DNA of 64,000 nucleotides, taken from contig JALNYN010000003.1 of assembly GCA_023229825.1 (NCBI GenBank), forward strand, positions 16,528 to 80,527, given 5' to 3'. The notes below the pieces were generated by a model. It had not been told where the DNA came from, searched no databases, and was given only the letters and a program-made list of their open reading frames with translations. Origin of the DNA: Minisyncoccota bacterium (GTDB lineage: Bacteria > Patescibacteriota > Minisyncoccia > Phycocordibacterales > CAIJYI01). This document shows, one piece after another, positions 1-64,000 of the stretch (position 1 is its first letter; each line of letters starts with the position of its first letter). The position numbers and the translations under genes were made by a program.

Positions 1-23
1 TCGAGAAATACGGTTTCATTGGG

Positions 24-632
24 ATGTGTATTCAAATTAAGAATATATTTATTGATCTTATCAATACACATGAATACAACTCGTTCTTAAATGGATTTTT
101 TACTTCTATAGGAGCGTCCTTCGCTTTTCTTCTTTTGATATATATTTTTTATCTGATGGAAAAATCGTTAATAGAAATTCACATAAAATTAGTACCCGAT
201 ATGATAAAGGATTGCGATAATTCTATTGAAAAAGTAAAAGATCTAACGAAGGATATTGAAGATTCTAAAGCTATTATTGATCAGATGAAGTTACAAAGCA
301 CAAATGAGGAATTGCAGACGCAGTGTTCATTAATAGCGGAATATATAGAAAAAATCAATAAAGCCAAAGGAGAAGCAGCCGATGCCTTTCTTGAGGAAAA
401 AAAATCTCTGGAAAAAGATCTCCGTGACTATAAAACAACATCATTTGTTTTTACTATCTATGAATTTTTCGGAAAAAAACATTTCGGAGGCACTGAATAT
501 AATAAATTTCACGATAACTTGGCATTTCATCTTGAAAAAAGCGAGAAAGCTGTTCAAGAAATGGAAAAAATGGTGCGTGCCGTTGGTTCAATTATAAAAA
601 TAATTAGGTCTTCCGCCGGACGGGGTTTGTAA
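24..632 (+). CDS. hypothetical protein with N-terminal TM helix and coiled-coil-rich C-terminus; reading frame is open to the window edge (possibly 5'-partial); AT-rich relative to neighbours
   Basis: ORF track 202 aa; hydrophobic segment 'FFTSIGASFAFLLLIYIFYL'; no in-frame stop between pos 3 and 24. Confidence 0.35.
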   Translation: MCIQIKNIFIDLINTHEYNSFLNGFFTSIGASFAFLLLIYIFYLMEKSLIEIHIKLVPDMIKDCDNSIEKVKDLTKDIEDSKAIIDQMKLQSTNEELQTQCSLIAEYIEKINKAKGEAADAFLEEKKSLEKDLRDYKTTSFVFTIYEFFGKKHFGGTEYNKFHDNLAFHLEKSEKAVQEMEKMVRAVGSIIKIIRSSAGRGL

Positions 633-880
633 CCCTTACAGGGTCAGTCCACTCATTGGATATTTTGTTCGTACCTCACAAAATCCCTCAATGAGTCTTG
701 CGGAATGGGTCCCTTCCCATTCCTCACCCGTCCATGACATTTGTATAAAATCACTGACGACGAATAGTTTGCAAAATTCGAAAATCGTAACATAAGTGGT
801 TAATCCAAACGTTCCGAACGCGGGTGCAACCCACGTCCGACGACGGCATCACCTTCATCAATGTTCGACCTTAACAGTGA

Positions 881-1381
881 TTATTTATTGAGTAAATCAG
901 AATATGAACCGGCGATGGCGGGATAGTTTTTGAGTAGAAGTCTGTTTTTCACTTCTTCGTGTTCCTTCTCGTAACTTTCTTTTGTGTCGCCTAAAACGAC
1001 TGTTTCCAATTCAATAAATTCTCCGAGATCGTCGACGGTATCCAGATGGATCCTTGTATTTTTATAGAGGTATAGATCTCTTTTTTTTACAACGCTAACT
1101 TTTGTTCCAAAAATATAGCCAAAAATAATTTTCGAGAATTTCACGCTGTTTTGAGGAATGGAAACGCGGTGATATAGAGATTCGCGAGTTCCTCTTTTTA
1201 TTTTTCTCACGTAATAGATAATCTCATTTCTGGTTTTTTCTTCGCGAATTTTCAATCTTTTTTCACCAAGTAAAAAATAAGTGTCTGTTTGTTCAAGTTT
1301 CGATGTATGAGCGGCAAAGTCGAGATGATTCTTTAGGTCATCAAGATTTTCTACCTTCACTTTTATTTCCAGATTTCTCAT
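881..1381 (-). CDS. CYTH-like (triphosphate tunnel metalloenzyme / class IV adenylyl cyclase-like) domain protein
   Basis: N-terminal 'NLEIKVKV' resembles the CYTH 'EIExKF' start and C-terminal 'EFIELETVV' resembles the CYTH 'EIExE' motif; size 166 aa is typical. Confidence 0.35.
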   Translation of the reverse strand: MRNLEIKVKVENLDDLKNHLDFAAHTSKLEQTDTYFLLGEKRLKIREEKTRNEIIYYVRKIKRGTRESLYHRVSIPQNSVKFSKIIFGYIFGTKVSVVKKRDLYLYKNTRIHLDTVDDLGEFIELETVVLGDTKESYEKEHEEVKNRLLLKNYPAIAGSYSDLLNK

Positions 1382-1563
1382 TTCAACGATTGTTGACTTT
1401 TTTCTTTTAGTTATGTGTTGTTAACAATTATCAGTCAAATAGATAACGTGGATTCCGGATCGCGGTCCGGAATGACAGTGAGAATTTATTCTTTATGCGT
1501 CGAAAATTTTTCGCAGAACCGGTCCGCCCATCTGACAAATATGCCCCCGGCCGGCGATAGACT

Positions 1564-2118
1564 TTATTGCATTTGGTAAAGGTATAATGTACGAGAAAGT
1601 GTTTCTTTTCCCACATCCAGATCTATTTTTTTTACGGGCATCCAATTTGGGATCTCAAAGTCACACGAAACAATTTTTGTTTTTGGCTGGCACTCGCGGA
1701 GAAATTTTGGTCCGAGTTGGGTCATGAGTTTTGGTGAAAGATAGCAGTAGATATGTGTTGCTGAAGAAATATCAGTCCTCGATATTTCCTCATATCTTAT
1801 TTTTACAGGGTAATTCCGTGAGAGAAACGATGCGACAAAAAAAGGAATAATTCCTTTTTCCATTCCGATCCCGCGAACTTTTGACACAGTTTTAACCGCA
1901 TCAATAAGTATTCTTCCGTCACCGCAACCCATGTCAACAAGAACATCGCCGCTTCTCATATCCAGTAATTCTATAATTTTTGCCACAGCATATCTGCGGA
2001 CCGGGACAAATGGTACGTCCGCAAAAATAGAATCCCGTAATATTAAAAGGAGAATGATACCGACAAGCACAAGAATAAGGGAAATGCTGGCGGTTGTTAA
2101 TATTACAAAAATATTCAT
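1564..2118 (-). CDS. class I SAM-dependent methyltransferase, N-terminal membrane anchor
   Basis: Motif I 'VLVDMGCGDGRILIDA'; ATG at 2118 chosen over the TTG-initiated longer track ORF (1564..2175). Confidence 0.55.
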   Translation of the reverse strand: MNIFVILTTASISLILVLVGIILLLILRDSIFADVPFVPVRRYAVAKIIELLDMRSGDVLVDMGCGDGRILIDAVKTVSKVRGIGMEKGIIPFFVASFLSRNYPVKIRYEEISRTDISSATHIYCYLSPKLMTQLGPKFLRECQPKTKIVSCDFEIPNWMPVKKIDLDVGKETLSRTLYLYQMQ

Positions 2119-2258
2119 AGGGAGTATTTTAATACTATCAAGCAAAAAGAAAATATACAACGTAAGCTGACCCAATCACCCCGAACGCAAGTGCTCCCTC
2201 ATCTGACTGTCGCATTCGGCGATGCGAACTTGAATTATTTACTATTTCATGTTATATT

Positions 2259-2468
2259 TTGATTATGAATGATCCGATAATTCAAAACGAGGTCGCGCTT
2301 AATTATTTGAATACGCTTTTTGGCAAGGCGATTTTTTTTAAGGATTTGGAGAAGGTACATCAACTGAATGTTTTAAGACACACTGTTTATTACGAAAAAG
2401 ACTTTGATTATGAAGCTGTATTAAAAATACTCGGAGAGATAGAGGAAAAATTAAAACGATATGAATAA
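2259..2468 (+). CDS. small protein (69 aa) overlapping the start of the zeta-toxin gene; putative cognate antitoxin (epsilon-like position)
   Basis: Stop overlaps the ATG of the downstream gene (ATGAATAA); location only, no recognisable motif. Confidence 0.35.
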   Translation: MIMNDPIIQNEVALNYLNTLFGKAIFFKDLEKVHQLNVLRHTVYYEKDFDYEAVLKILGEIEEKLKRYE

Positions 2469-3192
2469 TTTTGATATACAAAAAGAGGAGGTGGAGAGAA
2501 TTTTCAGAGAGATGATCGTTCCTCAAACTATTGGCGATTGCGCTCCGCAAGAAATAAAGCGGGCGTATATTTTAGGAGGTCAACCGGGAAGCGGTAAAAG
2601 CGCTTTTGCAAGAGAAATATTAAAAACAAACAACAATATCGTTTTTATAAATGGTGATGATTTACGAGCCTATCATCCCGGATATTATTTTTATTTAAAA
2701 GAAAACGATATCGAAGCTGCTGATAGGACGCAAGCCGTATGTAATTTCTGGATCGAGTCTCTTTTGCGGGAATGTATAAAACAAGGATTGGATTTGATCA
2801 TTGAGGGAACCATGCGAAAAAAAGAAGTCCCCATGAAAACGGCAAAAATGCTGGACGATGCGGGATATGAAACAAATCTTGTAGTTATTTCAACACCATA
2901 TGAATTGTCTCTTCGCAGTTTGGAATATCGATACAATGAACTCAGGAGACTTGGACAACCGGCAAGATTTACAAAAAAAGAAAGTCATGATGAAGCATAC
3001 GAGAATATAGAAGGAACTTTATCGGATTTGGTCGCTACCGAGTTATTCAAAAGGTTTTTTATTTACAAAAGATATGATGGCGGATTTGAAGAAAATATAT
3101 TTGAAACAGAGCAAAAAGAAAATGTTTTGCCGATCTTCAGAGAAGGTAGACTGCGGACGCTGGAACACAACGAAAAAGATCGACGACGATAA
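2461..3192 (+). CDS. zeta-toxin family P-loop kinase (UDP-GlcNAc kinase-type toxin)
   Basis: Walker A 'GGQPGSGKS' near the N-terminus, size about 240 aa, small upstream overlapping ORF; followed by a rho-independent terminator at 3234-3267. Confidence 0.6.
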   Translation: MNNFDIQKEEVERIFREMIVPQTIGDCAPQEIKRAYILGGQPGSGKSAFAREILKTNNNIVFINGDDLRAYHPGYYFYLKENDIEAADRTQAVCNFWIESLLRECIKQGLDLIIEGTMRKKEVPMKTAKMLDDAGYETNLVVISTPYELSLRSLEYRYNELRRLGQPARFTKKESHDEAYENIEGTLSDLVATELFKRFFIYKRYDGGFEENIFETEQKENVLPIFREGRLRTLEHNEKDRRR

Positions 3193-3233
3193 AAGGTTCG
3201 ACATTGACAGTGAAATTCGATAAATAATAAAAT

Positions 3234-3267
3234 ACACGGCGTCGAGAGTGACGCCGTGTTTTTTTTG
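3234..3267. terminator. bidirectional rho-independent terminator
   Basis: hairpin 'acacggcgtcgagagtgacgccgtgt' followed by an 8-T run; an A-run precedes it on the other strand. Confidence 0.7.
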
Positions 3268-3297
3268 AAGCGGGGTTTTTAAATCCCTCACTCCTAA

Positions 3298-3804
3298 TTA
3301 TCTTTCTCCAAGTCCGTAACCGCCGCTTCGATATACCGTGTTGGGGCGAGAAATCGCTTCTTTTGCCACATCAGCTAAATAAATTCTATCCCGTACAAAC
3401 TCATTATAAAGTACGGTAAGCTGGCGCGTTCTTTCTTCGCCTGACATATCGCAGCAAGCGCGCAATACTATTTCCGCAGAACCTTCGCCTCCGCAAGAGG
3501 TTGAATTCCAATGCAGAATTTGTTTCGCCCTCAAATATTCGACGATCTCGACGAGTTTTTCCGTTTTGCCCGGCTCTTGCATCATTCCTGCATAGTAGAC
3601 GGCGTTATGATCATGATCATGAGTACGCCAAATGTCTGAAATAGTACCCCATGCTACGCTTCTCAATGGTTCTTGAAGCTTGGTGGCATAGCGTTGGCCT
3701 GCGTCATAATCAGGATAAGGAAATCCGTTATTTACTATGCGAGCGACGGTTTCTCTTACCGCTCTTTCTTCATTGCTTTCTTGCCTTTCTGTTAATTTTT
3801 TCAC
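3298..3804 (-). CDS. hypothetical protein (168 aa)
   Basis: ORF track; coding-like composition; no family recognised. Confidence 0.4.
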   Translation of the reverse strand: MKKLTERQESNEERAVRETVARIVNNGFPYPDYDAGQRYATKLQEPLRSVAWGTISDIWRTHDHDHNAVYYAGMMQEPGKTEKLVEIVEYLRAKQILHWNSTSCGGEGSAEIVLRACCDMSGEERTRQLTVLYNEFVRDRIYLADVAKEAISRPNTVYRSGGYGLGER

Positions 3805-3964
3805 TTCATCTCCTCCTAAAGAAAATCAATGGACTTTTTTTAAAGGTCCGGTTTGATATTACTGTACGTCATAGGGTATTATTTGTCAAACATTCATAAT
3901 TGACGCATCGACCGGTCTAGAGTAATATTTACCTCGGATCGTGACGCGCTGAAGGAGAAAAACA

Positions 3965-4168
3965 ATGAGATACGGTTTGAAATTCGACAAAATTCATTTT
4001 ATTGAAGGATCGCAAAGAAATTATTTTGCGCCGCAATACGATGTACTTAAAAAGGGCGATCCTATTGAATGGCTCAGATGCATTATTTTTGTTCCGACCT
4101 TTGGTTTGATCTGGTATCCGCTCATAGCATTATTGTCTCTACGGATAGTTATAGTTGGAAAAAAATAG
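3965..4168 (+). CDS. small hypothetical membrane protein (67 aa)
   Basis: RBS 'gaaggagaaaaacaATG'; hydrophobic C-terminal half. Confidence 0.35.
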   Translation: MRYGLKFDKIHFIEGSQRNYFAPQYDVLKKGDPIEWLRCIIFVPTFGLIWYPLIALLSLRIVIVGKK

Positions 4169-4181
4169 GAGGAACCTATGG

Positions 4182-4204
4182 AAACGCCTACGGGCGTTTT
4201 TTCT
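4182..4204 (+). terminator. rho-independent terminator
   Basis: 'acgcctacgggcgt' hairpin plus T-run. Confidence 0.55.
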
Positions 4205-4661
4205 TTGTGCTTCAAATAACCATGAACGAGAAGTCTCCGAACGTTTCGGACAGGGTACATCCGGCAATAAAATTTTGCCCCCTCAGATAACTGAGGGGGC
4301 GTAAAACAGAATGATCACGCGGCTTTAAACCATTGCATGACGGGCCGTTTTGTTTTTGGATCTATGATCCATTTTATAATCACTTTTTCTTTCATGACAC
4401 TCTCCTACTTGTGTATATAAATTCAAGTGTTTTAATTGTACCATATTTTAGTATATACGTCAAGTAGCGGGGAGTGACGACAACGGGACGTGGATTCCGG
4501 CTCGCGGTCCGGAATGACAGCGGGGTTTTCATCATTGGTTCCGGCTCGCGCATTGCTATGCCGTAGCTTTAAGCGAGGACACAGTTTAAGTTGCGCTTGA
4601 CATATTTACATATGTATTATACTATTGCACCAGCACTACACAACTGAATGGAGGTTGTACT

Positions 4662-4925
4662 ATGACATTAATGTCTAAAGAAAAGCGTTTTGAAATGGCG
4701 CGACAAAATCCTATGCGGATGCATTGGAGAAGGATGGATACGAGATACCAAGTGGATCTTCTCAGAGTTCACTTTGAACACCGAAATCTTACCGTATGCG
4801 AGGCATCGCGCTACTTTGATCCGGGAGAAGGATCTTCAGAAGCATTTATTGAAAAGATGCGAAGGATCTTTGATGCGATCATTCCGCATTCACGCTTGGC
4901 GATAGAAAGCGGAAGGGAATTATGA
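4662..4925 (+). CDS. hypothetical protein (87 aa)
   Basis: Promoter-like TTGACA..TATACT at about 4598-4625 and RBS 'aatggaggttgtactATG'; its stop overlaps the start of the next gene. Confidence 0.4.
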   Translation: MTLMSKEKRFEMARQNPMRMHWRRMDTRYQVDLLRVHFEHRNLTVCEASRYFDPGEGSSEAFIEKMRRIFDAIIPHSRLAIESGREL

Positions 4926-5122
4926 AAATATTTAAAAGCAGATTATGGGCTTGGTGGGAACTTGGGCTCGTTAAATGGTCATCATTCTTGTGCGGCATTT
5001 TTGCCGGAGCGTATTGGTCGGAAATATTCGCGCCTCATGCATTCGCTATCCTCGCAGCAGGGCTTATACTTGGCGCTATCGGGGCCATCCTTTGGATCAA
5101 AAAAATGCGTAATATTACATAA
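4922..5122 (+). CDS. small membrane protein (66 aa)
   Basis: Two predicted TM helices; terminator immediately downstream. Confidence 0.4.
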   Translation: MKIFKSRLWAWWELGLVKWSSFLCGIFAGAYWSEIFAPHAFAILAAGLILGAIGAILWIKKMRNIT

Positions 5123-5124
5123 AT

Positions 5125-5152
5125 ATGCCCCGCCAAAAGCGGGGCATTTTTT
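5125..5152. terminator. bidirectional rho-independent terminator
   Basis: 'atgccccgccaaaagcggggcat' hairpin plus T6. Confidence 0.7.
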
Positions 5153-5582
5153 AAATCATCATTGCATTGATCTCTTCGACGGAAAGAACATTTTTTGCCA
5201 TGAGCACTGCGGCAATTTTGTATATTAGCGCGACGTTCAAAGGATTATTTAATATATCCTGAACTGTTTTTGCTGCAAAAAGGAAATATTGACATTGTAT
5301 GTTTCTGTCGCGAGAAAGCAGTAAAAGAACTTCTTGAGCCTGTGCGCGATCCGCCGTAGAATGGTGTTCCGAATATCCATTGGAAAATAGATTTTCGGAA
5401 ATATTTCCCGCGATAAAAAAACATAATTTTTCGAAATTGTCGCGGCCCGCCAGCCAGCTTACGCCGGTGAATCCTCCGTTTTCATTTATCGTAACCCCCA
5501 GCAGCTTTAATTTTCTCATGGCAAGGGCGACAATGGCATGTCCAGCCTCATGAAAAGCCAAAGCTTCTCTTATCATAATCAT
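5151..5582 (-). CDS. minimal FtsH-like (peptidase M41-type) metallopeptidase-domain protein, paralog 2
   Basis: 'AFHEAGHAIVA' HEAGH zinc motif at the N-terminus and a downstream 'STADRAQAQEV' segment resembling the FtsH third zinc ligand region; no AAA domain. Confidence 0.5.
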   Translation of the reverse strand: MIMIREALAFHEAGHAIVALAMRKLKLLGVTINENGGFTGVSWLAGRDNFEKLCFFIAGNISENLFSNGYSEHHSTADRAQAQEVLLLLSRDRNIQCQYFLFAAKTVQDILNNPLNVALIYKIAAVLMAKNVLSVEEINAMMI

Positions 5583-6034
5583 ACCTCCACCTCGCCATCA
5601 TTAACCATGGCATTGATCTCATCTTCAGTAAGAACATCTTTTACCATAAGAACCGCAGCGATTTTATTTAACAAGATAACATTCTTCGGATCCTCGAATA
5701 TTTCTCGAACTTTTTTTATCGCCAAGATCCAGAATTTATACTGTTCGTTCCGGTCATGAGAAATGAGAAAAAGAACCGTTTGGGTATAAACACGGTCTGA
5801 CCAGCAATGCTGTTCCGAATAATATTTTTCGGAATACAAACACTCCGTCATTTCTCCGGCGATATAAAAACATAATTTTTCAAAATTCATACCTTCTGAC
5901 CACTTAACATTAGTGGTTCCGCCGGTACCATCAAGAAGTATATCAAGAACTTTTATCTTGTTCATGGCGATCGCGACGACCGCATGGCCCGCTTCGTGGA
6001 AAGCGTGGGCTGATCTTTCTCCGACATCTGTCAT
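5579..6034 (-). CDS. minimal FtsH-like (peptidase M41-type) metallopeptidase-domain protein, paralog 1
   Basis: 'AFHEAGHAVVAIAM'; overlapping stop/start (ATGA) with the downstream paralog; no AAA domain. Confidence 0.5.
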   Translation of the reverse strand: MTDVGERSAHAFHEAGHAVVAIAMNKIKVLDILLDGTGGTTNVKWSEGMNFEKLCFYIAGEMTECLYSEKYYSEQHCWSDRVYTQTVLFLISHDRNEQYKFWILAIKKVREIFEDPKNVILLNKIAAVLMVKDVLTEDEINAMVNDGEVEV

Positions 6035-6150
6035 AACTTCCTCCTAAAGAAAATCTATATCCAGTACATCATGACCGTCACCTAAATGCAATAGCAAAAA
6101 ACGCACGGAAGGTGCGCTTTTGCAGTTTCAGCCGATAAGTATATTGAGCC

Positions 6151-6567
6151 TCAATGTATCACTTCGTTGACTTTTTTATATGTGTCATTGGAAAGCGAAC
6201 CGTTCTTTAAAAGATGATCGGCAAGATCAAGCGCTTTTCCATCAAGCAGTAATTTGCGTATTATCCCAAGGGATTCTGCAATATTTTCCGAATCAACGGG
6301 ACTGCCGACGAAATCTCCAAAATCCAGTTTTGTTTTATTTTTTAACGATTGAGAAAGGATCGAAAGACAGATCGCCGTGCTTTTAACATCTACATTTTCG
6401 GAACTGCGCATTGAATTTGTGAGCGAGTCTATCTCGCTAATCGCATCCGTTTCAGGATTCTGTATTTTGTTTATGAGTTCATTTATAGCATTCAAATTAT
6501 CAGCTACGGCGTTCTGGTGAAGCATTTCCTGGAATACTGGCTTGTTTTCGTGTTCTTTATATGGCAT
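6151..6567 (-). CDS. hypothetical protein (138 aa)
   Basis: ORF track only. Confidence 0.35.
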   Translation of the reverse strand: MPYKEHENKPVFQEMLHQNAVADNLNAINELINKIQNPETDAISEIDSLTNSMRSSENVDVKSTAICLSILSQSLKNKTKLDFGDFVGSPVDSENIAESLGIIRKLLLDGKALDLADHLLKNGSLSNDTYKKVNEVIH

Positions 6568-6733
6568 ATAAGTATTTTTAATTTAAAATATGTAATAAGT
6601 ATATCATAAAGATAAAAACATCCAATCTTTACTGGTTTAATACAATGTTTATTAATTGTTGTCAATCTTGACTTTATATACCCTGATGGTAAAACAAGGT
6701 AGGGAAGCTTGAATACGTACCAATGGAGGTAAC

Positions 6734-7075
6734 GTGATGGAAAAATTGAAATATGTTTGGAAAGTACTGCTGGCTGTCTTTGGGTGGCTGGTGAAAGGGT
6801 GGAAATGGTTTGTGGCTCATGATACGCCTCTTACCTTTATATATGACGTGGCCGGCGGAATAGGTCTCGGCTGGCTGGTACATTTGGGTTTAACTCATTA
6901 TATCGGTCACGGATTAGAATTTTCAGCGGCTCATCCTGCAGCAGGAATTACCGTCGAAGCGGTCGCTCCTCTGGCGGCATTTGCCTGGCCTCTTGCCATC
7001 CTCTTCGGGGGCGGATTAGCCGTTTTCTTAATATATTTGGATGTTAAGAACATACAAAAATACGGCGAACTCTGA
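6734..7075 (+). CDS. hypothetical membrane protein (113 aa)
   Basis: RBS 'ggaggtaacgtgATG'; several TM helices; terminator at 7088-7116. Confidence 0.4.
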   Translation: MMEKLKYVWKVLLAVFGWLVKGWKWFVAHDTPLTFIYDVAGGIGLGWLVHLGLTHYIGHGLEFSAAHPAAGITVEAVAPLAAFAWPLAILFGGGLAVFLIYLDVKNIQKYGEL

Positions 7076-7087
7076 TAGAGTAAAACA

Positions 7088-7116
7088 GAACGCTCCGCTT
7101 CGGCGGAGTGTTTTTT
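7088..7116 (+). terminator. rho-independent terminator
   Basis: 'acgctccgcttcggcggagtgt' plus T6. Confidence 0.7.
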
Positions 7117-7240
7117 AATACTGAGGGAAATGATATAAAAGGGTCGCTGTAAAAACGTGGATTCCGGATCCAGTCCGGAATGACGAAAGAGGGGATAGTT
7201 TTTTGATTCCGCGATATTTTTTGATATACTATATAGCACT

Positions 7241-7855
7241 ATGCAAACCAGTTTATTTGATTTCGGAACGCCTCCGCAAAAAGATTCGTATCTGTTCTTC
7301 GATACGGAGACCACCGGACTGCCGCGCAACTGGAATGCGAGAGCGGAGGATGTCGACAACTGGCCGCGGCTCGTTCAGCTCGCATGGATACAGTACGATG
7401 AGAATGGCAATGTGATCGCGTCAGAGAACAAGATCGTACGGCCGGACGGCTATACGATACCGGCGGATTCATCTCGTATCCACGGCATCACGACCGAACG
7501 AGCACTGGCGGAGGGGATTCCCGTGAGGCAAGTCCTTGAAACATTCTGCGACAAAATAGGGAAGTCAACGCACATCGTGGCGCACAATATCGACTTCGAT
7601 GAAAAGATCATCGGCGCGGAATTTATCCGTGCGGAAATGAATCACGACTTTCAAAAGAAAAAGAAGATCTGCACCATGAAAAGCACGGTGGACTTTTGCG
7701 CTATCCCCAGCCCTCGCGGATACAAATGGCCGCAGCTTTCCGAGCTTCACACCAAACTTTTCGGCGAACCTTTCAAGGACGCACACGACGCATCCGTAGA
7801 TATCGCCGCCACTGCAAAATGTTTTTGGGAACTGAAAAAACGAGGGGTATTATAA
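7241..7855 (+). CDS. DEDDh 3'-5' exonuclease (DnaQ-like) domain protein
   Basis: Exo I motif 'FFDTETTGL', 'HNIDFD', C-terminal 'HDASVD'; promoter-like TTGATT-16-TATACT only about 10 nt upstream of the ATG (possibly leaderless). Confidence 0.7.
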   Translation: MQTSLFDFGTPPQKDSYLFFDTETTGLPRNWNARAEDVDNWPRLVQLAWIQYDENGNVIASENKIVRPDGYTIPADSSRIHGITTERALAEGIPVRQVLETFCDKIGKSTHIVAHNIDFDEKIIGAEFIRAEMNHDFQKKKKICTMKSTVDFCAIPSPRGYKWPQLSELHTKLFGEPFKDAHDASVDIAATAKCFWELKKRGVL

Positions 7856-7895
7856 AGAAAGAGGCAGCAAAAACGCTGTCTCTTTTTTGTGTTGC

Positions 7896-8096
7896 CTATT
7901 TTTCTTTTTTAAATAATGCGATCACGTCGCCGCCGTAAGCGATCCTAAAATCGCGCTTTACTTTTTTCCCGTTGATCTTTATCAAGGAATAATCGCTGTA
8001 CGATGCGTTAAAGCCGTTCAATATCGAGGAAATCGTTTCCGGTTCACGAATTTTTCCGACCGTGATGATCGAGGTTGGCACTTTCAAATTTTGCAC
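7896..8096 (-). CDS. small protein (66 aa), possibly S4-like RNA-binding or ThiS/MoaD-like beta-grasp fold
   Basis: 'IKINGKKVKRDFRIAYGGDVIALF' pattern; weak. Confidence 0.3.
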   Translation of the reverse strand: MQNLKVPTSIITVGKIREPETISSILNGFNASYSDYSLIKINGKKVKRDFRIAYGGDVIALFKKEK

Positions 8097-8183
8097 CTTC
8101 TTTTTGTGAACAAATCTGCGTATATTATGAACATATTTTATTATATTGTCAACATAACGTTCTTGTGTTAATGTAAAACGATA

Positions 8184-9182
8184 ATGGAGTTTTCAAAGAT
8201 AACAGAACTATTGGCGGGGGAACCGAAATACCGTTTGACGCAGGTCAATCAGGCGGTTTTTTCTGATCTGGCGGAAAACTGGGACGATGTTACCGCGCTT
8301 CCAAAAATACTTCGCGAACGATTGAAAAAAGAATGCCCGATGGAGATCCCCGCGGAAATTTCCGTGTCCGCGGGGGAAGATACGGTAAAGGCGCTCCTTA
8401 AACTCTCTGACGGGAAATTTATCGAAACCGTGCTTATGCGCCATGAGGACGGGAGAAATACCGTGTGCGTGTCATCCATGGTCGGGTGTCCGATGAAATG
8501 CGCGTTCTGTGCGACGGGAGAAATGGGGCTTATGCGAAAATTGACCGCCGATGAGATCATTACGCAGGTTTTGTTTTTTGCTCGACTTTTGAAAAAAGAA
8601 AACGAGCGCGTCGGAAGCGTCGTTTTTATGGGAATGGGGGAACCGTTTTTGAATTACGATAATGTGATGAACGCCGTTCGAACCATGAACAGTCCGGAAG
8701 GATTCGGCATCGGCGCGCGCCATATTTCCATTTCAACCTGCGGAATTTTCGACGGAATAAAAAAACTCGCCAAAGAAGATCTCGCGCTGAATCTCGCCAT
8801 ATCGCTCCACTCATCAGATGACGAGGTCCGCCGACAGCTAATGCCCGTCGCGCACGGATATGAGATAACCGAACTGCTCGCGGTCATCGACGAATACATC
8901 GCCGCAACAAACCGAAAAGTGATGTTTGAATATCTTCTGATCAGCGGCGTGAACGATACCGACGAAATGGCGCTTGAGCTGGCGAAACTTTTAAAAAATA
9001 AATTGTGCGTGGTTAATCTCATTCAATACAACGATACCGGCGCTTTCATCGCTTCATCGCATAACCGAATGAATCGTTTTAAAGAAATTCTCGAGGTCAA
9101 CGGAATTCAGACCACGATGCGCTATCGTTTCGGGCGAGATATAAAGGGCGCCTGCGGTCAGCTCGCGACAGGCAGAAATTAA
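8184..9182 (+). CDS. rlmN: 23S rRNA (adenine2503-C2)-methyltransferase RlmN (radical SAM)
   Basis: 'GCPMKCAFCATG' CxxxCxxC radical-SAM motif; N-terminal and overall layout typical of RlmN/Cfr. Confidence 0.85.
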   Translation: MEFSKITELLAGEPKYRLTQVNQAVFSDLAENWDDVTALPKILRERLKKECPMEIPAEISVSAGEDTVKALLKLSDGKFIETVLMRHEDGRNTVCVSSMVGCPMKCAFCATGEMGLMRKLTADEIITQVLFFARLLKKENERVGSVVFMGMGEPFLNYDNVMNAVRTMNSPEGFGIGARHISISTCGIFDGIKKLAKEDLALNLAISLHSSDDEVRRQLMPVAHGYEITELLAVIDEYIAATNRKVMFEYLLISGVNDTDEMALELAKLLKNKLCVVNLIQYNDTGAFIASSHNRMNRFKEILEVNGIQTTMRYRFGRDIKGACGQLATGRN

Positions 9183-9194
9183 TAGACCTCCGTC

Positions 9195-9340
9195 GTCATC
9201 CCGGGCAGCGATCCCCGTGGATTCCGGATCCCTCCTTCGCCAAGGCTACGGAGGGCAAGCAAGTCCGGAATGACGAAATGGAAGAAAAAAATCATTCACC
9301 GTCATCCCGGGCAACGACCCGGGATCCACGTAATTAACGT
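9195..9340. repeat. cluster of family-B palindromic repeats (consensus ACGTGGATTCCGGA..TCCGGAATGACG / CGTCATCCCGGGCAACGACCCGGGATCCACG)
   Basis: Related copies at about 1444-1480, 4488-4522, 7155-7188, 12178-12212, 13745-13975, 14462-14548, 25968-26008, 26795-26935, 48064-48140, 55003-55033, 59948-59985. Confidence 0.8.
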
Positions 9341-9378
9341 TTTAATGAAATTTTTATTTTTCATGATATAATTCCTTT

Positions 9379-9825
9379 ATGAAAGAACAAACACATAAAT
9401 TCATGGAGGAATTCAAGGCCTTCGCCATGCGCGGTAATGTCGTCGACATGGCCGTAGGTATCATCATTGGAGGTGCGTTCGGAAAGATCGTGTCTTCGGT
9501 TGTCAGCGATATCATTATGCCCCCGATCGGCGTGCTGGTGGGCGGGGTCAAATTTACCGATCTCAAGCTCACCTTGAAAGGCGCGTCCACTGATCCCGTC
9601 ACGGGTAAGGTCTTGGAAGCGGTATATTTGAATTATGGACAATTTCTGCAGACGACCTTTGATTTTCTCATTATCGCGTTCTCCGTTTTTCTTATGGTGA
9701 AAACCATGCGAAAAATGCAGCAAAAAGAAGAAGTGAAACAAGAAGCTGCCGCACCCGCACCGCAGCCGACAAAGGAAGAACAATTACTAACCGAAATTCG
9801 CGATCTGCTGAAAGAAAGGAAATAG
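9379..9825 (+). CDS. mscL: large-conductance mechanosensitive channel MscL
   Basis: '[27 protein letters not shown]' signature; 148 aa. Confidence 0.9.
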
Positions 9826-10155
9826 GGGATTGATCTGATGAACAAAAACGTTTCTTAATGCCGGACGGGGTCTCTGACCCCGTCCGATGTGTTTTTTTGT
9901 TATCGCCGGACTGGGGTTGCACCCCTGTCCGTCGTTTGTATGAAAAAAATATGCGCAGTAAAACTATGACATTCGAAAATGACATCATAAGTGATTTCAT
10001 CCAAACGTTTCGAACTGGGGTGCAACCCCAGTCCGGCTATAGAATGTTACGGACACCCGGTCCGGCGAAAGAATACCTTGCGGAGGTTTTATACATCAAT
10101 TTTCTAACGGGGTCAACATTTCGCTCGCCGTCATTTTCCTTTATACTTACATACT

Positions 10156-12126
10156 ATGAAAACTACAAAAAACTGGGGGTTTGACGTACGCGATCTTGAC
10201 ACGAATGTTCGTCCGACCGACGACTTTTTCCATTACTCGAGCGGCGGGTGGATAAAAAGAAATCCGATTCCCGCCACCGAGGCGATGTGGGGAAGTTTCA
10301 GCGTCCTTCGGCAGGATAATCGCAAAAAACTGAAAATAATCGTTGAGGAAGTTTCAAGAGATAAAAATGCCAAAGCGGGAAGCGAAGAACAGATGGTCCG
10401 GGATATCTATGCTACCGGAATGGATACCTCTAAACGCGACCGAGACGGAGCCGACCCGATCATGCCGATCCTTGAAAAGATCAGAACCATTAAAAAAACG
10501 GGAGATATTATTCCTCTTATGGCGTATCTTCACAAACTTGGATTCGGCGGACTATTCGGTTTTATGATCGACCAAGATGAACGACACAACGAAAAAAATA
10601 TTATATATCTGGGACAAAGCGGACTCTCGCTTCCGGATCGCGATTATTACCTGAAAGACGATGAGGATTCAAAACGCGTGCGCGTCGAATATCGAACACA
10701 TGTTATCGCCATGTTTAAGCTGTTAGGAAAAACACCGAAAGAATGTGCGATCTTACTCGAAGCTATTATGCGCATTGAGACCGAGCTCGCAAAAGCTTCG
10801 ATGACGCGGGTGGAACTTCGCGACATCGAAAAACAATACAACAGACGAACTCTCGCCAAACTCGCAAAAGAGGCGCCCGGCATTGATTGGCAAAAATATT
10901 TTCGGCTCGTCGGCATTTCCAACACAGGAGAACTTATCGTCAACCAGCCGATGTTCATGAAAAGGGCCGGCGAATTGATCACTGAGGTCTCACTCGATGA
11001 ATGGAAAGCGTATTTCACCTGGCATGTGGTCAGCGGAAGCGCCAATTTTCTCGGAAAACTTTTTGTAAACGAGCATTTCAAATTTTACAGTACTGTGCTT
11101 TCAGGAGTAAAAAAACAGCGCCCCGAATGGGAAAAAACGGTCGCCTTTATCGACGGAACGGTAGGAGAAGCGCTCGGAAAATTGTACGTAAAAAAACATT
11201 TCGATCACGAATCAAAGAAGAAGATCAATGAGCTGGTGGACAATCTCTTTGCCGCATATCGCGAACATATCGAAGCGGTCGACTGGATGAGTCCGCGCAC
11301 GAAAAAATTGGCGCTCAAAAAACTCGCCGCTTTCAAACGAAAACTCGGCTACCCCGATAAATGGAAAGGATACAAAGGACTCACCGTGAGGCCGGATTCC
11401 TATATCGAAAATTATTGGCGCGTGCATGAATTCGAATGGAAAAGGGAACTGCGCAAACTGAAAAAGAAACCCGATCTTATGGAATGGCACATGACGCCGC
11501 CGACCGTAAACGCCTATTTTAATCCGGTCATGAATGAGATCGTTTTTCCCGCCGGAGTGATGCAGCCGCCGTTTTTTGATGCGGAGGCGGATGATGCGGT
11601 AAACTATGGCGCCATCGGATCTGTGATCGGGCATGAGATCACGCACGGTTTCGACGATCAAGGCCGGCAGTTTGACGGCACGGGGAATTTCAAAAATTGG
11701 TGGACCGACGAAGACAAAAAGAAATTCGAAGAGAAAGCGAAAGTGATCGAAGAACAATTTAACGGCTACACGGCGATCGATAATATGAAGGTCAACGGCG
11801 CACTCACACTTGGGGAAAATATCGCCGACTTGGGCGGGCTCACGATCGCTTTTACCGCATTTAAAAAATCGCAAGAAGGGAAGGATCGGAAAATCCTGGA
11901 CGGCTTTACTCCGGAACAAAGATTTTTCTTGGGCTATGCGATGACCGAACGCGAACAGATACGCCCCGAACTGTTGAAAAAAATAATCGTTACCGACCCT
12001 CATTCACCCAGCATTTTCCGCGTCAACGGCCCGCTTTCCAATATGCCGGAATTTATTGAGGCGTGGGGTGTGAAAAAGGGAGATAAACTGTATCGCAAGC
12101 CGGAAGACAGAGCGAAGATATGGTAA
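10156..12126 (+). CDS. pepO: M13 family zinc endopeptidase (PepO/neprilysin-like)
   Basis: 'HEITHGFDDQG' HExxH motif, 'GENIADLGG', 'NAYF' motifs; 656 aa. Confidence 0.85.
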   Translation: MKTTKNWGFDVRDLDTNVRPTDDFFHYSSGGWIKRNPIPATEAMWGSFSVLRQDNRKKLKIIVEEVSRDKNAKAGSEEQMVRDIYATGMDTSKRDRDGADPIMPILEKIRTIKKTGDIIPLMAYLHKLGFGGLFGFMIDQDERHNEKNIIYLGQSGLSLPDRDYYLKDDEDSKRVRVEYRTHVIAMFKLLGKTPKECAILLEAIMRIETELAKASMTRVELRDIEKQYNRRTLAKLAKEAPGIDWQKYFRLVGISNTGELIVNQPMFMKRAGELITEVSLDEWKAYFTWHVVSGSANFLGKLFVNEHFKFYSTVLSGVKKQRPEWEKTVAFIDGTVGEALGKLYVKKHFDHESKKKINELVDNLFAAYREHIEAVDWMSPRTKKLALKKLAAFKRKLGYPDKWKGYKGLTVRPDSYIENYWRVHEFEWKRELRKLKKKPDLMEWHMTPPTVNAYFNPVMNEIVFPAGVMQPPFFDAEADDAVNYGAIGSVIGHEITHGFDDQGRQFDGTGNFKNWWTDEDKKKFEEKAKVIEEQFNGYTAIDNMKVNGALTLGENIADLGGLTIAFTAFKKSQEGKDRKILDGFTPEQRFFLGYAMTEREQIRPELLKKIIVTDPHSPSIFRVNGPLSNMPEFIEAWGVKKGDKLYRKPEDRAKIW

Positions 12127-12324
12127 AAATAGTCAAAAGTCGAAAGTCCGTCAAGTCACGACATGAATGCCCCCGACAAAATCCGTCATTCCGGGCAACG
12201 ACCCGGAATCCACGGCACGGCGCTGCACGTATGCACGTATGACAGATGGCTTTGTTTTTACACATCAATTTTCTAACGGGGTCAACCCTTTCTGCCGGCG
12301 TCATTTTTTGGTACAATAGAACGT

Positions 12325-13032
12325 ATGAAAAATAAAAGAATTCTTTTGAAACTTTCCGGCGAGGCACTCGCGGGGAAAACTGCCGAACAAAAATATTCTG
12401 AAGAAATGTTCGAGGATATTGCGGATCAGATCAAGAAATTACAAAAGAAAAAAGTGGAGATCGGCATCGTTGTCGGAGGGGGAAATCTTTTTCGAGGGCG
12501 CGATCTTTCGGGTTTGCCGGGGGTGAAGCGCATGACGGCGGATTATATCGGGATGCTCGGTACGGTGCAAAATTCGCTCGTTCTCCGCGATTATTTTGAG
12601 TCTGTCGGCATGGAAGCCCGCGTTTCTTCAGCGATCGGCATGCGCCGCGTGTGCGCCGAAATGATGCAAGCGGAAGTGGAAGAACATCTTTCATCCGGAC
12701 GGATCGTTATCTTCGCCGCAGGACTCGGAGCCGCATATTTCTCCACTGATTCCAATGCTGTCCAGCGTTCGCTCGAGATCGGCGCCGATATGCTTGTCAT
12801 GGCAAAGAACGGCGTTGACGGCATCTATACTGCCGATCCAAAAACCGATAAGAACGCCAAAAAGATCGATCGTTTGAAAGCCATCGAAGTTTTGCAGAAA
12901 AACCTGAAAGTGGCGGATGCTTCTGCTGTCGCACTCGCGAAAGAGCACGGACTCACGATCAAAGTCTGCGCCATGGACGCCATCACTGAAGTATTCAGCG
13001 ATAAGGTCGGATCCGTGATCGAACCGAATTAA
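12325..13032 (+). CDS. pyrH: UMP kinase
   Basis: 'RILLKLSGEAL', 'GIVVGGGNLFRG'. Confidence 0.9.
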   Translation: MKNKRILLKLSGEALAGKTAEQKYSEEMFEDIADQIKKLQKKKVEIGIVVGGGNLFRGRDLSGLPGVKRMTADYIGMLGTVQNSLVLRDYFESVGMEARVSSAIGMRRVCAEMMQAEVEEHLSSGRIVIFAAGLGAAYFSTDSNAVQRSLEIGADMLVMAKNGVDGIYTADPKTDKNAKKIDRLKAIEVLQKNLKVADASAVALAKEHGLTIKVCAMDAITEVFSDKVGSVIEPN

Positions 13033-13074
13033 TGAAAGTTTAATAAATATTTAGAAGTATAAAAATAGATCGTT

Positions 13075-13737
13075 ATGAAAAACAAAAACTTCATTTACAT
13101 CGCCATTATAATCTTCTGTGTTGTCGGTGCCGCGGCTTTCATTTATTCGTCAAATCAGAGATCCGCAGTAAAAACCGATACAACCACTCCTCGAGGAGCC
13201 GCAGAAGCCGTCACTCCGACGGGTACGGCACCGGTGGAACAACAAGCTATTAGCAGTAATAAAAAAACTATGAACACCGTAACCATCGATACGAGCATGG
13301 GGAAGATCGTTTTTGAAACCTACAACAACGACGCCCCGAAAACCGTTGAGAATTTTATCACGCTCGCGAACAAAGGATTTTATAACGGCGTCATCTTCCA
13401 CCGCGTTATCGATGGATTCATGATCCAAGGCGGCGATCCGACAGGAACAGGTTCGGGCGGACCGGGATATCAATTCGCCGATGAGTTGAACCCAAACACA
13501 GCATCTTACAAAACAGGCTACAAAAAAGGCGTAGTCGCCATGGCGAATGCAGGTCCCAATACGAACGGAAGCCAATTTTTCATAATGCTCGAAGATTATC
13601 CGCTGCCGAATCTGTATACCATTTTTGGAAAGGTCGTATCCGGACAGGAAGTTGTCGACGCGATAGGGAAGGTAAAAACCGGAACAAACGACAAACCGCT
13701 CTCGCCGGTAACGATCAATAAAGTGACTGTTGAATAA
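13075..13737 (+). CDS. ppiB: cyclophilin-type peptidyl-prolyl cis-trans isomerase with N-terminal signal anchor
   Basis: 'FHRVIDGFMIQGGDPTGTGSGG', 'GVVAMANAGPNTNGSQFFI'. Confidence 0.85.
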   Translation: MKNKNFIYIAIIIFCVVGAAAFIYSSNQRSAVKTDTTTPRGAAEAVTPTGTAPVEQQAISSNKKTMNTVTIDTSMGKIVFETYNNDAPKTVENFITLANKGFYNGVIFHRVIDGFMIQGGDPTGTGSGGPGYQFADELNPNTASYKTGYKKGVVAMANAGPNTNGSQFFIMLEDYPLPNLYTIFGKVVSGQEVVDAIGKVKTGTNDKPLSPVTINKVTVE

Positions 13738-13744
13738 ACAATAA

Positions 13745-13975
13745 AGTCGTACTCGTCATCCCGTTATATCGTCGGCTTTTGTCGTCATTCCGGACTTTGA
13801 TCCGGAATCCAAGTGATTAACAGTTAACGTGGATTCTGAATCGAGTTCAGAATGACGAAACGAAATGTAAACAAAAGCCGTCTCTCGTCATCCCGGGCCG
13901 CGACCCGGGATCCACGTTGCAACGGTTAACGTGGATTCTGAATCGAGTTCAGAATGACGAAAATAAGTGATATAA
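13745..13975. repeat. cluster of family-B palindromic repeats (about 5 units)
   Basis: Tandem 'acgtggattctgaatcgagttcagaatgacgaaa' twice, plus 'cgtcatcccgggccgcgacccgggatccacg'. Confidence 0.8.
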
Positions 13976-13985
13976 AGAATTCACC

Positions 13986-14450
13986 ATGAAATCAATTATC
14001 GAATCAGGAGGCATGGCGATGATAGAAGTCATCGCTCGTGCCGTAATAATTGACCAAAAAGCCGAAAAGGTGCTTTTCTGCGCGCCAATAAGCAAGAGTT
14101 ATTATTACCTTCCCGGCGGACACGTTGAAGCCGGAGAAGGAGCAGTAGCGGCTCTCCGGAGAGAATTGAGAGAGGAGATGGGAAAAGATATTTCGGACGA
14201 AAAATTTTCTTTTGCGGGGGCGGGTGAAAATTTTTTCATTCAGGAAGGGAAGAGCCATCACGAAGTAAATTTGTATTTTCGAGCGGATAATGTTTTTTCG
14301 GCATCAAAACAAATTGATCCTCAGGAAGATCATATTGTCTTCCAGTGGATCGCTCTTTCCACACTTGACGAATTTCCGATACTTCCCAAAGAAATAATTC
14401 CCATGATCAAAACATGGGCGGAGGATAACAGCGTTCTTTGGAATGATTGA
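13986..14450 (+). CDS. NUDIX hydrolase
   Basis: Nudix box 'GGHVEAGEGAVAALRRELREEMG'. Confidence 0.7.
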   Translation: MKSIIESGGMAMIEVIARAVIIDQKAEKVLFCAPISKSYYYLPGGHVEAGEGAVAALRRELREEMGKDISDEKFSFAGAGENFFIQEGKSHHEVNLYFRADNVFSASKQIDPQEDHIVFQWIALSTLDEFPILPKEIIPMIKTWAEDNSVLWND

Positions 14451-14586
14451 GCTTCTTTCGCCCGTCGTCATCCCGGGCAACGACCCGGGATCCATGTTGT
14501 GTTGCCGACGGACATGGATTCCGGATCGAGTCCGAAATGACGAGAACGGAATATATAATAAACTTTTGAAAGAACTTTATTGAACG

Positions 14587-15153
14587 ATGAAAAATATTTT
14601 TAAAGATATCAAACTCCCGTTTTTTGTCCTGCTGGCATTTTTTGCCTTTTCTTTGTGGCTCGGATTCGCTTCCGGTATGAACCACCCGAAAGAAGCCCGG
14701 ATGCTTTTTGATAAGCTCTTTGCGACCTTCAGTTCGCTCAAAGAGGTGAACATCATCGCGATGTTCTTCTTTATATTTTTAAACAACACGCTGAAATCTT
14801 TTGCGGTCGTTCTTCTCGGGACATTTTTCGGGATCGTGCCCATGGTCTTTGTCGCGGTGAACGGAATGCTTATCGGGGTAATGTCCGCAGTCGTGCTTGC
14901 TGAGCATGGTTCGGGATACCTCTTTGCGGGAACGATACCGCATGGAATATTGGAAGTGCCTGCTTTTTTGATCGCCTCATCCTACGGCCTCCAGCTCGGA
15001 AAAAGATATTATCTCAAGCTCAAATATAAAGAGCCGTTCAAGCCGTTTCTGGCAAAAGTAATGGAAAAAATGATCCGCCATGTCGTTCCTCTCTTTGCCG
15101 TTGCTTCTTTCATTGAAACGTTCATTACGATGACGATACTCCGATCCCTGTGA
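14587..15153 (+). CDS. SpoIIM/DUF95-family integral membrane protein
   Basis: 'IPHGILEVPAFLIA' motif; multiple TM helices. Confidence 0.5.
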   Translation: MKNIFKDIKLPFFVLLAFFAFSLWLGFASGMNHPKEARMLFDKLFATFSSLKEVNIIAMFFFIFLNNTLKSFAVVLLGTFFGIVPMVFVAVNGMLIGVMSAVVLAEHGSGYLFAGTIPHGILEVPAFLIASSYGLQLGKRYYLKLKYKEPFKPFLAKVMEKMIRHVVPLFAVASFIETFITMTILRSL

Positions 15154-15165
15154 TATAATGGGGTT

Positions 15166-15525
15166 ATGCGTTTTCGTAAAAAGAGGACTTTAGATAAATA
15201 CCATGCCTATCGGAAGAACGGTGACCGGCCGCACTGCGATTTTTGCGTTGACGAACCTCAAAATAAAAAGTATCTTTTTGCTCACTGGAAGATATTGAAA
15301 AATATGTTTCCCTACGATATGATCGCGGATTTCCATGATCTGATCGTACCAAGGCGCCATTTTCAGTGCGAATCCGAAATGACCGCAGCTGAGCGGGAAG
15401 AACTCGTTTACCTAAAAACCGAATTTTTACCGAAAGGAAAAAAATACGACATCATCTGGGAAAATTTCGCGCACATGAGAAGCGTGGACCATTACCACGT
15501 GCATATTCTGCGATTCAAAAAATGA
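15166..15525 (+). CDS. HIT-family (histidine triad) protein
   Basis: C-terminal 'VDHYHVHIL' HxHxHxx motif. Confidence 0.5.
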   Translation: MRFRKKRTLDKYHAYRKNGDRPHCDFCVDEPQNKKYLFAHWKILKNMFPYDMIADFHDLIVPRRHFQCESEMTAAEREELVYLKTEFLPKGKKYDIIWENFAHMRSVDHYHVHILRFKK

Positions 15526-15779
15526 GCACCGAAACGCACCCATATTTCGTTTACCTCCTAAAATGCGCCGACGGCACATACTATTGCGGCATCACCACCG
15601 ACCTAATCCGAAGGGTCACAGAGCACAACACCTCGCCCAAAGCCGCCAAATACACCCGAGCCAGAAGACCGGTAGTTTTGGCCTATTCAAAACAATACGA
15701 AACCCGAAGCCAAGCCAGCAAAGAAGAAGCAAGGATCAAGAAATTATCACGTACGGAAAAGACAAAGATTGCGAGATAA
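15522..15779 (+). CDS. GIY-YIG nuclease-domain protein (UPF0213/YhbQ-like)
   Basis: 'YFVYLLKCADGTYYCGITTDLIRRVTEHN'. Confidence 0.8.
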   Translation: MSTETHPYFVYLLKCADGTYYCGITTDLIRRVTEHNTSPKAAKYTRARRPVVLAYSKQYETRSQASKEEARIKKLSRTEKTKIAR

Positions 15780-16285
15780 AATCCATATAAAATGAATACG
15801 CAAATTACCAGAAGTTTTTGGGTGTTATCGAAAAAGCAAAGATCTCTTGTGAAAACAACGGCGAAGTTATCCACAACCATTTCGTTGATACTACCGACAT
15901 GGTCGGCATCGGTGAACTTTATCAAAAAACAGCAAATAGTCCTTGCTGTTTTTTGATATTTCCGGCGGGGCTCCCCGTTCCCGCAACGCCATCTGGTGGC
16001 CGCCGACTGGGGAGATTTACGACATCAGAAATTAAGTAATCAGTATATATCAACAAAAAACAAAGGCAATAAATAATAGTTGCTTTTTTCTTCCCATCAG
16101 TTTATTATTATCTTGTCGCCCCCCAATAGGTAGTATGTAAAATGGTTAAGCCCATAATTTTCGCTCCTGATCAAAAAAGGGCGATGGTTTCCAGTAGCGC
16201 TTAACCGTTTGGTAAGCATACCCTATTGGGCGACAACCATCGTCCTTTTTTGGTGGAAATATTTTATAACTAATAATGAAATTTC

Positions 16286-19200
16286 ATGAACGAGAAAAAA
16301 TATATTTGGGATGAATTTACGGGGAAATATGGGCTTTCTAAAACACTAAGTTTTGAGTTAGAACCGACAGAAAAAACTAGGGATTTTTTAAAAACTAACA
16401 AGGTTTTTGAGAGAGATCAAACGATTGATAACAGTTATAATCAGTCTAAGTTTTATTTTGATAAATTACATCAAGAATTTCTTAAAAATACTTTTTCCGA
16501 AGAGAATGTTGTATCGTTGAATTTCTGCAAGTTTGCAAAGTCTTTTGATGAAAAAACAAAAGAACTAATAAAAATACGAAAAGATTTAAATATAGCTAGA
16601 AAAGAAAAAATGAACAGTAATATTTTACAAAAAAAACTTATTGATGCTGAAGATGAAATAAGAAAAGAAAAAGAAGAATTATATAAAAAAATTCGTATTC
16701 TTATGGACACAGAGGCGGAAAAATGGAAAAAAACATATGCAAATAAACAACTTGAAGGCGGAAAAAAGATAATTTTTACCAAAAAGGAAAAGAAGGAAAA
16801 TAAAAATCTGAAGGGTGTCGGATTTCTCACCTCCTCCTCAATTTTACAAGTGCTGAAATATGAATTTCCTGCCTCAAAAGATATGGAGTTTATCTCACAA
16901 GGGTGGCCAAGTTTATTTGTGAAAGCTGATGAAACTCTAGATAATTATGGAGGTAAACAATATATATTTGATAGTTTTGATAAGTTCTCTGGATATTTAA
17001 CAAAATTTCAAGAAACACGAAAAAATATTTACGCCGAAAATGGCATTACTACGGCTGTTTCAACACGCATCCTGAGCAACTTAGAATTATTTTTGGTGAA
17101 CAAAAAAACTTTTGAAAGCAAATATGCCAATAGTTACAAAGATATCAGGGGTTTTAAAAATACAGATATTTTTAATATAAAACATTATGAAAAATGCTTG
17201 CTGCAGGAAGGAATTGAATCTTCTGAAGAATCCGGCGAGCTCGGAGATTCATATAATAAAATTATTGGTGATCTCAATAAATCAATAAAAGAACATCGCG
17301 ACCAGAAAGAGAGTGATGCTAAAAAAAATAAGGACAAAACGTTCAAGCGCGCCGACTACCCTTTGTTCAAAACTCTTGAAAAACAAATTCTGGGGGAAGT
17401 GCAAAAAGAAAGACAATTAATAGAAGCAACTGAAAACAGCACGGAGGAAGAGGTTTTTTTGAAGCGCTTCCGTGAATTTGCGAAATTAAATGAAAAGCAT
17501 TTTGATTCCGCAAAGAAGATTATGGAAAAACTGTTTTCCAGCGATGATTTTATCGCGGAATACGGTGGTATATATGTAAAAAATTCTTCAGTAAACACCA
17601 TCTCTCGGCGTTGGTTTTCGGATGTATATAACTTTGAAAAAAATCTTCCGCAAAGTTCAAAAACAAAGGCGGAAAGTGATTATATAAAAATAAAAAAATA
17701 TATATCGTTAGCAGATATAAAAAACTCTTTGGATCAATTAGAAGGAAAGCCATTTAAAGAAGATTATTACAAAAAAAATATTGTTGATTCGACAAAAAGT
17801 ATTTGGGAACAGTTTTTGATGATTTGGAAATTCGAGTTTAGTAGCCTGTTCAAGGATGTTACAAAAGAAAATAACGAAGTAATTCATGGCTATGACTTTT
17901 ATTTCAAGTTAGCAGATAAATTATCTTCATTTTCAAAAGAGAGAAAACCAGAAGAAATTGCAATTGTAAAAAATTACTCAGATTCCTCCTTACGAATTTT
18001 CCAAATGATGAAATACGTTGCTCTTGATGGATATGATATAGATAAACTTTCAGGGGTGAGCGGAGACTTTTATTCAGAAATGGACGAATATATAAGGAAT
18101 TTTCCGTTCAACCAGTATTACAACGCATTTCGCAACTTTGTTACTAAAAAACCTTACGACAACGATAAAATAAAACTCAATTTTGAAAAAGGTACTTTAT
18201 TAAATGGATGGGCAGAAAGTCCAAGGGGCAATGCACAATACTGCGGATATATTTTAAGAAAAAAAGATGATTATTTTTTGGCTGTTACCGAGTATACTCA
18301 TTTTCTAGATATAGAAAAATACCACCTCGCCACCAAAGATTATAATTCATATGAAAAATTGGAATACAGTTCCCTTGATTGGGGCAAGAATATAGCCGGT
18401 GGTAAAGTTTATGCTTCCTTCACAAAAACTCGATATGGAGAAAGCATTTCATATCAAGACCATAAGACGATATTAACCAAGCAACAACATGTTTCTTTGC
18501 TTAAAGATATTATAAAAGATAAATACGTTGCTCGTTTTCCAGAATTAAAAGCTTTTATTAAACAACATTTTGAAGACGTTCTCGAAATGCAAAAATCTTT
18601 TGCTAATTTGACTTTAGGCGGAATAAGTTTCCAAAACATTAGCGGATCATGGGTGGATAAGCAGGTTATTGAAGAAGAAGGTAAAAAACATGAATTATAC
18701 TTATTTCGTATTTTGAATCGAGACCTGAGAATAAAAAGAACCTCATCTAGTAATGTTCATACGTTATATTGGAACGCGTTGTTTTCTGAAGAAAATTTAG
18801 AACAACAAATATTTGATATTCTCGGGAATGCTGAAATATTTTATAGAAAAGCAAGTGTGGGTTTAAAAGTCCGTAAAAATGTAAAAGGAGAAGAGTACAT
18901 AAACAAAAAAGGCGAAAAAATAGTTGAAGGACGAAGATACTCTAGAGATATAATTTCTCTTCATATACCCATTGCACTAAATTCGCACAAAAAATCCGTT
19001 AAACCGGGACAATTCAATAAGGAAATAAATAGATACATTTCCAAAAGTTATAGGGACGAAAATGTAAATGTTATCGGACTGGACCGGGGAGAAAAACACT
19101 TAGTGTATTATTCTATTGTTAACCCGAGAGGAGAAATAATTGACCAGGGAAGTCTGAACAAAATTAATGGTATTGATTATTATGAAAAATTAATAACTCG

Positions 19201-20374
19201 AGAAAAAGAACGATTAGAAAATAGACAATCTTGGAACCCTGTATGTAAAATAAAGGATTTAAAAAGGGGTTATGTTTCTCAGGTTGTTAGGATGATTGCG
19301 GATCTTGCTGTTAAACATAACGCAATAATTGTAATGGAAGACCTCAACATGCGGTTTAAACAAATTCGCGGAGGTATTGAAAGGAGTGTATATCAGCAGT
19401 TAGAAAAACAACTTATTGATAAGTTTGGGTATTTAGTGTTTAAAAACAATAAACCAGAAGAAGGTGGTAACGTGCTAAATGGGTATCAACTTTCTGCACC
19501 TTTTGATACATTTGAGAAGATGGGAAAGCAAACAGGCATTATTTTCTACACACAGGCCGAATACACATCAATCACAGACCCCCTCTCAGGATTTAGAAAA
19601 AATATTTATATCAGCAATTCCGCTCCTCAAATTAAAATTAAGGAAGCTGTACAAAAATTTGATGCGATAGGGTGGGATAATGAATTTCAAAGTTATTATT
19701 TCCAATATGACCCAAGCGTCTTTTCTGATACAAATTTCGTTTTTGCTAAAAGATGGACAGTGTATGCCAAAGTTCCACGTATTGCACGAGAAAAAGATGA
19801 GAATGGTTATTGGCGATATAACTCGATTGATATAAATCAAAAATTCAAAGAATTATTTCAGTTATGGGGGTTTGACAACCTGGAAGGGGATATTTGGGAA
19901 CAAATTCAAGAAAAAGAAAGTGCTGGGTCGCTGAAAGGAGAAAAAGTTTTTGGTAAAAAGCCGCGAAGTTTTTATCATTCGTTCATTTATTTGTTTAATC
20001 ATATTCTCCAGTTACGGAATTCTTATTCGGAGCAGTGGGTGAGGGAAGAAATTAATGAAAAAATTTGCATTAAAAAAATTGGTGAAAATATTGATTTTAT
20101 CGCATCACCAGTAAAACCATTTTTTAGTACGTATGCAATAAATACTAAAAAAGAGGTTTTGTCTCCGAAAAATTTTTCCAAATTTGAAAAAATAATTATT
20201 TCTCAGGATAAAAAAAGAATAGAGGAAGAATTCAACGGAGACGCAAATGGTGCCTATAATATCGCAAGAAAAGGAATCATGTTACTGGAAAAAATCAAAA
20301 AAAACCCTGAAAAACCTGAATTATATATTTCAAAAACTGACTGGGACGAATTTGTAACGAAAGACACAAAATAA
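16286..20374 (+). CDS. cas12a: type V-A CRISPR single-effector nuclease Cas12a (Cpf1), 1362 aa
   Basis: N-terminus 'FTGKYGLSKTLSFELEPTEKT' (Cpf1 WED-I signature); RuvC-I 'IGLDRGEKHLVYY'; RuvC-II 'AIIVMEDLNMRFKQIRGGIERSVYQQLEKQLIDKF'; RuvC-III 'DANGAYNIARKG'; no HNH; adjacent cas4-cas1-cas2 and an array whose repeat ends in UCUACUUUUGUAGAU. Confidence 0.9.
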   Translation: MNEKKYIWDEFTGKYGLSKTLSFELEPTEKTRDFLKTNKVFERDQTIDNSYNQSKFYFDKLHQEFLKNTFSEENVVSLNFCKFAKSFDEKTKELIKIRKDLNIARKEKMNSNILQKKLIDAEDEIRKEKEELYKKIRILMDTEAEKWKKTYANKQLEGGKKIIFTKKEKKENKNLKGVGFLTSSSILQVLKYEFPASKDMEFISQGWPSLFVKADETLDNYGGKQYIFDSFDKFSGYLTKFQETRKNIYAENGITTAVSTRILSNLELFLVNKKTFESKYANSYKDIRGFKNTDIFNIKHYEKCLLQEGIESSEESGELGDSYNKIIGDLNKSIKEHRDQKESDAKKNKDKTFKRADYPLFKTLEKQILGEVQKERQLIEATENSTEEEVFLKRFREFAKLNEKHFDSAKKIMEKLFSSDDFIAEYGGIYVKNSSVNTISRRWFSDVYNFEKNLPQSSKTKAESDYIKIKKYISLADIKNSLDQLEGKPFKEDYYKKNIVDSTKSIWEQFLMIWKFEFSSLFKDVTKENNEVIHGYDFYFKLADKLSSFSKERKPEEIAIVKNYSDSSLRIFQMMKYVALDGYDIDKLSGVSGDFYSEMDEYIRNFPFNQYYNAFRNFVTKKPYDNDKIKLNFEKGTLLNGWAESPRGNAQYCGYILRKKDDYFLAVTEYTHFLDIEKYHLATKDYNSYEKLEYSSLDWGKNIAGGKVYASFTKTRYGESISYQDHKTILTKQQHVSLLKDIIKDKYVARFPELKAFIKQHFEDVLEMQKSFANLTLGGISFQNISGSWVDKQVIEEEGKKHELYLFRILNRDLRIKRTSSSNVHTLYWNALFSEENLEQQIFDILGNAEIFYRKASVGLKVRKNVKGEEYINKKGEKIVEGRRYSRDIISLHIPIALNSHKKSVKPGQFNKEINRYISKSYRDENVNVIGLDRGEKHLVYYSIVNPRGEIIDQGSLNKINGIDYYEKLITREKERLENRQSWNPVCKIKDLKRGYVSQVVRMIADLAVKHNAIIVMEDLNMRFKQIRGGIERSVYQQLEKQLIDKFGYLVFKNNKPEEGGNVLNGYQLSAPFDTFEKMGKQTGIIFYTQAEYTSITDPLSGFRKNIYISNSAPQIKIKEAVQKFDAIGWDNEFQSYYFQYDPSVFSDTNFVFAKRWTVYAKVPRIAREKDENGYWRYNSIDINQKFKELFQLWGFDNLEGDIWEQIQEKESAGSLKGEKVFGKKPRSFYHSFIYLFNHILQLRNSYSEQWVREEINEKICIKKIGENIDFIASPVKPFFSTYAINTKKEVLSPKNFSKFEKIIISQDKKRIEEEFNGDANGAYNIARKGIMLLEKIKKNPEKPELYISKTDWDEFVTKDTK

Positions 20375-20412
20375 CACGCATATTGCCAAATAGTCAAATA
20401 TATGCTATATAA

Positions 20413-20448
20413 AAAGTCGGGTGCTCTTGAATGAGCGCCCGACTTTTT
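20413..20448 (+). terminator. rho-independent terminator downstream of cas12a
   Basis: 'agtcgggtgctcttgaatgagcgcccgact' hairpin plus T6. Confidence 0.65.
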
Positions 20449-20464
20449 TAATAGTGAAAAATCC

Positions 20465-21007
20465 ATGGAACAATACATTCAAATATCTAAGATAAACGAC
20501 TTTATTTTCTGCCCGAAATCGGTCTTTTTGCATAGCATTTACGAGGGTTTTAAGGAAAGCATGTACCATGATACCCCTCAAATCGTCGGCAAGAAAAACC
20601 ATGAGAATATAGACAAGGGGAAATACTCGTCTGCCAAGCGATACCTACAAGGAACGCCCGTATATTGCCGCCAGTACAACGTAATGGGAAATATTGATGT
20701 ATATGACCAGCAGACGAAATCATTGATCGAACGCAAAACAAAGATCAAGAAAATTTATGACGGGTACAGATATCAGCTGTATGCCCAATATTTCGCATTG
20801 AAAGAAATGGGATATGACGTGGAAAAACTTTTTCTTCATTCCCTCAAAGACAACAAGCGATATGAAATACCATTACCGGACTATTCAGAAACTACAAAAT
20901 TTGAAAAAACGGTTCGCTGGATGCAAAAATTCGATATTCTTTGGAGCGACGTAAACGTTAGTCCGGAGAAGTGCGACAACTGCATTTATCGGCCCTTATG
21001 TCATTAA
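20465..21007 (+). CDS. cas4: Cas4 (RecB-like nuclease with Fe-S cysteines)
   Basis: N-terminal 'FIFCPKS' Cys plus C-terminal 'CDNCIYRPLC' Cys cluster; position between effector and cas1. Confidence 0.8.
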   Translation: MEQYIQISKINDFIFCPKSVFLHSIYEGFKESMYHDTPQIVGKKNHENIDKGKYSSAKRYLQGTPVYCRQYNVMGNIDVYDQQTKSLIERKTKIKKIYDGYRYQLYAQYFALKEMGYDVEKLFLHSLKDNKRYEIPLPDYSETTKFEKTVRWMQKFDILWSDVNVSPEKCDNCIYRPLCH

Positions 21008-21018
21008 TAACTACCTAT

Positions 21019-21987
21019 ATGATGTCATTGCCTGATTTTAAAGAAAAACAAATATTGCTTGTCAGAGCTGAATGGGGACAAAAATGTTCGCTTCGTTTTT
21101 TCAATGATAACATCGTATTTCGTAAAGACGGGAAGATCGTCAATCGCGCTTCGTGCCACAAGGTCTTTGCGGTTTTTGTCGTGGGAGATATCGCGATCAC
21201 AACCGGACTTATCAAAGACGCCATAAAGTTTGGAATATCGATCTTTTTATTGCGCAACAATTTTGAAACATACTCGACATTTTTGTCTCAAGCGGAAGGG
21301 AATTATCTTTTACGGCAAAAACAGTATCGGATGCCGGAAGCGGATGAGTTTTTTGCGTCGAAAAAAATCGTTCAAAACAAGATCGATAACCAAATCTCAC
21401 TGGTGCGAAGTACCGGAAAATGGAAGAATACTGCGGCAAGACGGAAAGAAATGATCGCGGATCAGTTAGAAAATATCATTGATAATCAAGAACTTTTAGG
21501 AGTGGAGGGGAACAATGCCCGAGTGTTTTTTGAAGAATATTTTGATGTTATCGGCTGGCGGAGACGAGCGCCTCGCGACAGGGAAGACATTCCGAATTTT
21601 TTGATGGATATAGGCTATACCTATCTTTTTCATTTTGTTGATTCGCTCCTTCGCCTTTATGGATTCGATACGTACAAAGGAATGTATCACAAATTATTTT
21701 TTCAAAGACGCTCGCTTGCTTGCGATATCATGGAACCGTTTCGGTGCATTATCGATAAACAAATTCGCAAGGCCTACAACTTAAAACAGATCAACGAAAA
21801 GGATTTCAAGGTTGAACAGGGGAAGTATGTGCTGCCGTTTGAGAACAACCAAAAATACTCGCAAATTTTCATGAAAGCGATTATGGACAACAAGGAAGAA
21901 ATCTTTAATTATGTTCGGGAATATTACCGTTTTATGATGAACCAAGAAAATCCGTTCCCGTATTATCAGGTTCACGTAAGTAAGTAA
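21019..21987 (+). CDS. cas1: Cas1 integrase (track ORF starts at 20971; an ATG at 21019 avoids overlap with cas4)
   Basis: Size, position, Cas1-like N-terminus 'ILLVRAEWGQKCSLRFFNDNIVF', acidic/His-containing C-terminal half. Confidence 0.8.
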   Translation: MMSLPDFKEKQILLVRAEWGQKCSLRFFNDNIVFRKDGKIVNRASCHKVFAVFVVGDIAITTGLIKDAIKFGISIFLLRNNFETYSTFLSQAEGNYLLRQKQYRMPEADEFFASKKIVQNKIDNQISLVRSTGKWKNTAARRKEMIADQLENIIDNQELLGVEGNNARVFFEEYFDVIGWRRRAPRDREDIPNFLMDIGYTYLFHFVDSLLRLYGFDTYKGMYHKLFFQRRSLACDIMEPFRCIIDKQIRKAYNLKQINEKDFKVEQGKYVLPFENNQKYSQIFMKAIMDNKEEIFNYVREYYRFMMNQENPFPYYQVHVSK

Positions 21988-22003
21988 GAAATTAAATAAA
22001 TTT

Positions 22004-22282
22004 ATGATCATTATCGCCTACGATTTCACCGATAATAAAGTGCGAACAAAATTTTCCAAATTCATCAACAAATTCGGGAAGAAAGTTCAATATTCCGTGT
22101 ATGAGGTACGGAACAGCCCGCGCGTATTGCAAAATATCCTAAAAGAGATAGAATTAACCTATAAGCAGCTGTTTCAGGGTTCGGACAGTATTCTGATTTT
22201 TCAGGTTTGCGAAGGGGACAAAAAGAAGATCGTTCGATACGGATATGCGGCAAATGACAACGAAGAAGTGCTTATTTTTTGA
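22004..22282 (+). CDS. cas2: Cas2
   Basis: 'MIIIAYDFTDNKVRTKFSKFINKFGKKVQYSVYEV'; 92 aa. Confidence 0.85.
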   Translation: MIIIAYDFTDNKVRTKFSKFINKFGKKVQYSVYEVRNSPRVLQNILKEIELTYKQLFQGSDSILIFQVCEGDKKKIVRYGYAANDNEEVLIF

Positions 22283-22524
22283 TCGAAATCAGGAACTTTG
22301 AAATGTAGCGCCTAAATATAGCGTGCTACGCCTGAAGTCTGCTCCCGCAGGCTTTGGTAATACCAAAGGGAGAAATCGTGTGTATGAATTTTTAACCATA
22401 TTTTGCACGGAAACCTCAGTCTTTATTTTCTGAGGATTAAAAATATGGCTCTATTTCAAGGGCGAGTCGTAGCGACATATGTGCGCTATTTGCATCTTTG
22501 TCCTTTAATAGAGCCATTTCCGCT

Positions 22525-24808
22525 GCCAAATTCCTATATTAGATTTCTACTTTTGTAGATACTGAAGTCATAACGTAAGCCACACTGCCAAATTCCTATA
22601 TTAGATTTCTACTTTTGTAGATTATACAACGGCGAAACCTTAAACAAGGCCAAATTCCTATATTAGATTTCTACTTTTGTAGATCGAACAAACGCTCGAT
22701 ATGGGGCATTGCCAAATTCCTATATTAGATTTCTACTTTTGTAGATAATGGGCTTGTAGCTCATTGTAGCGTGGCCAAATTCCTATATTAGATTTCTACT
22801 TTTGTAGATCTTATTATGGATATGTGTTATAATACAGCCAAATTCCTATATTAGATTTCTACTTTTGTAGATCTTATAAAAATATCGCCTTTGCGGTATG
22901 CCAAATTCCTATATTAGATTTCTACTTTTGTAGATATACTATATAATCCCGTTCTCTTTAAGCCAAATTCCTATATTAGATTTCTACTTTTGTAGATCCA
23001 ATTACGCATTTGTTTTCTTGACGAAGCCAAATTCCTATATTAGATTTCTACTTTTGTAGATTAGTAGTTAAACCTAAAAATATGCGAGCCAAATTCCTAT
23101 ATTAGATTTCTACTTTTGTAGATTCGCCTTCGTCGTCGGTATCTCCGAGGCCAAATTCCTATATTAGATTTCTACTTTTGTAGATCTGAGCGACAAACGC
23201 GTTTTATCGCGGCCAAATTCCTATATTAGATTTCTACTTTTGTAGATTTCTTTTGTATTTCATATAATTTTTAAGCCAAATTCCTATATTAGATTTCTAC
23301 TTTTGTAGATTTATAGGAGAAAATACTTTTCATATTGCCAAATTCCTATATTAGATTTCTACTTTTGTAGATTCTTCGTCTTTGGAATGTGTGAAAGTGC
23401 CAAATTCCTATATTAGATTTCTACTTTTGTAGATCCTCGCGTCACGGTCTCTCTGAAGAGAGCCAAATTCCTATATTAGATTTCTACTTTTGTAGATGAT
23501 AACCAGCGTTGCCGAACAAATACCGCCAAATTCCTATATTAGATTTCTACTTTTGTAGATAATAGTCATGTTATTCAATTCCTTAATGCCAAATTCCTAT
23601 ATTAGATTTCTACTTTTGTAGATATTCGGTTGTTTCGTCAACCCCGGCGGGCCAAATTCCTATATTAGATTTCTACTTTTGTAGATGCTTCTTTCCGCCC
23701 ACCCTGTAGACGGCCAAATTCCTATATTAGATTTCTACTTTTGTAGATCAATAACACACGCTGTCAATAGGTGAAGCCAAATTCCTATATTAGATTTCTA
23801 CTTTTGTAGATCACGTTACAAAAGTAACCGCAAACAGCCAAATTCCTATATTAGATTTCTACTTTTGTAGATAAAGCTAATAAAGAGAAAATAAAAGTGC
23901 CAAATTCCTATATTAGATTTCTACTTTTGTAGATCGCGAGTATGAAGAACTCCACGAACAAGCCAAATTCCTATATTAGATTTCTACTTTTGTAGATCTG
24001 TATGGCGCGATTAAGGAGCGGGAGGCCAAATTCCTATATTAGATTTCTACTTTTGTAGATAGACAGAGTAAAGTATAGATATAGAGGCCAAATTCCTATA
24101 TTAGATTTCTACTTTTGTAGATCTTATATGGTACACCCCCTAGGGGGCAAGCCAAATTCCTATATTAGATTTCTACTTTTGTAGATACGAAACACAGCAG
24201 GAAACCATAAAGCCAAATTCCTATATTAGATTTCTACTTTTGTAGATCCGCTGACGCGCTTGCAGTTTTTGTCGCCAAATTCCTATATTAGATTTCTACT
24301 TTTGTAGATCCCTTTCGTGTGACATCCAATTTCGTGCCAAATTCCTATATTAGATTTCTACTTTTGTAGATCGACGGTCGGGCTTACGATCTCCGACGCC
24401 AAATTCCTATATTAGATTTCTACTTTTGTAGATAATTTGCTTTATCAGTTATAAAAAATGCCAAATTCCTATATTAGATTTCTACTTTTGTAGATTCCTC
24501 CCACCATTGCCAAATTCTGACTGCCAAATTCCTATATTAGATTTCTACTTTTGTAGATCCAATATTCTATTGTGTATTTTTTTTGCCAAATTCCTATATT
24601 AGATTTCTACTTTTGTAGATCTCTCGACACAAACACTATATTCGTTTGCCAAATTCCTATATTAGATTTCTACTTTTGTAGATAATCAATATACATTACA
24701 GATGGTTTATGCCAAATTCCTATATTAGATTTCTACTTTTGTAGATTCCGGGGCGATAAGGCAAGACCCGTAGCCAAATTCCTATATTAAATTTCTACTT
24801 TTGTAGAT
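22525..24808 (+). CRISPR. CRISPR array, about 37 copies of a 36-nt repeat GCCAAATTCCTATATTAGATTTCTACTTTTGTAGAT, spacers 25-28 nt; same strand as the cas genes; leader at 22283-22524; last repeat degenerate (G->A)
   Basis: Directly visible periodicity of 62-63 nt; 3' end of the repeat forms the tctac-tttt-gtaga hairpin characteristic of Cas12a crRNA. Confidence 0.95.
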
Positions 24809-24872
24809 TTTACATATTTACATTAATTACAGTAAACTTGTAAAAGTCTGTTGGGCATGATATAATGGATAT

Positions 24873-25610
24873 ATGTCTACGTGGATACAAAATAAGCGGA
24901 AATTATCGGGGCTTTCTCAGGAAGAAGTCTCGAAAAGCTTGGATATTTCTCGTCCGACCTACGTTAAACTTGAACAAGGGAAGATAAAGCCGAACGAACA
25001 GCAAAAGGCAATTTTGGCTCGATTGTTCGAGGTTTCGGAAGATGTTTTTGAAAAAAGTTCGGCAGAGCCGGAACAAATTTCCGGCACCGTTGAAATTCGC
25101 GAAATACCGAAAGAAAATTCTAAAAAATTCAAAGAAGTTTTGCTGTATATTCTCGGCAAAGTGGGAAGTCGGCTGAATATCGGACAGACCGTTCTTTACA
25201 AATTGCTCTATTTTATCGATTTTGATTATTACGAAAAATACGAAGAACAGCTGATCGGCGCGACGTATATCAAAAATATATATGGTCCAACGCCGGTTTC
25301 TTTTGCAAAGATCATAAAACAAATGGAACGTGATGGAAAGCTGGTTGAAGTAAAAAGCAAATATTTTGATAAAGACCAGACAAAATATATTCCGGTCACA
25401 GAGGCGGATGTTTCGAGTTTAAGCGGACAAGAATTGAAGCATATTGACGATGAACTGGAACGGCTCGCGCATTTTTCAGCAAAGCAATTATCCGAACTAT
25501 CTCATAAAGATACTCCTTGGCTCGTTGCGAAGGAAAAGGCGGTTATAAATTACGAACATGTGTTTTACCGACCGGAAGAAACCTCGGTACGCGAATATGA
25601 GCCACTTTAA
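24873..25610 (+). CDS. HTH (XRE-family) + DUF4065/Panacea-domain protein, putative PanA-type antitoxin
   Basis: N-terminal 'LSQEEVSKSLDISRPTYVKLEQG' HTH; C-terminal 'LYKLLYFIDFDYY','YGPTPVSF','LSHKDTPW' matching DUF4065 landmarks. Confidence 0.55.
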   Translation: MSTWIQNKRKLSGLSQEEVSKSLDISRPTYVKLEQGKIKPNEQQKAILARLFEVSEDVFEKSSAEPEQISGTVEIREIPKENSKKFKEVLLYILGKVGSRLNIGQTVLYKLLYFIDFDYYEKYEEQLIGATYIKNIYGPTPVSFAKIIKQMERDGKLVEVKSKYFDKDQTKYIPVTEADVSSLSGQELKHIDDELERLAHFSAKQLSELSHKDTPWLVAKEKAVINYEHVFYRPEETSVREYEPL

Positions 25611-25947
25611 TCAACTGCCCGAATTTGAGAAAGACCTTAAAAAGCTTTCTAAAAAATATCCTACACTTCGTCAAGATCTCAATGATCTGGAGGATGTTTT
25701 GCATACTTTACCGACAGGAAGTGGTAAAAATTTTACCATTATTCACCATTCTGAAAAAGTAAAACTCGTCAAAACTCGCCTTGCGTGCAAAAGTTTGAAA
25801 AATAGAGCGATGAGGGTAATATATGCATACCATGATGATACTGTCACTTTTGTCTACATAGAAATCTATTTTAAAGGAAATAAGGCAAACGAAGACCGCA
25901 AACGTATTTCTGAATATTTGAAAAGTAGATCTCCTTCACTCCGGTAA
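25597..25947 (+). CDS. RelE/ParE-superfamily toxin-like protein (ATG at 25597 overlapping the upstream stop by 14 nt; track ORF is 25558..25947)
   Basis: 'FEKDLKKLSKKYPTLRQDLNDLEDVL' and C-terminal 'RVIYAYHDDTVTFVYIEIY' resemble the RelE/StbE-ParE fold signature. Confidence 0.5.
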   Translation: MSHFNQLPEFEKDLKKLSKKYPTLRQDLNDLEDVLHTLPTGSGKNFTIIHHSEKVKLVKTRLACKSLKNRAMRVIYAYHDDTVTFVYIEIYFKGNKANEDRKRISEYLKSRSPSLR

Positions 25948-26463
25948 GATCCGAATAACAAAAGACGGCGTACGTGGATTCCGGATCGCGGTCCGGAATG
26001 ACGGACGATAATAATTCTTACAAACGCAGCATGCTCCATATCATTTTTTAAGGTATCACCCTACCACTACGAATCGCTCGCGACAGCGTTTTTTTTGGTT
26101 AAAAACGCAGTACTTGACACAATGTGTTATAATGTGTTGAAATGCTGAATTTGGTTTTTGGACGGAAATGGGTAAAATGGCTGAAATGACGAAAAAATCA
26201 GATAATCTATATTTTGCATTAGCCATGAAATCATGGTGGACCGCGGGCTAGGGGATAGAAAGTTTTTAAAATATATTTTATTGTGTATAATCTATTCATT
26301 GTATTAATTGTTTAATAAATTTAGTAATGGAAACTAGTATTCAAATGTTTAGGGGGAGTATCTTATGTGTTTATTTTGCTATATTACCAACGTCGCACAA
26401 TCATTCTTTTACGACGTTCAGCTAGGGCCGTTTTCTAGAGATCTAATTCTTATAATAAAATAA

Positions 26464-26488
26464 GGCGCTCATAAAGCGCCTTATTTTA
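26464..26488. terminator. bidirectional rho-independent terminator
   Basis: 'aaggcgctcataaagcgcctt' hairpin flanked by A- and T-runs. Confidence 0.7.
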
Positions 26489-26506
26489 TATTTCTTGTGA
26501 TCGCTT

Positions 26507-26770
26507 CTATTTGGCCGGAATGAACGTACGCAGGTTGTTCCAGATGAGCTCTATTATGACATTATTCCAGATGAAAGCTCCCGCCCCTTCCAGATAGTTC
26601 TTCCAGACTCCTTTCAAGAAATGGATCATACCGTTCAGTGAATCGCGGAGCTCGGCGTGCGAATCGATGTAGCCTCGGATGTCTAATTTGAAATACCAGA
26701 CGATGACCGAGAAAATTGCGAACATGATCATGAGATGTATAAAACCGCCTTGTGTGTTTTTCTTTGTCAT
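26507..26770 (-). CDS. hypothetical membrane protein (87 aa)
   Basis: ORF track; one TM helix. Confidence 0.35.
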   Translation of the reverse strand: MTKKNTQGGFIHLMIMFAIFSVIVWYFKLDIRGYIDSHAELRDSLNGMIHFLKGVWKNYLEGAGAFIWNNVIIELIWNNLRTFIPAK

Positions 26771-26930
26771 AAAAGTTTTTTTAGTTTGATAAGGCGTGGA
26801 TCCCGGGTCCCGGCCCGGGATGACGATCGAAATATAAATGAACCGTCTCTAATAATATCGCCGGACGTGGATCCCCGGGTCGTGCCTTGCCACGCCGTAG
26901 CCTTGGCGAAGGATGGGCCTGGGATGACGA

Positions 26931-28352
26931 TTAACTCGGCAAGTAAGCTTCGGGATCGAGATAGGCATTTTTTGCTGTCGGAAGCGGCATGGTGAATGTT
27001 TTTCCCGGACAGGCATTGCTGGCGAACGATCCGACCTGAACTCCGTCCGAAGCAAAGACCGTCAGGTGCACATGAGGACCGGTGGAGTATCCGGTATTGC
27101 CGCTGTATCCGATAAGATCTCCGACTTCGACATCTTGTCCGGCGCTTACCTTGATAGTATCGAAGTGTCCAAAAAGCGTCGACAGTCCGTTGTTGTGGCG
27201 GATAAGGATCCATTTGCCGTAAGAAGCCTTCGCACAGGTCAGATCGGTATTTCCGGTCGCAATGACCTCTCCTTTGGCCGGAGATTTGACCGGCGTACCG
27301 CGGTTGGCGGCAAAATCCATTCCGTTGTGAGTTCCCGACGCATACAGCCGTAATGAGTCTTTTGTCTTTCCGAAATGCTGCGTAATGATGATCTTATCGA
27401 GCGGCCAAACCAATATCTTTGAACCGACCTCCGGAATAAATTTTCTGTCGAGCTGACGGGTCAGCTTTGATTCGTATTCGAAAAGCTCCTTTTCAAATTC
27501 TTCCGCTTTCGCTTTGTTTATGTTGAGAATTTTTTGATAATCGGATTCTCGATTTTTCGTCAATGCCAAAAGATCCGCTTTTTCTTTTTTCGCGTTATCG
27601 AGTACTGATTTTTGATCGGAGAGCGTCGATTTATAATTGGTGAGCTTATTTTTTTCGTTCTCGACTTTTGATTTTTGCGCCACCAAACTTGATTGATATT
27701 CGCCGAGTTCTTTCATATGTCCGCGCACCTCCTCGCGAAGCTGCATGAGCTGCATGCTTTCATCCATAATATCGGAAAGCTTGCCGTTTGAAAGAAATGT
27801 TTCGAGGATCGTTTGGTCGTCTGCCTGATCGATGGTCCGCAGAATTTCTGAGAGCGCCTTGCTGACGAGCACTGTTTTTTCTTCGGTATCGGCGATCCCG
27901 AGATTCAACTGCGTAAGGTTGAGTGACGATGTTTCGAGCCTTTTTTGGGTCAGCTGAATGCTGGTGTTCATCTTTTGCCGTTCCAGATCGAGGGTTTTAA
28001 CGGTATTTTGAAGCGTTTTGGTTTGAGTCTGCGTATAGTCCAGCTGCTTTTCGTAGGTTTCTATTTTCTTTTTCAGATCTTCGAGCTCTGAATTCTTTTG
28101 GTTGATCTTGTTGCGCAAGTTCTGCGTTTCTTCTTCCGGGATGGTATAGGTGGTGTCTATCGACGCGGGTTCGCTCGAGATCGAAACCGCTTGAGTATCC
28201 GTGATATCGGTCGTTTCAGCTCCGGTCGTCCGCACGCCGATCGCCGTACATCCCAAAAAAAGCAAGCTCAAAAGGAGCGAAAAAGAATTTTTTTGGCGTG
28301 ACTTGCCGTTTATTCGATGTATGAAATGTAATGGTATCATTTCCCTGTTCAT
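26931..28352 (-). CDS. M23 family metallopeptidase (murein DD-endopeptidase) with lipoprotein signal and long coiled-coil
   Basis: 'HNGMDFAA','GHFDTIKVSAGQDVEVGDLIGYSGNTGYSTGPHVH'; lipobox 'LLFLGC'. Confidence 0.8.
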   Translation of the reverse strand: MNREMIPLHFIHRINGKSRQKNSFSLLLSLLFLGCTAIGVRTTGAETTDITDTQAVSISSEPASIDTTYTIPEEETQNLRNKINQKNSELEDLKKKIETYEKQLDYTQTQTKTLQNTVKTLDLERQKMNTSIQLTQKRLETSSLNLTQLNLGIADTEEKTVLVSKALSEILRTIDQADDQTILETFLSNGKLSDIMDESMQLMQLREEVRGHMKELGEYQSSLVAQKSKVENEKNKLTNYKSTLSDQKSVLDNAKKEKADLLALTKNRESDYQKILNINKAKAEEFEKELFEYESKLTRQLDRKFIPEVGSKILVWPLDKIIITQHFGKTKDSLRLYASGTHNGMDFAANRGTPVKSPAKGEVIATGNTDLTCAKASYGKWILIRHNNGLSTLFGHFDTIKVSAGQDVEVGDLIGYSGNTGYSTGPHVHLTVFASDGVQVGSFASNACPGKTFTMPLPTAKNAYLDPEAYLPS

Positions 28353-28404
28353 ATTTCACAATTGTTTATGTACTTTGTCAAGTCGATAACAATTACGATG
28401 CAAT

Positions 28405-29538
28405 CTATGCTTCATGCCGGAGAGAAACGCGCAGCAGCTGTCGCGCGATCGCTTCCGCTGCGGTGGCATTGTATTCTCCGAATTTTTTCGCTGAATCTTC
28501 CATTCCTTTTCGGAGCTGCGGATTGTTCATATACCGATCGATCTCCGCCGCCAAAAGATGAGGCGTCAGATTCTGTTCTTCGATGACAAAGGCTGAACCG
28601 CTTCTCGCGTAGTGAAAAGCGTTCTTGCGCTGATGATCGCCGTTCGAATTGGTGATCGGTATGATGATACTTCCCTTTCCCCACGATGCGATCTCGAAGA
28701 TAGTTGAGCCTGCGCGCGAGATAATGAGATCGGCAACTCCCGCACACATGCGGAGCGTGAGGTCGTTCAAATACGGATAGGTTTTATACCTTGATCGGTG
28801 AGGGATCGCTTGCAGGATCGTTTCCAGCCGCGTGTCTATTTCTTTCTTGTTCAAATTTCCGACCTGATGAAGGATCTGATATTTATCGAGCAGGAATGGC
28901 AGCGCATCAAGTATGGCTTCATTGATCGTTTGCGACCCCTGTGATCCGCCAAGGATGAGAATGACGGGAACGCCTTCCTCAAGCTCGAGAAATTTGAAAC
29001 TTCCCTGCGTCAGCGGGATCATTATTTCCTTTCTGATCGGATTGCCGGTGACGACCGTTTTTTTCTCAGGAAAATAGGTTACGGCATCGGGATAGGACAC
29101 GGCGACGTATTGCGCGAACTTTGATGCCCATTTGTTCACTCGCCCGGGGACGGTATCGGATTCGTGTATCAAAACGGGAATGCGGAAAAAACGCGCCGCG
29201 ACGAGCGTTGGATACGCGGCAAATCCTCCCTTACTGAAAACGATATCGGGGTAGATCGAAAAAACTATTTTCATGGCGCGAAGAACGGCAAAGAATGTTT
29301 TGAAAACATCCGATATGTTCAGCAAAGAAAAATACGTCCGGCGCTTCCCCGTAGTTATTTCGATGAAATTGATGTTGTGATTGAACAAAAGCTCCTTATC
29401 ATAAGGCTCGTTGGATATGAAATAGAGATCGCTCGGCAAGAGCCGTTCTTTCTGCTCGACTTCTTGAATGGCTTCGGCAACGGCGATGATCGGATAAAAA
29501 TGTCCGCCCGATCCGCCTCCTGTGAATAGTATCTTCAT
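28405..29538 (-). CDS. murG: undecaprenyldiphospho-muramoylpentapeptide beta-N-acetylglucosaminyltransferase MurG
   Basis: 'MKILFTGGGSGGHFYPIIAVAEAI'. Confidence 0.9.
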   Translation of the reverse strand: MKILFTGGGSGGHFYPIIAVAEAIQEVEQKERLLPSDLYFISNEPYDKELLFNHNINFIEITTGKRRTYFSLLNISDVFKTFFAVLRAMKIVFSIYPDIVFSKGGFAAYPTLVAARFFRIPVLIHESDTVPGRVNKWASKFAQYVAVSYPDAVTYFPEKKTVVTGNPIRKEIMIPLTQGSFKFLELEEGVPVILILGGSQGSQTINEAILDALPFLLDKYQILHQVGNLNKKEIDTRLETILQAIPHRSRYKTYPYLNDLTLRMCAGVADLIISRAGSTIFEIASWGKGSIIIPITNSNGDHQRKNAFHYARSGSAFVIEEQNLTPHLLAAEIDRYMNNPQLRKGMEDSAKKFGEYNATAAEAIARQLLRVSLRHEA

Positions 29539-29594
29539 ATCATCTTATTATACCCGATTTCGTGCAAATTTTCATCCATATTGGGGTGAATAAA

Positions 29595-29708
29595 GATACC
29601 AATATACGAATGAGTACCAATATACAAATGAATACGAATACGACCACCACAGTAAATGTCCGTATTCGTATTCATTCGTATCATTCGTAAAAATTCGTAT
29701 ATTGGTAT
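29595..29708. mobile_element. about 114-bp MITE-like palindromic element, copy 1 (TIRs gataccaatatacgaat / attcgtatattggtatc)
   Basis: Near-identical copy at 34133-34236; internal dyad symmetry. Confidence 0.6.
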
Positions 29709-29713
29709 ATTTA

Positions 29714-30826
29714 TTATCCAAATGATGTTCCGCTTTTGTGTCTGGAGATATTTAAAATTATTCCTACCTCGGTGAGCGCAAAAAGGAGAGCGGTGCCGCC
29801 GTGGCTTATGAAAAGCAGCGGGACGCCGGTAAGAGGAAAGAGACCGACCATGGAAGCGATGTTGATAAAGCATTGCGTAACGATGAGAAAAACGATCCCG
29901 ATGACGGCGAGCCGTGCAAAACGGTCCGGTGCCTTGGCAGAAATATGAAAGCCCCGCATGGCAAATAATACAAAAAGCAGAACGATGGTGGTGCTGCCGA
30001 GAAATCCGAGCTCTTCCGATGCCACGGCAAAAATAGAGTCGCTGGTCGGCTCCGGAAGGAACGGCGGAAATTTTTGTATCCCCTGTCCGAATCCCCTTCC
30101 AAACAATTTTCCCGATCCGACGGCGATCAATGACTGGTTCATCTGGTAACCGGATCCCTGCGGATCTTTGTCAGGATTAAGAAAAATATCTATGCGCTCC
30201 TGCAGATAGGGTTTGAAATGTACGACAATAAAGAACGCGAGTATTCCCGCGAGAATGATGGAAATGATATGAGAAAATCTTCCTCCGGCGGCAAAAAACA
30301 TGCACATGCCGGCAATGGCCAGCACGCCGAACGTTCCCATGTCAGGCTGAAGCACTAAAAGTACGGCCGGTATGCCGAGAAGGATAAGAAAAGGTATCGT
30401 TCCATATTTGAACGTGCGAACTTTTTCTTTTGCCGATGCCAGCCACGTCGCGAGGTAAAGAACAAACCCGAGTTTCAAAAGTTCCGATGGTTGAAATGTG
30501 GTAAAACGAAGATCCAGCCAGCGTTTGGCTCCGCCATGTTCAAATCCGATGTACGGCACGAAGACCAAAATACACGCGATGATCCCAGCAAGAAAAAGAT
30601 AAAAAGAAAAACGCCGCAGGTGTTTATAATTGAAGCGCGACAAGATCCATAGCGAGATCGAGCCCAAGAAAAGACCGAGCACGATCTGACTGACAAAAAC
30701 ACTCTGAAATGTTTCTCCGGTCGTTCGCGCCAAAAGTCCGAGGGACGCAGAAAGGAACAGAAAAAAACCGCCCAGCACCAAGGTTAGCGTAATTCCGAGA
30801 AAAATTTTATCGAAAGATTTGGTCAT
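29714..30826 (-). CDS. ftsW: SEDS-family peptidoglycan glycosyltransferase FtsW/RodA
   Basis: 10-TM profile, 'GSGYQMNQSLIAVGSG','FIFAVASEELGFLG' motifs; position between mraY and murG. Confidence 0.85.
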   Translation of the reverse strand: MTKSFDKIFLGITLTLVLGGFFLFLSASLGLLARTTGETFQSVFVSQIVLGLFLGSISLWILSRFNYKHLRRFSFYLFLAGIIACILVFVPYIGFEHGGAKRWLDLRFTTFQPSELLKLGFVLYLATWLASAKEKVRTFKYGTIPFLILLGIPAVLLVLQPDMGTFGVLAIAGMCMFFAAGGRFSHIISIILAGILAFFIVVHFKPYLQERIDIFLNPDKDPQGSGYQMNQSLIAVGSGKLFGRGFGQGIQKFPPFLPEPTSDSIFAVASEELGFLGSTTIVLLFVLFAMRGFHISAKAPDRFARLAVIGIVFLIVTQCFINIASMVGLFPLTGVPLLFISHGGTALLFALTEVGIILNISRHKSGTSFG

Positions 30827-30923
30827 TATTATTTAGTTTTCAGTTTTAAGTTTTCAGTTTTCAGCACACAACAACGAAAAGTCGTTCCTAAAAACTACCA
30901 ACTAAAACTAAAAACTTGTTCGT

Positions 30924-32042
30924 TTACATTACCGGTCCGGACAGTGCTACGATAACTCCGATCAGAGCGAAAATGATCGAGAGGATCCAATACCTCATGG
31001 TGACTTTGTAGGCCGGCCAGCCAATAGCCTCAAAATGATGATGGATCGGCGCAATGAGAAAAACTTTTTTGTGGCGGAATTTTTTGGAAAAAACCTGTAT
31101 GACATTGGAAAGGACCGTGATCGCAAGCGGAAAAGCGACCACCGGAAGGACGGCGACACCCTTGCCGTTCACCTGTGCGTCAGTAAGAAATGCCACGACG
31201 GCAAGCGTTATCGTCAGTCCCATCGTTCCGGTTTCCGCCATGTAAAATCTTGCCGGAGGAATATTAAACCAAAGAAACGCCAGCAATCCGCCGACAATGA
31301 CAAAGCAAAAAGCGGATATGTCGATCTGCTGCTGATAGAAAGCTATGATACCGTAAGCGGAAAAAATGGTCGCAAACACTCCTCCCGCCAAGCCGTCGAT
31401 TCCGTCAATAACTCCGCTTGAATACACGCCGAGCATGACCAGTGAAAAAAATGGGATGAACCAAATGCCCATGCTCACGATCCCGTCAAAAGGAATGGAT
31501 ACGTTCGATACTCCAAGCTTGGCATAGAACCACCAAGCGCCGATAAGCGATATGCAAAAAACCACGAGCAGGCGTTTTTTAAGCGAAAGGCCCCCGGCAA
31601 CGTGATCGCCGTTTCCCAGCACCTCATAGAAATCATCGATAAGACCGATAAGAGAACCGGCAATAAGAGTAAAGAGCGGAAGCCATGTCGTGCTGCGATG
31701 CAGGAAATTTAATTTACCGGTAGTACTGTTCGGGAATAATTCAGAAAGAAGCCAGATAACGGCGATGGTAATGAGGACGCTTCCCCAGATGATAACTCCA
31801 CCCATTTTCGGCGTGCCGACCTCCCGTTCTTTGTGCAGCGCGTTGAATATGGGCGTCTCGCAGCCGGACATATCGCATTTGCCGGACTTTTTCTTCCACA
31901 TTTTGTATTTGTACAGGTAATGCGTCAAAAAAGGCGTCATGGCGATACCGACAAAAAAAGCGATGGCGGTTGGAACAAAAACCTTAACAACGTCTTGTAT
32001 CATCATATAAATACAGTATAAGGGAAATCGGTTAAAATACAA
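30924..32042 (-). CDS. mraY: phospho-N-acetylmuramoyl-pentapeptide transferase MraY (true start possibly the ATG near 32003)
   Basis: 'LIGLIDDFYEVLG', polytopic membrane protein, dcw-cluster context. Confidence 0.85.
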   Translation of the reverse strand: MYFNRFPLYCIYMMIQDVVKVFVPTAIAFFVGIAMTPFLTHYLYKYKMWKKKSGKCDMSGCETPIFNALHKEREVGTPKMGGVIIWGSVLITIAVIWLLSELFPNSTTGKLNFLHRSTTWLPLFTLIAGSLIGLIDDFYEVLGNGDHVAGGLSLKKRLLVVFCISLIGAWWFYAKLGVSNVSIPFDGIVSMGIWFIPFFSLVMLGVYSSGVIDGIDGLAGGVFATIFSAYGIIAFYQQQIDISAFCFVIVGGLLAFLWFNIPPARFYMAETGTMGLTITLAVVAFLTDAQVNGKGVAVLPVVAFPLAITVLSNVIQVFSKKFRHKKVFLIAPIHHHFEAIGWPAYKVTMRYWILSIIFALIGVIVALSGPVM

Positions 32043-32109
32043 AGTGTGTAAAAAATCTCAATGTGTCATTCTCTCATTCCTCCATCCACCTCGCCACGTA
32101 CGAAGCATC

Positions 32110-32585
32110 GTTAACTTTTAACCTGCCGTAAATTCTAGCATATGCCACTTAGCCGGATTAATTTGGTTGATAATCAGCTCGGACCATAGACCATTTTTCA
32201 TCCAGTTTTATCCAAAACAAAAACGAGTATCGCCGGACGGGGTTTGTAACCCCGTCCGAAACGTTTGGCGACCTTGATCGAGTTGTGCTTCAAATTAACC
32301 ATAAACGAAGCCTCCAAATGTTTCGGACGGGGTTACAAACCCCAGTCCGGCGACGGGATTGTGATCGGATTATATTCTCATTCGTATACAAAATTCGTAC
32401 GCTATTTTTGAGATCAAAATTGTTGATTTTAGCTCCGCAACATGGTGATTTCGCATGTATTTTTTTCATACATGCGAATTGTGCCAAAAAACGTAAAAAA
32501 AGGCTTGCGCTACCGAACTAAAACGACGGTGTTATCAACCAAATTAATCCGGCTATTACGCATATGCGTAAATTTACGGCGGGGA
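32110..32585. mobile_element. about 470-bp element bounded by about 48-bp imperfect terminal inverted repeats (ccgtaaatt..ggattaatttggttgataa); contains two family-A palindromes; MITE/IS-remnant-like, non-coding
   Basis: Left arm about 32119-32170, right arm about 32527-32577 are reverse complements with few mismatches. Confidence 0.5.
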
Positions 32586-32626
32586 TTTCTTTGCTTTTTC
32601 TGAATTTTATGATATAGTTATAGGCA

Positions 32627-33013
32627 ATGGATGAGGAAATATATAAAGAAAATATTCTTGATCGATATAAACATCCGCGAAGAAAAAGCGTGCCGGAAAA
32701 GCATGATATTCATGAAGGCGGAGTCAACGCGACCTGCGGGGATAACCTCATTGTGTTTCTTTCGTTTGATGAAAATGGAGACGTTTCGGCCGCACATTGG
32801 GACGGCGAAGGCTGCGCGATAAGCCAGGCCTCGGCCGATATGCTCATGGATAAAATTATCGGCAAAAGCATGCAAAGCATCGGGGAGATCAGCGAAGAAG
32901 AAATAAAAGAGATGCTCGGGATCACGATCGGACCTTCGAGAGAAAAGTGCGCGTATCTGCCAATAAATACTTTGAGAAGATGGCTTGGGGAGCCGGGGTT
33001 TGGACCGGTGTAA
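32627..33013 (+). CDS. sufU: SufU/IscU-like Fe-S cluster scaffold protein
   Basis: 'YKENILDRYKHPR','GVNATCGD','GEGCAISQASADML'. Confidence 0.7.
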   Translation: MDEEIYKENILDRYKHPRRKSVPEKHDIHEGGVNATCGDNLIVFLSFDENGDVSAAHWDGEGCAISQASADMLMDKIIGKSMQSIGEISEEEIKEMLGITIGPSREKCAYLPINTLRRWLGEPGFGPV

Positions 33014-33074
33014 CGAAGTATCAGGAAAAAGTATCAGTATCAGGGGCGACAAAAACACATAACAATATATAAAA

Positions 33075-33800
33075 ATGCAACTAAAAATAAATAATCTTAC
33101 CGTTCAAGCTGAAGAAAAAAAAGTCGTTCAAGATGTTTCTTTGTCGATCGGGTCGGGCGAGGTCCATATTGTTATGGGGTCGAACGGGTCGGGGAAATCT
33201 TCACTCGTCAACGCGATAATGGGACATCCGAAATATTCGATCACAGAAGGTTCCATTGTCCTCGACGACGAAGATATCACTTCCCTTTCCACCGACAAAA
33301 AGGCGAAGAAAGGTTTGTTTCTTTCTCTCCAGCATCTGCCGGAGATCGATGGCGTTTCGTTTACCAATTTTCTCTACCGCTCATACAAAGAACTTTCCGG
33401 AAAAGACATCACCCTTTTGGAATTCAATACGCATGTAAAAGCGGAGGCGAAAAAATACGGATTATCTCCGAGCTTCCTCAAACGAAGCGTGAATGCAGGG
33501 CTTTCAGGAGGAGAAAAGAAACAGAGCGAGGCGTTTCAGCTCGCGTTTTTCGAGCCTAAATTCGCATTTCTCGATGAAATAGATTCCGGCGTGGATATCG
33601 ATGCTGTGGAGAAAATTTTTCAGGTTATCAACGCACTTCGCAAAAAGGGGACGGGCTTTCTGCTCATCACTCACTACGGAAAAATTCTTGAAAAGATCAC
33701 GCCCGATTTCGTGCATATTATGAAGGACGGAAAGATCGTGCGAAGCGGCGGTCCGGAACTCGCGGAAGAGATCGCAAAAAAAGGGTTCAAAGAAGATTAA
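33075..33800 (+). CDS. sufC: Fe-S cluster assembly ATPase SufC
   Basis: 'GSNGSGKSSL' Walker A, ABC signature 'LSGGEKKQ'. Confidence 0.85.
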   Translation: MQLKINNLTVQAEEKKVVQDVSLSIGSGEVHIVMGSNGSGKSSLVNAIMGHPKYSITEGSIVLDDEDITSLSTDKKAKKGLFLSLQHLPEIDGVSFTNFLYRSYKELSGKDITLLEFNTHVKAEAKKYGLSPSFLKRSVNAGLSGGEKKQSEAFQLAFFEPKFAFLDEIDSGVDIDAVEKIFQVINALRKKGTGFLLITHYGKILEKITPDFVHIMKDGKIVRSGGPELAEEIAKKGFKED

Positions 33801-33836
33801 CGTGCCGACAGTTAAAAAACCGATTAAAACAAAAAT

Positions 33837-34124
33837 ATGATCACCGAAAAAGATATTTACGAAGCGCTTCGAAAAGTAAAAGATCCGGAACTGGGACTTG
33901 ATATCGTCGAACTTAATCTCATACGCTCGGTCAAGATAGATCAAGAAGGCGTTGAGATTTTGATGACGCTCACTTCCCCATTCTGTCCGTTCGCGGACTC
34001 GCTTATCGGTGATGTGGAAAAAGAGGTCGGAAAGATCGACGGCGCGGGTTTGGTGCGGGTGGAAATAACGTTTGATCCGCCATGGGAACCATCGGAGGAA
34101 CTGAAAGAAAAGCTGGGTCTTTAA
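33837..34124 (+). CDS. DUF59/MIP18-family Fe-S assembly protein (SufT-like)
   Basis: 'KDPELGLDIVELNLI','TSPFCPFADSL'. Confidence 0.7.
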   Translation: MITEKDIYEALRKVKDPELGLDIVELNLIRSVKIDQEGVEILMTLTSPFCPFADSLIGDVEKEVGKIDGAGLVRVEITFDPPWEPSEELKEKLGL

Positions 34125-34132
34125 ACAATAAA

Positions 34133-34236
34133 GATACCAATATACGAATTTTTACGAATATACAAATGAATACGAATCCGGAAACGGCGTATTCGTTGCC
34201 ATTCGTATCATTCGTAAAAATTCGTATATTGGTATC
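34133..34236. mobile_element. about 114-bp MITE-like palindromic element, copy 2
   Basis: Same TIRs as the copy at 29595-29708. Confidence 0.6.
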
Positions 34237-34245
34237 TGTATTATT

Positions 34246-35193
34246 ATGAAGAACTTTTGGAACAAATTGCCGAAACCGTTTTTTGCTCTTGCGCCGATGG
34301 CGGACGTTACCGATGCGGCTTTTCGTCGTATCATTGCGAAATACGGAAAGCCGGACGTTATGTGGACGGAATTCGTTGCGTGCGACGGACTGCAAAGCGC
34401 CGGGCGCGAACACTTGATGCGCGATCTCTCTTATACGGATGAAGAACGCCCGATCGTGGCGCAGGTGTTCGGTGCAAATCCGGAAAATTTCAGAAAAACC
34501 GCGGAGCTGGTGCGCGAACTTGGTTTTGACGGCATCGACATCAACATGGGCTGTCCTGAAAAAAATATTGAAAAACAGGGCGCGGGCGCTTCGCTCATAA
34601 AGGATCCCTCTCTGGCAAAGGAAATAATCATCGCGACAAAAGAGGGCGCGAAAGAAATTCCCGTTTCCGTAAAAACGCGTATCGGATACAATAAGAATGA
34701 ACTTGAAACATGGGTCCCGTTCCTTCTTGAAACAGGTATCGACGCTTTGACGATCCACGCTCGGACCAGAAAAGAAATGTCGGATGTCCCCGCGCGGTGG
34801 GAACATATTGAACGGGCTGTACAAATTCGCGATGAGATGAGAAGCAAAACACTGATCATCGGAAACGGCGACGTGAAAAATGTTGCGGATGGAAAAGTGA
34901 AGGCGCAACAAACCGGTGCGGATGGAATTATGATCGGACGCGGAATTTTCGGCAACCCCTGGCTTTTTTCCGAACGAACCGAAGAAGCATCATTTCAAGA
35001 AAAATGCGCCGTGCTTTTGGAACACGCGTTTCTCTTTGAAGAAATTTTCGGTGCGACAAAAAACTTCTCGATAATGAAAAAGCATTTCAAAGCGTATGTC
35101 ACGGGTTTTGACGGCGCAAAAGAATTGCGGGTTAAACTGATGGAGACGAACGGTGCGAAGGAAGTAAAAAGGATAATCGAAAATAGAAAATAG
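34246..35193 (+). CDS. dusB: tRNA-dihydrouridine synthase
   Basis: 'FALAPMADVTDAAFRRI','DINMGCP' active-site Cys. Confidence 0.85.
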   Translation: MKNFWNKLPKPFFALAPMADVTDAAFRRIIAKYGKPDVMWTEFVACDGLQSAGREHLMRDLSYTDEERPIVAQVFGANPENFRKTAELVRELGFDGIDINMGCPEKNIEKQGAGASLIKDPSLAKEIIIATKEGAKEIPVSVKTRIGYNKNELETWVPFLLETGIDALTIHARTRKEMSDVPARWEHIERAVQIRDEMRSKTLIIGNGDVKNVADGKVKAQQTGADGIMIGRGIFGNPWLFSERTEEASFQEKCAVLLEHAFLFEEIFGATKNFSIMKKHFKAYVTGFDGAKELRVKLMETNGAKEVKRIIENRK

Positions 35194-35416
35194 AAAATTA
35201 TGACATCTTCGTTTGTTCAAGATAATGAAACATAAACCTTTGTGAGATATTCAAACGTTTCGGACGGGGTTATAAACCCCGTCCGGCGATAAAAGTCCGA
35301 AATATATTAGAAAATAGAGAATCGATAATAGAAAATAGATAAATCGAAAGAAAAAATAGATAATTACGGCGTAGGCGTTTTCTACTTTCAATTTTCTATT
35401 ATCTATTCTCTAATTT

Positions 35417-37903
35417 TTATTTCTTTACAAAATCGTTCGCTTCGAGCTCCACCGTCATTCCGGTTTGGATCTCGCCGCTTATCAATTTTTCAGCGATGAC
35501 TTTTTCAATTTTATCTTTCACGGCGCGGGCCATTGGACGTCCGCCGAAAAGAGGATCAAGCCCTTCTTTAACGAGCTCATCAATAAGCACCTGATTGACG
35601 GTAAGATTGATCGAATGTTCGTCTCTCAGCCGTTTGCGCAAATTTTCACACATGATCTTTGCGACCTGAATAATATCTTTCTTTTCCAGAGGGTTGAAGA
35701 GAATGACTCCGTCGAAACGATTGAGGAGCTCCGGCTTGAGAATACCTTTTTTAATGACATCGTCGAGAATGAGCTGCTTGACCGATTGGAGACTTTCACC
35801 ATGCTGAATGGAATCATACATCATCGCGCTTCCCGCATTTGATGTGGCGATAAAAATGATATTTTTTACGTTGATCTGATGTCCGCCCATATCGGAGAAA
35901 TATCCTTCGTCGAGGATCGACAAAAAGAGATTTTGGACATCTTTGCTCGTTTTTTCAAACTCATCAAGCAGGAGTACTCCGTAAGGGAAATTTTTGACGA
36001 GCATGGAAAGCGTTCCCGGTTTGCCGAGCTCGAAAGAACCGATCAGACGGCCGACCGCGTCTTCGCTCGAGTATTCTGACATATCAAGACGCGCCATTCT
36101 GTCTTCGCTGTCGAAATAGACGGCGGCAAGCGCTTTCGCCGTTTCTGTTTTTCCTACTCCGGTCGGCCCTAAAAAGAGGAATGAGCCGATCGGTTTTTTC
36201 GGATCGCGCACTCCCGCGCGGGAACGCCGCACGGCATCGGAGATCGCTTTGACCGCATCGTTCTGTCCGACAATGCGCTTATGAAGTTCTTCTTCGAGAT
36301 TTCCCAATTTTGATTTTTCTTCCGTGCTGATCTCGCCGACCGGAATGTTCGTCTTGATGCGTACAAATTCGAGCACATCTTTTTTCTCTATGAGCGCCTT
36401 TTGTTTTTGCACCATGTACGGCGCGACCTCCATCAAAAGATCCGTGGCCTTGTTTGGCATGACGCCTTCGGTGATATAATTTTCGGCGCTTTTCAATACT
36501 TCTATAACTGCTCCATACGTGAAGAATACGCCGTATCTTCGTTCAAGAGCGAGAGCTCCTTCCTCAAGGAGACCGACGATCCGCCCGCCTTCGGGCTGTT
36601 TGACCGAGACGATCTCAAATCGAGTGGTAACCTCGCCGTTCGGAGCCAAAAGCCGGTGATATTCTTCGGTCGGGGCGAGAGCTATGATATGGATCTGGGG
36701 GGAAGAAAGATACGGATTCATGATGTCGATCACATCCGTGCCGAGCGTCCTTGCTCCCGTGACAAAAGAAGTGAAATGATCGAACACCAGTATGATATTT
36801 CCCGCTCTCGCCGCTTCATTCAAAAGACGGATCAAACGCTCCTCGAGAATACCCTTTTCTTTGGCGGAAGCGACGATAAGATTGGTGTCGACGGTAAGAA
36901 TGCGCTTGTTCTGAAGGTGCACGGGAACATCGCCGGCATCAATGCGGTAAGCGAATTCGTACACGATATCCATGATACCCGTTCCGTCTTCGCCGACGAG
37001 AAGAACATTCGCTTCTTTCACTTTCGAAAGAGCGTTCTCAACCTGCTTCACTTCCGTATCGTAATGAAGTTCGCGGTCCGACGGCGCGGCGCCTCCGATA
37101 GTGATGTCATGCGAATATTTATCAAGAGAGAAGGTGGCTCCGTATGTGAAATCCTTTCCGAGCGACCCGATCTTTTTCAGATGATCGCGGCTCCACCATC
37201 GTTCTTTGAAACGCTTATCTTCGTCGACTTTGACCGCCCATTTGACCGCACCGGTGAAATCTTTTTCTCCAACTCCTTTTTTAAAGAGAAAATCGGAAAA
37301 GTCGGGATAATTATGAAAAATGAACAGCGCAAAATCCTCCATATCGAAGACAGACGCATCGTACATATCGCCTATTGAAAGCTCAAGTATGTGTTCCCGT
37401 TTGACTAGGAAATCATTCACTTCCTCTTCCATCATGCCGCACCGCACGAGTATCTCTGAACCAAGAGAAGACTTCAAAAATGATTTTATGATGTCGCCAT
37501 TTTCCGTGTAATAAAAGATCGTCGCTACTTCGGATGACATTTCATAAGGCGCTCCCAACACCCTTCCCTGTTTCTTAATTATTTTGTAGGCGCGATTATG
37601 GAAATATATCGCGCGATAAAAACTTTCGAGCAAATAAATACAAGACCAAAAAGCGAAAAGCAAAAGAAAGACCCCCTCGATCCGAGAAAGAAACCACAGA
37701 AATGTTTTGGAATATGGATTTTGTTCGGCGGGAATGTTGAGATTGGCAAAAAAGAGCACGGCAAAAAGCATAAACGAGAACGACATGCCGAGAATAAGCC
37801 GTCGGAAAAAAACGTGCCGGAGTGCATGAGGAAACCACTGCTCCAAAACGAGGAGCGGGTAGACGGAAAGTTTTTCAATGCTCGTTTTTTCAGTGTTATC
37901 CAT
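35417..37903 (-). CDS. Clp/Hsp100-family AAA+ ATPase with N-terminal TM segments and degenerate first nucleotide-binding domain
   Basis: D2 'FLFLGPTGVGKTETAKALA' plus 'GQNDAVKAISDAVRRSRAG'; D1 Walker A replaced by 'LLVGEDGTGIMDI'; two N-terminal hydrophobic helices. Confidence 0.7.
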   Translation of the reverse strand: MDNTEKTSIEKLSVYPLLVLEQWFPHALRHVFFRRLILGMSFSFMLFAVLFFANLNIPAEQNPYSKTFLWFLSRIEGVFLLLFAFWSCIYLLESFYRAIYFHNRAYKIIKKQGRVLGAPYEMSSEVATIFYYTENGDIIKSFLKSSLGSEILVRCGMMEEEVNDFLVKREHILELSIGDMYDASVFDMEDFALFIFHNYPDFSDFLFKKGVGEKDFTGAVKWAVKVDEDKRFKERWWSRDHLKKIGSLGKDFTYGATFSLDKYSHDITIGGAAPSDRELHYDTEVKQVENALSKVKEANVLLVGEDGTGIMDIVYEFAYRIDAGDVPVHLQNKRILTVDTNLIVASAKEKGILEERLIRLLNEAARAGNIILVFDHFTSFVTGARTLGTDVIDIMNPYLSSPQIHIIALAPTEEYHRLLAPNGEVTTRFEIVSVKQPEGGRIVGLLEEGALALERRYGVFFTYGAVIEVLKSAENYITEGVMPNKATDLLMEVAPYMVQKQKALIEKKDVLEFVRIKTNIPVGEISTEEKSKLGNLEEELHKRIVGQNDAVKAISDAVRRSRAGVRDPKKPIGSFLFLGPTGVGKTETAKALAAVYFDSEDRMARLDMSEYSSEDAVGRLIGSFELGKPGTLSMLVKNFPYGVLLLDEFEKTSKDVQNLFLSILDEGYFSDMGGHQINVKNIIFIATSNAGSAMMYDSIQHGESLQSVKQLILDDVIKKGILKPELLNRFDGVILFNPLEKKDIIQVAKIMCENLRKRLRDEHSINLTVNQVLIDELVKEGLDPLFGGRPMARAVKDKIEKVIAEKLISGEIQTGMTVELEANDFVKK

Positions 37904-38321
37904 GAATGATCAAGCTAAGGCCGATAACAATAAGGGCGACGATGAATATGGGCATGATCGTCCAGATACCCAAGAGAACGAGACCGATCAAAAAGACCAA
38001 TGACGCAAAGGTCAGCCCTATCGTAATAACCAAAAGACGCACCACCGCCCCGACGATGCGCATAAGGATATTGACGACCAATATCTGGAGGATCATCTTG
38101 AAATCAAAAACTTTCGGATAGTCTTCCCCCATTCGTCTCCACGGTTTGAGTAGTGAGCCGAAAAGCTCGCTTATGGAAAAGAAGTTGAAACAAAACCAAA
38201 GAAAATTCGTCCAGACACCGTAAATGTCTTTATACGCTTGACCGTAATGCCACGATAAATAGTGCTCAAGCAAAGAGATCAGTTTGGCACGGGGAACGTT
38301 CATGAGGTTATTATAACACAA
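37896..38321 (-). CDS. hypothetical polytopic membrane protein, co-transcribed with the Clp-like gene (8-nt overlap)
   Basis: ORF track; long hydrophobic C-terminus. Confidence 0.35.
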   Translation of the reverse strand: MCYNNLMNVPRAKLISLLEHYLSWHYGQAYKDIYGVWTNFLWFCFNFFSISELFGSLLKPWRRMGEDYPKVFDFKMILQILVVNILMRIVGAVVRLLVITIGLTFASLVFLIGLVLLGIWTIMPIFIVALIVIGLSLIIHG

Positions 38322-38436
38322 CTAAAAGATTTTTCGGAGCAAAGGTGTGGAAAGAAACGACAAGCTGATAGCTTATAGCTTTTAGGTTATAGCTTATAGA
38401 CACACGGACGGCGTAAACTATAAGCTATAAGCTTTA

Positions 38437-39381
38437 CTATGTGGTCGGCATGGACTCAAGAGGTACCGCAATTGGAGTGGTAGTACTGCTTTCTTCTGTT
38501 GGGGTCATCGGCGTTTCCGGCTCTTGCCCTTTTTGTTTGTAAAATAATTTATTGCCGAAACGGAAATCGAGATATTCGAGAGGTTCGGGGTTTTCATCGC
38601 CGGAAACGAACGAACCGTCTTTCCAGCTTGGTGAGCGGAAAAGCGCCGCCATATTTGATATTATGGCATCGACGTTTTGATCCGTATTCCACTTGATGGC
38701 GAAACCTTTCGGGTCGAAAAATTCCGCATAGCCTTCAGATCCGAAATACAGATTGTCGGCAGATATGCGATCTTCGGAAAGGAATTTTTGGAGCTTCAGC
38801 ACTTTGACGAAGACTTCGGGCGCGACCAAATATTGTCCAAGCGGATCGCCCGCCTTTTTTGATCCGGTCCCGTAAAGGGTAAAATACGCATCGCCGGAAA
38901 AACGGGGGGATTCAAAAAAAATGTATCCTGTTTTGTCGACATAGTAGCATTTTTGGATCGATACGGCCGTGATGTCAGGTTTGCTCGCTCCGCACCAGAT
39001 AGCGATCGGTTCGCGCTCGCTAAGATCGATCGCAAGGCGTTTTGAGTCGCCCACGGATATCATCACCGCGGCCATCGCCGGAAACGATTCAAAAAGATCC
39101 GCTTTCATTTGCGCTTTCGGATACAAAAGCACATTCCTTTTCGGAAAAAACAAATAATAATTTCCTGACAAATATTTTTCCGCTTTTTTCTTTATATCTT
39201 CCTCTGAAAGGATCTTCGCTCCTCGAACGGTAACGCCGGTTATCTGGAAGGTCGGGAAGGTAAAGAATTTTACGATACCCCATGCGAGACATGCCACAAC
39301 CGCAAAAACAGCAGCCGCCACAAATTTGGTTCTTTTCTTTTGCGCTCTCTTTTTTTTGGGCGATTGAAGAGTTGTGTGCAT
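38437..39381 (-). CDS. ftsQ: cell division protein FtsQ/DivIB (POTRA domain); start taken at 'MHTTLQSPKKK', track ORF extends to 39549
   Basis: Single TM, then 'FQITGVTVRGAKILSEEDI' POTRA-like. Confidence 0.55.
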   Translation of the reverse strand: MHTTLQSPKKKRAQKKRTKFVAAAVFAVVACLAWGIVKFFTFPTFQITGVTVRGAKILSEEDIKKKAEKYLSGNYYLFFPKRNVLLYPKAQMKADLFESFPAMAAVMISVGDSKRLAIDLSEREPIAIWCGASKPDITAVSIQKCYYVDKTGYIFFESPRFSGDAYFTLYGTGSKKAGDPLGQYLVAPEVFVKVLKLQKFLSEDRISADNLYFGSEGYAEFFDPKGFAIKWNTDQNVDAIISNMAALFRSPSWKDGSFVSGDENPEPLEYLDFRFGNKLFYKQKGQEPETPMTPTEESSTTTPIAVPLESMPTT

Positions 39382-39597
39382 GACGCGTTGATAGATAATA
39401 GAGAATAGAAAATTGAGAATGGATTCTTCGTCGTTCCTCGTCGCCGGAGCGGGTTTGTAACCCGCTCCGGAACGTTTGTACTTCATTATGAATTTTGTGA
39501 TGAGTTCGAAAAAAGTGATATATTCCAAACGTTTCGGTTCGGGGTACAACCCCGAACCGGCGACGAGACGGCGGGAGTGTTTTCTGTAATCTTAAAT

Positions 39598-40875
39598 CTA
39601 TTCTCTATTTTCAATTTTCGTGATCGTCTCCTTTCCCATCCATTTTATGAGCGCCTTTGGAATTTTGATGCTTCCGTCGGACTGCTGATGATTTTCTATG
39701 AACGGAATGAGCGCTCTCGGAAGCGCGAGTGCGGTATTGTTCAGGGAATGGGCAAAGCGGAGTTTTCCGGCTTCGTCTTTGTAGCGAATACCCAAGCGGC
39801 GCGTCTGGAAATCGTGGAAGTATGAACAGGAATGCGTTTCCCGGTATTTTTGTTCGGATGGTACCCACGCTTCGATATCGTATTTTTTCACTTGGCCCTG
39901 TCCAAGATCGCCGCCGCAGTTGATGACCACGTGGTACGGGATCTCGAGCGCCTGCAAAATATCTTCCGCGTTTTGACGGAGCTCCTCATGATAGTCCACG
40001 GAGGTCTGATGGCTCGCTTCGCAGAGAATGACCTGCTCCCATTTCATAAATTCGTGAACGCGCATAAGCCCTTTGGTGTCTTTTCCCGCCGCACCCGCTT
40101 CCCTTCTGAAACATGGCGAAAACGCGAGCATCTTTATCGGGAATTTTCCTTCCGGCAAAACTTCATTCATGTAAAAGCCCATCGCCGCAACCTCTCCGGT
40201 ACCCGCGAGATAGGTTTGGTCTTGCGTATGATAGGTGTCCTCTTCTCCGCCCGGCAAATATCCGGTTCCCATCATCGTTTCTTTTTTTACGTGCGACGGA
40301 ACGAACATCGGTGCGAATCCGCGAGCAGAAAGAATTTCAACGACCAAGTTGAAAATGGCAAGTTCCAATCTTACCGCATCGTTTTTCAAGAAATATCCGC
40401 GGTAACCGGCGACTTTCGATCCGCGTTCAAAATCAACCATGTCGAGCGCGCTCATCAAATCGATATGGCTTTTCGGTTCGAAATCAAATTTCGGAATTTC
40501 TCCCCATGTTGATACTTCTTTGTTGTCAGCGTCGGAATCTCCTTCCGGCACGGAAATATCGGGAATGTTTGGAACGGCAAGCATGAGGGTCTGCCATTCT
40601 TTCATGACTTCGCGAAGGGCTTCTTCTTTCTTCTCCATGTCATCTTTCATCGCTTTGGATTCGGCGATCAATACCGGCCTTTCTTCGGGGGTGGCGCTCG
40701 GGATCTTGTCGGAAATGGCGTTCTGGTCCGCCCGCAGTGTTTCAAGATTTTGAAGCGCGACCTTGCGTCTGTCATCCGTTTCGATCAGTTTGGCCACATC
40801 AAATTCGATGTGTTTTTTCTTCCCCGCCAAGGTTATGAGGTCCGCATTTTCACGGATGAATTTTATATCCAGCAT
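39598..40875 (-). CDS. serS: seryl-tRNA synthetase
   Basis: 'MLDIKFIRENADLI' start, class II motifs ('FRREAG','GSALA-like'). Confidence 0.9.
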   Translation of the reverse strand: MLDIKFIRENADLITLAGKKKHIEFDVAKLIETDDRRKVALQNLETLRADQNAISDKIPSATPEERPVLIAESKAMKDDMEKKEEALREVMKEWQTLMLAVPNIPDISVPEGDSDADNKEVSTWGEIPKFDFEPKSHIDLMSALDMVDFERGSKVAGYRGYFLKNDAVRLELAIFNLVVEILSARGFAPMFVPSHVKKETMMGTGYLPGGEEDTYHTQDQTYLAGTGEVAAMGFYMNEVLPEGKFPIKMLAFSPCFRREAGAAGKDTKGLMRVHEFMKWEQVILCEASHQTSVDYHEELRQNAEDILQALEIPYHVVINCGGDLGQGQVKKYDIEAWVPSEQKYRETHSCSYFHDFQTRRLGIRYKDEAGKLRFAHSLNNTALALPRALIPFIENHQQSDGSIKIPKALIKWMGKETITKIENRE

Positions 40876-41177
40876 ATGATGTATTTGCTTTTATTTACAA
40901 AGATTATTGTTTTATTTAAACGTGTCGTTTTTTATCGAATCTGCGCGGTCAAAAAATTTCCAATTATCAATTTCCAATTTCTAATAAAATGCATAATGTC
41001 AAAAAAGTATTTATACTTTGTTTTATAAGAAATTGGATATTTGGAATATATATGATGTTATAATATCATTTTTTGCCAAAATAACAAACAAATGCGGAAA
41101 AACTTGCATTTGTTTGTTATTTATGTTATTGTGCACTGAGCAATTTTGCACATCACAAAAAACAGAAGGAGTAAAGA

Positions 41178-41438
41178 ATGCCAAATAAAAAATATCCCGT
41201 TGATTTTCAAAGAAGGGTTATTGATGAATTTCCGGATTGCCCTGATTTACACGAAGCGCTAAAATCCGGAAGTGATATCGTTGGTCGTTATCTCAGCGAT
41301 GCCAGTACGGGCGGCATCCGTGCCGAAGATATTGTAAATGCTTTTAAGAATAATGAGCATGAAAAAGTTTTAGAACAGGCAGAAAAGATGTTGCGGATCA
41401 GAGATCTTTGGAAAGAATGGCGGACCCTGAGATTATAA
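41178..41438 (+). CDS. hypothetical protein (86 aa)
   Basis: RBS 'gaaggagtaaagaATG'; terminator at 41445-41468. Confidence 0.4.
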   Translation: MPNKKYPVDFQRRVIDEFPDCPDLHEALKSGSDIVGRYLSDASTGGIRAEDIVNAFKNNEHEKVLEQAEKMLRIRDLWKEWRTLRL

Positions 41439-41444
41439 GTACAA

Positions 41445-41468
41445 AGCCCGCGCTCGCGGGTTTTTTTC
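41445..41468 (+). terminator. rho-independent terminator
   Basis: 'agcccgcgctcgcgggt' plus T7. Confidence 0.7.
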
Positions 41469-41568
41469 TTGTGATTTTTTACAAGGACTAACCTTGTAAA
41501 TCGGAAAATCTTGCTTTTTGTATATATTTATGTTATAACAAAATCAGTAATTTTGCACACTAAAAACA

Positions 41569-42018
41569 ATGAAGGTAATGGAAATGAATAACATATCGAT
41601 CGAAGATGTGAAAAAAGCAACAAACGCGTATGTAAAAATACAAGAAGACGAGTTGGAAAAACTTAGAAAAGAGGAAGAGGAAGCAAAGACAAGAGCTGAA
41701 GGAATATTGAAGTTTTTTAAAGAAATAGAAACTATGGAAGGTATCAATGATATCAAAAAACTTCTTGAGGTAAATCCCTTAAGAAGAATCGATTTATTCT
41801 CCAAAGAGCTATTCTCAGAACACGACCGAACGAGTTGTTCCTTTGATAAGGACGGGTTCAACCATTTTATAAATGACCGCGAACGGTTTGATGGTTCTCA
41901 ATTGGCAACAAATCGAGAAATAGCTGCGGTTCTTGCCGAAAGGGGTTACACCGGAGAACAATTGTCCGAAAAGTTCTTTACAGCACTGAATGCTATCGTC
42001 TCAAACGCTTCGGCATAG
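41569..42018 (+). CDS. hypothetical protein (149 aa), coiled-coil N-terminus
   Basis: ORF track; shares a 5'-UTR motif with the upstream gene. Confidence 0.4.
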   Translation: MKVMEMNNISIEDVKKATNAYVKIQEDELEKLRKEEEEAKTRAEGILKFFKEIETMEGINDIKKLLEVNPLRRIDLFSKELFSEHDRTSCSFDKDGFNHFINDRERFDGSQLATNREIAAVLAERGYTGEQLSEKFFTALNAIVSNASA

Positions 42019-42116
42019 ATGAAACAGCGCTTACCTTGGGTGGCGCTGTTTTTTTATAAGAGCGTACCCTGTTTTACCGCCTCCGTTCGAAATATTTTGA
42101 TCTACCATTTTCGGTG

Positions 42117-42182
42117 TTCTCTTCAAACGTTTCGGACGGGAGTACAACTCCCGTCCGGCGACGAGCAACTCCCGTCCGGCAC
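42117..42182. repeat. family-A palindromic repeat (consensus CCAAACGTTTCGGACGGGG-ttataaa-CCCCGTCCGGCGAC), tandem unit
   Basis: Other copies at about 622-650, 809-860, 9861-9940, 10005-10048, 32223-32262, 32317-32358, 35256-35293, 39437-39478, 39524-39566, 47573-47618, 59351-59402, 59462-59508, 59862-59905. Confidence 0.8.
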
Positions 42183-42201
42183 ACACCTACACTTGATACA
42201 C

Positions 42202-43653
42202 TTAGTCGTATACTTCGAACAATCGAGTTTTTCGATTTACATCCAGGCCGCCGCCGCGCATGAATTCTACTATCCTTCTATCCATGATGATGTGGCGTTT
42301 TTCTATTTTTTTGGCGAGTGTCAGACCTTCGAGGCTGGTGCATCTTGAGAGCGCGACGTAGGTTTGCCCGTGTGCGAAGGTGCCGGTGTCGATATCGAGC
42401 ACGACCTTTTCAAATGTTTTTCCCTGGCTTTTGTGGATCGTTACGGCCCATGCGAGTTTGAGCGGATACTGACGGAAAGACCCGACGGCTTCCGGAACGA
42501 TCTGGGCGGAATCGTTGACGTAAAATTGATAGATCTCCCACGTGAAGGGCTCGACTTGGACGAGATCGCCGTCGTTTAATTTCACCTCCAAAATATCTCC
42601 GTTGAAATCTTTGGTGCGGGAAACGATCTTTCCGATGCTTCCATTTACCCACCTTCCGCGGATATCGTTGTTGAGCATCATTATTTGTGCGCCAACCTTG
42701 AGGCGCAGCTTCCCTTCCGTCGGAAACTGGTTTTCTTGAAAATCTCCGTCCGTTTTTGCTTTGTATGAAAATTCGGTTCCCGCGAGCCGTTTCAATTCCG
42801 CCTCGTTTATTTCCGCCACTTTTCGGTTCGTCGGCGCGAGATACACGGAAAAATCGCTTCCCGGCTTATGCTTATAGCCGGGAATATGCCGCGCATTCAG
42901 ATCTTCCAGTTCCCGAAACCCGATCGAGTTATCACGAACGGCGTTTAAAATTTTTATGAAAGAGAGATCTTTCTGGCGATAGATCTTCTCGAGCTCGACC
43001 GTTTCAAATTCGACATCGGCAAGCGACCGCGCGCTGAAAAAATACGGGCTTCCGTAATATTCGTTCATCATTTCTTCCTCTTCTCGTCCGACAACGGGAG
43101 GCAGTTGATACAGGTCGCCGATAAAGATCATCTGCACGCCGCCGAACGGTTCAGCCTTGCGATCGCGATTGAGGCGGAGTGCGCGATCCACGCAGTCGAG
43201 CAGATCGGCGCGGACCATTGAGATCTCGTCGATCACGATGGCGTGCAGCTCCTCGTAAATATTTTTTTGTTCTTTGTCCGCGCGGCGTTTGACCGTAGCG
43301 GGAGTGATGCCGGGTTTGAATTTAAAAAAGGAATGGATCGTTTGTCCGCGAACGTTGAGAGCCGCAACTCCGGTAGGCGCCAAGACGACGATCTTCTTTT
43401 TCGTATGTTCGCGGAAATATTCGAGCAGCGTGGATTTTCCCGTACCCGCGCGTCCGGTCACAAAAACGCTTTTGGTGCCGTGTTCCATGACATCGAGCGC
43501 CTTTTGGAAAGAGTCGTTGATCTCGACATTAAAATTTTTTTTCGACGAAGCATTGGGTTTTATATCATTTTTCTTTCCCTGCGTAGCTTTTAGCGAAGCA
43601 GAGGGCTGATTTTTATGAAGAGAAACTCTCCGAAGCGGTGTTCTTTTTAGCAT
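42202..43653 (-). CDS. Pif1/RecD-like SF1B DNA helicase
   Basis: 'VFVTGRAGTGKSTLL','VLAPTGVAALNVRGQTIHSFF','TIHKSQGKTF'. Confidence 0.75.
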   Translation of the reverse strand: MLKRTPLRRVSLHKNQPSASLKATQGKKNDIKPNASSKKNFNVEINDSFQKALDVMEHGTKSVFVTGRAGTGKSTLLEYFREHTKKKIVVLAPTGVAALNVRGQTIHSFFKFKPGITPATVKRRADKEQKNIYEELHAIVIDEISMVRADLLDCVDRALRLNRDRKAEPFGGVQMIFIGDLYQLPPVVGREEEEMMNEYYGSPYFFSARSLADVEFETVELEKIYRQKDLSFIKILNAVRDNSIGFRELEDLNARHIPGYKHKPGSDFSVYLAPTNRKVAEINEAELKRLAGTEFSYKAKTDGDFQENQFPTEGKLRLKVGAQIMMLNNDIRGRWVNGSIGKIVSRTKDFNGDILEVKLNDGDLVQVEPFTWEIYQFYVNDSAQIVPEAVGSFRQYPLKLAWAVTIHKSQGKTFEKVVLDIDTGTFAHGQTYVALSRCTSLEGLTLAKKIEKRHIIMDRRIVEFMRGGGLDVNRKTRLFEVYD

Positions 43654-43717
43654 TCGGACAGTATAACATAAATGATATTATTATAAAAAATGCCCAGCGG
43701 GAAAGCCGGGCATGAGA

Positions 43718-45106
43718 TCATAATTCGGGATAATTCCCGGTAAAGCAGGCGTTGCAAAAACGGGTCTTTTCCTTGGGGTAATTCTGTTCCCCGAGCGCAT
43801 AATGCAAACCTTCAAGAGAAATGAATGCGAGCGAGTCGGCGTTGAAAAATTTTCGCATCTCTTCGATATCCATTTTTGATGCGATCAACTCGTTGTCTGA
43901 CGGTGTGTCTATTCCGTACACGCAATGATGCCGAAATGGAGGACTCGCGATACGGATATGAACTTCTTTCGCGCCGGCGTCCCGAACCATTTTTACCAGC
44001 AGTTTGAAAGTTGTTCCGCGCACGATCGAATCATCGACGAGGATAACTTTCTTTCCAAAAAGAACGCCGTTGTCGGTGCAATATTTTCTCCGCGCGCCGT
44101 CTTCCCGAAGCGCTTCTGACGGCTGTATAAATGTCCTTGCCGTATAGCTTCGTTTCCTGATAAGTCCCCGTTTCAAACGCAAACCGAGGACTTTCGCATA
44201 TCCCTCAGCCGCGCCGATTCCCGATTCAGGAACAGGCGAAACAAAGTAAACATCGGAAGCCGATAAACCGTCCGGAAGATCGTATTTTACCGGAGATTCT
44301 TTAGCGAGAATTTTTCCGATGCGATAGCGCGATGCGGAAACCTGCAAATCGTCTACCAGACTATCGGGACGGGCAAAATATACCTGTCTGAAAATGCAAT
44401 GAGCACACGCCTTTTTCTCAAAAGGAAACAGGCTCAAAAAACCAAATTCTGAAATATCGATCATTTCACCGGGCTTGATCTCACGGATGAATTCCGCGCC
44501 GATCTCATTCAATGCGCACGTTTCTGTGGCGAGCAGATAGCACCCGTCCTTTTTCCCCAAAGATAACGGGTGAAAACCGCGAGGGTCGCGCACGCCGATA
44601 ATGTGCCGGTTTTCCGTAAGGATCACCAGCGAATAGGCTCCCTTCACTTTTCCGAGCGCATCAACCAAACTTTCCATAAACGTCTCTTTTCCGCTCTTTG
44701 CGATCAGGTCGAGGATCACTTCCGTATCGCTCGTCGATTGAAACCTGCTGCCGCTTCGCAAATTGTCGGTGCGAATCGCATCGGCGTTCAGCAAATTGCC
44801 GTTGTGGGCGATGCCAATCCCGCCGAACCGCGTCTCGCTGAAACATGGCTGGGCGTTGCGGAGATGATTGCCCCCGCTTGTCGAATACCGGACATGTCCG
44901 ATCGCGACCGATCCCGCGAGCCGAGCAAGGATTGCAGAATCCACGTTCACAAAACCACGATCTCGGTGAGAGTGAAATCGCTCTCCGTTTCCTTCATAAC
45001 TAAGGATACCAAACGCTTCCTGTCCACAATGCTGAAGAGCGACAAGCCCCGAAACTACCAGCGACGCCGCGTCATTTTTCGAAAATGCGCCTATTATTCC
45101 ACACAT
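43718..45106 (-). CDS. purF: amidophosphoribosyltransferase
   Basis: 'MCGIIGAF' N-terminal nucleophile Cys; PRTase motif 'VILVDDSIVRGTT'. Confidence 0.9.
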   Translation of the reverse strand: MCGIIGAFSKNDAASLVVSGLVALQHCGQEAFGILSYEGNGERFHSHRDRGFVNVDSAILARLAGSVAIGHVRYSTSGGNHLRNAQPCFSETRFGGIGIAHNGNLLNADAIRTDNLRSGSRFQSTSDTEVILDLIAKSGKETFMESLVDALGKVKGAYSLVILTENRHIIGVRDPRGFHPLSLGKKDGCYLLATETCALNEIGAEFIREIKPGEMIDISEFGFLSLFPFEKKACAHCIFRQVYFARPDSLVDDLQVSASRYRIGKILAKESPVKYDLPDGLSASDVYFVSPVPESGIGAAEGYAKVLGLRLKRGLIRKRSYTARTFIQPSEALREDGARRKYCTDNGVLFGKKVILVDDSIVRGTTFKLLVKMVRDAGAKEVHIRIASPPFRHHCVYGIDTPSDNELIASKMDIEEMRKFFNADSLAFISLEGLHYALGEQNYPKEKTRFCNACFTGNYPEL

Positions 45107-45201
45107 TTTTTACCTCCTTTGTTGTTCAAAAAACAAATACAAACTGCAGTATAAAACAAAAAGAGCGAAATGGGAAGCCCACCTCGCTCTTTTCCCTATA
45201 T

Positions 45202-45771
45202 TTATTGCGCGAATCTTTCCTCAACTTTCTTCCAATCGATCGCCTGCCAAAAGGCTTCGACATAGTCGGCGCGGCGGAGTCCGTAATCGAGCATGAAGGC
45301 ATGTTCAAAAACATCCATGACGAGAAGCGGGGCCGTTCCGGACAAAAGTCCGACATCGTGTTCGTTGACCCAGATATTGAAAAGTCTTCCCTCTTCCTTG
45401 TGATACGCGAGGATCACCCAGCCGATGCCCCGCATGGCTCCGGTGGCGCGAAAATCTTTTTCCCAATTTTCGTATGAACCGAAACGTTCGGCGATCTTCT
45501 TGTACAGTTCGCCGTCTTCCGGAAACGGCTGATTTTCGACGGAGAGATTTTCAAAATACAGTTCATGCAAATGCATCCCGTTCCATTCCCACGCAAAGCG
45601 GCGTTTGAGTTCGGAATATTCGGGAGAGCCCACCTCGATGGTTTCCGATTTTTCCGCAAGTTTGTTCACATTCGCCACATATCCGCCATAAAGCGTAAAA
45701 TGATTTTTTAACAGCGCGTCGCTGAATCCGGCAAGTCCGAGCAGGTGCTCATAATTTTTTGGTTCGTACAT
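45202..45771 (-). CDS. sodA: Fe/Mn superoxide dismutase family protein
   Basis: 'DVFEHAFMLDYG' (DxWEHAYY-like), 'WNGMHLHELYF'; N-terminal metal-ligand region somewhat divergent. Confidence 0.65.
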   Translation of the reverse strand: MYEPKNYEHLLGLAGFSDALLKNHFTLYGGYVANVNKLAEKSETIEVGSPEYSELKRRFAWEWNGMHLHELYFENLSVENQPFPEDGELYKKIAERFGSYENWEKDFRATGAMRGIGWVILAYHKEEGRLFNIWVNEHDVGLLSGTAPLLVMDVFEHAFMLDYGLRRADYVEAFWQAIDWKKVEERFAQ

Positions 45772-45909
45772 ATAAATAAATTTATATTAGATAAATAATA
45801 ATACCAATTGTATCCTTTACTACGCATTATAGCATATTCTCTTTCATGAAATCCTTAGATACAAAAAAGCGGGGACAATATCCCCGCCGTTGGTTGTTGA
45901 TCTTATCGA

Positions 45910-46038
45910 TCAATCCGTGTCATCGCTGACTCTTTTGTCGCCGTTATATATGGCTCGCCGTGCCCAGCATCCCGGAACCTTATGGCACAAAAAATCAACG
46001 ATCTTTCCCCATTTTCTTTTCAGATATCTAAACATCAT
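45910..46038 (-). CDS. candidate small protein (42 aa, MMFRYLKRKWGKIVDFLCHKVPGCWARRAIYNGDKRVSDDTD), not in ORF track
   Basis: TATAAT box, strong RBS 'aaggagagagATG', and a terminator hairpin (gcggggatattgtccccgc+T6) directly after the stop. Confidence 0.35.
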   Translation of the reverse strand: MMFRYLKRKWGKIVDFLCHKVPGCWARRAIYNGDKRVSDDTD

Positions 46039-46371
46039 CTCTCTCCTTTGTTCAAAACTGCGGAAGGAGCCGCCCGAAATACATTATAGTCATAAAATAA
46101 AATTGAGCAACACTTTGTCCGTAGCGCACTTATGCATTAGGTTTTTTTCTATTTTTCATATATAATAGAGTCATGGCAAAAAGAATTAGCGTCAACACAA
46201 AAAACAAAGCAACACGCTCAAAGAAGACGAAGAAACGCCTTGCTATCAAATCCGTGAAGATCGCGGCGAAAAAGGCGAAGAAAAAATAAAAAGGTAAAGA
46301 GCCGTTTTGTTTCGGAAATTTATTTCAATAAAAAACCGCCGATGGTTCGACGGTTTTTGATGTATCGTTTT

Positions 46372-47409
46372 TTAGAAAAAAATGCGAACGCGCGTCATAA
46401 TAGCGTTATCGCTTACGTTCGGTCCGCCGTCCGCACGGGTGTCGCTGTGGGTAAAATCAAGCGTAACCGAGCTATCTTTAAATCGACCATATCCTCCATC
46501 CTTCGGCAAAACAAGAGCAATGCCGGCGGTTTCGCTTCTTCCGCTTATCGGTCCGCCCGTCCTTTCCTCGTAGACTGCATGCACGCGAAGATCGAGTTTG
46601 TTATCTTTCATGCTCCACAACTTGTAATCGGGCAGCGTAAACCATCCTGTTTCCGTGTACGGTCTGTGTCCCGGGAGATGTGTCGACGAACGGAATGCCC
46701 CGTTGTACCAATCGAAGTTTTTGGTCGGACTCCACTTCGCGGTGACTCCTATTTTATGAAATTCATCGCTCCATGCATTCATGAGGGCAAGCTGTAAGAT
46801 GGTTTTGTCGCCGGCGGTATTTTTTATGGCATCCCATTGCAAACGCTGTGATGTTTCTATTTTGCCGCTGCTCCAGCGATCTTTGTCGTTATACGGCAAA
46901 CCGGTAGAACCCGTCACATCCCCAATAAAAAGGAGCCGCGGCGTGATCATGGTTTGGACCTGTATTCCGGATGCATAGTGTTTAAAAGGGCTGTAGCCTT
47001 TTCCGGCCGGAATAGTCGCGTAGGAGGCGGGGAGATACATTTCACCGGCGGTCATCAAAAGTCCTCCGCGGATCGTCGTATCGGAAAACATCTTCCCGAC
47101 CAGACCTTCTTTGCCGAAATTATAACCGACCCAGCCTTGGGTGATGTAGTTGGCATGAACGCGCGAATCAAGACCGGCGATATCGGTTTCCACAAAAGCC
47201 AGCCAATGTTCTTTGTATTTCAAGCCAGTGCGAATGCGAAATTGCGACGCCATGAAGTCTTGCTCTGAGCCGCCGACGATATTGGTGTAACCCCAAACAT
47301 TTACTTCCAGATCGTTCTTTTTATAGATCGGCTCGACTTCATGTCCGGCGGCAAAAGCGCCGAAAGAAATAAAAAAAATGAAAAGAATTCGTATTATTAT
47401 TTTTTTCAA
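46372..47409 (-). CDS. secreted protein with signal peptide and C-terminal '...RVRIFF' (outer-membrane beta-barrel/porin-like)
   Basis: N-terminal 'MKKIIIRILFIFFISFGAFA'; alternating hydrophobic pattern; terminal Phe. Confidence 0.4.
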   Translation of the reverse strand: MKKIIIRILFIFFISFGAFAAGHEVEPIYKKNDLEVNVWGYTNIVGGSEQDFMASQFRIRTGLKYKEHWLAFVETDIAGLDSRVHANYITQGWVGYNFGKEGLVGKMFSDTTIRGGLLMTAGEMYLPASYATIPAGKGYSPFKHYASGIQVQTMITPRLLFIGDVTGSTGLPYNDKDRWSSGKIETSQRLQWDAIKNTAGDKTILQLALMNAWSDEFHKIGVTAKWSPTKNFDWYNGAFRSSTHLPGHRPYTETGWFTLPDYKLWSMKDNKLDLRVHAVYEERTGGPISGRSETAGIALVLPKDGGYGRFKDSSVTLDFTHSDTRADGGPNVSDNAIMTRVRIFF

Positions 47410-47639
47410 GGGAAAAGTCCTCCTTCATCTAAAAATCATGTTTCTATAGAGAAAACTACCATTGATCTTCTAACATGTAAAGTCGGCCATATTTTCGCAT
47501 ATGTGTGAAACCGCATTAACTTGGTTGGTGCTATCGTCGTTTATGGTTATTTTGAAGCACAAACTCGTTCAAGGTCTCCAAACGTTTCGGACGGGGTTAT
47601 AAACCCCGTCCGGCGACAAATAGATTTCCAATAATGTTT

Positions 47640-48041
47640 TTATTCTTTTTCCGATGTTTCCCCCTCCCAGTGTTCTTCGTTTGATTCTGCTTCTTCTTTG
47701 GTATGCCGGACGATCCCATCTTTATGTTCTGGGGGTGCGTAGATGGTATAGAGTTTTAGGTCCTCGGTCGCGGAAGTGTTGATAAAATTATGTTCCGTTC
47801 CGGCCGGTACGATGACCGCGGAGCCGTCCGAGATCGAATATTCAATTCCATCCAAGATCGCTTTTCCTTCGCCTCCTTCGAAACGGAGAAATTGATCAAG
47901 GTGATGTACTTCCATGCCGATCTCCTCGCCGGGTTTTAGGCTCATGAGCACCAGCTGGCAGTTTCTCGCGGTATAGAGTACGCGGCGAAAATCTTCGTTC
48001 GCAAGCGTTTCTTTTTCGATATTTATTACAAATCCTTTCAT
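47640..48041 (-). CDS. cupin-domain protein
   Basis: 'GEEIGMEVHHLDQFLRFEGGEG...VIVPAGTEHNF' two-motif cupin signature. Confidence 0.6.
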   Translation of the reverse strand: MKGFVINIEKETLANEDFRRVLYTARNCQLVLMSLKPGEEIGMEVHHLDQFLRFEGGEGKAILDGIEYSISDGSAVIVPAGTEHNFINTSATEDLKLYTIYAPPEHKDGIVRHTKEEAESNEEHWEGETSEKE

Positions 48042-48221
48042 GGTAATTTTAATTTATCTTTTAATGGACCTGCGACATGGATCCTGGGTCCATTCTCCGC
48101 CAAAGGCTACGGCATGGCGCAGCGCGGCCCGGGATGACGGATGGATATGACGCATTGTAGCATTTTTCTCATGAATACTACATGAAAATACCGCCACGAA
48201 GTATGCGTGGCGGCTTGCGTT

Positions 48222-49286
48222 TTATTGCGTGTCAGCGCTTGCTTTTCCATGAGCCTTCATGTACTTCTGGAAAAATTCATCCGGATTTCCGAATTCCGCG
48301 TAGACATCATACCGGTCGTGGTAGCCCAACAGATTTTTCGCGTGCTTGATCGGACACCAGAAGCTTTCGGTAAGAGAGAATATTTCGCACGCGTACGAGA
48401 TCACTCCGACGCAATACGTGCCCAGCGAATAATTTGCCGCTTGTATGAAATTGGGTCCGGACAACCGGCAGTTTTTAAATGAAACGTATCGTCCGCGTTC
48501 TACGATCGGCAGCCGATATACGCGAAAACAAATGTGCTGATACAGAGTAATGAACGCATCAAAGAGCATTATGATCGGTACTCCTGCATACCATACGACC
48601 GCCAAAATGCATTTCACAAATCCGGCACGACGCATTTGAGCAAATGATCCTCTTTGCGTCTCGCCGTCGTCCCGCCAAAGAAATTCAGACCGATTAAGAA
48701 TTTCCGAAGAATACGCCACCAAGCCGTTTCCGTAGGAGCAATAACCGCAGTTCACTTTTTGCACGAAGTTTAAAAACTTGGCATACATTCTTTCGAAAAT
48801 GAAATACCCTTTTCTTTCCGCGCGAGTGATCCCGTAAGCGGGAAAACACACGTACTGCAGGATAATGACGTACAGATCGAGCAAAGCGATGAAGAATATT
48901 CCGGAATAAATGACGGGAGACACCGCGATGACCGCGGGTCCGATCTTTTTGAAGTACTTCCATAATCCGATCTTGCTCGCTATATGCAATCTTTCCAATT
49001 CCTTATCGAAAAGCTCTTTTCCTTTTTCAAGTCCTATTTGAATCCCCAAACTCTGTTTAATGGATTCCACCTCTATTTGTTTTTGAAAAAAACGGACGAT
49101 CTTTTCGAGGTGCGGAATAGAATCCGGATCGTTTGGGTTATCAAGCGTCAAATGATCTCTGACCGAACGAAGTTTTTTGTTCAGCTCCGTTTGAAAAAAC
49201 TCCAATTCCCTTCTCAACGAAGATATATTGGAATCGGGATCTCTTTCCGATTTGCGTCGATCTCCCATAAAAAACCTCCTTTTCAT
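48222..49286 (-). CDS. hypothetical membrane protein with N-terminal coiled coil and an internal about 80-aa duplication containing Cys motifs
   Basis: Repeats 'LQYVCFPAYGI...CGYCSYGNG' and 'YQHICFRVYRL...SLGTYCVGV'. Confidence 0.4.
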   Translation of the reverse strand: MKRRFFMGDRRKSERDPDSNISSLRRELEFFQTELNKKLRSVRDHLTLDNPNDPDSIPHLEKIVRFFQKQIEVESIKQSLGIQIGLEKGKELFDKELERLHIASKIGLWKYFKKIGPAVIAVSPVIYSGIFFIALLDLYVIILQYVCFPAYGITRAERKGYFIFERMYAKFLNFVQKVNCGYCSYGNGLVAYSSEILNRSEFLWRDDGETQRGSFAQMRRAGFVKCILAVVWYAGVPIIMLFDAFITLYQHICFRVYRLPIVERGRYVSFKNCRLSGPNFIQAANYSLGTYCVGVISYACEIFSLTESFWCPIKHAKNLLGYHDRYDVYAEFGNPDEFFQKYMKAHGKASADTQ

Positions 49287-49386
49287 CGTTGTTTGAGTTA
49301 ATGAAATAGTAATCTATTTCCATCTTGCCACTTTGTTCTTTTCGCGTCAAGAAAAAAGCAGGTCCGAAAACCTGCTTAAAAATGAA

Positions 49387-49722
49387 TTAACAAAAGTCCC
49401 ATTCTACGTGATACGGGCAGTCTTCCGAGTCACCGACGAAATATTTCCGGAAGGTAAATTGTACCCTATTATCACCAATTTTCCCCTCGTCGCCAGCAAA
49501 AATTCCGGAAGTGTCCTCTCCCCTTTCTTTCCTTTCCACTGGAAAATGCCCGTCGCATAGTAAGGTAATAAGTTCGTCGACCTCCCCACAAGTAAGAACG
49601 ATGGAACCCGTGCTCTTAAAAATTTCAGCACACAGATTTTCGAAAATTATTTTCGCCTCACGATCACGATCCCTTTCTTTTTTGAATTTGTTCACCTTCT
49701 CTTGCATTGCTTCTTTCGTCAT
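49387..49722 (-). CDS. hypothetical protein (111 aa)
   Basis: ORF track only. Confidence 0.3.
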   Translation of the reverse strand: MTKEAMQEKVNKFKKERDRDREAKIIFENLCAEIFKSTGSIVLTCGEVDELITLLCDGHFPVERKERGEDTSGIFAGDEGKIGDNRVQFTFRKYFVGDSEDCPYHVEWDFC

Positions 49723-49786
49723 CTTCGACTCCTTTTTAAAAGAAAACCCGAATGTAATATAATATATTTAATAAGCACTTGTCAAG

Positions 49787-50707
49787 TTAAAAAATGGAGA
49801 TGAGGTAGGAATCGATCTCGCGCGCGGGCAGATCGTAGAAGAATTGGCCGTTGTTGTGAAGTTTAGCCGCAAGATCAACGCCGACGAATCGCCAATGCCA
49901 TGGCTCGTATTGGAAATACGTGTTTTGTTTCGGGTACGAAAGAATGAATCCATATCGGTAAGCGTTTTCAGTGAGCCAGTTGTACGCGTCGCTTCCGTCG
50001 AATTTTATGAACGCCAAACCAAGTGTCGGCGTTGTCAGATCCATGGTCGTGCCGAGCTGGTGTTCTGAATATCCCTGATCGGCGGAAAATTTGTTGGCTC
50101 CGCTTCCGTAGGTAACGACGTAATTCGCTTTGAGCAAAGTCTGATCGCCGAAAGAACGATACGCACTGATGATCTGTATCGGGTTCGTCGATGTCGCGGC
50201 TTCGAGCATTTGCACGAGATACGGATAGGCTTTCGCATGGAACTGCGCCGTCTTATTTTTTTCAAAAACATATTTTGGGTCGATCACGGTCAAATTTTCC
50301 GGAACATAATGTTCGTTCAAAAAATACACCTTGGAATATTTTTGCAGAAGTTCTTTGTCTGTCTGAGATAACTTCGTAAGCTTTCCCACGGTGCCGCCGA
50401 TGGCCTGGATCTGCGATTCGAACAGCGTGTTTTTATCTTTTTCCGACATGAGAGTCTGCGAAAGATCGGTGTTTTCCGCGTCTTTCCGCCCGAGTTCCGT
50501 TTCCATCGCCGCGATATTCTTTTCAAGCATCGAGATCTTTGCCTCTGACCGCGTTTTTTCCGTAGCGGATCTTTGCTTTACGGCCTGCAATTCATTATGC
50601 GTCTGGTAGAACGCATAGCCGCCATAACCGATCGCGGAAAAAAGCGCGAATATGGCGAGAATTTTCAGAGCAAAAAATAGCTTGCGTTTTTTTGATTTGT
50701 CTTCCAT
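49787..50707 (-). CDS. M15B/VanY-type D-alanyl-D-alanine carboxypeptidase, membrane-anchored
   Basis: 'SAYRSFGDQ','SEHQLGTTMDL','EPWHWRFVG'. Confidence 0.75.
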   Translation of the reverse strand: MEDKSKKRKLFFALKILAIFALFSAIGYGGYAFYQTHNELQAVKQRSATEKTRSEAKISMLEKNIAAMETELGRKDAENTDLSQTLMSEKDKNTLFESQIQAIGGTVGKLTKLSQTDKELLQKYSKVYFLNEHYVPENLTVIDPKYVFEKNKTAQFHAKAYPYLVQMLEAATSTNPIQIISAYRSFGDQTLLKANYVVTYGSGANKFSADQGYSEHQLGTTMDLTTPTLGLAFIKFDGSDAYNWLTENAYRYGFILSYPKQNTYFQYEPWHWRFVGVDLAAKLHNNGQFFYDLPAREIDSYLISIF

Positions 50708-50786
50708 TACTCAAGTATATCACGGACAGAGCCATTTTGAATAATTTTGTTTTCAGCATATACTGAACACAAATACAGATAAAATC

Positions 50787-51047
50787 ATGAACAAGTATCT
50801 GCAAACACCCGAACACATTCTGGATCTTCACGGAATGACTTGCCGGGAATCAAAAACGGCGATATTCCGCCTGCTTTCCGATCATCGATACTCGCATGTT
50901 CGCATCATCACGGGAAAAGGAACCTTTCGTGAAAAAAGCGGCACCTTGCGCGAATTCGTAAAAACCATACTAAAAGACAACGGTATTGATTTCCGTCCGT
51001 CCAAACTGAGCGATGGCGGCGAAGGAGCGCTGGAAGTATTTTTGTAA
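50787..51047 (+). CDS. Smr-domain protein
   Basis: 'ILDLHGMT','RIITGKG'. Confidence 0.7.
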   Translation: MNKYLQTPEHILDLHGMTCRESKTAIFRLLSDHRYSHVRIITGKGTFREKSGTLREFVKTILKDNGIDFRPSKLSDGGEGALEVFL

Positions 51048-51059
51048 AACAAAAAAAAC

Positions 51060-51099
51060 GAGTCGTTCATATTTCGCATATGCGAAATATGAACGACTC
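51060..51099. repeat. perfect 40-nt palindrome gagtcgttcatatttcgcata|tgcgaaatatgaacgactc
   Basis: Seen directly; lies between the Smr gene and the GT2 gene. Confidence 0.8.
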
Positions 51100-51158
51100 T
51101 TACAAAAGAATTTCGCCCTCTTATTTCAGAAATTACTGTTTTCAGGTATAATGGAGCT

Positions 51159-51899
51159 ATGTCATATGAAGGACAAAATATCGAGTCTAAACCGTATTAT
51201 TTCTCTATCATCGTCCCCGCGCACAATGAGGAAAAATACATCGGGGAAACGCTTGAATGCGTACGTAAACTTGATTACCCGAAAGACTATTTCGAGGCTC
51301 TTGTCGTGGAGAACGGTTCGAGTGATCGCACTTATGAATTGGCGAAGCAATTCGACGATAAAAACATTCGTACGATGAGCATTTCTCTGAAAGGAGTTTC
51401 GAGAGCGAAAAATTTTGCGCTTGGCGTTATACGCGCGAGCAGCGACTGGATCATATACCTCGATGCCGATACGCATCTTAAACCATCATTCCTCACCGAT
51501 CTTTCCGCCTTTCTCCGTAAAAATGAAAAACGAAATTTTGCCATCGGTACGACGGCCGTGGAACCGATCGAAAACAAAAAATGGTATGCTTTGTTGTGGT
51601 TCCATCTCTACAATTGGGGGCACAAAAATACGAATACATCCTATTCCATTCAAATTGCCCGTGCTTCTTTGCGCAACAAAGCGCGATTCGACGAAACTAT
51701 CACACTCGCGGAAGATCTGAAATATATCAAGGAGCTGCTCCCTTTCGGAAATTTCTTTTATTTCGACACCGATGCCGTTTCAACATCCACGAGGCGTTTT
51801 GATGCGATCGGCTGGAATCTTCAATTCATCAAATGGAATTTTCATGCGCTCATGTTTAGCCTGTTCAAAAAAGCGCCGCAATATCCGGTGATCAGATAG
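51159..51899 (+). CDS. family 2 glycosyltransferase
   Basis: 'FSIIVPAHNEEKYIGETLECV','YLDADT'. Confidence 0.75.
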   Translation: MSYEGQNIESKPYYFSIIVPAHNEEKYIGETLECVRKLDYPKDYFEALVVENGSSDRTYELAKQFDDKNIRTMSISLKGVSRAKNFALGVIRASSDWIIYLDADTHLKPSFLTDLSAFLRKNEKRNFAIGTTAVEPIENKKWYALLWFHLYNWGHKNTNTSYSIQIARASLRNKARFDETITLAEDLKYIKELLPFGNFFYFDTDAVSTSTRRFDAIGWNLQFIKWNFHALMFSLFKKAPQYPVIR

Positions 51900-51921
51900 A
51901 CACCGAACACCGGAATATTTT

Positions 51922-52590
51922 ATGATCAATATCCTCACCAGCACCATTGCAGACATGTCACTCTGGCTTTCGCTGCACGCAAACCTTGCGTACGCCATTC
52001 TGTTTTTCGGCTCATATTTCGAAACGGTAGTCGGACCGGGTTTTTTTATTTACGGCGAATTATTTTTCCTGCCGGGCGCCATTTTGGCCGGCGCGGGGTT
52101 TTTGAATATTTGGCTGGTGGCATTGGCTACGATATCCGGAGGTATTCTCGGAGACTATACGAGCTATGAAATAGGAAGAAAGCACGGGCATCGTATTTTC
52201 CGTTTCGGTAATAAATATTTTTCCCCCGAGAATCACGAAAAAGGAAAAGTCTTTTTTAAAAAACATGGTCCGAAGGCGATCTTTTTCGCACGCCTCCTTG
52301 GTCCGTTTTCGTGGATCACGCCGTTTTTTGCCGGCACATATGGAATTTCACGCAGGACATTTTTCGCTTACAATATCCCGGGTGTTTTTGCGGGAATTGG
52401 AGAATTTCTCGTTGTAGGATATTTTTTCGGAACGAGCTATGGTGCGGCGCTCCAATTCATTCAACAGAAATTAGCGTACATCCTCGCCGCCCTCTTTGTT
52501 TTATTTTCAACCTATTATATTATTAAGAGAAACGATCCGGAGTTTTTCATCAGACTTGGGATCGCGCTGCATTTGATCAAAAAAGACTAA
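51922..52590 (+). CDS. DedA/SNARE-associated family membrane protein
   Basis: 'GELFFLPG','ARLLGPFSWITPFFAGTYGISRRTFFAYNIPG'. Confidence 0.7.
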   Translation: MINILTSTIADMSLWLSLHANLAYAILFFGSYFETVVGPGFFIYGELFFLPGAILAGAGFLNIWLVALATISGGILGDYTSYEIGRKHGHRIFRFGNKYFSPENHEKGKVFFKKHGPKAIFFARLLGPFSWITPFFAGTYGISRRTFFAYNIPGVFAGIGEFLVVGYFFGTSYGAALQFIQQKLAYILAALFVLFSTYYIIKRNDPEFFIRLGIALHLIKKD

Positions 52591-52594
52591 TACT

Positions 52595-53317
52595 ATGGAA
52601 AACCCAAAAGTAAGCCTCATTATCTGCGCCTATAACGAAGAAAAATATATCGGCGAATGCCTTGACCGCGCGATCAAAAGTTCCGGGGGGAAATTTTTTG
52701 AAATACTGGTCATCGACAACGCGAGCACTGACCGCACAAAAGAAACGGCGGAAATGCGCGCGGGCGTCCGCGTCATACGCGAAGAAAAGAAGGGGCTGAC
52801 GCGCGCGAGGCAGCGCGGTTTTGAAGAATCAAAGGGAGATATTCTTGCGTACATTGATTCTGATACGCATATGCCGGCAGGCTGGCTCGACACGGTGATG
52901 CGTGAGTTTGAGCGGGATGAAAAGCTCGCGGTATTGAGCGGACCCTACGTATATTACGATATTTCGAAATGGCAGCAATTTCTCGTGAAATTATACTGGT
53001 ACGTTCTTGCTGTGCCGATCTATTGGATCGTCGGTTACATGACCGTCGGCGGAAATTTTGCCATCAAAAAAGATGTATTGAAAAAAATGAACGGGTTCGA
53101 TACGACGATAGAATTTTATGGCGAAGACACGAACATCGCAAGGCGCGCGCATCAATTCGGATACGTAAAATTCAAACCGAATTTCATTATGTATACCTCC
53201 GGACGCCGTCTCACCGGACAAGGAGTTTGTTCGACCACTACCGCCTACATGCTGAATTACATTTCAGAAGCGTTCTTTCACAAACCCGCTACGAAAGAAT
53301 ATACGGATATCAGGTAA
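52595..53317 (+). CDS. family 2 glycosyltransferase
   Basis: 'VSLIICAYNEEKYIGECLD','YIDSDT'. Confidence 0.75.
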   Translation: MENPKVSLIICAYNEEKYIGECLDRAIKSSGGKFFEILVIDNASTDRTKETAEMRAGVRVIREEKKGLTRARQRGFEESKGDILAYIDSDTHMPAGWLDTVMREFERDEKLAVLSGPYVYYDISKWQQFLVKLYWYVLAVPIYWIVGYMTVGGNFAIKKDVLKKMNGFDTTIEFYGEDTNIARRAHQFGYVKFKPNFIMYTSGRRLTGQGVCSTTTAYMLNYISEAFFHKPATKEYTDIR

Positions 53318-53327
53318 ATTAAAAACC

Positions 53328-54275
53328 ATGCCGGAAAATTTTCCCATTCAAAAGATCAATGAGAACAAAGAGCTGCCGAAAAAATATGCAAGCCCCGAAG
53401 ATCAGTTCTCTCGCCCGAAGCGGATCCGAGTCGGCACGGAAGATGTCGATGTATACGATGTGAGTCCGGAAAATACCAAAACCGATATTCCGACGGTGTT
53501 CGCTCCCGGTTTTTCGGGCACGCCCATGTTTCATCAGCAGAATATTATTGAACTGGCTAAAGCCGGACGCAGGATCATTTCGGTAGATTCGCCTCACGGC
53601 TTAAAAAACCACATGGTTCCGGAAGAAAAGAACGGAGAATATTCCAACGTGGAACTGGCAAAACTTTCTGCGGTGATCGAGGCTTTAAAAGAGCTCCAGA
53701 TCGATAAAACGGATGTCGTGGGACACTCCGAAGGCGGATTATATATGGCGCTTGCCGCCTATCTTTATCCCGAGAGATTTCGCAATATGGTGCTCGTATG
53801 CCCTGCCGGTATGATCGGGAAAGATAATCTGTTCGAACTCGTAAAAAGAAATACGGAAAAGCTCTCGGCGCAAAGGCAAAGCGAATCGGCGCGGACGGAT
53901 GAAGACCGGCTGGCGGAACCGTTGAGAGATAGTCGAATTCCGCTCAATGTTCTGCTTTCGAACATCCCGCGTTCGCTCAGCTCGGCAAAAGCGATATCGG
54001 AATCCGATATTATCGACATGCTGAAAGAACTGAAGCAAAAGGGCATCAATGTATCCGTTGTTCACGGCGTTGACGATAAAGTATTCCCCATGGAGAGAGT
54101 GCAGCGCGAAACGGATGCGGATACCGTCACGGGATTTTATTCCGTACAGGGCGGACACAATGATATCTATCTGACGCCGAAACAATATACGGCGGCAATA
54201 GATGCGGCGCTTGATGCGTTGGAAAACAAGTCCCGCGCGGACGATTCTTCAAAAAATATCGATCCGGCCGAATAG
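53328..54275 (+). CDS. alpha/beta-hydrolase fold protein
   Basis: Nucleophile elbow 'VVGHSEGG'; C-terminal 'HGVDDKVFP','GGHND'. Confidence 0.6.
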   Translation: MPENFPIQKINENKELPKKYASPEDQFSRPKRIRVGTEDVDVYDVSPENTKTDIPTVFAPGFSGTPMFHQQNIIELAKAGRRIISVDSPHGLKNHMVPEEKNGEYSNVELAKLSAVIEALKELQIDKTDVVGHSEGGLYMALAAYLYPERFRNMVLVCPAGMIGKDNLFELVKRNTEKLSAQRQSESARTDEDRLAEPLRDSRIPLNVLLSNIPRSLSSAKAISESDIIDMLKELKQKGINVSVVHGVDDKVFPMERVQRETDADTVTGFYSVQGGHNDIYLTPKQYTAAIDAALDALENKSRADDSSKNIDPAE

Positions 54276-54280
54276 ATATA

Positions 54281-54305
54281 AAAAAGCCGACTTTTACAGT
54301 CGGCT
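54281..54305. terminator. bidirectional rho-independent terminator
   Basis: 'aagccgacttttacagtcggctt' flanked by A/T runs. Confidence 0.6.
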
Positions 54306-54311
54306 TGTCGT

Positions 54312-54575
54312 TCACGCGTGATGTTTGGCTTTCTCTTGATCGAACTCTTCGTAAAGACAGGCCGCCAAAGCCCGAAGTTCATTTTCTTCTTTTCTTTTTT
54401 CATCGGCGATTTCCACCGCACATATCCATCTATGTTTGACCGGGATCTCTTGATAATCCAGGACCGCTTCATAGCGATTCAAATAAATACACGAAGCCTT
54501 CTCTTGTCCCATGTTTACTCGATGCCTGTTCAGCACCAATTGTTGCATCGGACTCAATTTTTTACTATCACTCAT
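54312..54575 (-). CDS. small hypothetical protein (87 aa), paralog of the next gene
   Basis: Shares 'NPM(E/Q)QL.L..HR...G.EK....YLN..EAVL(E/D)Y..IP...W..A.EIAD.KRKE' with the adjacent ORF. Confidence 0.4.
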   Translation of the reverse strand: MSDSKKLSPMQQLVLNRHRVNMGQEKASCIYLNRYEAVLDYQEIPVKHRWICAVEIADEKRKEENELRALAACLYEEFDQEKAKHHA

Positions 54576-54625
54576 TTCTCTTTCCTCATTTATTGTTTAA
54601 GAACAATTCGTAATGCTGTTTTTGG

Positions 54626-54901
54626 TCAGACGCGATGCCTTTTGGTCTGGCCTTTGATCTCTTCAAGAAGTTCTACCATCTTTCGCAGGTTCGCAATTTC
54701 CTTCCTCTTTTGATCGGCGATCTCTGTCGCAAACACCCACTTGTTTCCGGAAGGTATTTGGTCATATTCCAAAACCGCCTCATGGCTGTTCAGGTAATCA
54801 TCCGTACATTTTTCAAGCCCGATCTGCAGGCGGTGTTTTTCCAAGAGCAATTGTTCCATCGGATTTAATTTGTAGCAATTAGCCATCTCAATTTTCTCCA
54901 T
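54626..54901 (-). CDS. small hypothetical protein (91 aa), paralog of previous
   Basis: As above. Confidence 0.4.
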   Translation of the reverse strand: MEKIEMANCYKLNPMEQLLLEKHRLQIGLEKCTDDYLNSHEAVLEYDQIPSGNKWVFATEIADQKRKEIANLRKMVELLEEIKGQTKRHRV

Positions 54902-55191
54902 TCACATAAAGAACTAAACTTCAGTATAACACAAAATACAAAACTTTGCAAACTCTACCGAGGACGCCACCTCCTGAAGAAAGGAAAACCCGGAGTAAGA
55001 TCAATAAACTCTGGATTCCCGCCTGCGCGGGAATGACGGCGGGAGAAACAATTCCGCCCGAGCTTATAACTTGGAAATTACTTGTTCTGCGCAGCTTTTA
55101 GCGAAGCAGGAGAAATTGAAAATTTTTATCCACATGAAAAAACCGGGGCGACATCCGTACCCTTTTTCATTTTTCATTTTTCCTTTTTAAT

Positions 55192-56550
55192 TTATAGGAG
55201 TCCCCACGCTTGCATTTCGTCGCTTTCTGTTCCCCATTTCAAACCGATATCGGTGCGGTAGAACATGTTCTGCAGAATGATATTTTCAATGCGATGGTAC
55301 GCTTCTTTTCTTGCGCCTTCCACGGTGTTGCTTGATCCTGTGACGATGAGCGCGTACCCGGCATCGCCGGTGAGTTTCCAGTCGCCGTCTTCCAACCTGA
55401 CATCGCCCAAATGGACGCCGTTCATGTTGGGTTTTTTAAAAACGATGGATGTCCCTTTGTATATATTGTACTGCTCTTTGTCGTAATACGGGAAAGGAGG
55501 AACGGCGACAACGATCCCAACCTGAAAGCCTTTGTGGGTTTTGAGTTTATAATCTTCACCTTTCGCGAGCGCGTACAAAAATTCACCCCATGGACTCTGG
55601 ACGCCTTCGATCATAATACTGATCGTGGGATACCCGAAGCGCGTGGTAAATTCGAGCGGATATATCCCCTTCCCATTAACAATGCAGTTGATGTCGATAC
55701 AGCCGACATATTTGCTTTCGCGAAGACGGTCCTGCATGCGAAGCAAAGTGGATTTAAAGAAATTATTCGTTTCATCCCAATACATGAGCGTTCCCATTTC
55801 TCCCGTATACGGACCGATATCTCCGGGAAAGAGTTTTTTGTGTTCGAAATTTATGTTGATCGGATAGATGAAATCATGCCCGTTGAAAAATGCGCTTACG
55901 GCAACCTCGACGCCGGTGGCGAATTTTTGCAGCTGGAACCTCTTGATCTTTTCCGACCAGCTTTCCTGATTGTGCTTCATAACGGCGAGAATATCCTTAC
56001 CGTCATCCTCCTGTCCGAGAAAGAGCAGACTTTTGAGATACCAGTCGAGCGTTTCTTCACCTGAGGGCTTGAACACGTAGCGCATCGGATGCGTCTCAAT
56101 GAATTGTATTCCCTCATTGAAGTCCTCGAATTCCCAGTGAGGGAGGACGGTCATACCGGCTTTTTTCATTTCGGTTTGTCCGAACTCGCGATCCGTTTCG
56201 AGTTTGTCGGTATACGCACTTCCTCCCACCACCAACTTTCCTTTTCGGCGCAAATCGTCGGCCAGAGCACCGCGCCCGCAGCTGTCGATGACTATCACGT
56301 CCGCCCAATCGACAAAGGTCGCCCACTCGTCGATCTTTTCCACAAATCCGTCCGCGATATCTTTCGATTCATTTTCGCGGATATACATTTTCACTTCGTT
56401 GCCTTCTTTTTGCAATTGCCAAGCAAGGTCGACCGCGAGTGCCTCGACACTGATAAAAAGAAATTTTTTGGGTGAAACATTTTGCTTTTTTCCATTCCCG
56501 TTTTCTTCGGACGCTGCGCTCGGCTCGACGCCATTTTGGTTGTTGTTCAT
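55192..56550 (-). CDS. purD: divergent phosphoribosylamine-glycine ligase (PurD)-like ATP-grasp enzyme
   Basis: 'EFTTRFGYPTISIM' (like EFNCRFGDPE), 'TGEMGTLMY' (like TGGMGAYSP), C-terminal 'MNGVHLGDV...VEGARKEAYHRIENI'. Confidence 0.55.
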   Translation of the reverse strand: MNNNQNGVEPSAASEENGNGKKQNVSPKKFLFISVEALAVDLAWQLQKEGNEVKMYIRENESKDIADGFVEKIDEWATFVDWADVIVIDSCGRGALADDLRRKGKLVVGGSAYTDKLETDREFGQTEMKKAGMTVLPHWEFEDFNEGIQFIETHPMRYVFKPSGEETLDWYLKSLLFLGQEDDGKDILAVMKHNQESWSEKIKRFQLQKFATGVEVAVSAFFNGHDFIYPININFEHKKLFPGDIGPYTGEMGTLMYWDETNNFFKSTLLRMQDRLRESKYVGCIDINCIVNGKGIYPLEFTTRFGYPTISIMIEGVQSPWGEFLYALAKGEDYKLKTHKGFQVGIVVAVPPFPYYDKEQYNIYKGTSIVFKKPNMNGVHLGDVRLEDGDWKLTGDAGYALIVTGSSNTVEGARKEAYHRIENIILQNMFYRTDIGLKWGTESDEMQAWGLL

Positions 56551-56661
56551 CTTTGTATTATACGCTGCTCAAGATTTTACAAAAGATTGACAAACATATT
56601 ACATTATGGTAACATGAAGTCAGACATAAATTTTCGACAATGAATCTAGAGAGGAAACATC

Positions 56662-56856
56662 ATGAAAGCGAAAATCGTTGAAACAGAAAACAAAGCGATC
56701 CGAGAATGGATCATTCGGCATTACTATATCTTTACGATCATGGCCGTAGTCATCGGCTGTGCGATCTCACCCGCTACCGGCGTTGCCACGCTTTTTATTG
56801 TATTGCCGCTGCATATTATTGGAGAATATTTCCATTGGCAAGATTACGGTTTATAA
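56662..56856 (+). CDS. small membrane protein (64 aa)
   Basis: RBS 'gagaggaaacatcATG'; two TM helices. Confidence 0.3.
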   Translation: MKAKIVETENKAIREWIIRHYYIFTIMAVVIGCAISPATGVATLFIVLPLHIIGEYFHWQDYGL

Positions 56857-56969
56857 AGACGTTCAATTTCGAAATTCCGGACAAGCGTGTCCGGAATTTT
56901 TTCTTGACCTTCTTGGTCGATTTCGGTACTGTTACTAATGGATTCATTTCGTACCTATGGAGGTGTCTT

Positions 56970-57485
56970 ATGAAATTACGCGGTTTCTTGCAAACCTCTT
57001 CACTCTATTCTAAAGAATTGATTGATGATAATATCCCGCTGGCTCGCTTTTCCAGCATCAAGGCCGACGAACGGTCATCGGGTCTTATCCTTCCGCCCGA
57101 TCCGATGGAAAATTTCGCTGTTAAATTTTTGGGGCCAAGAAATTCCGATCTCAAAATTATGGTCTCCGGCGTAAGCAATTTGGAAAAGGACCTGCGAGAG
57201 ATCGTGCTCGAATACAACGAACACGGCTGGCGTCCGCTTCACTTTCTCGTCCTCGATTATTTCTGCGAAAAATATCAATTGGAACTCGATATCGTTCATC
57301 ACGAAAGCGAGCTGATAAGAAAAGCGGCTCCGTTCGCTTCCCTTCAAGTTTTTCGGACCATTCTGTCCGGAAATTGGGAACCGCCCCCAGCTCGCAGAGT
57401 GCCAAAAAATGAGCACTGCCAGAAAAATATCGAAGGAAAACAGTATCCACATATACCAGCACGACCGTGGTGTGAAGAAGAATAA
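56970..57485 (+). CDS. hypothetical protein (171 aa; ATG at 56970 with RBS 'ggaggtg', track ORF is 56706..57485)
   Basis: RBS and a terminator at 57505-57533; preferred over the antisense ORF 57075..57542. Confidence 0.4.
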   Translation: MKLRGFLQTSSLYSKELIDDNIPLARFSSIKADERSSGLILPPDPMENFAVKFLGPRNSDLKIMVSGVSNLEKDLREIVLEYNEHGWRPLHFLVLDYFCEKYQLELDIVHHESELIRKAAPFASLQVFRTILSGNWEPPPARRVPKNEHCQKNIEGKQYPHIPARPWCEEE

Positions 57486-57504
57486 TAGAAATACAAGAAG
57501 ACAC

Positions 57505-57533
57505 GAGGCTCTGGAAATGAGCCTCTTTTTTTG
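57505..57533 (+). terminator. rho-independent terminator
   Basis: 'gaggctctggaaatgagcctc' plus T7. Confidence 0.7.
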
Positions 57534-57651
57534 TCCCGTCATTATAAAGCTAACACCTAAAACCTAACAGCTAAAAGCTCGTTTCGTTATCCCCACATTT
57601 TCCACCCTTTGCTATTCCCCTGCCTTATATTTCCCGTGATACAATGAACGT

Positions 57652-59043
57652 ATGTCACAGAAACAAAACGGTGCATTTCGAATCCCGCCACAGAGCATTG
57701 AAGCCGAGAAGGCTTTGCTCGGCTCGATCATGCTGCGGCCCGAAGCGCTCTACGACATCATGGATTTTCTCCGGCATGAGTCTTTTTATGCGGAAAAGCA
57801 TCGCATTATTTTTCAGGCGATCATGGATCTTTTCGGCAAACACGAGCCGATCGACATGCTTTCCCTTTCCAACCGCCTCAAAGAGAAAAATTTTCTCGAC
57901 AGCATCGGCGGCAGTTCTTATCTCGCGGAGCTGGTGAATACCGTTCCGTCTTCAGCGAACGCGAAGCACTATGCGGACACGGTTCAGAAAAAACACGTTT
58001 TGCGCAGTTTGATCGATGCATCGAATCGCGTTTCCGAATTCGGATACAATGAAGCGGAAGAATTGGATTTTACGCTTGACAAATGCGAGAAAGAAATTTT
58101 TGCGGTCACCTCGATGACCTCCACGCAAAAATTTTATACCATGAAAGAAACGCTGGACGGCGCATGGGAACGGCTCGATCGACTGACAAAATCGGGCGAT
58201 GGACTGCGCGGAGTTTCCACCGGTTTTCGCGGTATCGACAACAAGCTCGCCGGTTTTCAGAAATCCGATCTCATCATTCTTGCTGCTCGTCCTTCCATGG
58301 GTAAGACGTCGCTCGCTCTCGACATCGCCCGGCAGTCCGCACTGCATCACGGCACGCCGATCTGTTTCTTTTCTCTCGAAATGAGCGCCCAGCAGCTTGT
58401 CGACCGCATGCTCTCGTCGGAGGCGCGCGTCGATTCATGGAAGATCCGCACGGGTGCGAAAAATATTACCGACGATGAATTCTCCCAGATCCGCGACGCT
58501 CTCGGCCGCCTTTCCAAAGCGCCGATATTCATCGACGATCAGGCTGGTAACAATATCATTAAAATGCGCTCGACCGCGCGGCGCATCAAAAGCGAACACG
58601 GGCTCGGACTTATCGTTGTGGACTATCTCCAGCTCATGGCGCCTTCGCGCGCGAGCGACAATATGGTTCAGCAGGTGACGGAGATCTCGCGCGGATTGAA
58701 ACAGCTCGCACGCGAACTCGACGTACCGGTACTTGCTCTCTCTCAGCTGAACCGCGCCGTTGAACAGCGAGGCGGCAAACCGAGACTTTCCGACCTTCGC
58801 GATTCCGGTTCCATCGAACAGGACGCCGACGTGGTGATCTTCATCCACCGCGAGCAAAATGACGACGGCGCCGGCAAAAAACAAGCTGCTGAGATTCTGA
58901 TCGAAAAACACAGAAATGGCGCTACGGGAAAAGTGGACCTCTTCTTCGACAGCGAGAAAACAACCTTCCTTGATCTCGACGAGAACATGGCGGTCCCCGC
59001 CGGAATGGGTATGGCAAGGAAGGATGATTTTGATGGATTTTAA
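57652..59043 (+). CDS. dnaB: replicative DNA helicase DnaB
   Basis: 'PQSIEAEKALLGSIM', Walker A 'ARPSMGKTSLAL', 'SQLNR'. Confidence 0.9.
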   Translation: MSQKQNGAFRIPPQSIEAEKALLGSIMLRPEALYDIMDFLRHESFYAEKHRIIFQAIMDLFGKHEPIDMLSLSNRLKEKNFLDSIGGSSYLAELVNTVPSSANAKHYADTVQKKHVLRSLIDASNRVSEFGYNEAEELDFTLDKCEKEIFAVTSMTSTQKFYTMKETLDGAWERLDRLTKSGDGLRGVSTGFRGIDNKLAGFQKSDLIILAARPSMGKTSLALDIARQSALHHGTPICFFSLEMSAQQLVDRMLSSEARVDSWKIRTGAKNITDDEFSQIRDALGRLSKAPIFIDDQAGNNIIKMRSTARRIKSEHGLGLIVVDYLQLMAPSRASDNMVQQVTEISRGLKQLARELDVPVLALSQLNRAVEQRGGKPRLSDLRDSGSIEQDADVVIFIHREQNDDGAGKKQAAEILIEKHRNGATGKVDLFFDSEKTTFLDLDENMAVPAGMGMARKDDFDGF

Positions 59044-59127
59044 ACGGAGTCGAGAATAGAAAATAGAGAATTGAGAATAGAAAAAAGGCATACCGGTTAA
59101 GATATGCCTTGAGGTGAAAAGATTATT

Positions 59128-59286
59128 CTATTCTTTGTAAACCATCCATAAACCTATCAAAAATGTAACAACAAGGCCTATCGCGGCAAACAACACCATA
59201 ACGATATTGTGGCTAACGGCGCCTGTTACAAGTAGAAAGCCAAAAAGCACCAGAACAGCCACGATTATTTTATCTTTCATTTTCAT
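59128..59286 (-). CDS. small membrane protein, 52 aa (MKMKDKIIVAVLVLFGFLLVTGAVSHNIVMVLFAAIGLVVTFLIGLWMVYKE), not in ORF track
   Basis: RBS 'aaaggggaaataagATG'; terminator hairpin (aaggcatatcttaaccggtatgcctt+T) after the stop. Confidence 0.4.
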   Translation of the reverse strand: MKMKDKIIVAVLVLFGFLLVTGAVSHNIVMVLFAAIGLVVTFLIGLWMVYKE

Positions 59287-59561
59287 CTTATTTCCCCTTT
59301 CTTTTCATTGTTTAACATTAAAAAAATTATTTGTCAAGCACGTAATAAACCATCAATATTCGTCATTTCCGCCGGACGGGGGTTGCACCCCCGTTCATGA
59401 CGTTTGTATAAAAGCAACCGACGCCGAAAAACTTGAGATTCGAAATTAGTCTCGTATGCGGCATAATCCAAACGTTTCGGACGGGGGTGCAACCCCCGTC
59501 CGGCGACAAAAAACGCGAACAGGAAAGGCGTACCGTGAACGATACGCCTTATAAAAATCAT

Positions 59562-59720
59562 TTATATATTTAATACTGAGGTCGTCACGTAAGTTGCGGC
59601 CAACCCTCCGCCGCCGGTGATGATGGCGACAGAACTATTCGCGGCCAATCCGCAAAAAAGAACTGCAACAAAAGACATTCCGACGATACATAAAACTTTT
59701 TTCGTTATCTCGAATTTCAT
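59562..59720 (-). CDS. small hydrophobic Gly-rich protein, 52 aa (MKFEITKKVLCIVGMSFVAVLFCGLAANSSVAIITGGGGLAATYVTTSVLNI), not in ORF track
   Basis: Perfect RBS 'aacagaaggagaaacgaaATG'. Confidence 0.4.
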   Translation of the reverse strand: MKFEITKKVLCIVGMSFVAVLFCGLAANSSVAIITGGGGLAATYVTTSVLNI

Positions 59721-60055
59721 TTCGTTTCTCCTTCTGTTAACAAATCCTTACATCATTAGAATATTTCCTTGTCAAAAAAAGACAAGTAACCAATAACATA
59801 GCTTAATGATGATCGCATTAAGCGATTCAAAATATTCGCATATATGATATAATCCAAATGTCGTCGCCGGACGGGGTTTATAACCCCGTTCATGATGTTT
59901 GGATAAAATAATCTAACAATATATAATTTCCAAATTCGAATACGACAAGTTTATCACACTGACTCTGGATTCCCCTGTTCAGGGGAATGACGACGAGGAC
60001 GTTGTTATAATTATTCTATTTTCCATTCTCAATTTTCTATTATCTTTTTACTATC

Positions 60056-60676
60056 ATGGACCCCATTTCTTCATTGATCGAAAGTTTTAGTAAATTCCCG
60101 GGCATCGGGCCGCGGCAGGCGAAACGGTTCGTTTATTTTCTGCTTGCCAAAGACCCGGCGTTTCGCGAGGATTTTTCTTTGGCGATGATCCGGCTTGGCG
60201 AAGAAATTACGCAGTGTGTTTCTTGTTTTCGCTACTTTCAAAAGATCCATGAAAAGAACGGAAATTGTCCGATCTGCGCCGACGCATCCCGCGATGCTTC
60301 AAAATTACTCGTTATTGAAAAAGATGTCGATTTCGAAAATATACAGAAAATGAGAATCTGGGACGGAATGTATTTCATCCTCGGCGGTTCCCTGCCGGTA
60401 CTTGAAAAAGAACCGACCAAGAAGATCCGCTCCAAAGAACTTTTTTATGCTGTTCAAGAAAGAGCGAAAAACGGAACTTTGAAAGAGATCGTTCTCGCCA
60501 TGAGCGCCACGACCGAAGGAGAAAATACGCTGCAGTATCTCGACACGATCCTCCCTCCGCTCGCGGAAAAATACGAGTTAAAGATCACCGCTCTCGGACG
60601 CGGTCTTTCTTCCGGAACAGAGCTCGAATATTCCGATCCCGACACCATGAAAAATGCGCTCACGAACCGACGATAA
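60056..60676 (+). CDS. recR: recombination protein RecR
   Basis: 'FPGIGPRQAKRFVYFLL', C4 zinc finger 'CVSCFRYF...CPIC', Toprim region. Confidence 0.9.
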   Translation: MDPISSLIESFSKFPGIGPRQAKRFVYFLLAKDPAFREDFSLAMIRLGEEITQCVSCFRYFQKIHEKNGNCPICADASRDASKLLVIEKDVDFENIQKMRIWDGMYFILGGSLPVLEKEPTKKIRSKELFYAVQERAKNGTLKEIVLAMSATTEGENTLQYLDTILPPLAEKYELKITALGRGLSSGTELEYSDPDTMKNALTNRR

Positions 60677-60679
60677 AAA

Positions 60680-60712
60680 ATAGCCCCAACACCGGTTGGG
60701 GCTATTTGATCA
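60680..60712. terminator. bidirectional rho-independent terminator
   Basis: 'atagccccaacaccggttggggctat' flanked by A6/T-rich runs. Confidence 0.7.
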
Positions 60713-60720
60713 CTGCAAGA

Positions 60721-60891
60721 TCACAAAACTACTTCTACCGTTATATTACAACCCAGTCTATTCGCAGCCCGAAGCGCAAGCTCTTTTTGAGCATCGCTTT
60801 TTACAACAATAACAGTATCGTCATCTGCAGTTTTAATTATCTTTGCCAATTCAACGCCCCAATTATTAGCGGGGACTTGTACTCTTTTCAT
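60721..60891 (-). CDS. small protein, 56 aa (MKRVQVPANNWGVELAKIIKTADDDTVIVVKSDAQKELALRAANRLGCNITVEVVL), not in ORF track
   Basis: RBS 'aacaagaggagagtcgagATG'; terminator immediately downstream on the minus strand. Confidence 0.4.
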   Translation of the reverse strand: MKRVQVPANNWGVELAKIIKTADDDTVIVVKSDAQKELALRAANRLGCNITVEVVL

Positions 60892-60966
60892 CTCGACTCT
60901 CCTCTTGTTAAGAACCCATCATAGATGTATAACCTATATATATGATTTTGTCAATCATCAAAAATA

Positions 60967-62304
60967 TTATGAATTGGTTTGTGAGAGAGCGGGAATGTTG
61001 GTTTGCGCCCATTCGATAATGGGATCTAAATATCCACTGAGATAGGCGTGCATGCCGGTCGCGCCAATAACAAATCCCATGAGGAGCATGATCGTGCCGA
61101 GAAGTTTCCTTCCTCTCGGAGGGTCGAGACGTTTTATTATCGGATGCTGCACCGGCATGGATACGGTCGAAGCACCGGGCAATTTTTGTCCGACGCCGAA
61201 CGCCGCCGCACCGCGCGAAGGCTCCATGGTTTTTTTGACTCCCCCAGTAAGAGAACTTGCCGCCAAGGCTCCCGGCGTCGGCGTCATTCCGGATTGAAGA
61301 TGCGGAGAAAGCTCCGGTTTCGCAGAACCGGCCGCCGCGGACAAAGGATGAGGCTCTGCACTCTCCGGTTTCTTACCGAATGACGCAAAAAAACTCGAGG
61401 CAGAAGGTTCCATTCCTTTTTCCGTTGCCAATATATTTGGCGCATCGGGCGATTTTCCGCCAAAAAGCTGGGCACCGAGCTTGCTTCCTGAAAACATACC
61501 CGTCTTTCCTTCCGGTTTTGCCATGTCGTTGCCCGAGATGACCATTTGCGAGATAGGGTCCGAAACAGGGTTAGCACTCTCTGGAGGTTTTTGCTGGAAC
61601 GTTCCGAGTCGGGCGGATGCAAAATTAGGAGCTTGTGATGGTTCAAGTGTTTTAGTGCCCGGAAACGCGGAGTTTACCGCTCCCGAAAATTGCGGAGCCG
61701 TCGGCGATCCCGGCATGGAAGGTTTCCGTCCCATCGGGTCTGCATTTGACATCGGTGATGCGCTTAACCCTTGTATTTTTTCGAGAGCAGAAAGACCCGA
61801 AGAATTTGGCGACATTTTCGACTGAGAGATCGAAACGGGCGTTTGCGCTATAGGACCTGAAGAAAATGCGCGAGGCGAAGCTGACGGTGATCCGCTGATC
61901 GAGATCGGAGCGTTCGGCGCGCGCGGCTCAAGCGTTTTCTCGGTAAGCGGCGAGAGCGGAGAGGACATTCCGGGCGATACTGAAATGGGGGTGGAAGACA
62001 CGATATCTTTTGAAACCGAGATCGGCTCGATCTTTGGCTGCATCGGATTCGAAAATTCCGCGTTCAAAGTCTGAGCTGCTGTCGGTTCGGGTGTCTGGGC
62101 GCCAAGAGGTGAAGCCGCCGGTGCAGCAGCCATGTTCATCGCGCTTTTCATTGAACTTCCGGCAATGTCCATCGTATCAAAAGCTTCTTCGACATCGCCG
62201 CCATTCCATCCGCCGTGAGTAACGAGCATATCGGTGATCTGTTCTCTTGTCGAGCCTTGCGCCATTCGGTCTTTTATAAAAGTTAAAAGTTCGTTGTTTA
62301 TCAT
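60967..62304 (-). CDS. Ser/Pro/Ala-rich low-complexity protein with small N-terminal globular domain and C-terminal TM anchor
   Basis: Long 'SP..SP..' tracts; C-terminal 'LLGTIMLLMGFVIGATGMHAYL'; RBS 'aaaggaggtgattt' upstream. Confidence 0.5.
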   Translation of the reverse strand: MINNELLTFIKDRMAQGSTREQITDMLVTHGGWNGGDVEEAFDTMDIAGSSMKSAMNMAAAPAASPLGAQTPEPTAAQTLNAEFSNPMQPKIEPISVSKDIVSSTPISVSPGMSSPLSPLTEKTLEPRAPNAPISISGSPSASPRAFSSGPIAQTPVSISQSKMSPNSSGLSALEKIQGLSASPMSNADPMGRKPSMPGSPTAPQFSGAVNSAFPGTKTLEPSQAPNFASARLGTFQQKPPESANPVSDPISQMVISGNDMAKPEGKTGMFSGSKLGAQLFGGKSPDAPNILATEKGMEPSASSFFASFGKKPESAEPHPLSAAAGSAKPELSPHLQSGMTPTPGALAASSLTGGVKKTMEPSRGAAAFGVGQKLPGASTVSMPVQHPIIKRLDPPRGRKLLGTIMLLMGFVIGATGMHAYLSGYLDPIIEWAQTNIPALSQTNS

Positions 62305-62504
62305 AAAGGAGGTGATTTAGTTTGTGGCTAAATTCACTTTAATAATACCACATCTTTACCTAAGTTATGATTGTTTTGGTGGATAACTGTTAACAAATTA
62401 AAAAGTAAAAATGAAAAAGGAAAAAGGTTCGCACGTCGTCGTTAATTTTTACTTTTACCTTGTCGTTTTTAGTTTTTCTTTTTTCCCTTTTAAATTAAGA
62501 ATAT

Positions 62505-64000
62505 TTAAAATTCCCTCAAGATCGACAGTGACGCTCCCAGAGTGTTGAGCCTCGCGATAAGATCCTCATATCCTCGATTGATCGAATAGATATTGCGCAG
62601 CACGGATACTCCATCGGCGGCGAGCATTCCGATCAGCAGTATCGCTGCCGGACGGAGGGCGGGCGGACAAATCACCTCGGCAGCGCGAAGTTTTGTCGGA
62701 CCGGTGATGTACAGACGGTGTGGATCGGCGAGAACCGTATCGGCCCCGAGTTTGTCGAGGTCTTTCGTATGGATCGCGCGCTTTTCGTATACCCAATCGT
62801 GAATAAGCGTAGTTCCTTTGGCCTGCGTCGCAATAACCGCAAAAAACGGAAGATTATCAATATTGAGCCCCGGGTACGGCCGCGCGTCTATCTTTTCATC
62901 GAGCGCCGTCAGTATGGAAGGCGATGTTTTTATATCGACTAAATTGGTCTGTCCATTCAGCGCTTTGTAGCGTTTCAAAATTTTGTATTTGAACCCCATT
63001 TTTTCGAGTTTCAAAAGTTCTATTTCCAGAAAATCGATCGGACAGCGTTCAATGGTGAGCGAAGATCTCGTGACGATCGCGGCCGCCAAAAAAAACATTG
63101 ATTCGATCGGATCTTCGGACAGATAATAGGTTACCGGCATTTTTATTTCCTTCACACCATGGACCGTAATGGTGGTCGTGCCGATACCCTCGATCTTCAC
63201 GCCGCATTTTTCGAGAAAGAAACATACTTCCTGACCCATGTAATTCGATGAAGCGTATTTGATGATCGTCTTCCCGGGAATGAGCGCGGCCGCAATGATC
63301 GCGTTTTCGGTTACCGTGTCTCCGGATTCATACAGTACGATCTCGGCAGGATGCAGCTTCTCCGCTTTTACCTCATATCGTTTTTCTGTCGTCGCTACCT
63401 GAACGCCAAAATTCTCCAGCGCAAAAAGATGCGGTTTCACCGTGCGGGAACCGAGCTTGCACCCTCCCGGCTGAGGCAAAGAAAAGCGTTTGAAATGATG
63501 GATCAGCGATCCGATCAACATCACGATGCTTCGAGTTTTCTGCGCGGCCGCGATATCGATCTTCGAGAGATCTATTTTTTCCGGCGGCTTGATCTCGAGA
63601 TCATTTCCCGACCATTTCACCGATACCCCGATCGATTGGAGAACCTCAACCATACGATGCACCTCCTCGATCTTCGGAACATTCTTTATTGTGGTTTTGT
63701 CTTTATTGAGAAGCGATGCCGCGAGAAGCCCCATAGCTCCGTTTTTCGACGTTTTGGTCACGATCGTGCCGGAAAGTTTTTTCCCTCCTTCAACGCGGAC
63801 ATTAAGCGAACCATTCGACACATTCATAATATCGCGATTCAAAGCATTGCTGATCTTACTGATCATTTCCGTGGAAATATTCTGCTCCCCCCTCTCGATC
63901 CTCGCGATCGCGCTCTGCGTCGTACCGATCTTCCCCGCCAATTCTTCCTGTGTGACGCCGACTTCCTGGCGAAGTTTGGAAATAAGGCGGCCGATAACTC
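62505..64000 (-). CDS. murA: UDP-N-acetylglucosamine 1-carboxyvinyltransferase MurA with N-terminal XRE-type HTH fused in frame; 5' end runs off the window
   Basis: MurA: 'NVRVEGGKKLSGTIVTKTSKNGAMGLLAASLL', active-site region 'QPGGCKLGSRTVKPH'; HTH: '...ISKLRQEVGVTQEELAGKIGTTQSAIARIERGEQNIS' continuous with the MurA frame, no stop up to position 64000. Confidence 0.8.
   Translation of the reverse strand, partial: VIGRLISKLRQEVGVTQEELAGKIGTTQSAIARIERGEQNISTEMISKISNALNRDIMNVSNGSLNVRVEGGKKLSGTIVTKTSKNGAMGLLAASLLNKDKTTIKNVPKIEEVHRMVEVLQSIGVSVKWSGNDLEIKPPEKIDLSKIDIAAAQKTRSIVMLIGSLIHHFKRFSLPQPGGCKLGSRTVKPHLFALENFGVQVATTEKRYEVKAEKLHPAEIVLYESGDTVTENAIIAAALIPGKTIIKYASSNYMGQEVCFFLEKCGVKIEGIGTTTITVHGVKEIKMPVTYYLSEDPIESMFFLAAAIVTRSSLTIERCPIDFLEIELLKLEKMGFKYKILKRYKALNGQTNLVDIKTSPSILTALDEKIDARPYPGLNIDNLPFFAVIATQAKGTTLIHDWVYEKRAIHTKDLDKLGADTVLADPHRLYITGPTKLRAAEVICPPALRPAAILLIGMLAADGVSVLRNIYSINRGYEDLIARLNTLGASLSILREF

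Follow-up and report, generated by a model that had tools for sequence, protein, structure and literature searches.

Paired standalone M41 domains in a Minisyncoccota bacterium: predicted trimmed and motorless relatives of the FtsH protease domain

FtsH is a textbook example of a protease with active sites that are of use only when supplied by an AAA+ motor and concealed inside a ring. The complete M41 protease domain comprises about 190-200 residues, including a segment between the helix that carries the aspartate zinc ligand and the C-terminal helices, and some 40 residues of this region together with the AAA ring help to form the sequestered chamber. FtsH protease domains assemble into hexamers even in isolation; partner choice lies with the protease domain, and heterocomplexes have a 1:1 ratio (PMC9020784).

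Here we analyze a bicistronic locus of a Minisyncoccota bacterium encoding two small predicted M41 zinc metallopeptidases, A and B, within a window of 64 kb (the whole stretch of DNA analyzed, 64,000 nucleotides). Standalone domains of this kind are referred to as mini-M41 proteins. With a probability of roughly 0.72, we take A and B to be soluble, catalytically competent, ATP-independent zinc peptidases, each of them a trimmed FtsH-type M41 domain.

The gene pair and its flanking signals

Both open reading frames of the tandem pair that the sequence-only reading had placed at 5151-6034 are present on the minus strand with the lengths it gave, 143 and 151 aa (Table 1), and the ATGA overlap at the A/B junction is literal (ATG 5582-5580, TGA 5581-5579). 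The true start of B is more likely the ATG at 5576 (M3), which gives a protein of 141 aa, because the Shine-Dalgarno spacing is 7 nt to ATG 5576-5574 as compared to 1 nt to ATG 5582; the NCBI annotation of B is also the 141-aa form. With the start at M3 the junction reads TGAttATG, and the two genes are tightly coupled whichever start of B is used.

Table 1. Positions of the genes, signals and predicted zinc-site residues in the window
Feature	Coordinates	Strand	Basis
Gene A, upstream in the bicistron; standalone mini-M41 zinc metallopeptidase (predicted), 151 aa	5579..6034	-	ORF and family HMM
Gene B, downstream; standalone mini-M41 zinc metallopeptidase (predicted), 143 aa	5151..5582	-	ORF and Pfam
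Shine-Dalgarno sequence of A, AGGAGG	6040..6045	-	sequence; 5 nt 5' of the ATG of A
Shine-Dalgarno sequence for B, GGAGG, within the 3' end of A	5584..5588	-	sequence; 7 nt to ATG 5576, 1 nt to ATG 5582
HEAGH of A (H13, E14, H17), predicted zinc-binding/catalytic	5984..5998	-	CAC GAA GCG GGC CAT read directly
HEAGH of B (H11, E12, H15), predicted zinc-binding/catalytic	5538..5552	-	read directly from sequence
Asp80 of A, predicted third zinc ligand	5795..5797	-	invariant column; aligned with D of FtsH 'TGAsND'
Asp78 of B, predicted third zinc ligand	5349..5351	-	invariant column; aligned with E. coli FtsH D492
Hairpin with U-run, 3' of the upstream 138-aa ORF	6094..6123	-	RNA fold of 6085-6150(-)
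Bidirectional intrinsic-terminator hairpin	5125..5147	.	terminator scan, found on both strands

A and B constitute an operon. The DNA 5' of A (6035-6150) is intergenic, and the hairpin within it probably insulates the operon from the 138-aa ORF upstream; this hairpin scores weakly (z = -1.7) and escaped the consensus terminator scan. At the other end, the bidirectional hairpin serves as terminator for the A-B operon and also for the convergent one at 4662-5122. Nothing supports the earlier suggestion that the pair might regulate the latter, which runs towards it from beyond the shared terminator and is made up of genes that are ORFans of this genome.

M41 identity, predicted fold and zinc-site residues

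Single-sequence searches were nearly blind to the FtsH relationship: a word-indexed search with B recovered B itself alone, and against the PDB neither phmmer with A nor a two-sequence A/B profile gave a significant match. The Pfam family PF01434 matches B with E = 1.6e-5 (25.3 bits, residues 5-66) and A with E = 4e-4 (20.7 bits), both significant, though each singly under the gathering threshold of 29.9 bits. The relationship became decisive after an exhaustive HMMER search and with a 25-sequence profile. PF01434 was found in all 25 family members (E<=0.01; best 2.5e-16), and the family profile matched FtsH structures in the PDB with E = 5.5e-19 and 72 bits (2DHR, 4EIW and 7VHP at E ~6e-19), the alignment covering about 90% of the protein as two collinear blocks (profile 8-100 and 106-156). 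The match for which a profile and Pfam check had been set beforehand thus reaches well past the HExxH pentapeptide. As the family HMM scores about 1e-30 for both ORFs (A at E = 2e-30) and the family profile finds FtsH structures at the E-value given above, the resemblance to the M41 domain of FtsH is far beyond chance.

AlphaFold models of both proteins are of high confidence (pLDDT 95.1 and pTM 0.90 for A; 95.3 and 0.90 for B). When the models were compared to the PDB using Foldseek, the best 37 matches of A were all FtsH-family protease domains (TMq 0.63-0.83) and the best 30 matches of B were all protease domains of FtsH, YME1 or AFG3L2 (TMq 0.66-0.83); the isolated FtsH protease domain 2DI4 matched with TMq 0.77 and TMt 0.67. 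The predicted structures of A and B thereby show the M41 protease-domain fold.

Both ORFs begin only 10-12 residues ahead of HExxH, no AAA Pfam match was found in either protein, and the match to TIGR01241, the model of FtsH proper, is confined to profile positions 416-493 of 598 with 14.6-20.6 bits as compared to a cutoff of 600. Besides A and B, the window contains no M41 or FtsH ORF. Profile, PF01434, fold and third-ligand aspartate all agree with the proposal, made from the letters, of a minimal FtsH-like M41 domain lacking the AAA module. Membrane localization was considered and rejected: there is no N-terminal extension, and the sole hydrophobic peak (Kyte-Doolittle 19-residue maximum 1.45 in A and 1.73 in B, residues ~115-135) coincides with a helix that is buried in the fold and has a pLDDT of 98.

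The domain is also shorter than that of FtsH. A segment of ~37-41 residues located between the Asp helix and the C-terminal helices of FtsH ('YGMSdkLG...FLG...SE.TA..ID.E') is missing in 19 of 19 mini-M41 proteins compared and present in all nine FtsH domains. Because of this absence, the pair represents a trimmed variant and not a canonical M41 domain. An M41 site exposed without a chamber might require a partner, or its activity might be poor.

The N-termini read ..HAFHEAGHAVVAIAM in A and ..LAFHEAGHAIVALAM in B, and both contain the '..AFHEAGHA' that had been pointed out from the sequence. The two histidines and the glutamate of HExxH as well as the aspartate are invariant in alignments of 25, 74 and 81 sequences with about 20% mean identity. 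Counting in the hmmsearch alignment to 7VHP makes this aspartate residue 492 (UniProt numbering), and in a MAFFT alignment with nine FtsH domains it likewise stands opposite the D of FtsH '...SND...'; D492 in UniProt numbering is the third zinc ligand of E. coli FtsH and is called D495 in older literature. Of the motif 'S(T/W)(A/S)D' proposed for this region, the aspartate is real and invariant and B indeed reads STAD, but A reads CWSD, so that the first residue had been given wrongly. Active-site details vary across the family, since the glutamate of the FtsH 'AEE' helix is kept in the Parcubacteria subclade and is glutamine in most of the wider family. We infer zinc binding, proteolytic activity and ATP-independence for both A and B.

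Family, duplication and genomic setting

The pair belongs to a large unnamed family of mini-proteases without a characterized member. Standalone M41 domains of 140-300 aa occur by the thousands in metagenomes, none of them named or characterized, and the remark of the sequence-only reading that free-standing domains of about 145 aa are unusual was therefore overstated. A protein of the cultured Geotalea uraniireducens Rf4 (WP_011937290.1) also belongs here. No PADLOC, PHROG or NCBIfam family exists for mini-M41 proteins, and full-text literature searches returned no account of standalone M41 domains or of the family. One phage paper that names a 'peptidase M41 domain' concerns an AAA+ replication protein. 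A tblastn search of GenBank phages and plasmids with one mainstream member gave a single match, a 'hypothetical protein' of a Rhizobium megaplasmid, and no phage record. In a genome scan with a four-sequence alignment, 15 of 17 loci were genuine ftsH genes and one locus alone (L006) was informative.

In the phylogenetic analysis, mini-M41 proteins and FtsH domains form separate clades (100/100 bootstrap), and the deletion of about 40 residues relative to FtsH is common to all mini clades. A and B share 53% identity over 139 aa (BLASTP E = 3e-51) and are sisters (bootstrap 90/100); together they are sister to a syntenic single-copy clade and sit within a Parcubacteria subclade of 13 clusters. 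The pair arose by tandem duplication, specific to its lineage, of a gene that related Parcubacteria conserve in single copy. The mini-M41 genes are under purifying selection, with dN/dS values of 0.07-0.14 for orthologs and of no more than about 0.15 for A against B. The A-B pair was found in one species-level genome only, so that comparison lends no support to a link with its neighbors. Coupled tandem pairs as such recur independently: L006 and L043 each have one with a 4-nt overlap, phage contig L026 has another, and HExxH and the aspartate are kept in every partner.

A survey of the neighborhoods of homologs, as had been proposed, gave two different pictures. Within the pair's own subclade, all contexts retrieved (five of the 13 clusters) place a single-copy gene in the conserved housekeeping slot grx-miniM41-purN-lepA, in full folD-grx-miniM41-purN-divIC-lepA-murJ, and none of the five contains mobile-element genes. 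In other clades the gene lies near integrases in prophage-like elements: it directly adjoins a large serine recombinase at four loci (L028, L032, L040, L045) and is found 0.4-2.2 kb from a tyrosine integrase at three (L023, L033, L041), while small HTH or excisionase-like ORFs precede it in L006, L023 and L025, and in one protein (P0207) the domain is fused to an excisionase-type HTH_17 domain. According to an all-against-all BLAST of neighbors, recombinases are the sole recurrent neighbor family; the small ORFs 5' of mini-M41 genes showed no detectable mutual homology by BLAST and one weak HTH_17 match. The prophage association rests on metagenomic and IMG/VR contigs, since GenBank phages gave no record. 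In one further clade, the gene occupies the operon position directly after rseP (M50).

These settings bear on the possibility that A and B are site-specific regulatory proteases in the manner of ImmA/IrrE, cleaving a repressor, antitoxin or switch protein of a mobile or variable island, with the neighboring zeta-toxin (PezT-like) module or small ORFan genes as possible targets here. In favor of this, the gene occupies the regulatory corner of integrated elements in other clades, with a recombinase or integrase alongside or an HTH or excisionase-like ORF in front, and A and B themselves are surrounded by ORFan genes and a zeta toxin in a stretch with a modest dip in GC (40.6% as compared to 44%); phage contig L031 likewise has a zeta-toxin-domain gene, ~750 nt from its mini-M41 gene. 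Against this stand the housekeeping slot of all five subclade contexts and the composition of the window, which contains no integrase and no tRNA and in which none of the eight flanking ORFs matches an HTH family. The zeta toxin lies 2 kb from the pair on the opposite strand and has its own upstream partner ORF. PF06114 (Peptidase_M78) matched neither A, B nor any of the 25 family members at E<=0.01-1, and no IrrE or ImmA structure was among the sequence or fold matches of A, B and the family profile. Taken together, we consider a regulatory role of this kind rather unlikely for A and B. The possibility 'phage/defence-associated' raised for the pair from its sequence accordingly holds for the integrase-proximal clades but not for its own subclade, and PADLOC-DB v2 yielded no match for A, B or their neighbors besides a weak one to AbiTi. 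This AbiTi match (E = 0.0085) concerns a 69-aa ORF at 2259-2468.

It is improbable, and more clearly so, that A and B are non-catalytic mimics that dock on the FtsH ring as decoy or adaptor, as FtsHi does in FtsH12 complexes. They share the fold of the FtsH protease domain, the module for oligomerization and partner selection (PMC9020784), the FtsHi chains 8XKU, 8XQW and 8XKS are among their good structural matches, and loci L055-L059 have a canonical ftsH ~4 kb from the mini-M41 gene. However, a pure mimic needs no catalytic set, and yet H, E, H and D are invariant in every alignment, while the FtsHi pseudo-proteases have lost the zinc site (PMC9020784); the 100/100 split from FtsH and the missing ~40 residues likewise argue against precise mimicry of an interface. 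That A and B are decaying ftsH fragments, pseudogene remnants or an annotation artefact, as high local similarity to FtsH around HEAGHA and the name 'cell division protease FtsH' given to short mini-M41 proteins in some databases could suggest, is effectively refuted by a Shine-Dalgarno sequence and start codon for each ORF without AAA-coding remnants upstream, by a consistent length of 140-230 aa across thousands of relatives, by conservation of the deletion in all clades, by purifying selection and by predicted domains that are complete and confidently folded.

Proposed mode of action and comparison with known systems

In the proposed reading, A and B are trimmed, catalytically competent peptidases. 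Each domain has an HExxH helix, a beta-hairpin, an 'LAGxxAE' helix, a helix with the third-ligand aspartate and three C-terminal helices, and the edge strand of the beta-hairpin is expected to bind substrate. The two genes form one transcription unit and are translationally coupled. As neither protein has a motor, they would not depend on ATP, and their substrates would be peptides, unfolded chains or exposed parts of particular proteins.

By analogy to FtsH, whose protease domains oligomerize alone and set partner choice in heterohexamers, A and B might form a mixed oligomer, an idea we hold tentatively and at somewhat less than even odds; the translational coupling of A and B and the independent recurrence of coupled pairs count in its favor. 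In a broader and unlikely scenario, mini-M41 proteins would be a long-independent, or even ancient, FtsH protease module forming ATP-independent rings, used by mobile elements as integrase-proximal switches and by some Parcubacteria as core housekeeping peptidases. Equally doubtful is the corollary that hetero-rings form where the genes come as coupled pairs and that the small proteins are not recent truncations. Should the ~40-residue segment turn out to be an insertion specific to FtsH and not a loss in the mini-proteins, the latter would be similar to a pre-fusion ancestor of FtsH, the AAA+ protease.

A widespread catalytic core of 140 aa that has its catalytic set intact and is under purifying selection raises the questions of what an unguarded M41 site does and how it is kept safe, whether the module still forms rings, and whether FtsH was built by fusion of a motor onto a free-standing peptidase. 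With the integrase-proximal clades, prophages and integrative elements may have a proteolytic regulator of a new class, and the conserved Parcubacteria clade is a candidate core enzyme for organisms with very small proteomes. Recognizing the family also fills an annotation gap, as thousands of its members now go under 'hypothetical' or under the misleading names 'ATP-dependent Zn protease / cell division protease FtsH'. Since the proteins are small, soluble and confidently modelled, they are directly testable.

Amongst known systems, the M41 domains of FtsH, YME1 and AFG3L2 (MEROPS family M41; PF01434; 2DI4, 2CE7, 3KDS, 2DHR, 6AZ0, 6NYY) share the fold over the whole mini-protein (TMq 0.63-0.83), with HEAGH on the first helix, an 'LAG/LGGxxAE' helix, the aspartate as third zinc ligand on the next helix and a C-terminal helical bundle that also ends in a '...L.E.ETL...E' helix. 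In contrast to FtsH, the mini-proteins have no N-terminal transmembrane helices, no AAA+ ATPase and no FtsH C-terminal tail, and the Parcubacteria subclade has degenerate forms of the 'TGAsND' and 'PRG.ALG' motifs. Without the ATPase they cannot use ATP to unfold or translocate substrates, and they have no sequestered chamber of their own.

For 10 of the 25 family members, the region of the HExxH helix gives a weak secondary Pfam match to Peptidase_M50B-like proteins (PF13398; best E = 3.3e-7), but the site-2 proteases of family M50 are polytopic membrane proteases whose fold matches poorly (TMq 0.38 for SpoIVFB and 0.32 for S2P). PDB entry 5IQJ, a small standalone 134-aa Vibrio cholerae protein of unknown function, may be a distant mini-zincin: it matches the profile weakly (E = 0.33, profile 8-78) and shows partial fold likeness, with TM 0.52/0.59 to chain A and a marginal 0.35-0.41 to chain C. 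The ImmA/IrrE proteins (PF06114, Peptidase_M78; COG2856) are likewise small, soluble and ATP-independent HExxH proteins, and the mainstream mini-M41 clades share their genomic niche beside integrase, excisionase and HTH genes of integrated elements; the third ligand and topology of the mini-proteins are, however, those of M41, and next to A and B there is neither an XRE-type repressor nor an integrase.

A parallel to the paired arrangement is provided by the FtsHi pseudo-proteases and by heteromeric FtsH complexes (the type A/B complexes of chloroplasts and cyanobacteria, Yta10/Yta12, and AFG3L2/SPG7), in which paralogous M41 domains co-assemble 1:1 with the protease domain dictating the partner (PMC9020784). 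These are full-length membrane AAA+ proteins and FtsHi has no zinc site, whereas A and B are motorless and both keep the predicted site. The recurrence of coupled mini-M41 pairs nevertheless suggests a two-subunit assembly analogous to that of heteromeric FtsH.

A tandem pair of standalone protease domains

The window, part of a Candidatus Paceibacterota (CPR/Patescibacteria) MAG, contains two adjacent genes for predicted zinc metallopeptidases, A and B. As the sequence-only reading had it, they are co-oriented paralogs (53% identity across 139 residues, E = 3e-51), both opening with an HEAGH motif, HAFHEAGHAVVAIAM in A and LAFHEAGHAIVALAM in B, almost at the protein start. The ATGA that it described, in which the stop codon of A overlaps the first ATG of B, can be read in the sequence; the Shine-Dalgarno spacing, however, favours a later start of B, since GGAGG precedes the first ATG by 1 nt and the in-frame ATG at 5576 by 7 nt. 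The 141-aa form of B, also the one in the NCBI annotation, is thus the likelier product, with TGAttATG as the junction, and with either start the genes are translationally coupled. Given the terminator on one side and the hairpin on the other, A and B form a self-contained bicistron.

Features of the window in and around the A-B gene pair
Feature	Position	Strand	Remarks
Small ORF	2259-2468	+	69 aa; 5' of and overlapping the zeta-toxin gene
PezT/zeta-toxin gene	2461-3192	+	PF06414, E = 5e-37; NF041574 (PezT), E = 1.5e-34
ORFan operon	4662-5122	+	convergent; 87 aa and 66-aa predicted membrane protein
Bidirectional terminator	5125-5147	both	ends the A-B and ORFan operons
B	5151-5582	-	ORF, 143 aa
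GGAGG of B	5584-5588	-	
A	5579-6034	-	ORF, 151 aa
AGGAGG of A	6040-6045	-	strong Shine-Dalgarno, 5 nt ahead of ATG
Hairpin and U-run	6094-6123	-	weaker; 3' of upstream 138-aa ORF
DnaQ/RNase T-like exonuclease	7241-7855		housekeeping flank
Probable RlmN-like radical-SAM gene	8184-9182		by eye
Probable MscL-like gene	9379-9825		by eye
Probable M13-type HExxH peptidase	10156-12126		by eye

Compared singly with the M41 model PF01434 (gathering threshold 29.9 bits), both proteins match significantly but score below threshold, B with 25.3 bits (E = 1.6e-5, residues 5-66) and A with 20.7 bits (residues 5-28 only), and single-sequence searches of the PDB returned nothing informative. When 1.84 billion representative proteins were searched exhaustively (HMMER) with an A/B profile, only 24 proteins were found, all short (139-273 aa) and aligned end to end, with no full-length FtsH among them. 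In the 25-sequence alignment (about 20-50% identity) H11, E12, H15, G59, D78 and L127 (B numbering) are invariant. The corresponding profile matches crystal and cryo-EM structures of FtsH (2DHR, E = 5.5e-19; also 4EIW, 7VHP, 2DI4, YME1 6AZ0 and AFG3L2 6NYY) in two collinear stretches: profile positions 8-100, with the HEAGH helix, a beta-hairpin, the 'LGGRAAEE' helix and a helix bearing '...ND...', and 106-156, with the C-terminal helices, the last ending '...LLERETLTAEEF'. By counting, the invariant aspartate sits opposite residue 492 of E. coli FtsH, the aspartate that serves there as third ligand of the zinc (UniProt numbering D492; D495 in older literature), and the catalytic constellation is intact. 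PF01434 is matched by all 25 family members (best E = 2.5e-16).

AlphaFold2 models, built from alignments of 74 and 81 sequences, reached pLDDT values of 95.3 for B and 95.1 for A (pTM 0.90 each), which makes them very confident; their elements follow in the same order, the long HExxH helix first, then a beta-hairpin and five helices. In Foldseek comparisons with the PDB, the best 30 matches of B and 37 of A are all protease domains of FtsH, YME1, AFG3L2 and FtsHi (query-normalised TM-scores 0.63-0.83); the isolated FtsH protease domain 2DI4 is among the matches (TMq 0.77, TMt 0.67). The similarity therefore clearly extends past the HExxH pentapeptide, and the proposed M41 domain without an AAA module is supported by profile, fold and catalytic residues alike. 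PDB 5IQJ, a 134-aa Vibrio cholerae protein of unassigned function, matches the profile weakly (E = 0.33) and the model of A partially (TM 0.52/0.59), and its structure may be that of a remotely related mini-zincin.

A family separate from FtsH, and the duplication in the window

Proteins of this kind, here termed mini-M41, are numerous: a profile search of a 5.8-billion-protein collection gave at least 5,620 matches in the 8,000 candidates that were scored, and the top 120 matches are all standalone (160-300 aa). When 19 minis, covering every clade, are aligned directly with the protease domains of nine FtsH proteins of diverse phyla, one of them from the CPR member Saccharimonas, the two groups separate with a bootstrap of 100/100 (neighbour joining, 152 shared columns). 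Together with the segment that all the minis lack (see below), this makes the minis a distinct family, long separate, rather than recent truncations of a host ftsH. The architecture had been called unusual, which holds relative to textbook FtsH but not for metagenomes, where it is common; it is not so much rare as unnamed and unstudied. NCBIfam, PHROG and PADLOC hold no dedicated model, full-text literature searches returned no description of or experiment on standalone M41 domains, and database labels read 'hypothetical protein' (as for a Rhizobium megaplasmid mini in PGAP annotation) or give the misleading names 'ATP-dependent Zn protease' and 'cell division protease FtsH'. For WP_011937290.1 of Geotalea uraniireducens Rf4 the UniRef name is 'Peptidase M41 domain-containing protein', and BFVD holds one Caudovirales mini of 214 aa.

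A and B belong to a tight subclade of 13 clusters retrieved at E <= 1e-39 with a profile of the closest sequences, the next match reaching only 1e-12; those of its members that have a name are MAG proteins of Candidatus Parcubacteria. Five members on long contigs are each single-copy and occupy a common slot, in the order folD, glutaredoxin (divergent), mini-M41, purN (convergent), divIC, lepA, murJ and secDF. Across these genomes LepA is 86-94% identical and mini-M41 54-66%, and the two subclade pairs with the least saturation have dN/dS values of 0.07 and 0.14: the gene is fast-evolving yet constrained. The folD-glutaredoxin-mini-M41-purN-lepA block is not present in the window, where A and B are more closely related to each other than to any other member (54% identity, bootstrap 90/100), the pair being sister to the syntenic single-copy clade. 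This sisterhood at another locus therefore indicates a lineage-specific tandem duplication, and with a dN/dS between A and B of at most about 0.15 (dS being saturated) both copies are still under purifying selection. The divergent glutaredoxin/mini-M41 arrangement is kept in five genomes (L003, L047-L053, Parcubacteria contigs), with a common intergenic region of 127-182 nt.

A family-HMM scan of every locus retrieved gave further coupled pairs, with a 4-nt overlap in L006 (Blastocatellia) and in L043/L044 and a 124-nt gap in the phage locus L026/L027, as well as two copies 1 kb apart in L040. HExxH (HEAAH in one) and the aspartate are kept in all partners. In the window and in L026 the two copies are in-paralogs. 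The L006 and L043 pairs go further back (27-32% identity), and in these the downstream copy is canonical and the upstream one divergent; pairs have therefore originated on more than one occasion. The L043 pair is flanked by a gene for a WD40-repeat protein of 1120 aa and, on its other side, by the gene pair DUF499/DUF1156 (2659-14561), in a defence-island-like neighbourhood.

Genomic surroundings

The first 7000 nt of the window look like a variable island: GC content is 0.30-0.44 per 500 nt against 0.44-0.53 in the subsequent housekeeping region (for 2259-7100 slightly lower, 40.6% against 44%), and the surroundings of the pair comprise, besides the zeta toxin with its small upstream ORF, small genes exclusive to this species. 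No flanking repeats were found, and ordinary housekeeping genes flank the putative island at 7241-12126. The small ORF could be an epsilon/PezA-type antitoxin, making 2259-3192 a type II toxin-antitoxin module (putative antitoxin) of a CPR bacterium, some 2 kb away from the pair; nothing ties A and B to the toxin. Nor does anything tie them to the ORFan operon, whose regulation by the pair had been suggested for testing: it is convergent, the terminator closes both units, and both its proteins occur only in this Paceibacterota species. The operon too has an ATGA start/stop overlap (4922-4925).

The suggested phage or defence association finds no support at the window pair, whose surroundings gave no integrase, tRNA or defence-model match, but does find it in other clades, where many mainstream minis sit in integrated mobile elements. 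In L023 a tyrosine integrase and a small excisionase-like ORF precede mini-M41, a 390-aa ORF and capsid genes; a large serine recombinase adjoins mini-M41 in L028, L032, L040 and L045; and L033 and L041 have a tyrosine integrase within about 2 kb. L004 is an island with serine recombinase, Fic and transposase, L026 a phage contig that carries a tape-measure gene, and in L006 an HTH-like ORF overlaps the first mini-M41, with a PIN toxin pair downstream. Recombinases are the only neighbour family common to several loci; ten loci came from a viral-contig collection, which biases the sample, and of those obtained without this bias 4/8 are mobile-element-like. The relative P0207 (246 aa, 'excisionase family DNA binding protein' in JGI) fuses an N-terminal mini-M41 to a C-terminal HTH_17 (PF12728), which suggests a functional link between the protease and mobile-element DNA-binding switches. 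The IMG/VR viral contig L031 carries a mini-M41 (5833-6384, +) about 750 nt from a gene (7128-8600, -) whose 490-aa product combines collagen repeats with a Zeta_toxin domain at its C-terminus, an echo of the window that could be coincidence.

Other minis are chromosomal. One clade (L055-L059, 253-6492) has a same-strand dxr-rseP-mini-M41 operon, rseP encoding a PDZ-containing site-2 protease of family M50, with canonical ftsH divergently upstream; three zinc-protease genes thus share one neighbourhood. In another clade mini-M41 lies 3' of genes for a cytochrome-like protein and a DUF7133 protein.

Possible mode of action and comparison with FtsH

Zinc would be bound through His-His-Asp, the glutamate of HExxH would act as general base, and substrate would lie along the edge strand of the hairpin, as in zincins. 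Action would proceed without ATP, so that only peptides, unfolded chains and exposed stretches of particular proteins should qualify as substrates. Isolated FtsH protease domains still hexamerise, partner choice in Yta10/Yta12 is set by the protease domain, and FtsH heterocomplexes are 1:1 (PMC9020784); with the recurrent pairs, this makes two-subunit assembly of paired minis a reasonable hypothesis, and A and B might form a mixed oligomer. Parcubacteria minis might serve general peptide or protein turnover, while those of mobile elements may have a regulatory role, conceivably as an ImmA-like switch.

FtsH carries an AAA+ module and a membrane anchor, whereas A and B have neither: their ORFs open 10-12 residues ahead of HExxH, neither has an AAA match, TIGR01241 aligns only at its positions 416-493, and the sole hydrophobic peak falls on a helix that is buried in the fold. 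The 64-kb window holds no further M41 or FtsH ORF. The FtsH segment 'YGMSdkLG...FLG...SE.TA..ID.E' (about 37-41 residues) and the C-terminal tail are missing from 19/19 minis. A and B offer a clean case of the catalytic module of an AAA+ protease on its own, and raise the question of whether minis represent a pre-fusion ancestor or a derived excision. They are neither a new fold nor new chemistry, but a well-known domain in trimmed and free-standing form.

Follow-up and report, generated by a model that had tools for sequence, protein, structure and literature searches.

Organization of the type V-A locus

The window analysed here, a stretch of 64,000 nucleotides from the genome of an uncultured member of the Patescibacteria (Paceibacterota), contains a type V-A CRISPR-Cas locus that is chromosomal and intact. 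The genes cas12a, cas4, cas1 and cas2 and a CRISPR array follow each other in this order on the plus strand (Table 1); an initial annotation made from the sequence had placed them at 16286-24808, and all were found there. As such the locus is ordinary. Its effector is one more ortholog in a very well-known family, annotated automatically, and matches exactly GenBank MCK9351402.1, already named Cas12a/Cpf1, while the layout cas12a-cas4-cas1-cas2-array and the repeat end ...ATTTCTACTTTTGTAGAT are common to its relatives. The new part is a conserved, putatively two-state leader RNA ahead of cas12a, which adjoins the region first annotated and was missed there.

Table 1. Positions of genes, RNA elements and signals in the window.
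Feature	Coordinates	Strand	Description
Promoter of cas12a leader	16080-16108	+	-35 TTGCTT (16080-16085), 17-nt spacer, -10 TATTAT (16103-16108)
Conserved leader RNA	16113-16254	+	~140 nt, directly upstream of cas12a
Leader segment S1	16115-16137		
Leader segment P2, 5′ strand	16161-16168		
Leader G-rich segment	16173-16189		
Leader segment J	16191-16197		
Leader P3 hairpin	16199-16217		
Leader segment S1′	16217-16234		
Leader terminator 3′ strand and U-run	16235-16251		
cas12a (cpf1)	16286-20374	+	1362 aa; TIGR04330, Pfam, PDB Cas12a matches, GenBank MCK9351402.1
Intrinsic-terminator hairpin	20411-20448	+	A-tract, 16-bp stem, T-run
cas4	20465-21007	+	180 aa, RecB-like nuclease; TIGR04328 1.6e-62, Pfam Cas_Cas4, GenBank MCK9351403.1
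cas1	21019-21987	+	322 aa; TIGR04329 343 bits (cutoff 300)
cas2	22004-22282	+	92 aa; TIGR01573, Pfam CRISPR_Cas2, GenBank MCK9351405.1
CRISPR leader	22283-22524	+	242 nt; alignment of nine leaders, blastn
CRISPR array	22525-24808	+	37 repeats of 36 nt, 36 spacers of 25-28 nt

The type V-A assignment proposed previously held in profile, structure-homolog, residue, repeat and anti-repeat tests. The effector scored 546.1 bits against the NCBIfam model TIGR04330 (cutoff 300), and phmmer matched it to solved Cas12a structures with E = 8e-116 to 1e-87, which are distant matches. Pfam gave RuvC_1 (3e-79) and NUC (7e-17) and no HNH domain, in agreement with the earlier description of a split RuvC as the only nuclease. 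The N-terminal and RuvC-I, -II and -III motifs quoted at that time are all present in the protein, which carries FTGKYGLSKTLSFELEPTEKT at its N-terminus, GLDRGE (D933), VMEDLN (E1018) and GDANGAY (D1319). Loss of the catalytic D/E/D residues had been named as a possible refutation; on alignment they are instead conserved, with Fn D917 and E1006 facing D933 and E1018, and DANGAY and LQxRNS aligning to Lb2Cas12a. The Nuc arginine is R1244 and the PAM-reading lysine K707, the KVF/Y PAM lysine being conserved in the alignment. The Cas12a PAM motif GWxxxK (PMC7757703) is not kept.

Among the adaptation genes, cas4 and cas1 exceed the curated cutoffs of type V-specific models (TIGR04328 and TIGR04329), and cas2 matches the general model TIGR01573. 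Cas4 has one N-terminal Cys plus a C-terminal CxxCx5C. The start of cas1 is the ATG at 21019, as in the gene call on the identical public contig L001; the mechanical open reading frame (20971-21987) opens at GTG 20971.

The array was counted at 37 repeats, where about 37 had been estimated. Thirty-six of them are identical (GCCAAATTCCTATATTAGATTTCTACTTTTGTAGAT) and all 36 spacers are unique; a chance origin of the repeats is ruled out. The terminal repeat (24773-24808) is degenerate, with one G>A change, and because it sits at the far end of the array we infer that the leader-proximal end is on the 22283-22524 side. Two blocks of the CRISPR leader, AAACCTCAGTCTTTAT (22411-22426) and ATTTGCATCTTT (22488-22499), are conserved in related loci. 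In each repeat, the Cas12a handle (AGAUUUCUACUUUUGUAGAU) is formed by the 20 nt at the 3′ end, and the UCUAC-UUUU-GUAGA hairpin recognised earlier does fold (-4.8 kcal/mol, z = -4.1). The handle itself, previously given as ...AAUUUCUACUUUUGUAGAU, has to be corrected to ...UAGAUUUCUACUUUUGUAGAU in 36 of the 37 repeats: it starts with AGAUUUCUAC..., with a G at position -19, and AAAUUUCUAC occurs only in the last, degenerate repeat. This G and the sequence GWAESPR in place of GWxxxK distinguish the system from characterised Cas12a. No complement to the repeat of at least 11 nt was detected outside the array in the whole 64-kb window, which extends the previous statement that no tracrRNA is evident. 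A search with the spacers yielded no convincing protospacers.

The protein resembles FnCas12a, AsCas12a and LbCas12a in domain order, RuvC D/E/D residues, Nuc arginine and PAM-reading lysine, and the loci are alike in gene layout, in a 36-nt repeat ending UCUAC-N4-GUAGAU and in having no tracrRNA. By analogy, the array would be transcribed from its leader in the direction of the cas genes, and the 3′ end of the repeat would fold into the hairpin that Cas12a binds, so that a tracrRNA would not be needed. The crRNA-Cas12a complex would find a protospacer adjoining a 5′ PAM, probably T-rich since the minor-groove lysine is conserved, and cut both DNA strands with its single RuvC site (D933/E1018/D1319), helped by Nuc R1244. 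New spacers would be inserted at the leader end by Cas4-Cas1-Cas2.

The leader RNA upstream of cas12a

At least 18 Patescibacteria loci carry the leader element upstream of cas12a. Their effectors are only 26-61% identical to the present one, and no copy of the element was found away from cas12a loci in the sequences scanned. In loci whose Cas12a shares 49-61% identity with the query protein, the upstream region is 73-86% identical at the nucleotide level (blastn). A 22-nt pattern, TATTGGRCGACMACCRTCGTCC, matches 14 Patescibacteria-type contigs, with cas12a (26-53% identical) downstream in all 13 testable loci. The covariance model gives one strong plus-strand match per locus, with 108 bits here and, outside the training set, 96 bits in L023, 91 bits in L027 and 44 bits in L024; L002, L004, L007, L025 and L026 gave no match. 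Three related V-A loci (L004, L007 and L025) lack the element, which is therefore not essential to V-A function; L026, the single canonical-type locus examined, does not have it either. In L012 and L014 another gene separates it from cas12a. It has no match in Rfam 15, even at E ≤ 1, and we found no description of this cas12a leader RNA in the literature.

The promoter layout is the same in 17 of 17 element-bearing loci examined: a TTG-type -35, about 17 nt, a TAnnnT -10, then GTCGC. This conserved 5′ GTCGC of the RNA lies 6-7 nt after the -10 in 14 loci and 0-9 nt after it in the others; the predicted transcription start in the window is about G16115. A simple scan did not list the promoter because its -35 is weak here (3/6). 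The element is closed by an intrinsic terminator, which ends 34 nt ahead of the cas12a ATG in the window, about 25 nt ahead in L023 and 50-125 nt ahead in several loci.

From this promoter, cas12a would be transcribed into a leader RNA with two exclusive folds. The OFF fold would be a long rod in which AAAAAGGGCGAUGGUU pairs with AACCAUCGUCCUUUUUU and CCAGUAG with CUAUUGG, with the P3 hairpin at its tip; followed by the U-run, this rod would make the intrinsic terminator. In the ON fold, the 5′-terminal segment (GUCGCC...AAUAGG...) would pair with the 3′ inner strand and a second UCGCYCC copy would sequester the G-rich strand, the terminator 3′ strand staying unpaired. As the two folds share strands, three GUCGYCC-like strands would compete for two GGGCGAC strands.

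Across the leader, covariation covers 25-32 pairs, 8-10 of them compensatory, and none of 500 shuffles was as good. The OFF fold has 27 pairs (97% paired, 8 compensatory; equalled in 0 of 500 shuffles) and was recovered independently by RNAalifold with 32 pairs, 10 of them compensatory. It is the minimum-energy fold in most loci, although the two folds are near-isoenergetic, the ON and OFF energies lying within 2-6 kcal/mol of each other in most loci. For the ON-specific P1 duplex, 15 of 16 loci give between -22 and -27 kcal/mol, and inner P1 prefers its cognate partner (-9.8 versus -6.2 kcal/mol). In L023, a CTATTG>TTGTTG change is compensated in both alternative partners. Two mutually exclusive folds backed by covariation point to conditional attenuation of cas12a, and the basis for such a switch is wholly comparative and thermodynamic.

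This organization is close to that of terminator-based riboswitches, such as the pbuE adenine ON-switch, and of protein-mediated attenuators, such as the TRAP and PyrR leaders. The likeness extends to a promoter-proximal leader, exclusive strand-sharing anti-terminator and terminator helices, a U-run and covariation for both folds. In contrast to terminator-based riboswitches, the leader matches no known aptamer in Rfam 15 and was not found before any metabolic gene. We could identify neither a ligand nor a leader peptide or protein site for the element.

Alternatively, the element could encode an independent small RNA of ~135 nt, expressed from the promoter ahead of it and constitutively ended at the terminator. 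This RNA would work in trans or serve the system as an accessory RNA, and cas12a would be transcribed from a separate promoter or through leaky read-through. A promoter directly in front of the element, a U-run at its end and a terminator rod that is usually the most stable fold would suit such a gene, and the longer gaps found in several loci leave enough room for a second promoter. Small accessory RNAs are used by some other type V systems, such as the scoutRNA of Cas12c/d; the element resembles scoutRNA and tracrRNA in being a small structured RNA of CPR bacteria, encoded beside the gene of a type V effector. We nevertheless regard this possibility as unlikely. The gaps between U-run and ATG in the window and in L023 are too short for another promoter, and covariation also backs the alternative fold that abolishes the terminator. 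Furthermore, unlike scoutRNA and tracrRNA, the element offers no anti-repeat of at least 11 nt, and the repeat alone already folds the complete Cas12a handle.

CreR RNAs are known for V-A systems, and autorepression has been shown for Cas12a of Moraxella bovoculi (bioRxiv 10.1101/2023.03.10.532045). A degenerate mini-CRISPR of the CreR/crlRNA type, whose crRNA-like product would direct Cas12a to shut down the cas12a promoter, would have the same position directly upstream of cas12a and the same exclusive association with it. Such an origin is very improbable here: neither strand of 15701-16300 contains a repeat-like handle (TCTAC-N3-6-GTAGAT, one mismatch per half), the 20-nt handle does not recur outside the array when up to 3 mismatches are allowed and, by inspection, the candidate target beside the promoter is not consistently accompanied by a T-rich PAM from locus to locus. 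The leader does share with the M. bovoculi CreR and with the long tracrRNA that autorepresses cas9 the character of a CRISPR-specific RNA gene placed between promoter and effector gene, which plausibly tunes effector levels. However, CreR-type RNAs are degenerate repeat-spacer units guiding the effector to DNA, whereas the leader has a terminator/anti-terminator architecture.

Five copies of the 7-mers GGGCGAC/GTCGYCC, in alternating orientation inside 140 bp adjoining the promoter, could also be transcription-factor operators controlling the cas12a promoter at the DNA level, but this is hardly credible: pairing is kept through frequent G.U wobbles, one invariant among 15 aligned loci, that would be mismatches in DNA; compensatory double changes occur in three helices; the variable P2 hairpin preserves pairing and not sequence; the model scores 108 bits forward versus 42 bits in reverse; and the element terminates in a U-run.

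crRNA maturation and expression of the cas genes

Self-processing of pre-crRNA, assumed in the initial annotation, is uncertain for this Cas12a, as its RNase site departs from the canonical His/Lys/Lys. The FnCas12a triad H843, K852 and K869 is not recognisable in the aligned protein: the WED-III segment that bears it is ~10 aa shorter than in Fn, segment 852-885 contains no His, and a Glu occupies the K869 position. The system could accordingly be partly disabled, its crRNAs no longer matured and its interference weak or absent, and the altered GWxxxK motif and missing protospacers could be read in the same way. Such decay has very little probability, given four intact ORFs, conserved DNase residues and an array of near-identical repeats with unique spacers. 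Moreover, among roughly 180 Cas12a sequences that were classified, about 81 lack the K869 equivalent; variation at the RNase site extends over a large clade that is otherwise conserved, which favours an alternative solution over decay.

The nearest tested ortholog (48% identity) is PbCpf1, protein KKT48220.1 of Parcubacteria group bacterium GW2011_GWC2_44_17, which was reportedly among the 16 orthologs surveyed by Zetsche et al. in 2015. It belongs to the same CPR-type clade, its WED-III loop is equally short and also lacks the canonical His, and its repeat is very similar (GCCAAATACCTCTATAAAATTTCTACTTTTGTAGAT), but the K869 position is still occupied by Lys (AYKY-RRY). The PbCpf1 locus also differs: of the leader element it has the 3′ terminator part alone (23 bits), and its cas4 region appears fragmented.

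The terminator previously noted between cas12a and cas4 is a real hairpin, the 90-nt spacer (20375-20464) folding at -33.3 kcal/mol (z = -7.2), but the separate transcripts suggested for the effector and adaptation modules are unlikely. Between the T-run and the cas4 ATG there are just 16 nt, which leaves no room for a promoter, and expression of cas4-cas1-cas2 therefore most likely depends on read-through. A simple terminator scan overlooked this hairpin. Most relatives have no such spacer, their cas4 abutting or overlapping cas12a; L025 (about 85 nt) and L006, the PbCpf1 locus, are exceptions. A strong terminator at this position should hold the adaptation genes to a fraction of effector expression.

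We consider it very probable that the locus combines a type V-A system with a two-state leader RNA giving conditional read-through into cas12a and with an adaptation-limiting terminator. Expression of cas12a would then depend on that conditional read-through. Because the element was found only in front of cas12a, our preferred guess is that the switch may respond to a CRISPR-specific signal, for example free Cas12a acting as feedback.

Identity of the locus and of its Cas12a

The initial annotation had read the locus as type V-A with a Cas12a effector and had proposed a profile search of the 1362-aa product. This protein scores 546.1 bits against TIGR04330, the NCBIfam equivalog model of Cas12a/Cpf1 (cutoff 300). 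Pfam detects RuvC_1 (3e-79) and NUC (7.4e-17) and no HNH domain in it, REC1 falling slightly under its cutoff (33.8 bits, cutoff 37.4). A phmmer search against PDB sequences returned Cas12a chains exclusively (E 8e-116 to 1e-87), namely ReChb (8e-116), FnCas12a (~1e-95), AsCas12a (~1e-89) and LbCas12a (~1e-87). We take the fold of the protein to be decisively settled by this sequence evidence. The adaptation module proved to be of the type V kind, with cas4 matching the type V Cas4 model TIGR04328 (1.6e-62), cas1 the type V Cas1 model TIGR04329 (343 bits, cutoff 300) and cas2 TIGR01573. Every peptide motif quoted in the annotation was found in the window.

The Cas12a sequence is exactly that of GenBank MCK9351402.1, encoded on an 81-kb contig, and Cas4 and Cas2 are MCK9351403.1 and MCK9351405.1. 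The other proteins nearest to Cas12a are at most 62% identical. A cluster at 48% identity includes KKT48220.1 from Parcubacteria bacterium GW2011_GWC2_44_17, which we take to be PbCpf1 of Zetsche et al. 2015. In addition, 807 representatives (50% clustering) match a C-terminal 763-aa query at E <= 1e-30. The flanking genes are housekeeping genes (M13 peptidase, amino-acid kinase family, cyclophilin, NUDIX, SpoIIM, HIT, GIY-YIG, M23 peptidase and a family-28, MurG-type, glycosyltransferase), and the locus is therefore chromosomal. It is an already annotated member of a famous family, labelled Cas12a in GenBank, and taken alone adds little, being another uncharacterised ortholog from the candidate phyla radiation (CPR). 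The point of interest of the locus is the leader RNA that precedes cas12a (see table).

Features of the cas12a locus (window positions)
Feature	Position	Strand	Remark
Leader promoter -35, TTGCTT	16080-16085	+	conserved layout
Leader promoter -10, TATTAT	16103-16108	+	conserved layout
S1, GTCGCC...AATAGG..GTATG	16115-16137	+	
End of variable region, TCGCTCCT	16161-16168	+	
G-rich segment, AAAAAAGGGCGATGGTT	16173-16189	+	
CCAGTAG	16191-16197	+	
P3 hairpin, GCTT(A)ACC-GTTT-GGTAAGC	16199-16217	+	
S1', CATACCCTATTGGGCGAC	16217-16234	+	
Terminator 3' strand, AACCATCGTCC, then TTTTTT	16235-16251	+	cas12a ATG at 16286
cas12a ORF, 1362 aa	16286-20374	+	ORF call
cas4 ORF, 180 aa	20465-21007	+	ORF call
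cas1-like ORF	20971-21987	+	mechanical ORF; ATG at 21019 gives 322 aa, as called on the identical public contig
cas2 ORF, 92 aa	22004-22282	+	ORF call
CRISPR leader block, AAACCTnAGTCTTTAT	22411-22426	+	alignment of nine leaders; ~100 nt before first repeat
CRISPR leader block, ATTTGCATCTTT	22488-22499	+	alignment of nine leaders; ~35 nt before first repeat

Functional residues were located by alignment to PDB 5mga/8y0b, with the numbering of native FnCas12a. The RuvC Asp/Glu/Asp residues are intact, as anticipated: Fn D917 and Fn E1006 correspond to D933 and E1018, and the pairing of GDANGAYNIARKG with DADANGAYNIARKG of Lb2Cas12a yields D1319 as the third residue, GDANGAY aligning to DADANGAY. 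The Nuc arginine would be R1244 (LQLRNS, as compared to LQMRNS in Lb2Cas12a), in a region where the local alignment is weak. The pre-crRNA RNase site was looked for in WED-III (Fn H843, K852, K869; As H800, K809, K860). This segment is about 10 residues shorter than in FnCas12a and contains no His between 852 and 885 (FYRKASVGLKVRKNVKGEEYINKKGEKIVEGRRY). Fn LIKDKRF aligns to IVEGRRY, which puts E881 at the K869 position, and R854, R884 and Y885 are retained. Among the about 180-190 Cas12a sequences sorted by motif, ~77 have both His and Lys, and 40 + 21 have neither the Lys nor the loop His, the 21 carrying a His directly before KRY. The subclade of the query (P0008, P0009 and P0012, with VEG-RRY) has none of these RNase-motif residues. 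Judging from these motifs, the missing canonical RNase residues are a property of the lineage. Since RNase residues vary by lineage and are absent in the VEG-RRY subclade, self-processing of pre-crRNA by this Cas12a is no more than plausible; other lysines (K874, K878) are candidate substitutes. The PAM-reading lysine of ...MLPKVFF aligns to K707 in ...AGGKVYA. GWxxxK, the motif emphasised by Goltsman et al. (PMC7757703), reads GWAESPR here, Pro replacing the Lys and an Arg coming next. The RNase-site variation in this CPR clade is a second lead, which flags orthologs for a check of self-processing before any multiplexing use.

The array, its leader and the surrounding region

Tandem Repeats Finder and a repeat finder delimited an array of 62-nt period at 22523-24808, which was parsed into 37 repeats of 36 nt (36 identical, the last with one G>A) and 36 unique spacers of 25-28 nt. 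All 37 copies of the repeat, which runs in the cas-gene direction, end in ...AGATTTCTACTTTTGTAGAT. Its 3' 20 nt are predicted to form the hairpin UCUAC-UUUU-GUAGA followed by U (-4.8 kcal/mol, z = -4.1), the stem and loop originally described; the handle starts with AGAUUU and not with AAUUU as had been written. At handle position -19 the array has G, where those of relatives have A, G or C, and A(-18), constant in related arrays, is kept. Outside the array, the window contains no complement to the repeat of at least 11 nt, the best being a single 10-mer at 25859, in agreement with the view that no tracrRNA is evident. Spacer 32 (24496-24522, TCCTCCCACCATTGCCAAATTCTGACT) includes the 9 bases with which the repeat starts (GCCAAATTC), which explains a 28-nt sub-period reported there by Tandem Repeats Finder; these bases may be there by chance, or be a trace of recombination or slipped integration.

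Because the sole degenerate repeat sits at the far end of the array, the 242-nt region after cas2 is the CRISPR leader. It shares two blocks with eight related V-A leaders, which are probably promoter and integration signals. Most of the related leaders, that of the window excepted, have AAAAGTCGT and then a hairpin between the two blocks. The GTCGT motif of the CRISPR leaders is reminiscent of the GTCGYCC strands in the leader RNA of cas12a, a likeness that may be without meaning.

With the entire array as blastn query, 50,697 phage records yielded nothing beyond chance-level matches spanning repeat and spacer, and five scans of viral contigs in IMG/VR found no exact 22-23-nt match to spacers 1-5. 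In a metagenome scan, spacer 1 (22561-22586) matched 22 of 26 bases, the last four mismatching, at 5962-5983 (-) of contig SWCD01021301.1 (L002). The match sits in an outer-membrane beta-barrel gene, on a fragment of an ordinary Gram-negative-type chromosome (porin, phosphoglucomutase, MsrA). Its 5' flank is GAGTTTACG, with no adjoining T-rich PAM and a TTTA two bases off the protospacer. By a rough estimate of our own, not computed by a tool, ~0.1 such 22-mers are expected at random in the metagenome collection, and the match is therefore probably due to chance; if real, a CPR episymbiont targeting the DNA of another bacterium would be notable. No PAM is derivable from protospacers in the phage collection, in IMG/VR (spacers 1-5) or in the metagenome scan (spacer 1), and the PAM of this Cas12a can only be inferred; a 5' T-rich PAM, a staggered PAM-distal cut and collateral ssDNase activity would be expected of a type V-A effector. 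Self-targeting was discarded, as no spacer matches the window at <=5 mismatches, bar one chance-like match.

The 90-nt cas12a-cas4 spacer contains a 16-bp hairpin between an A-tract and a T-tract. The effector and adaptation genes had been suggested on this account to form separate transcripts. The hairpin is real, but only 16 nt are left between it and the cas4 ATG, and cas4 abuts or overlaps cas12a in most relatives examined. We infer that the adaptation genes are expressed by attenuated read-through and not as a separate transcription unit.

Directly past the array, a two-gene module occupies 24873-25947 (+). Its first gene encodes an antitoxin-like protein of 245 aa with HTH and SocA/Panacea domains and overlaps the second, whose 129-aa product resembles RelE/StbE toxins weakly and below cutoff (E = 5e-4). 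The module is preceded at 24838-24866 by a good sigma-70-like promoter (TTGTAA-17-TATAAT with TG). Further on, 18-19-nt tandem repeats of nearly the same unit (ATACCAATATACAAATGA, ATACGAATATACAAATGA) lie ~4.5 kb apart at 29596-29709 and 34134-34177, and could be binding-site arrays of one regulator.

A conserved RNA element upstream of cas12a

Within the 500-nt gap upstream of cas12a, the segment 16105-16255 folds with -51.2 kcal/mol (z = -5.1 versus shuffles). In blastn comparisons with relatives' loci, 16156-16252 shares 84-86% identity with the region immediately preceding cas12a in L005 and L008, and 73% with that in L003; the PbCpf1 locus shares a 28-nt piece. These loci encode Cas12a proteins with 49-61% identity to the query and differ in their upstream genes. 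The exact pattern TATTGGRCGACMACCRTCGTCC, searched in one genome for each of 185,579 species, gave 14 contigs, nearly all labelled Patescibacteria, Parcubacteria or Saccharibacteria. In every one of the 13 loci long enough to tell, cas12a follows the element on the same strand, immediately in 11; one gene stands between them in L012 (DUF2130) and in L014 (Bro-N). The Cas12a proteins encoded at these pattern loci share 26-53% identity with the query; the leader element is more strongly conserved than the protein downstream. No copy of the pattern was found in IMG/VR.

A covariance model built from 15 copies gives a single strong same-strand match per locus (96-131 bits), the sole real match in the 64-kb window being 16113-16254. 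Copies beyond the training set and the pattern were detected in L023 (96 bits) and L027 (91 bits), together with a divergent copy in L024 (44 bits, E = 1e-7) and a degenerate one, at only 23 bits, in the PbCpf1 locus. The model has no match in the related V-A loci L004, L007 and L025, in the canonical-type L026 or in the unrelated L002. At gathering score, Rfam 15 has no match in the whole window, where no tRNA was found either, and in 15750-16300 at E <= 1 its sole match is an unrelated terminator-like sequence at 15906-15959. We could not find the element in Rfam 15, nor a description of a cas12a leader, riboswitch or attenuator in the searchable literature, our search of which was incomplete.

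The PbCpf1 locus (L006/L017, 7958-7985) retains only the last 28 nt of the element, as a hairpin GGGCGAC-AACC-GTCGTCC with a T-run, ~20 nt upstream of the start codon of cas12a. The remainder is covered by an annotated ORF of 103 aa; cas4 is called there at 107 aa, and no cas2 is called. L004, a contig of SRR22387909, carries a cas12a-cas4-cas1-cas2 operon (8001-13791; Cas12a 50% identical) inside a ribosomal-protein/SecY cluster, with no leader RNA element and no CRISPR array within 6 kb downstream. In the window, a 73-codon ORF upstream of the leader RNA (15818-16036, +) resembles, at 31% identity over 61 aa (pairwise E = 6e-7), the central part of a Bro-N-domain protein of L012, encoded at 5519-6346 (-) just upstream of the same leader element; the Bro-N gene of L014 (2649-3494, +) is the one that separates the element from cas12a. 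Such genes, or what remains of one in the case of the window, seem to recur beside these V-A loci. The sequence at 15906-15959 (+) is a terminator-like hairpin (AAAAAACAGCAAATAGTCCTTGCTGTTTTTTG) followed by a GC-rich stretch (15960-16020); its sub-threshold Rfam similarity to the SpF25 sRNA (24 bits, E = 0.11) most likely reflects mere terminator shape.

All evidence on the leader element is computational. Each of the 17 copies examined is preceded by a TTG-type -35 and, after ~17 nt, a TAnnnT -10; a conserved GTCGC follows the -10 by 6-7 nt in 14 of them and by 0-9 nt in the other three. This conserved spacing places the RNA start at about G16115. Two alternative folds are predicted. In the OFF fold (16173-16251 with the U-run), the G-rich segment pairs with the last segment and CCAGTAG with CTATTGG, forming a long rod with P3 at its tip; as the rod ends in a U-run, it would be an intrinsic terminator. 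RNAalifold independently predicted this rod, with 32 pairs, 10 of them with compensatory changes. On a MAFFT alignment 97% of the cells are paired and 8 pairs covary; none of 500 shuffles equalled this, and slid controls collapsed. The element could instead be a constitutively terminated small RNA, a reading that we consider unlikely.

In the ON fold, S1 and S1' form P1, a copy of TCGCYCC pairs with the G-rich segment to form P2, and the terminator 3' strand is left unpaired. In 15 of 16 loci the P1 duplex has an energy between -22 and -27 kcal/mol. Its non-conserved inner parts favour the cognate partner (-9.8 versus -6.2 kcal/mol, with 25 of 240 non-cognate pairings better), and in its outer helix C-G changes to U-A. 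All copies form P2, the flanks of which differ in sequence. In L023, S1' reads TTGTTG as compared to CTATTG, and both of its alternative partners have changed with it (CAATAG to CAACAA, CCAGTAG to CCGGCAA). The two folds are few kcal/mol apart in most loci (ON -47.3, OFF -49.0 kcal/mol in the window). By comparative sequence, the element thus has the architecture expected of a terminator/anti-terminator leader, with two strand-sharing folds and covariation for each. Its unusual sequence conservation is explicable, because each conserved strand must fit two partners. The G.U pairs, including one that never varies among the 15 aligned loci, together with the asymmetry of forward and reverse model scores, fix the strand and favour recognition as RNA over DNA; they make it very improbable that the element is a DNA operator.

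Possible control of cas12a by the leader element

Control of CRISPR effector levels is an active question, for which the known solutions are protein regulators and guide-like RNAs (CreR, long tracrRNA). Patescibacteria-type hosts have tiny genomes and few regulators. The U-run of the element is separated from the ATG by 34 nt in the window and ~25 nt in L023, a gap too short for another promoter, so that transcription of cas12a must traverse the element. From the promoter, it would enter the bistable leader and either terminate or read through into cas12a. Conditional attenuation of cas12a is the simplest reading of the predicted folds.

Inspection of the aligned copies revealed no conserved leader peptide: AUG occurs in many copies, but frames and stops differ between loci. 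No known aptamer of Rfam 15 matches the element. Since no copy of the element has been seen apart from cas12a, our favoured guess is an input specific to CRISPR, for instance feedback by Cas12a, the candidate signals being free Cas12a, crRNA load or an infection cue. The idea that the element goes with loss of the RNase His was rejected, since element-bearing loci include both His-less and xxH-KRY types.

CreR and similar crRNA-like regulatory RNAs consist of a degenerate repeat with a handle and of a pseudo-spacer that matches a cas promoter next to a PAM. In contrast, the window element has no handle and no pseudo-repeat, and CreR-like guidance is accordingly hard to credit. There is no handle-like hairpin on either strand of 15701-16300, on which ground a mini-array upstream was rejected, and no copy of the 20-mer handle at <=3 mismatches outside the array. 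Tracr- or scout-like complementarity between leader and repeat amounts on inspection to 5-nt matches, not conserved between loci. Targeting of its own promoter by Cas12a guided by the 3' part of the leader was also discarded because the would-be PAM is inconsistent (TTTA in the window and TTTG in L010, not T-rich in L009, L014 and L016). That the CRISPR locus is merely decaying appears to us highly unlikely.

Conditional attenuation leads to the broader proposal that the 140-nt element represents a previously undescribed class of cis-regulatory RNA for a CRISPR effector, a bistable terminator/anti-terminator leader gating cas12a on a CRISPR-specific signal across Patescibacteria V-A loci whose Cas12a proteins are down to 26% identical, in a lineage that may also have rebuilt or lost the canonical RNase site; we hold this proposal with about even confidence. 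The element is small (about 110-160 nt) and readily testable in vitro. If the proposal is true, a dedicated terminator/anti-terminator RNA before cas12a would be a third kind of effector-level control and, if responsive to Cas12a or to a small molecule, would provide a compact natural control element for Cas12a expression.
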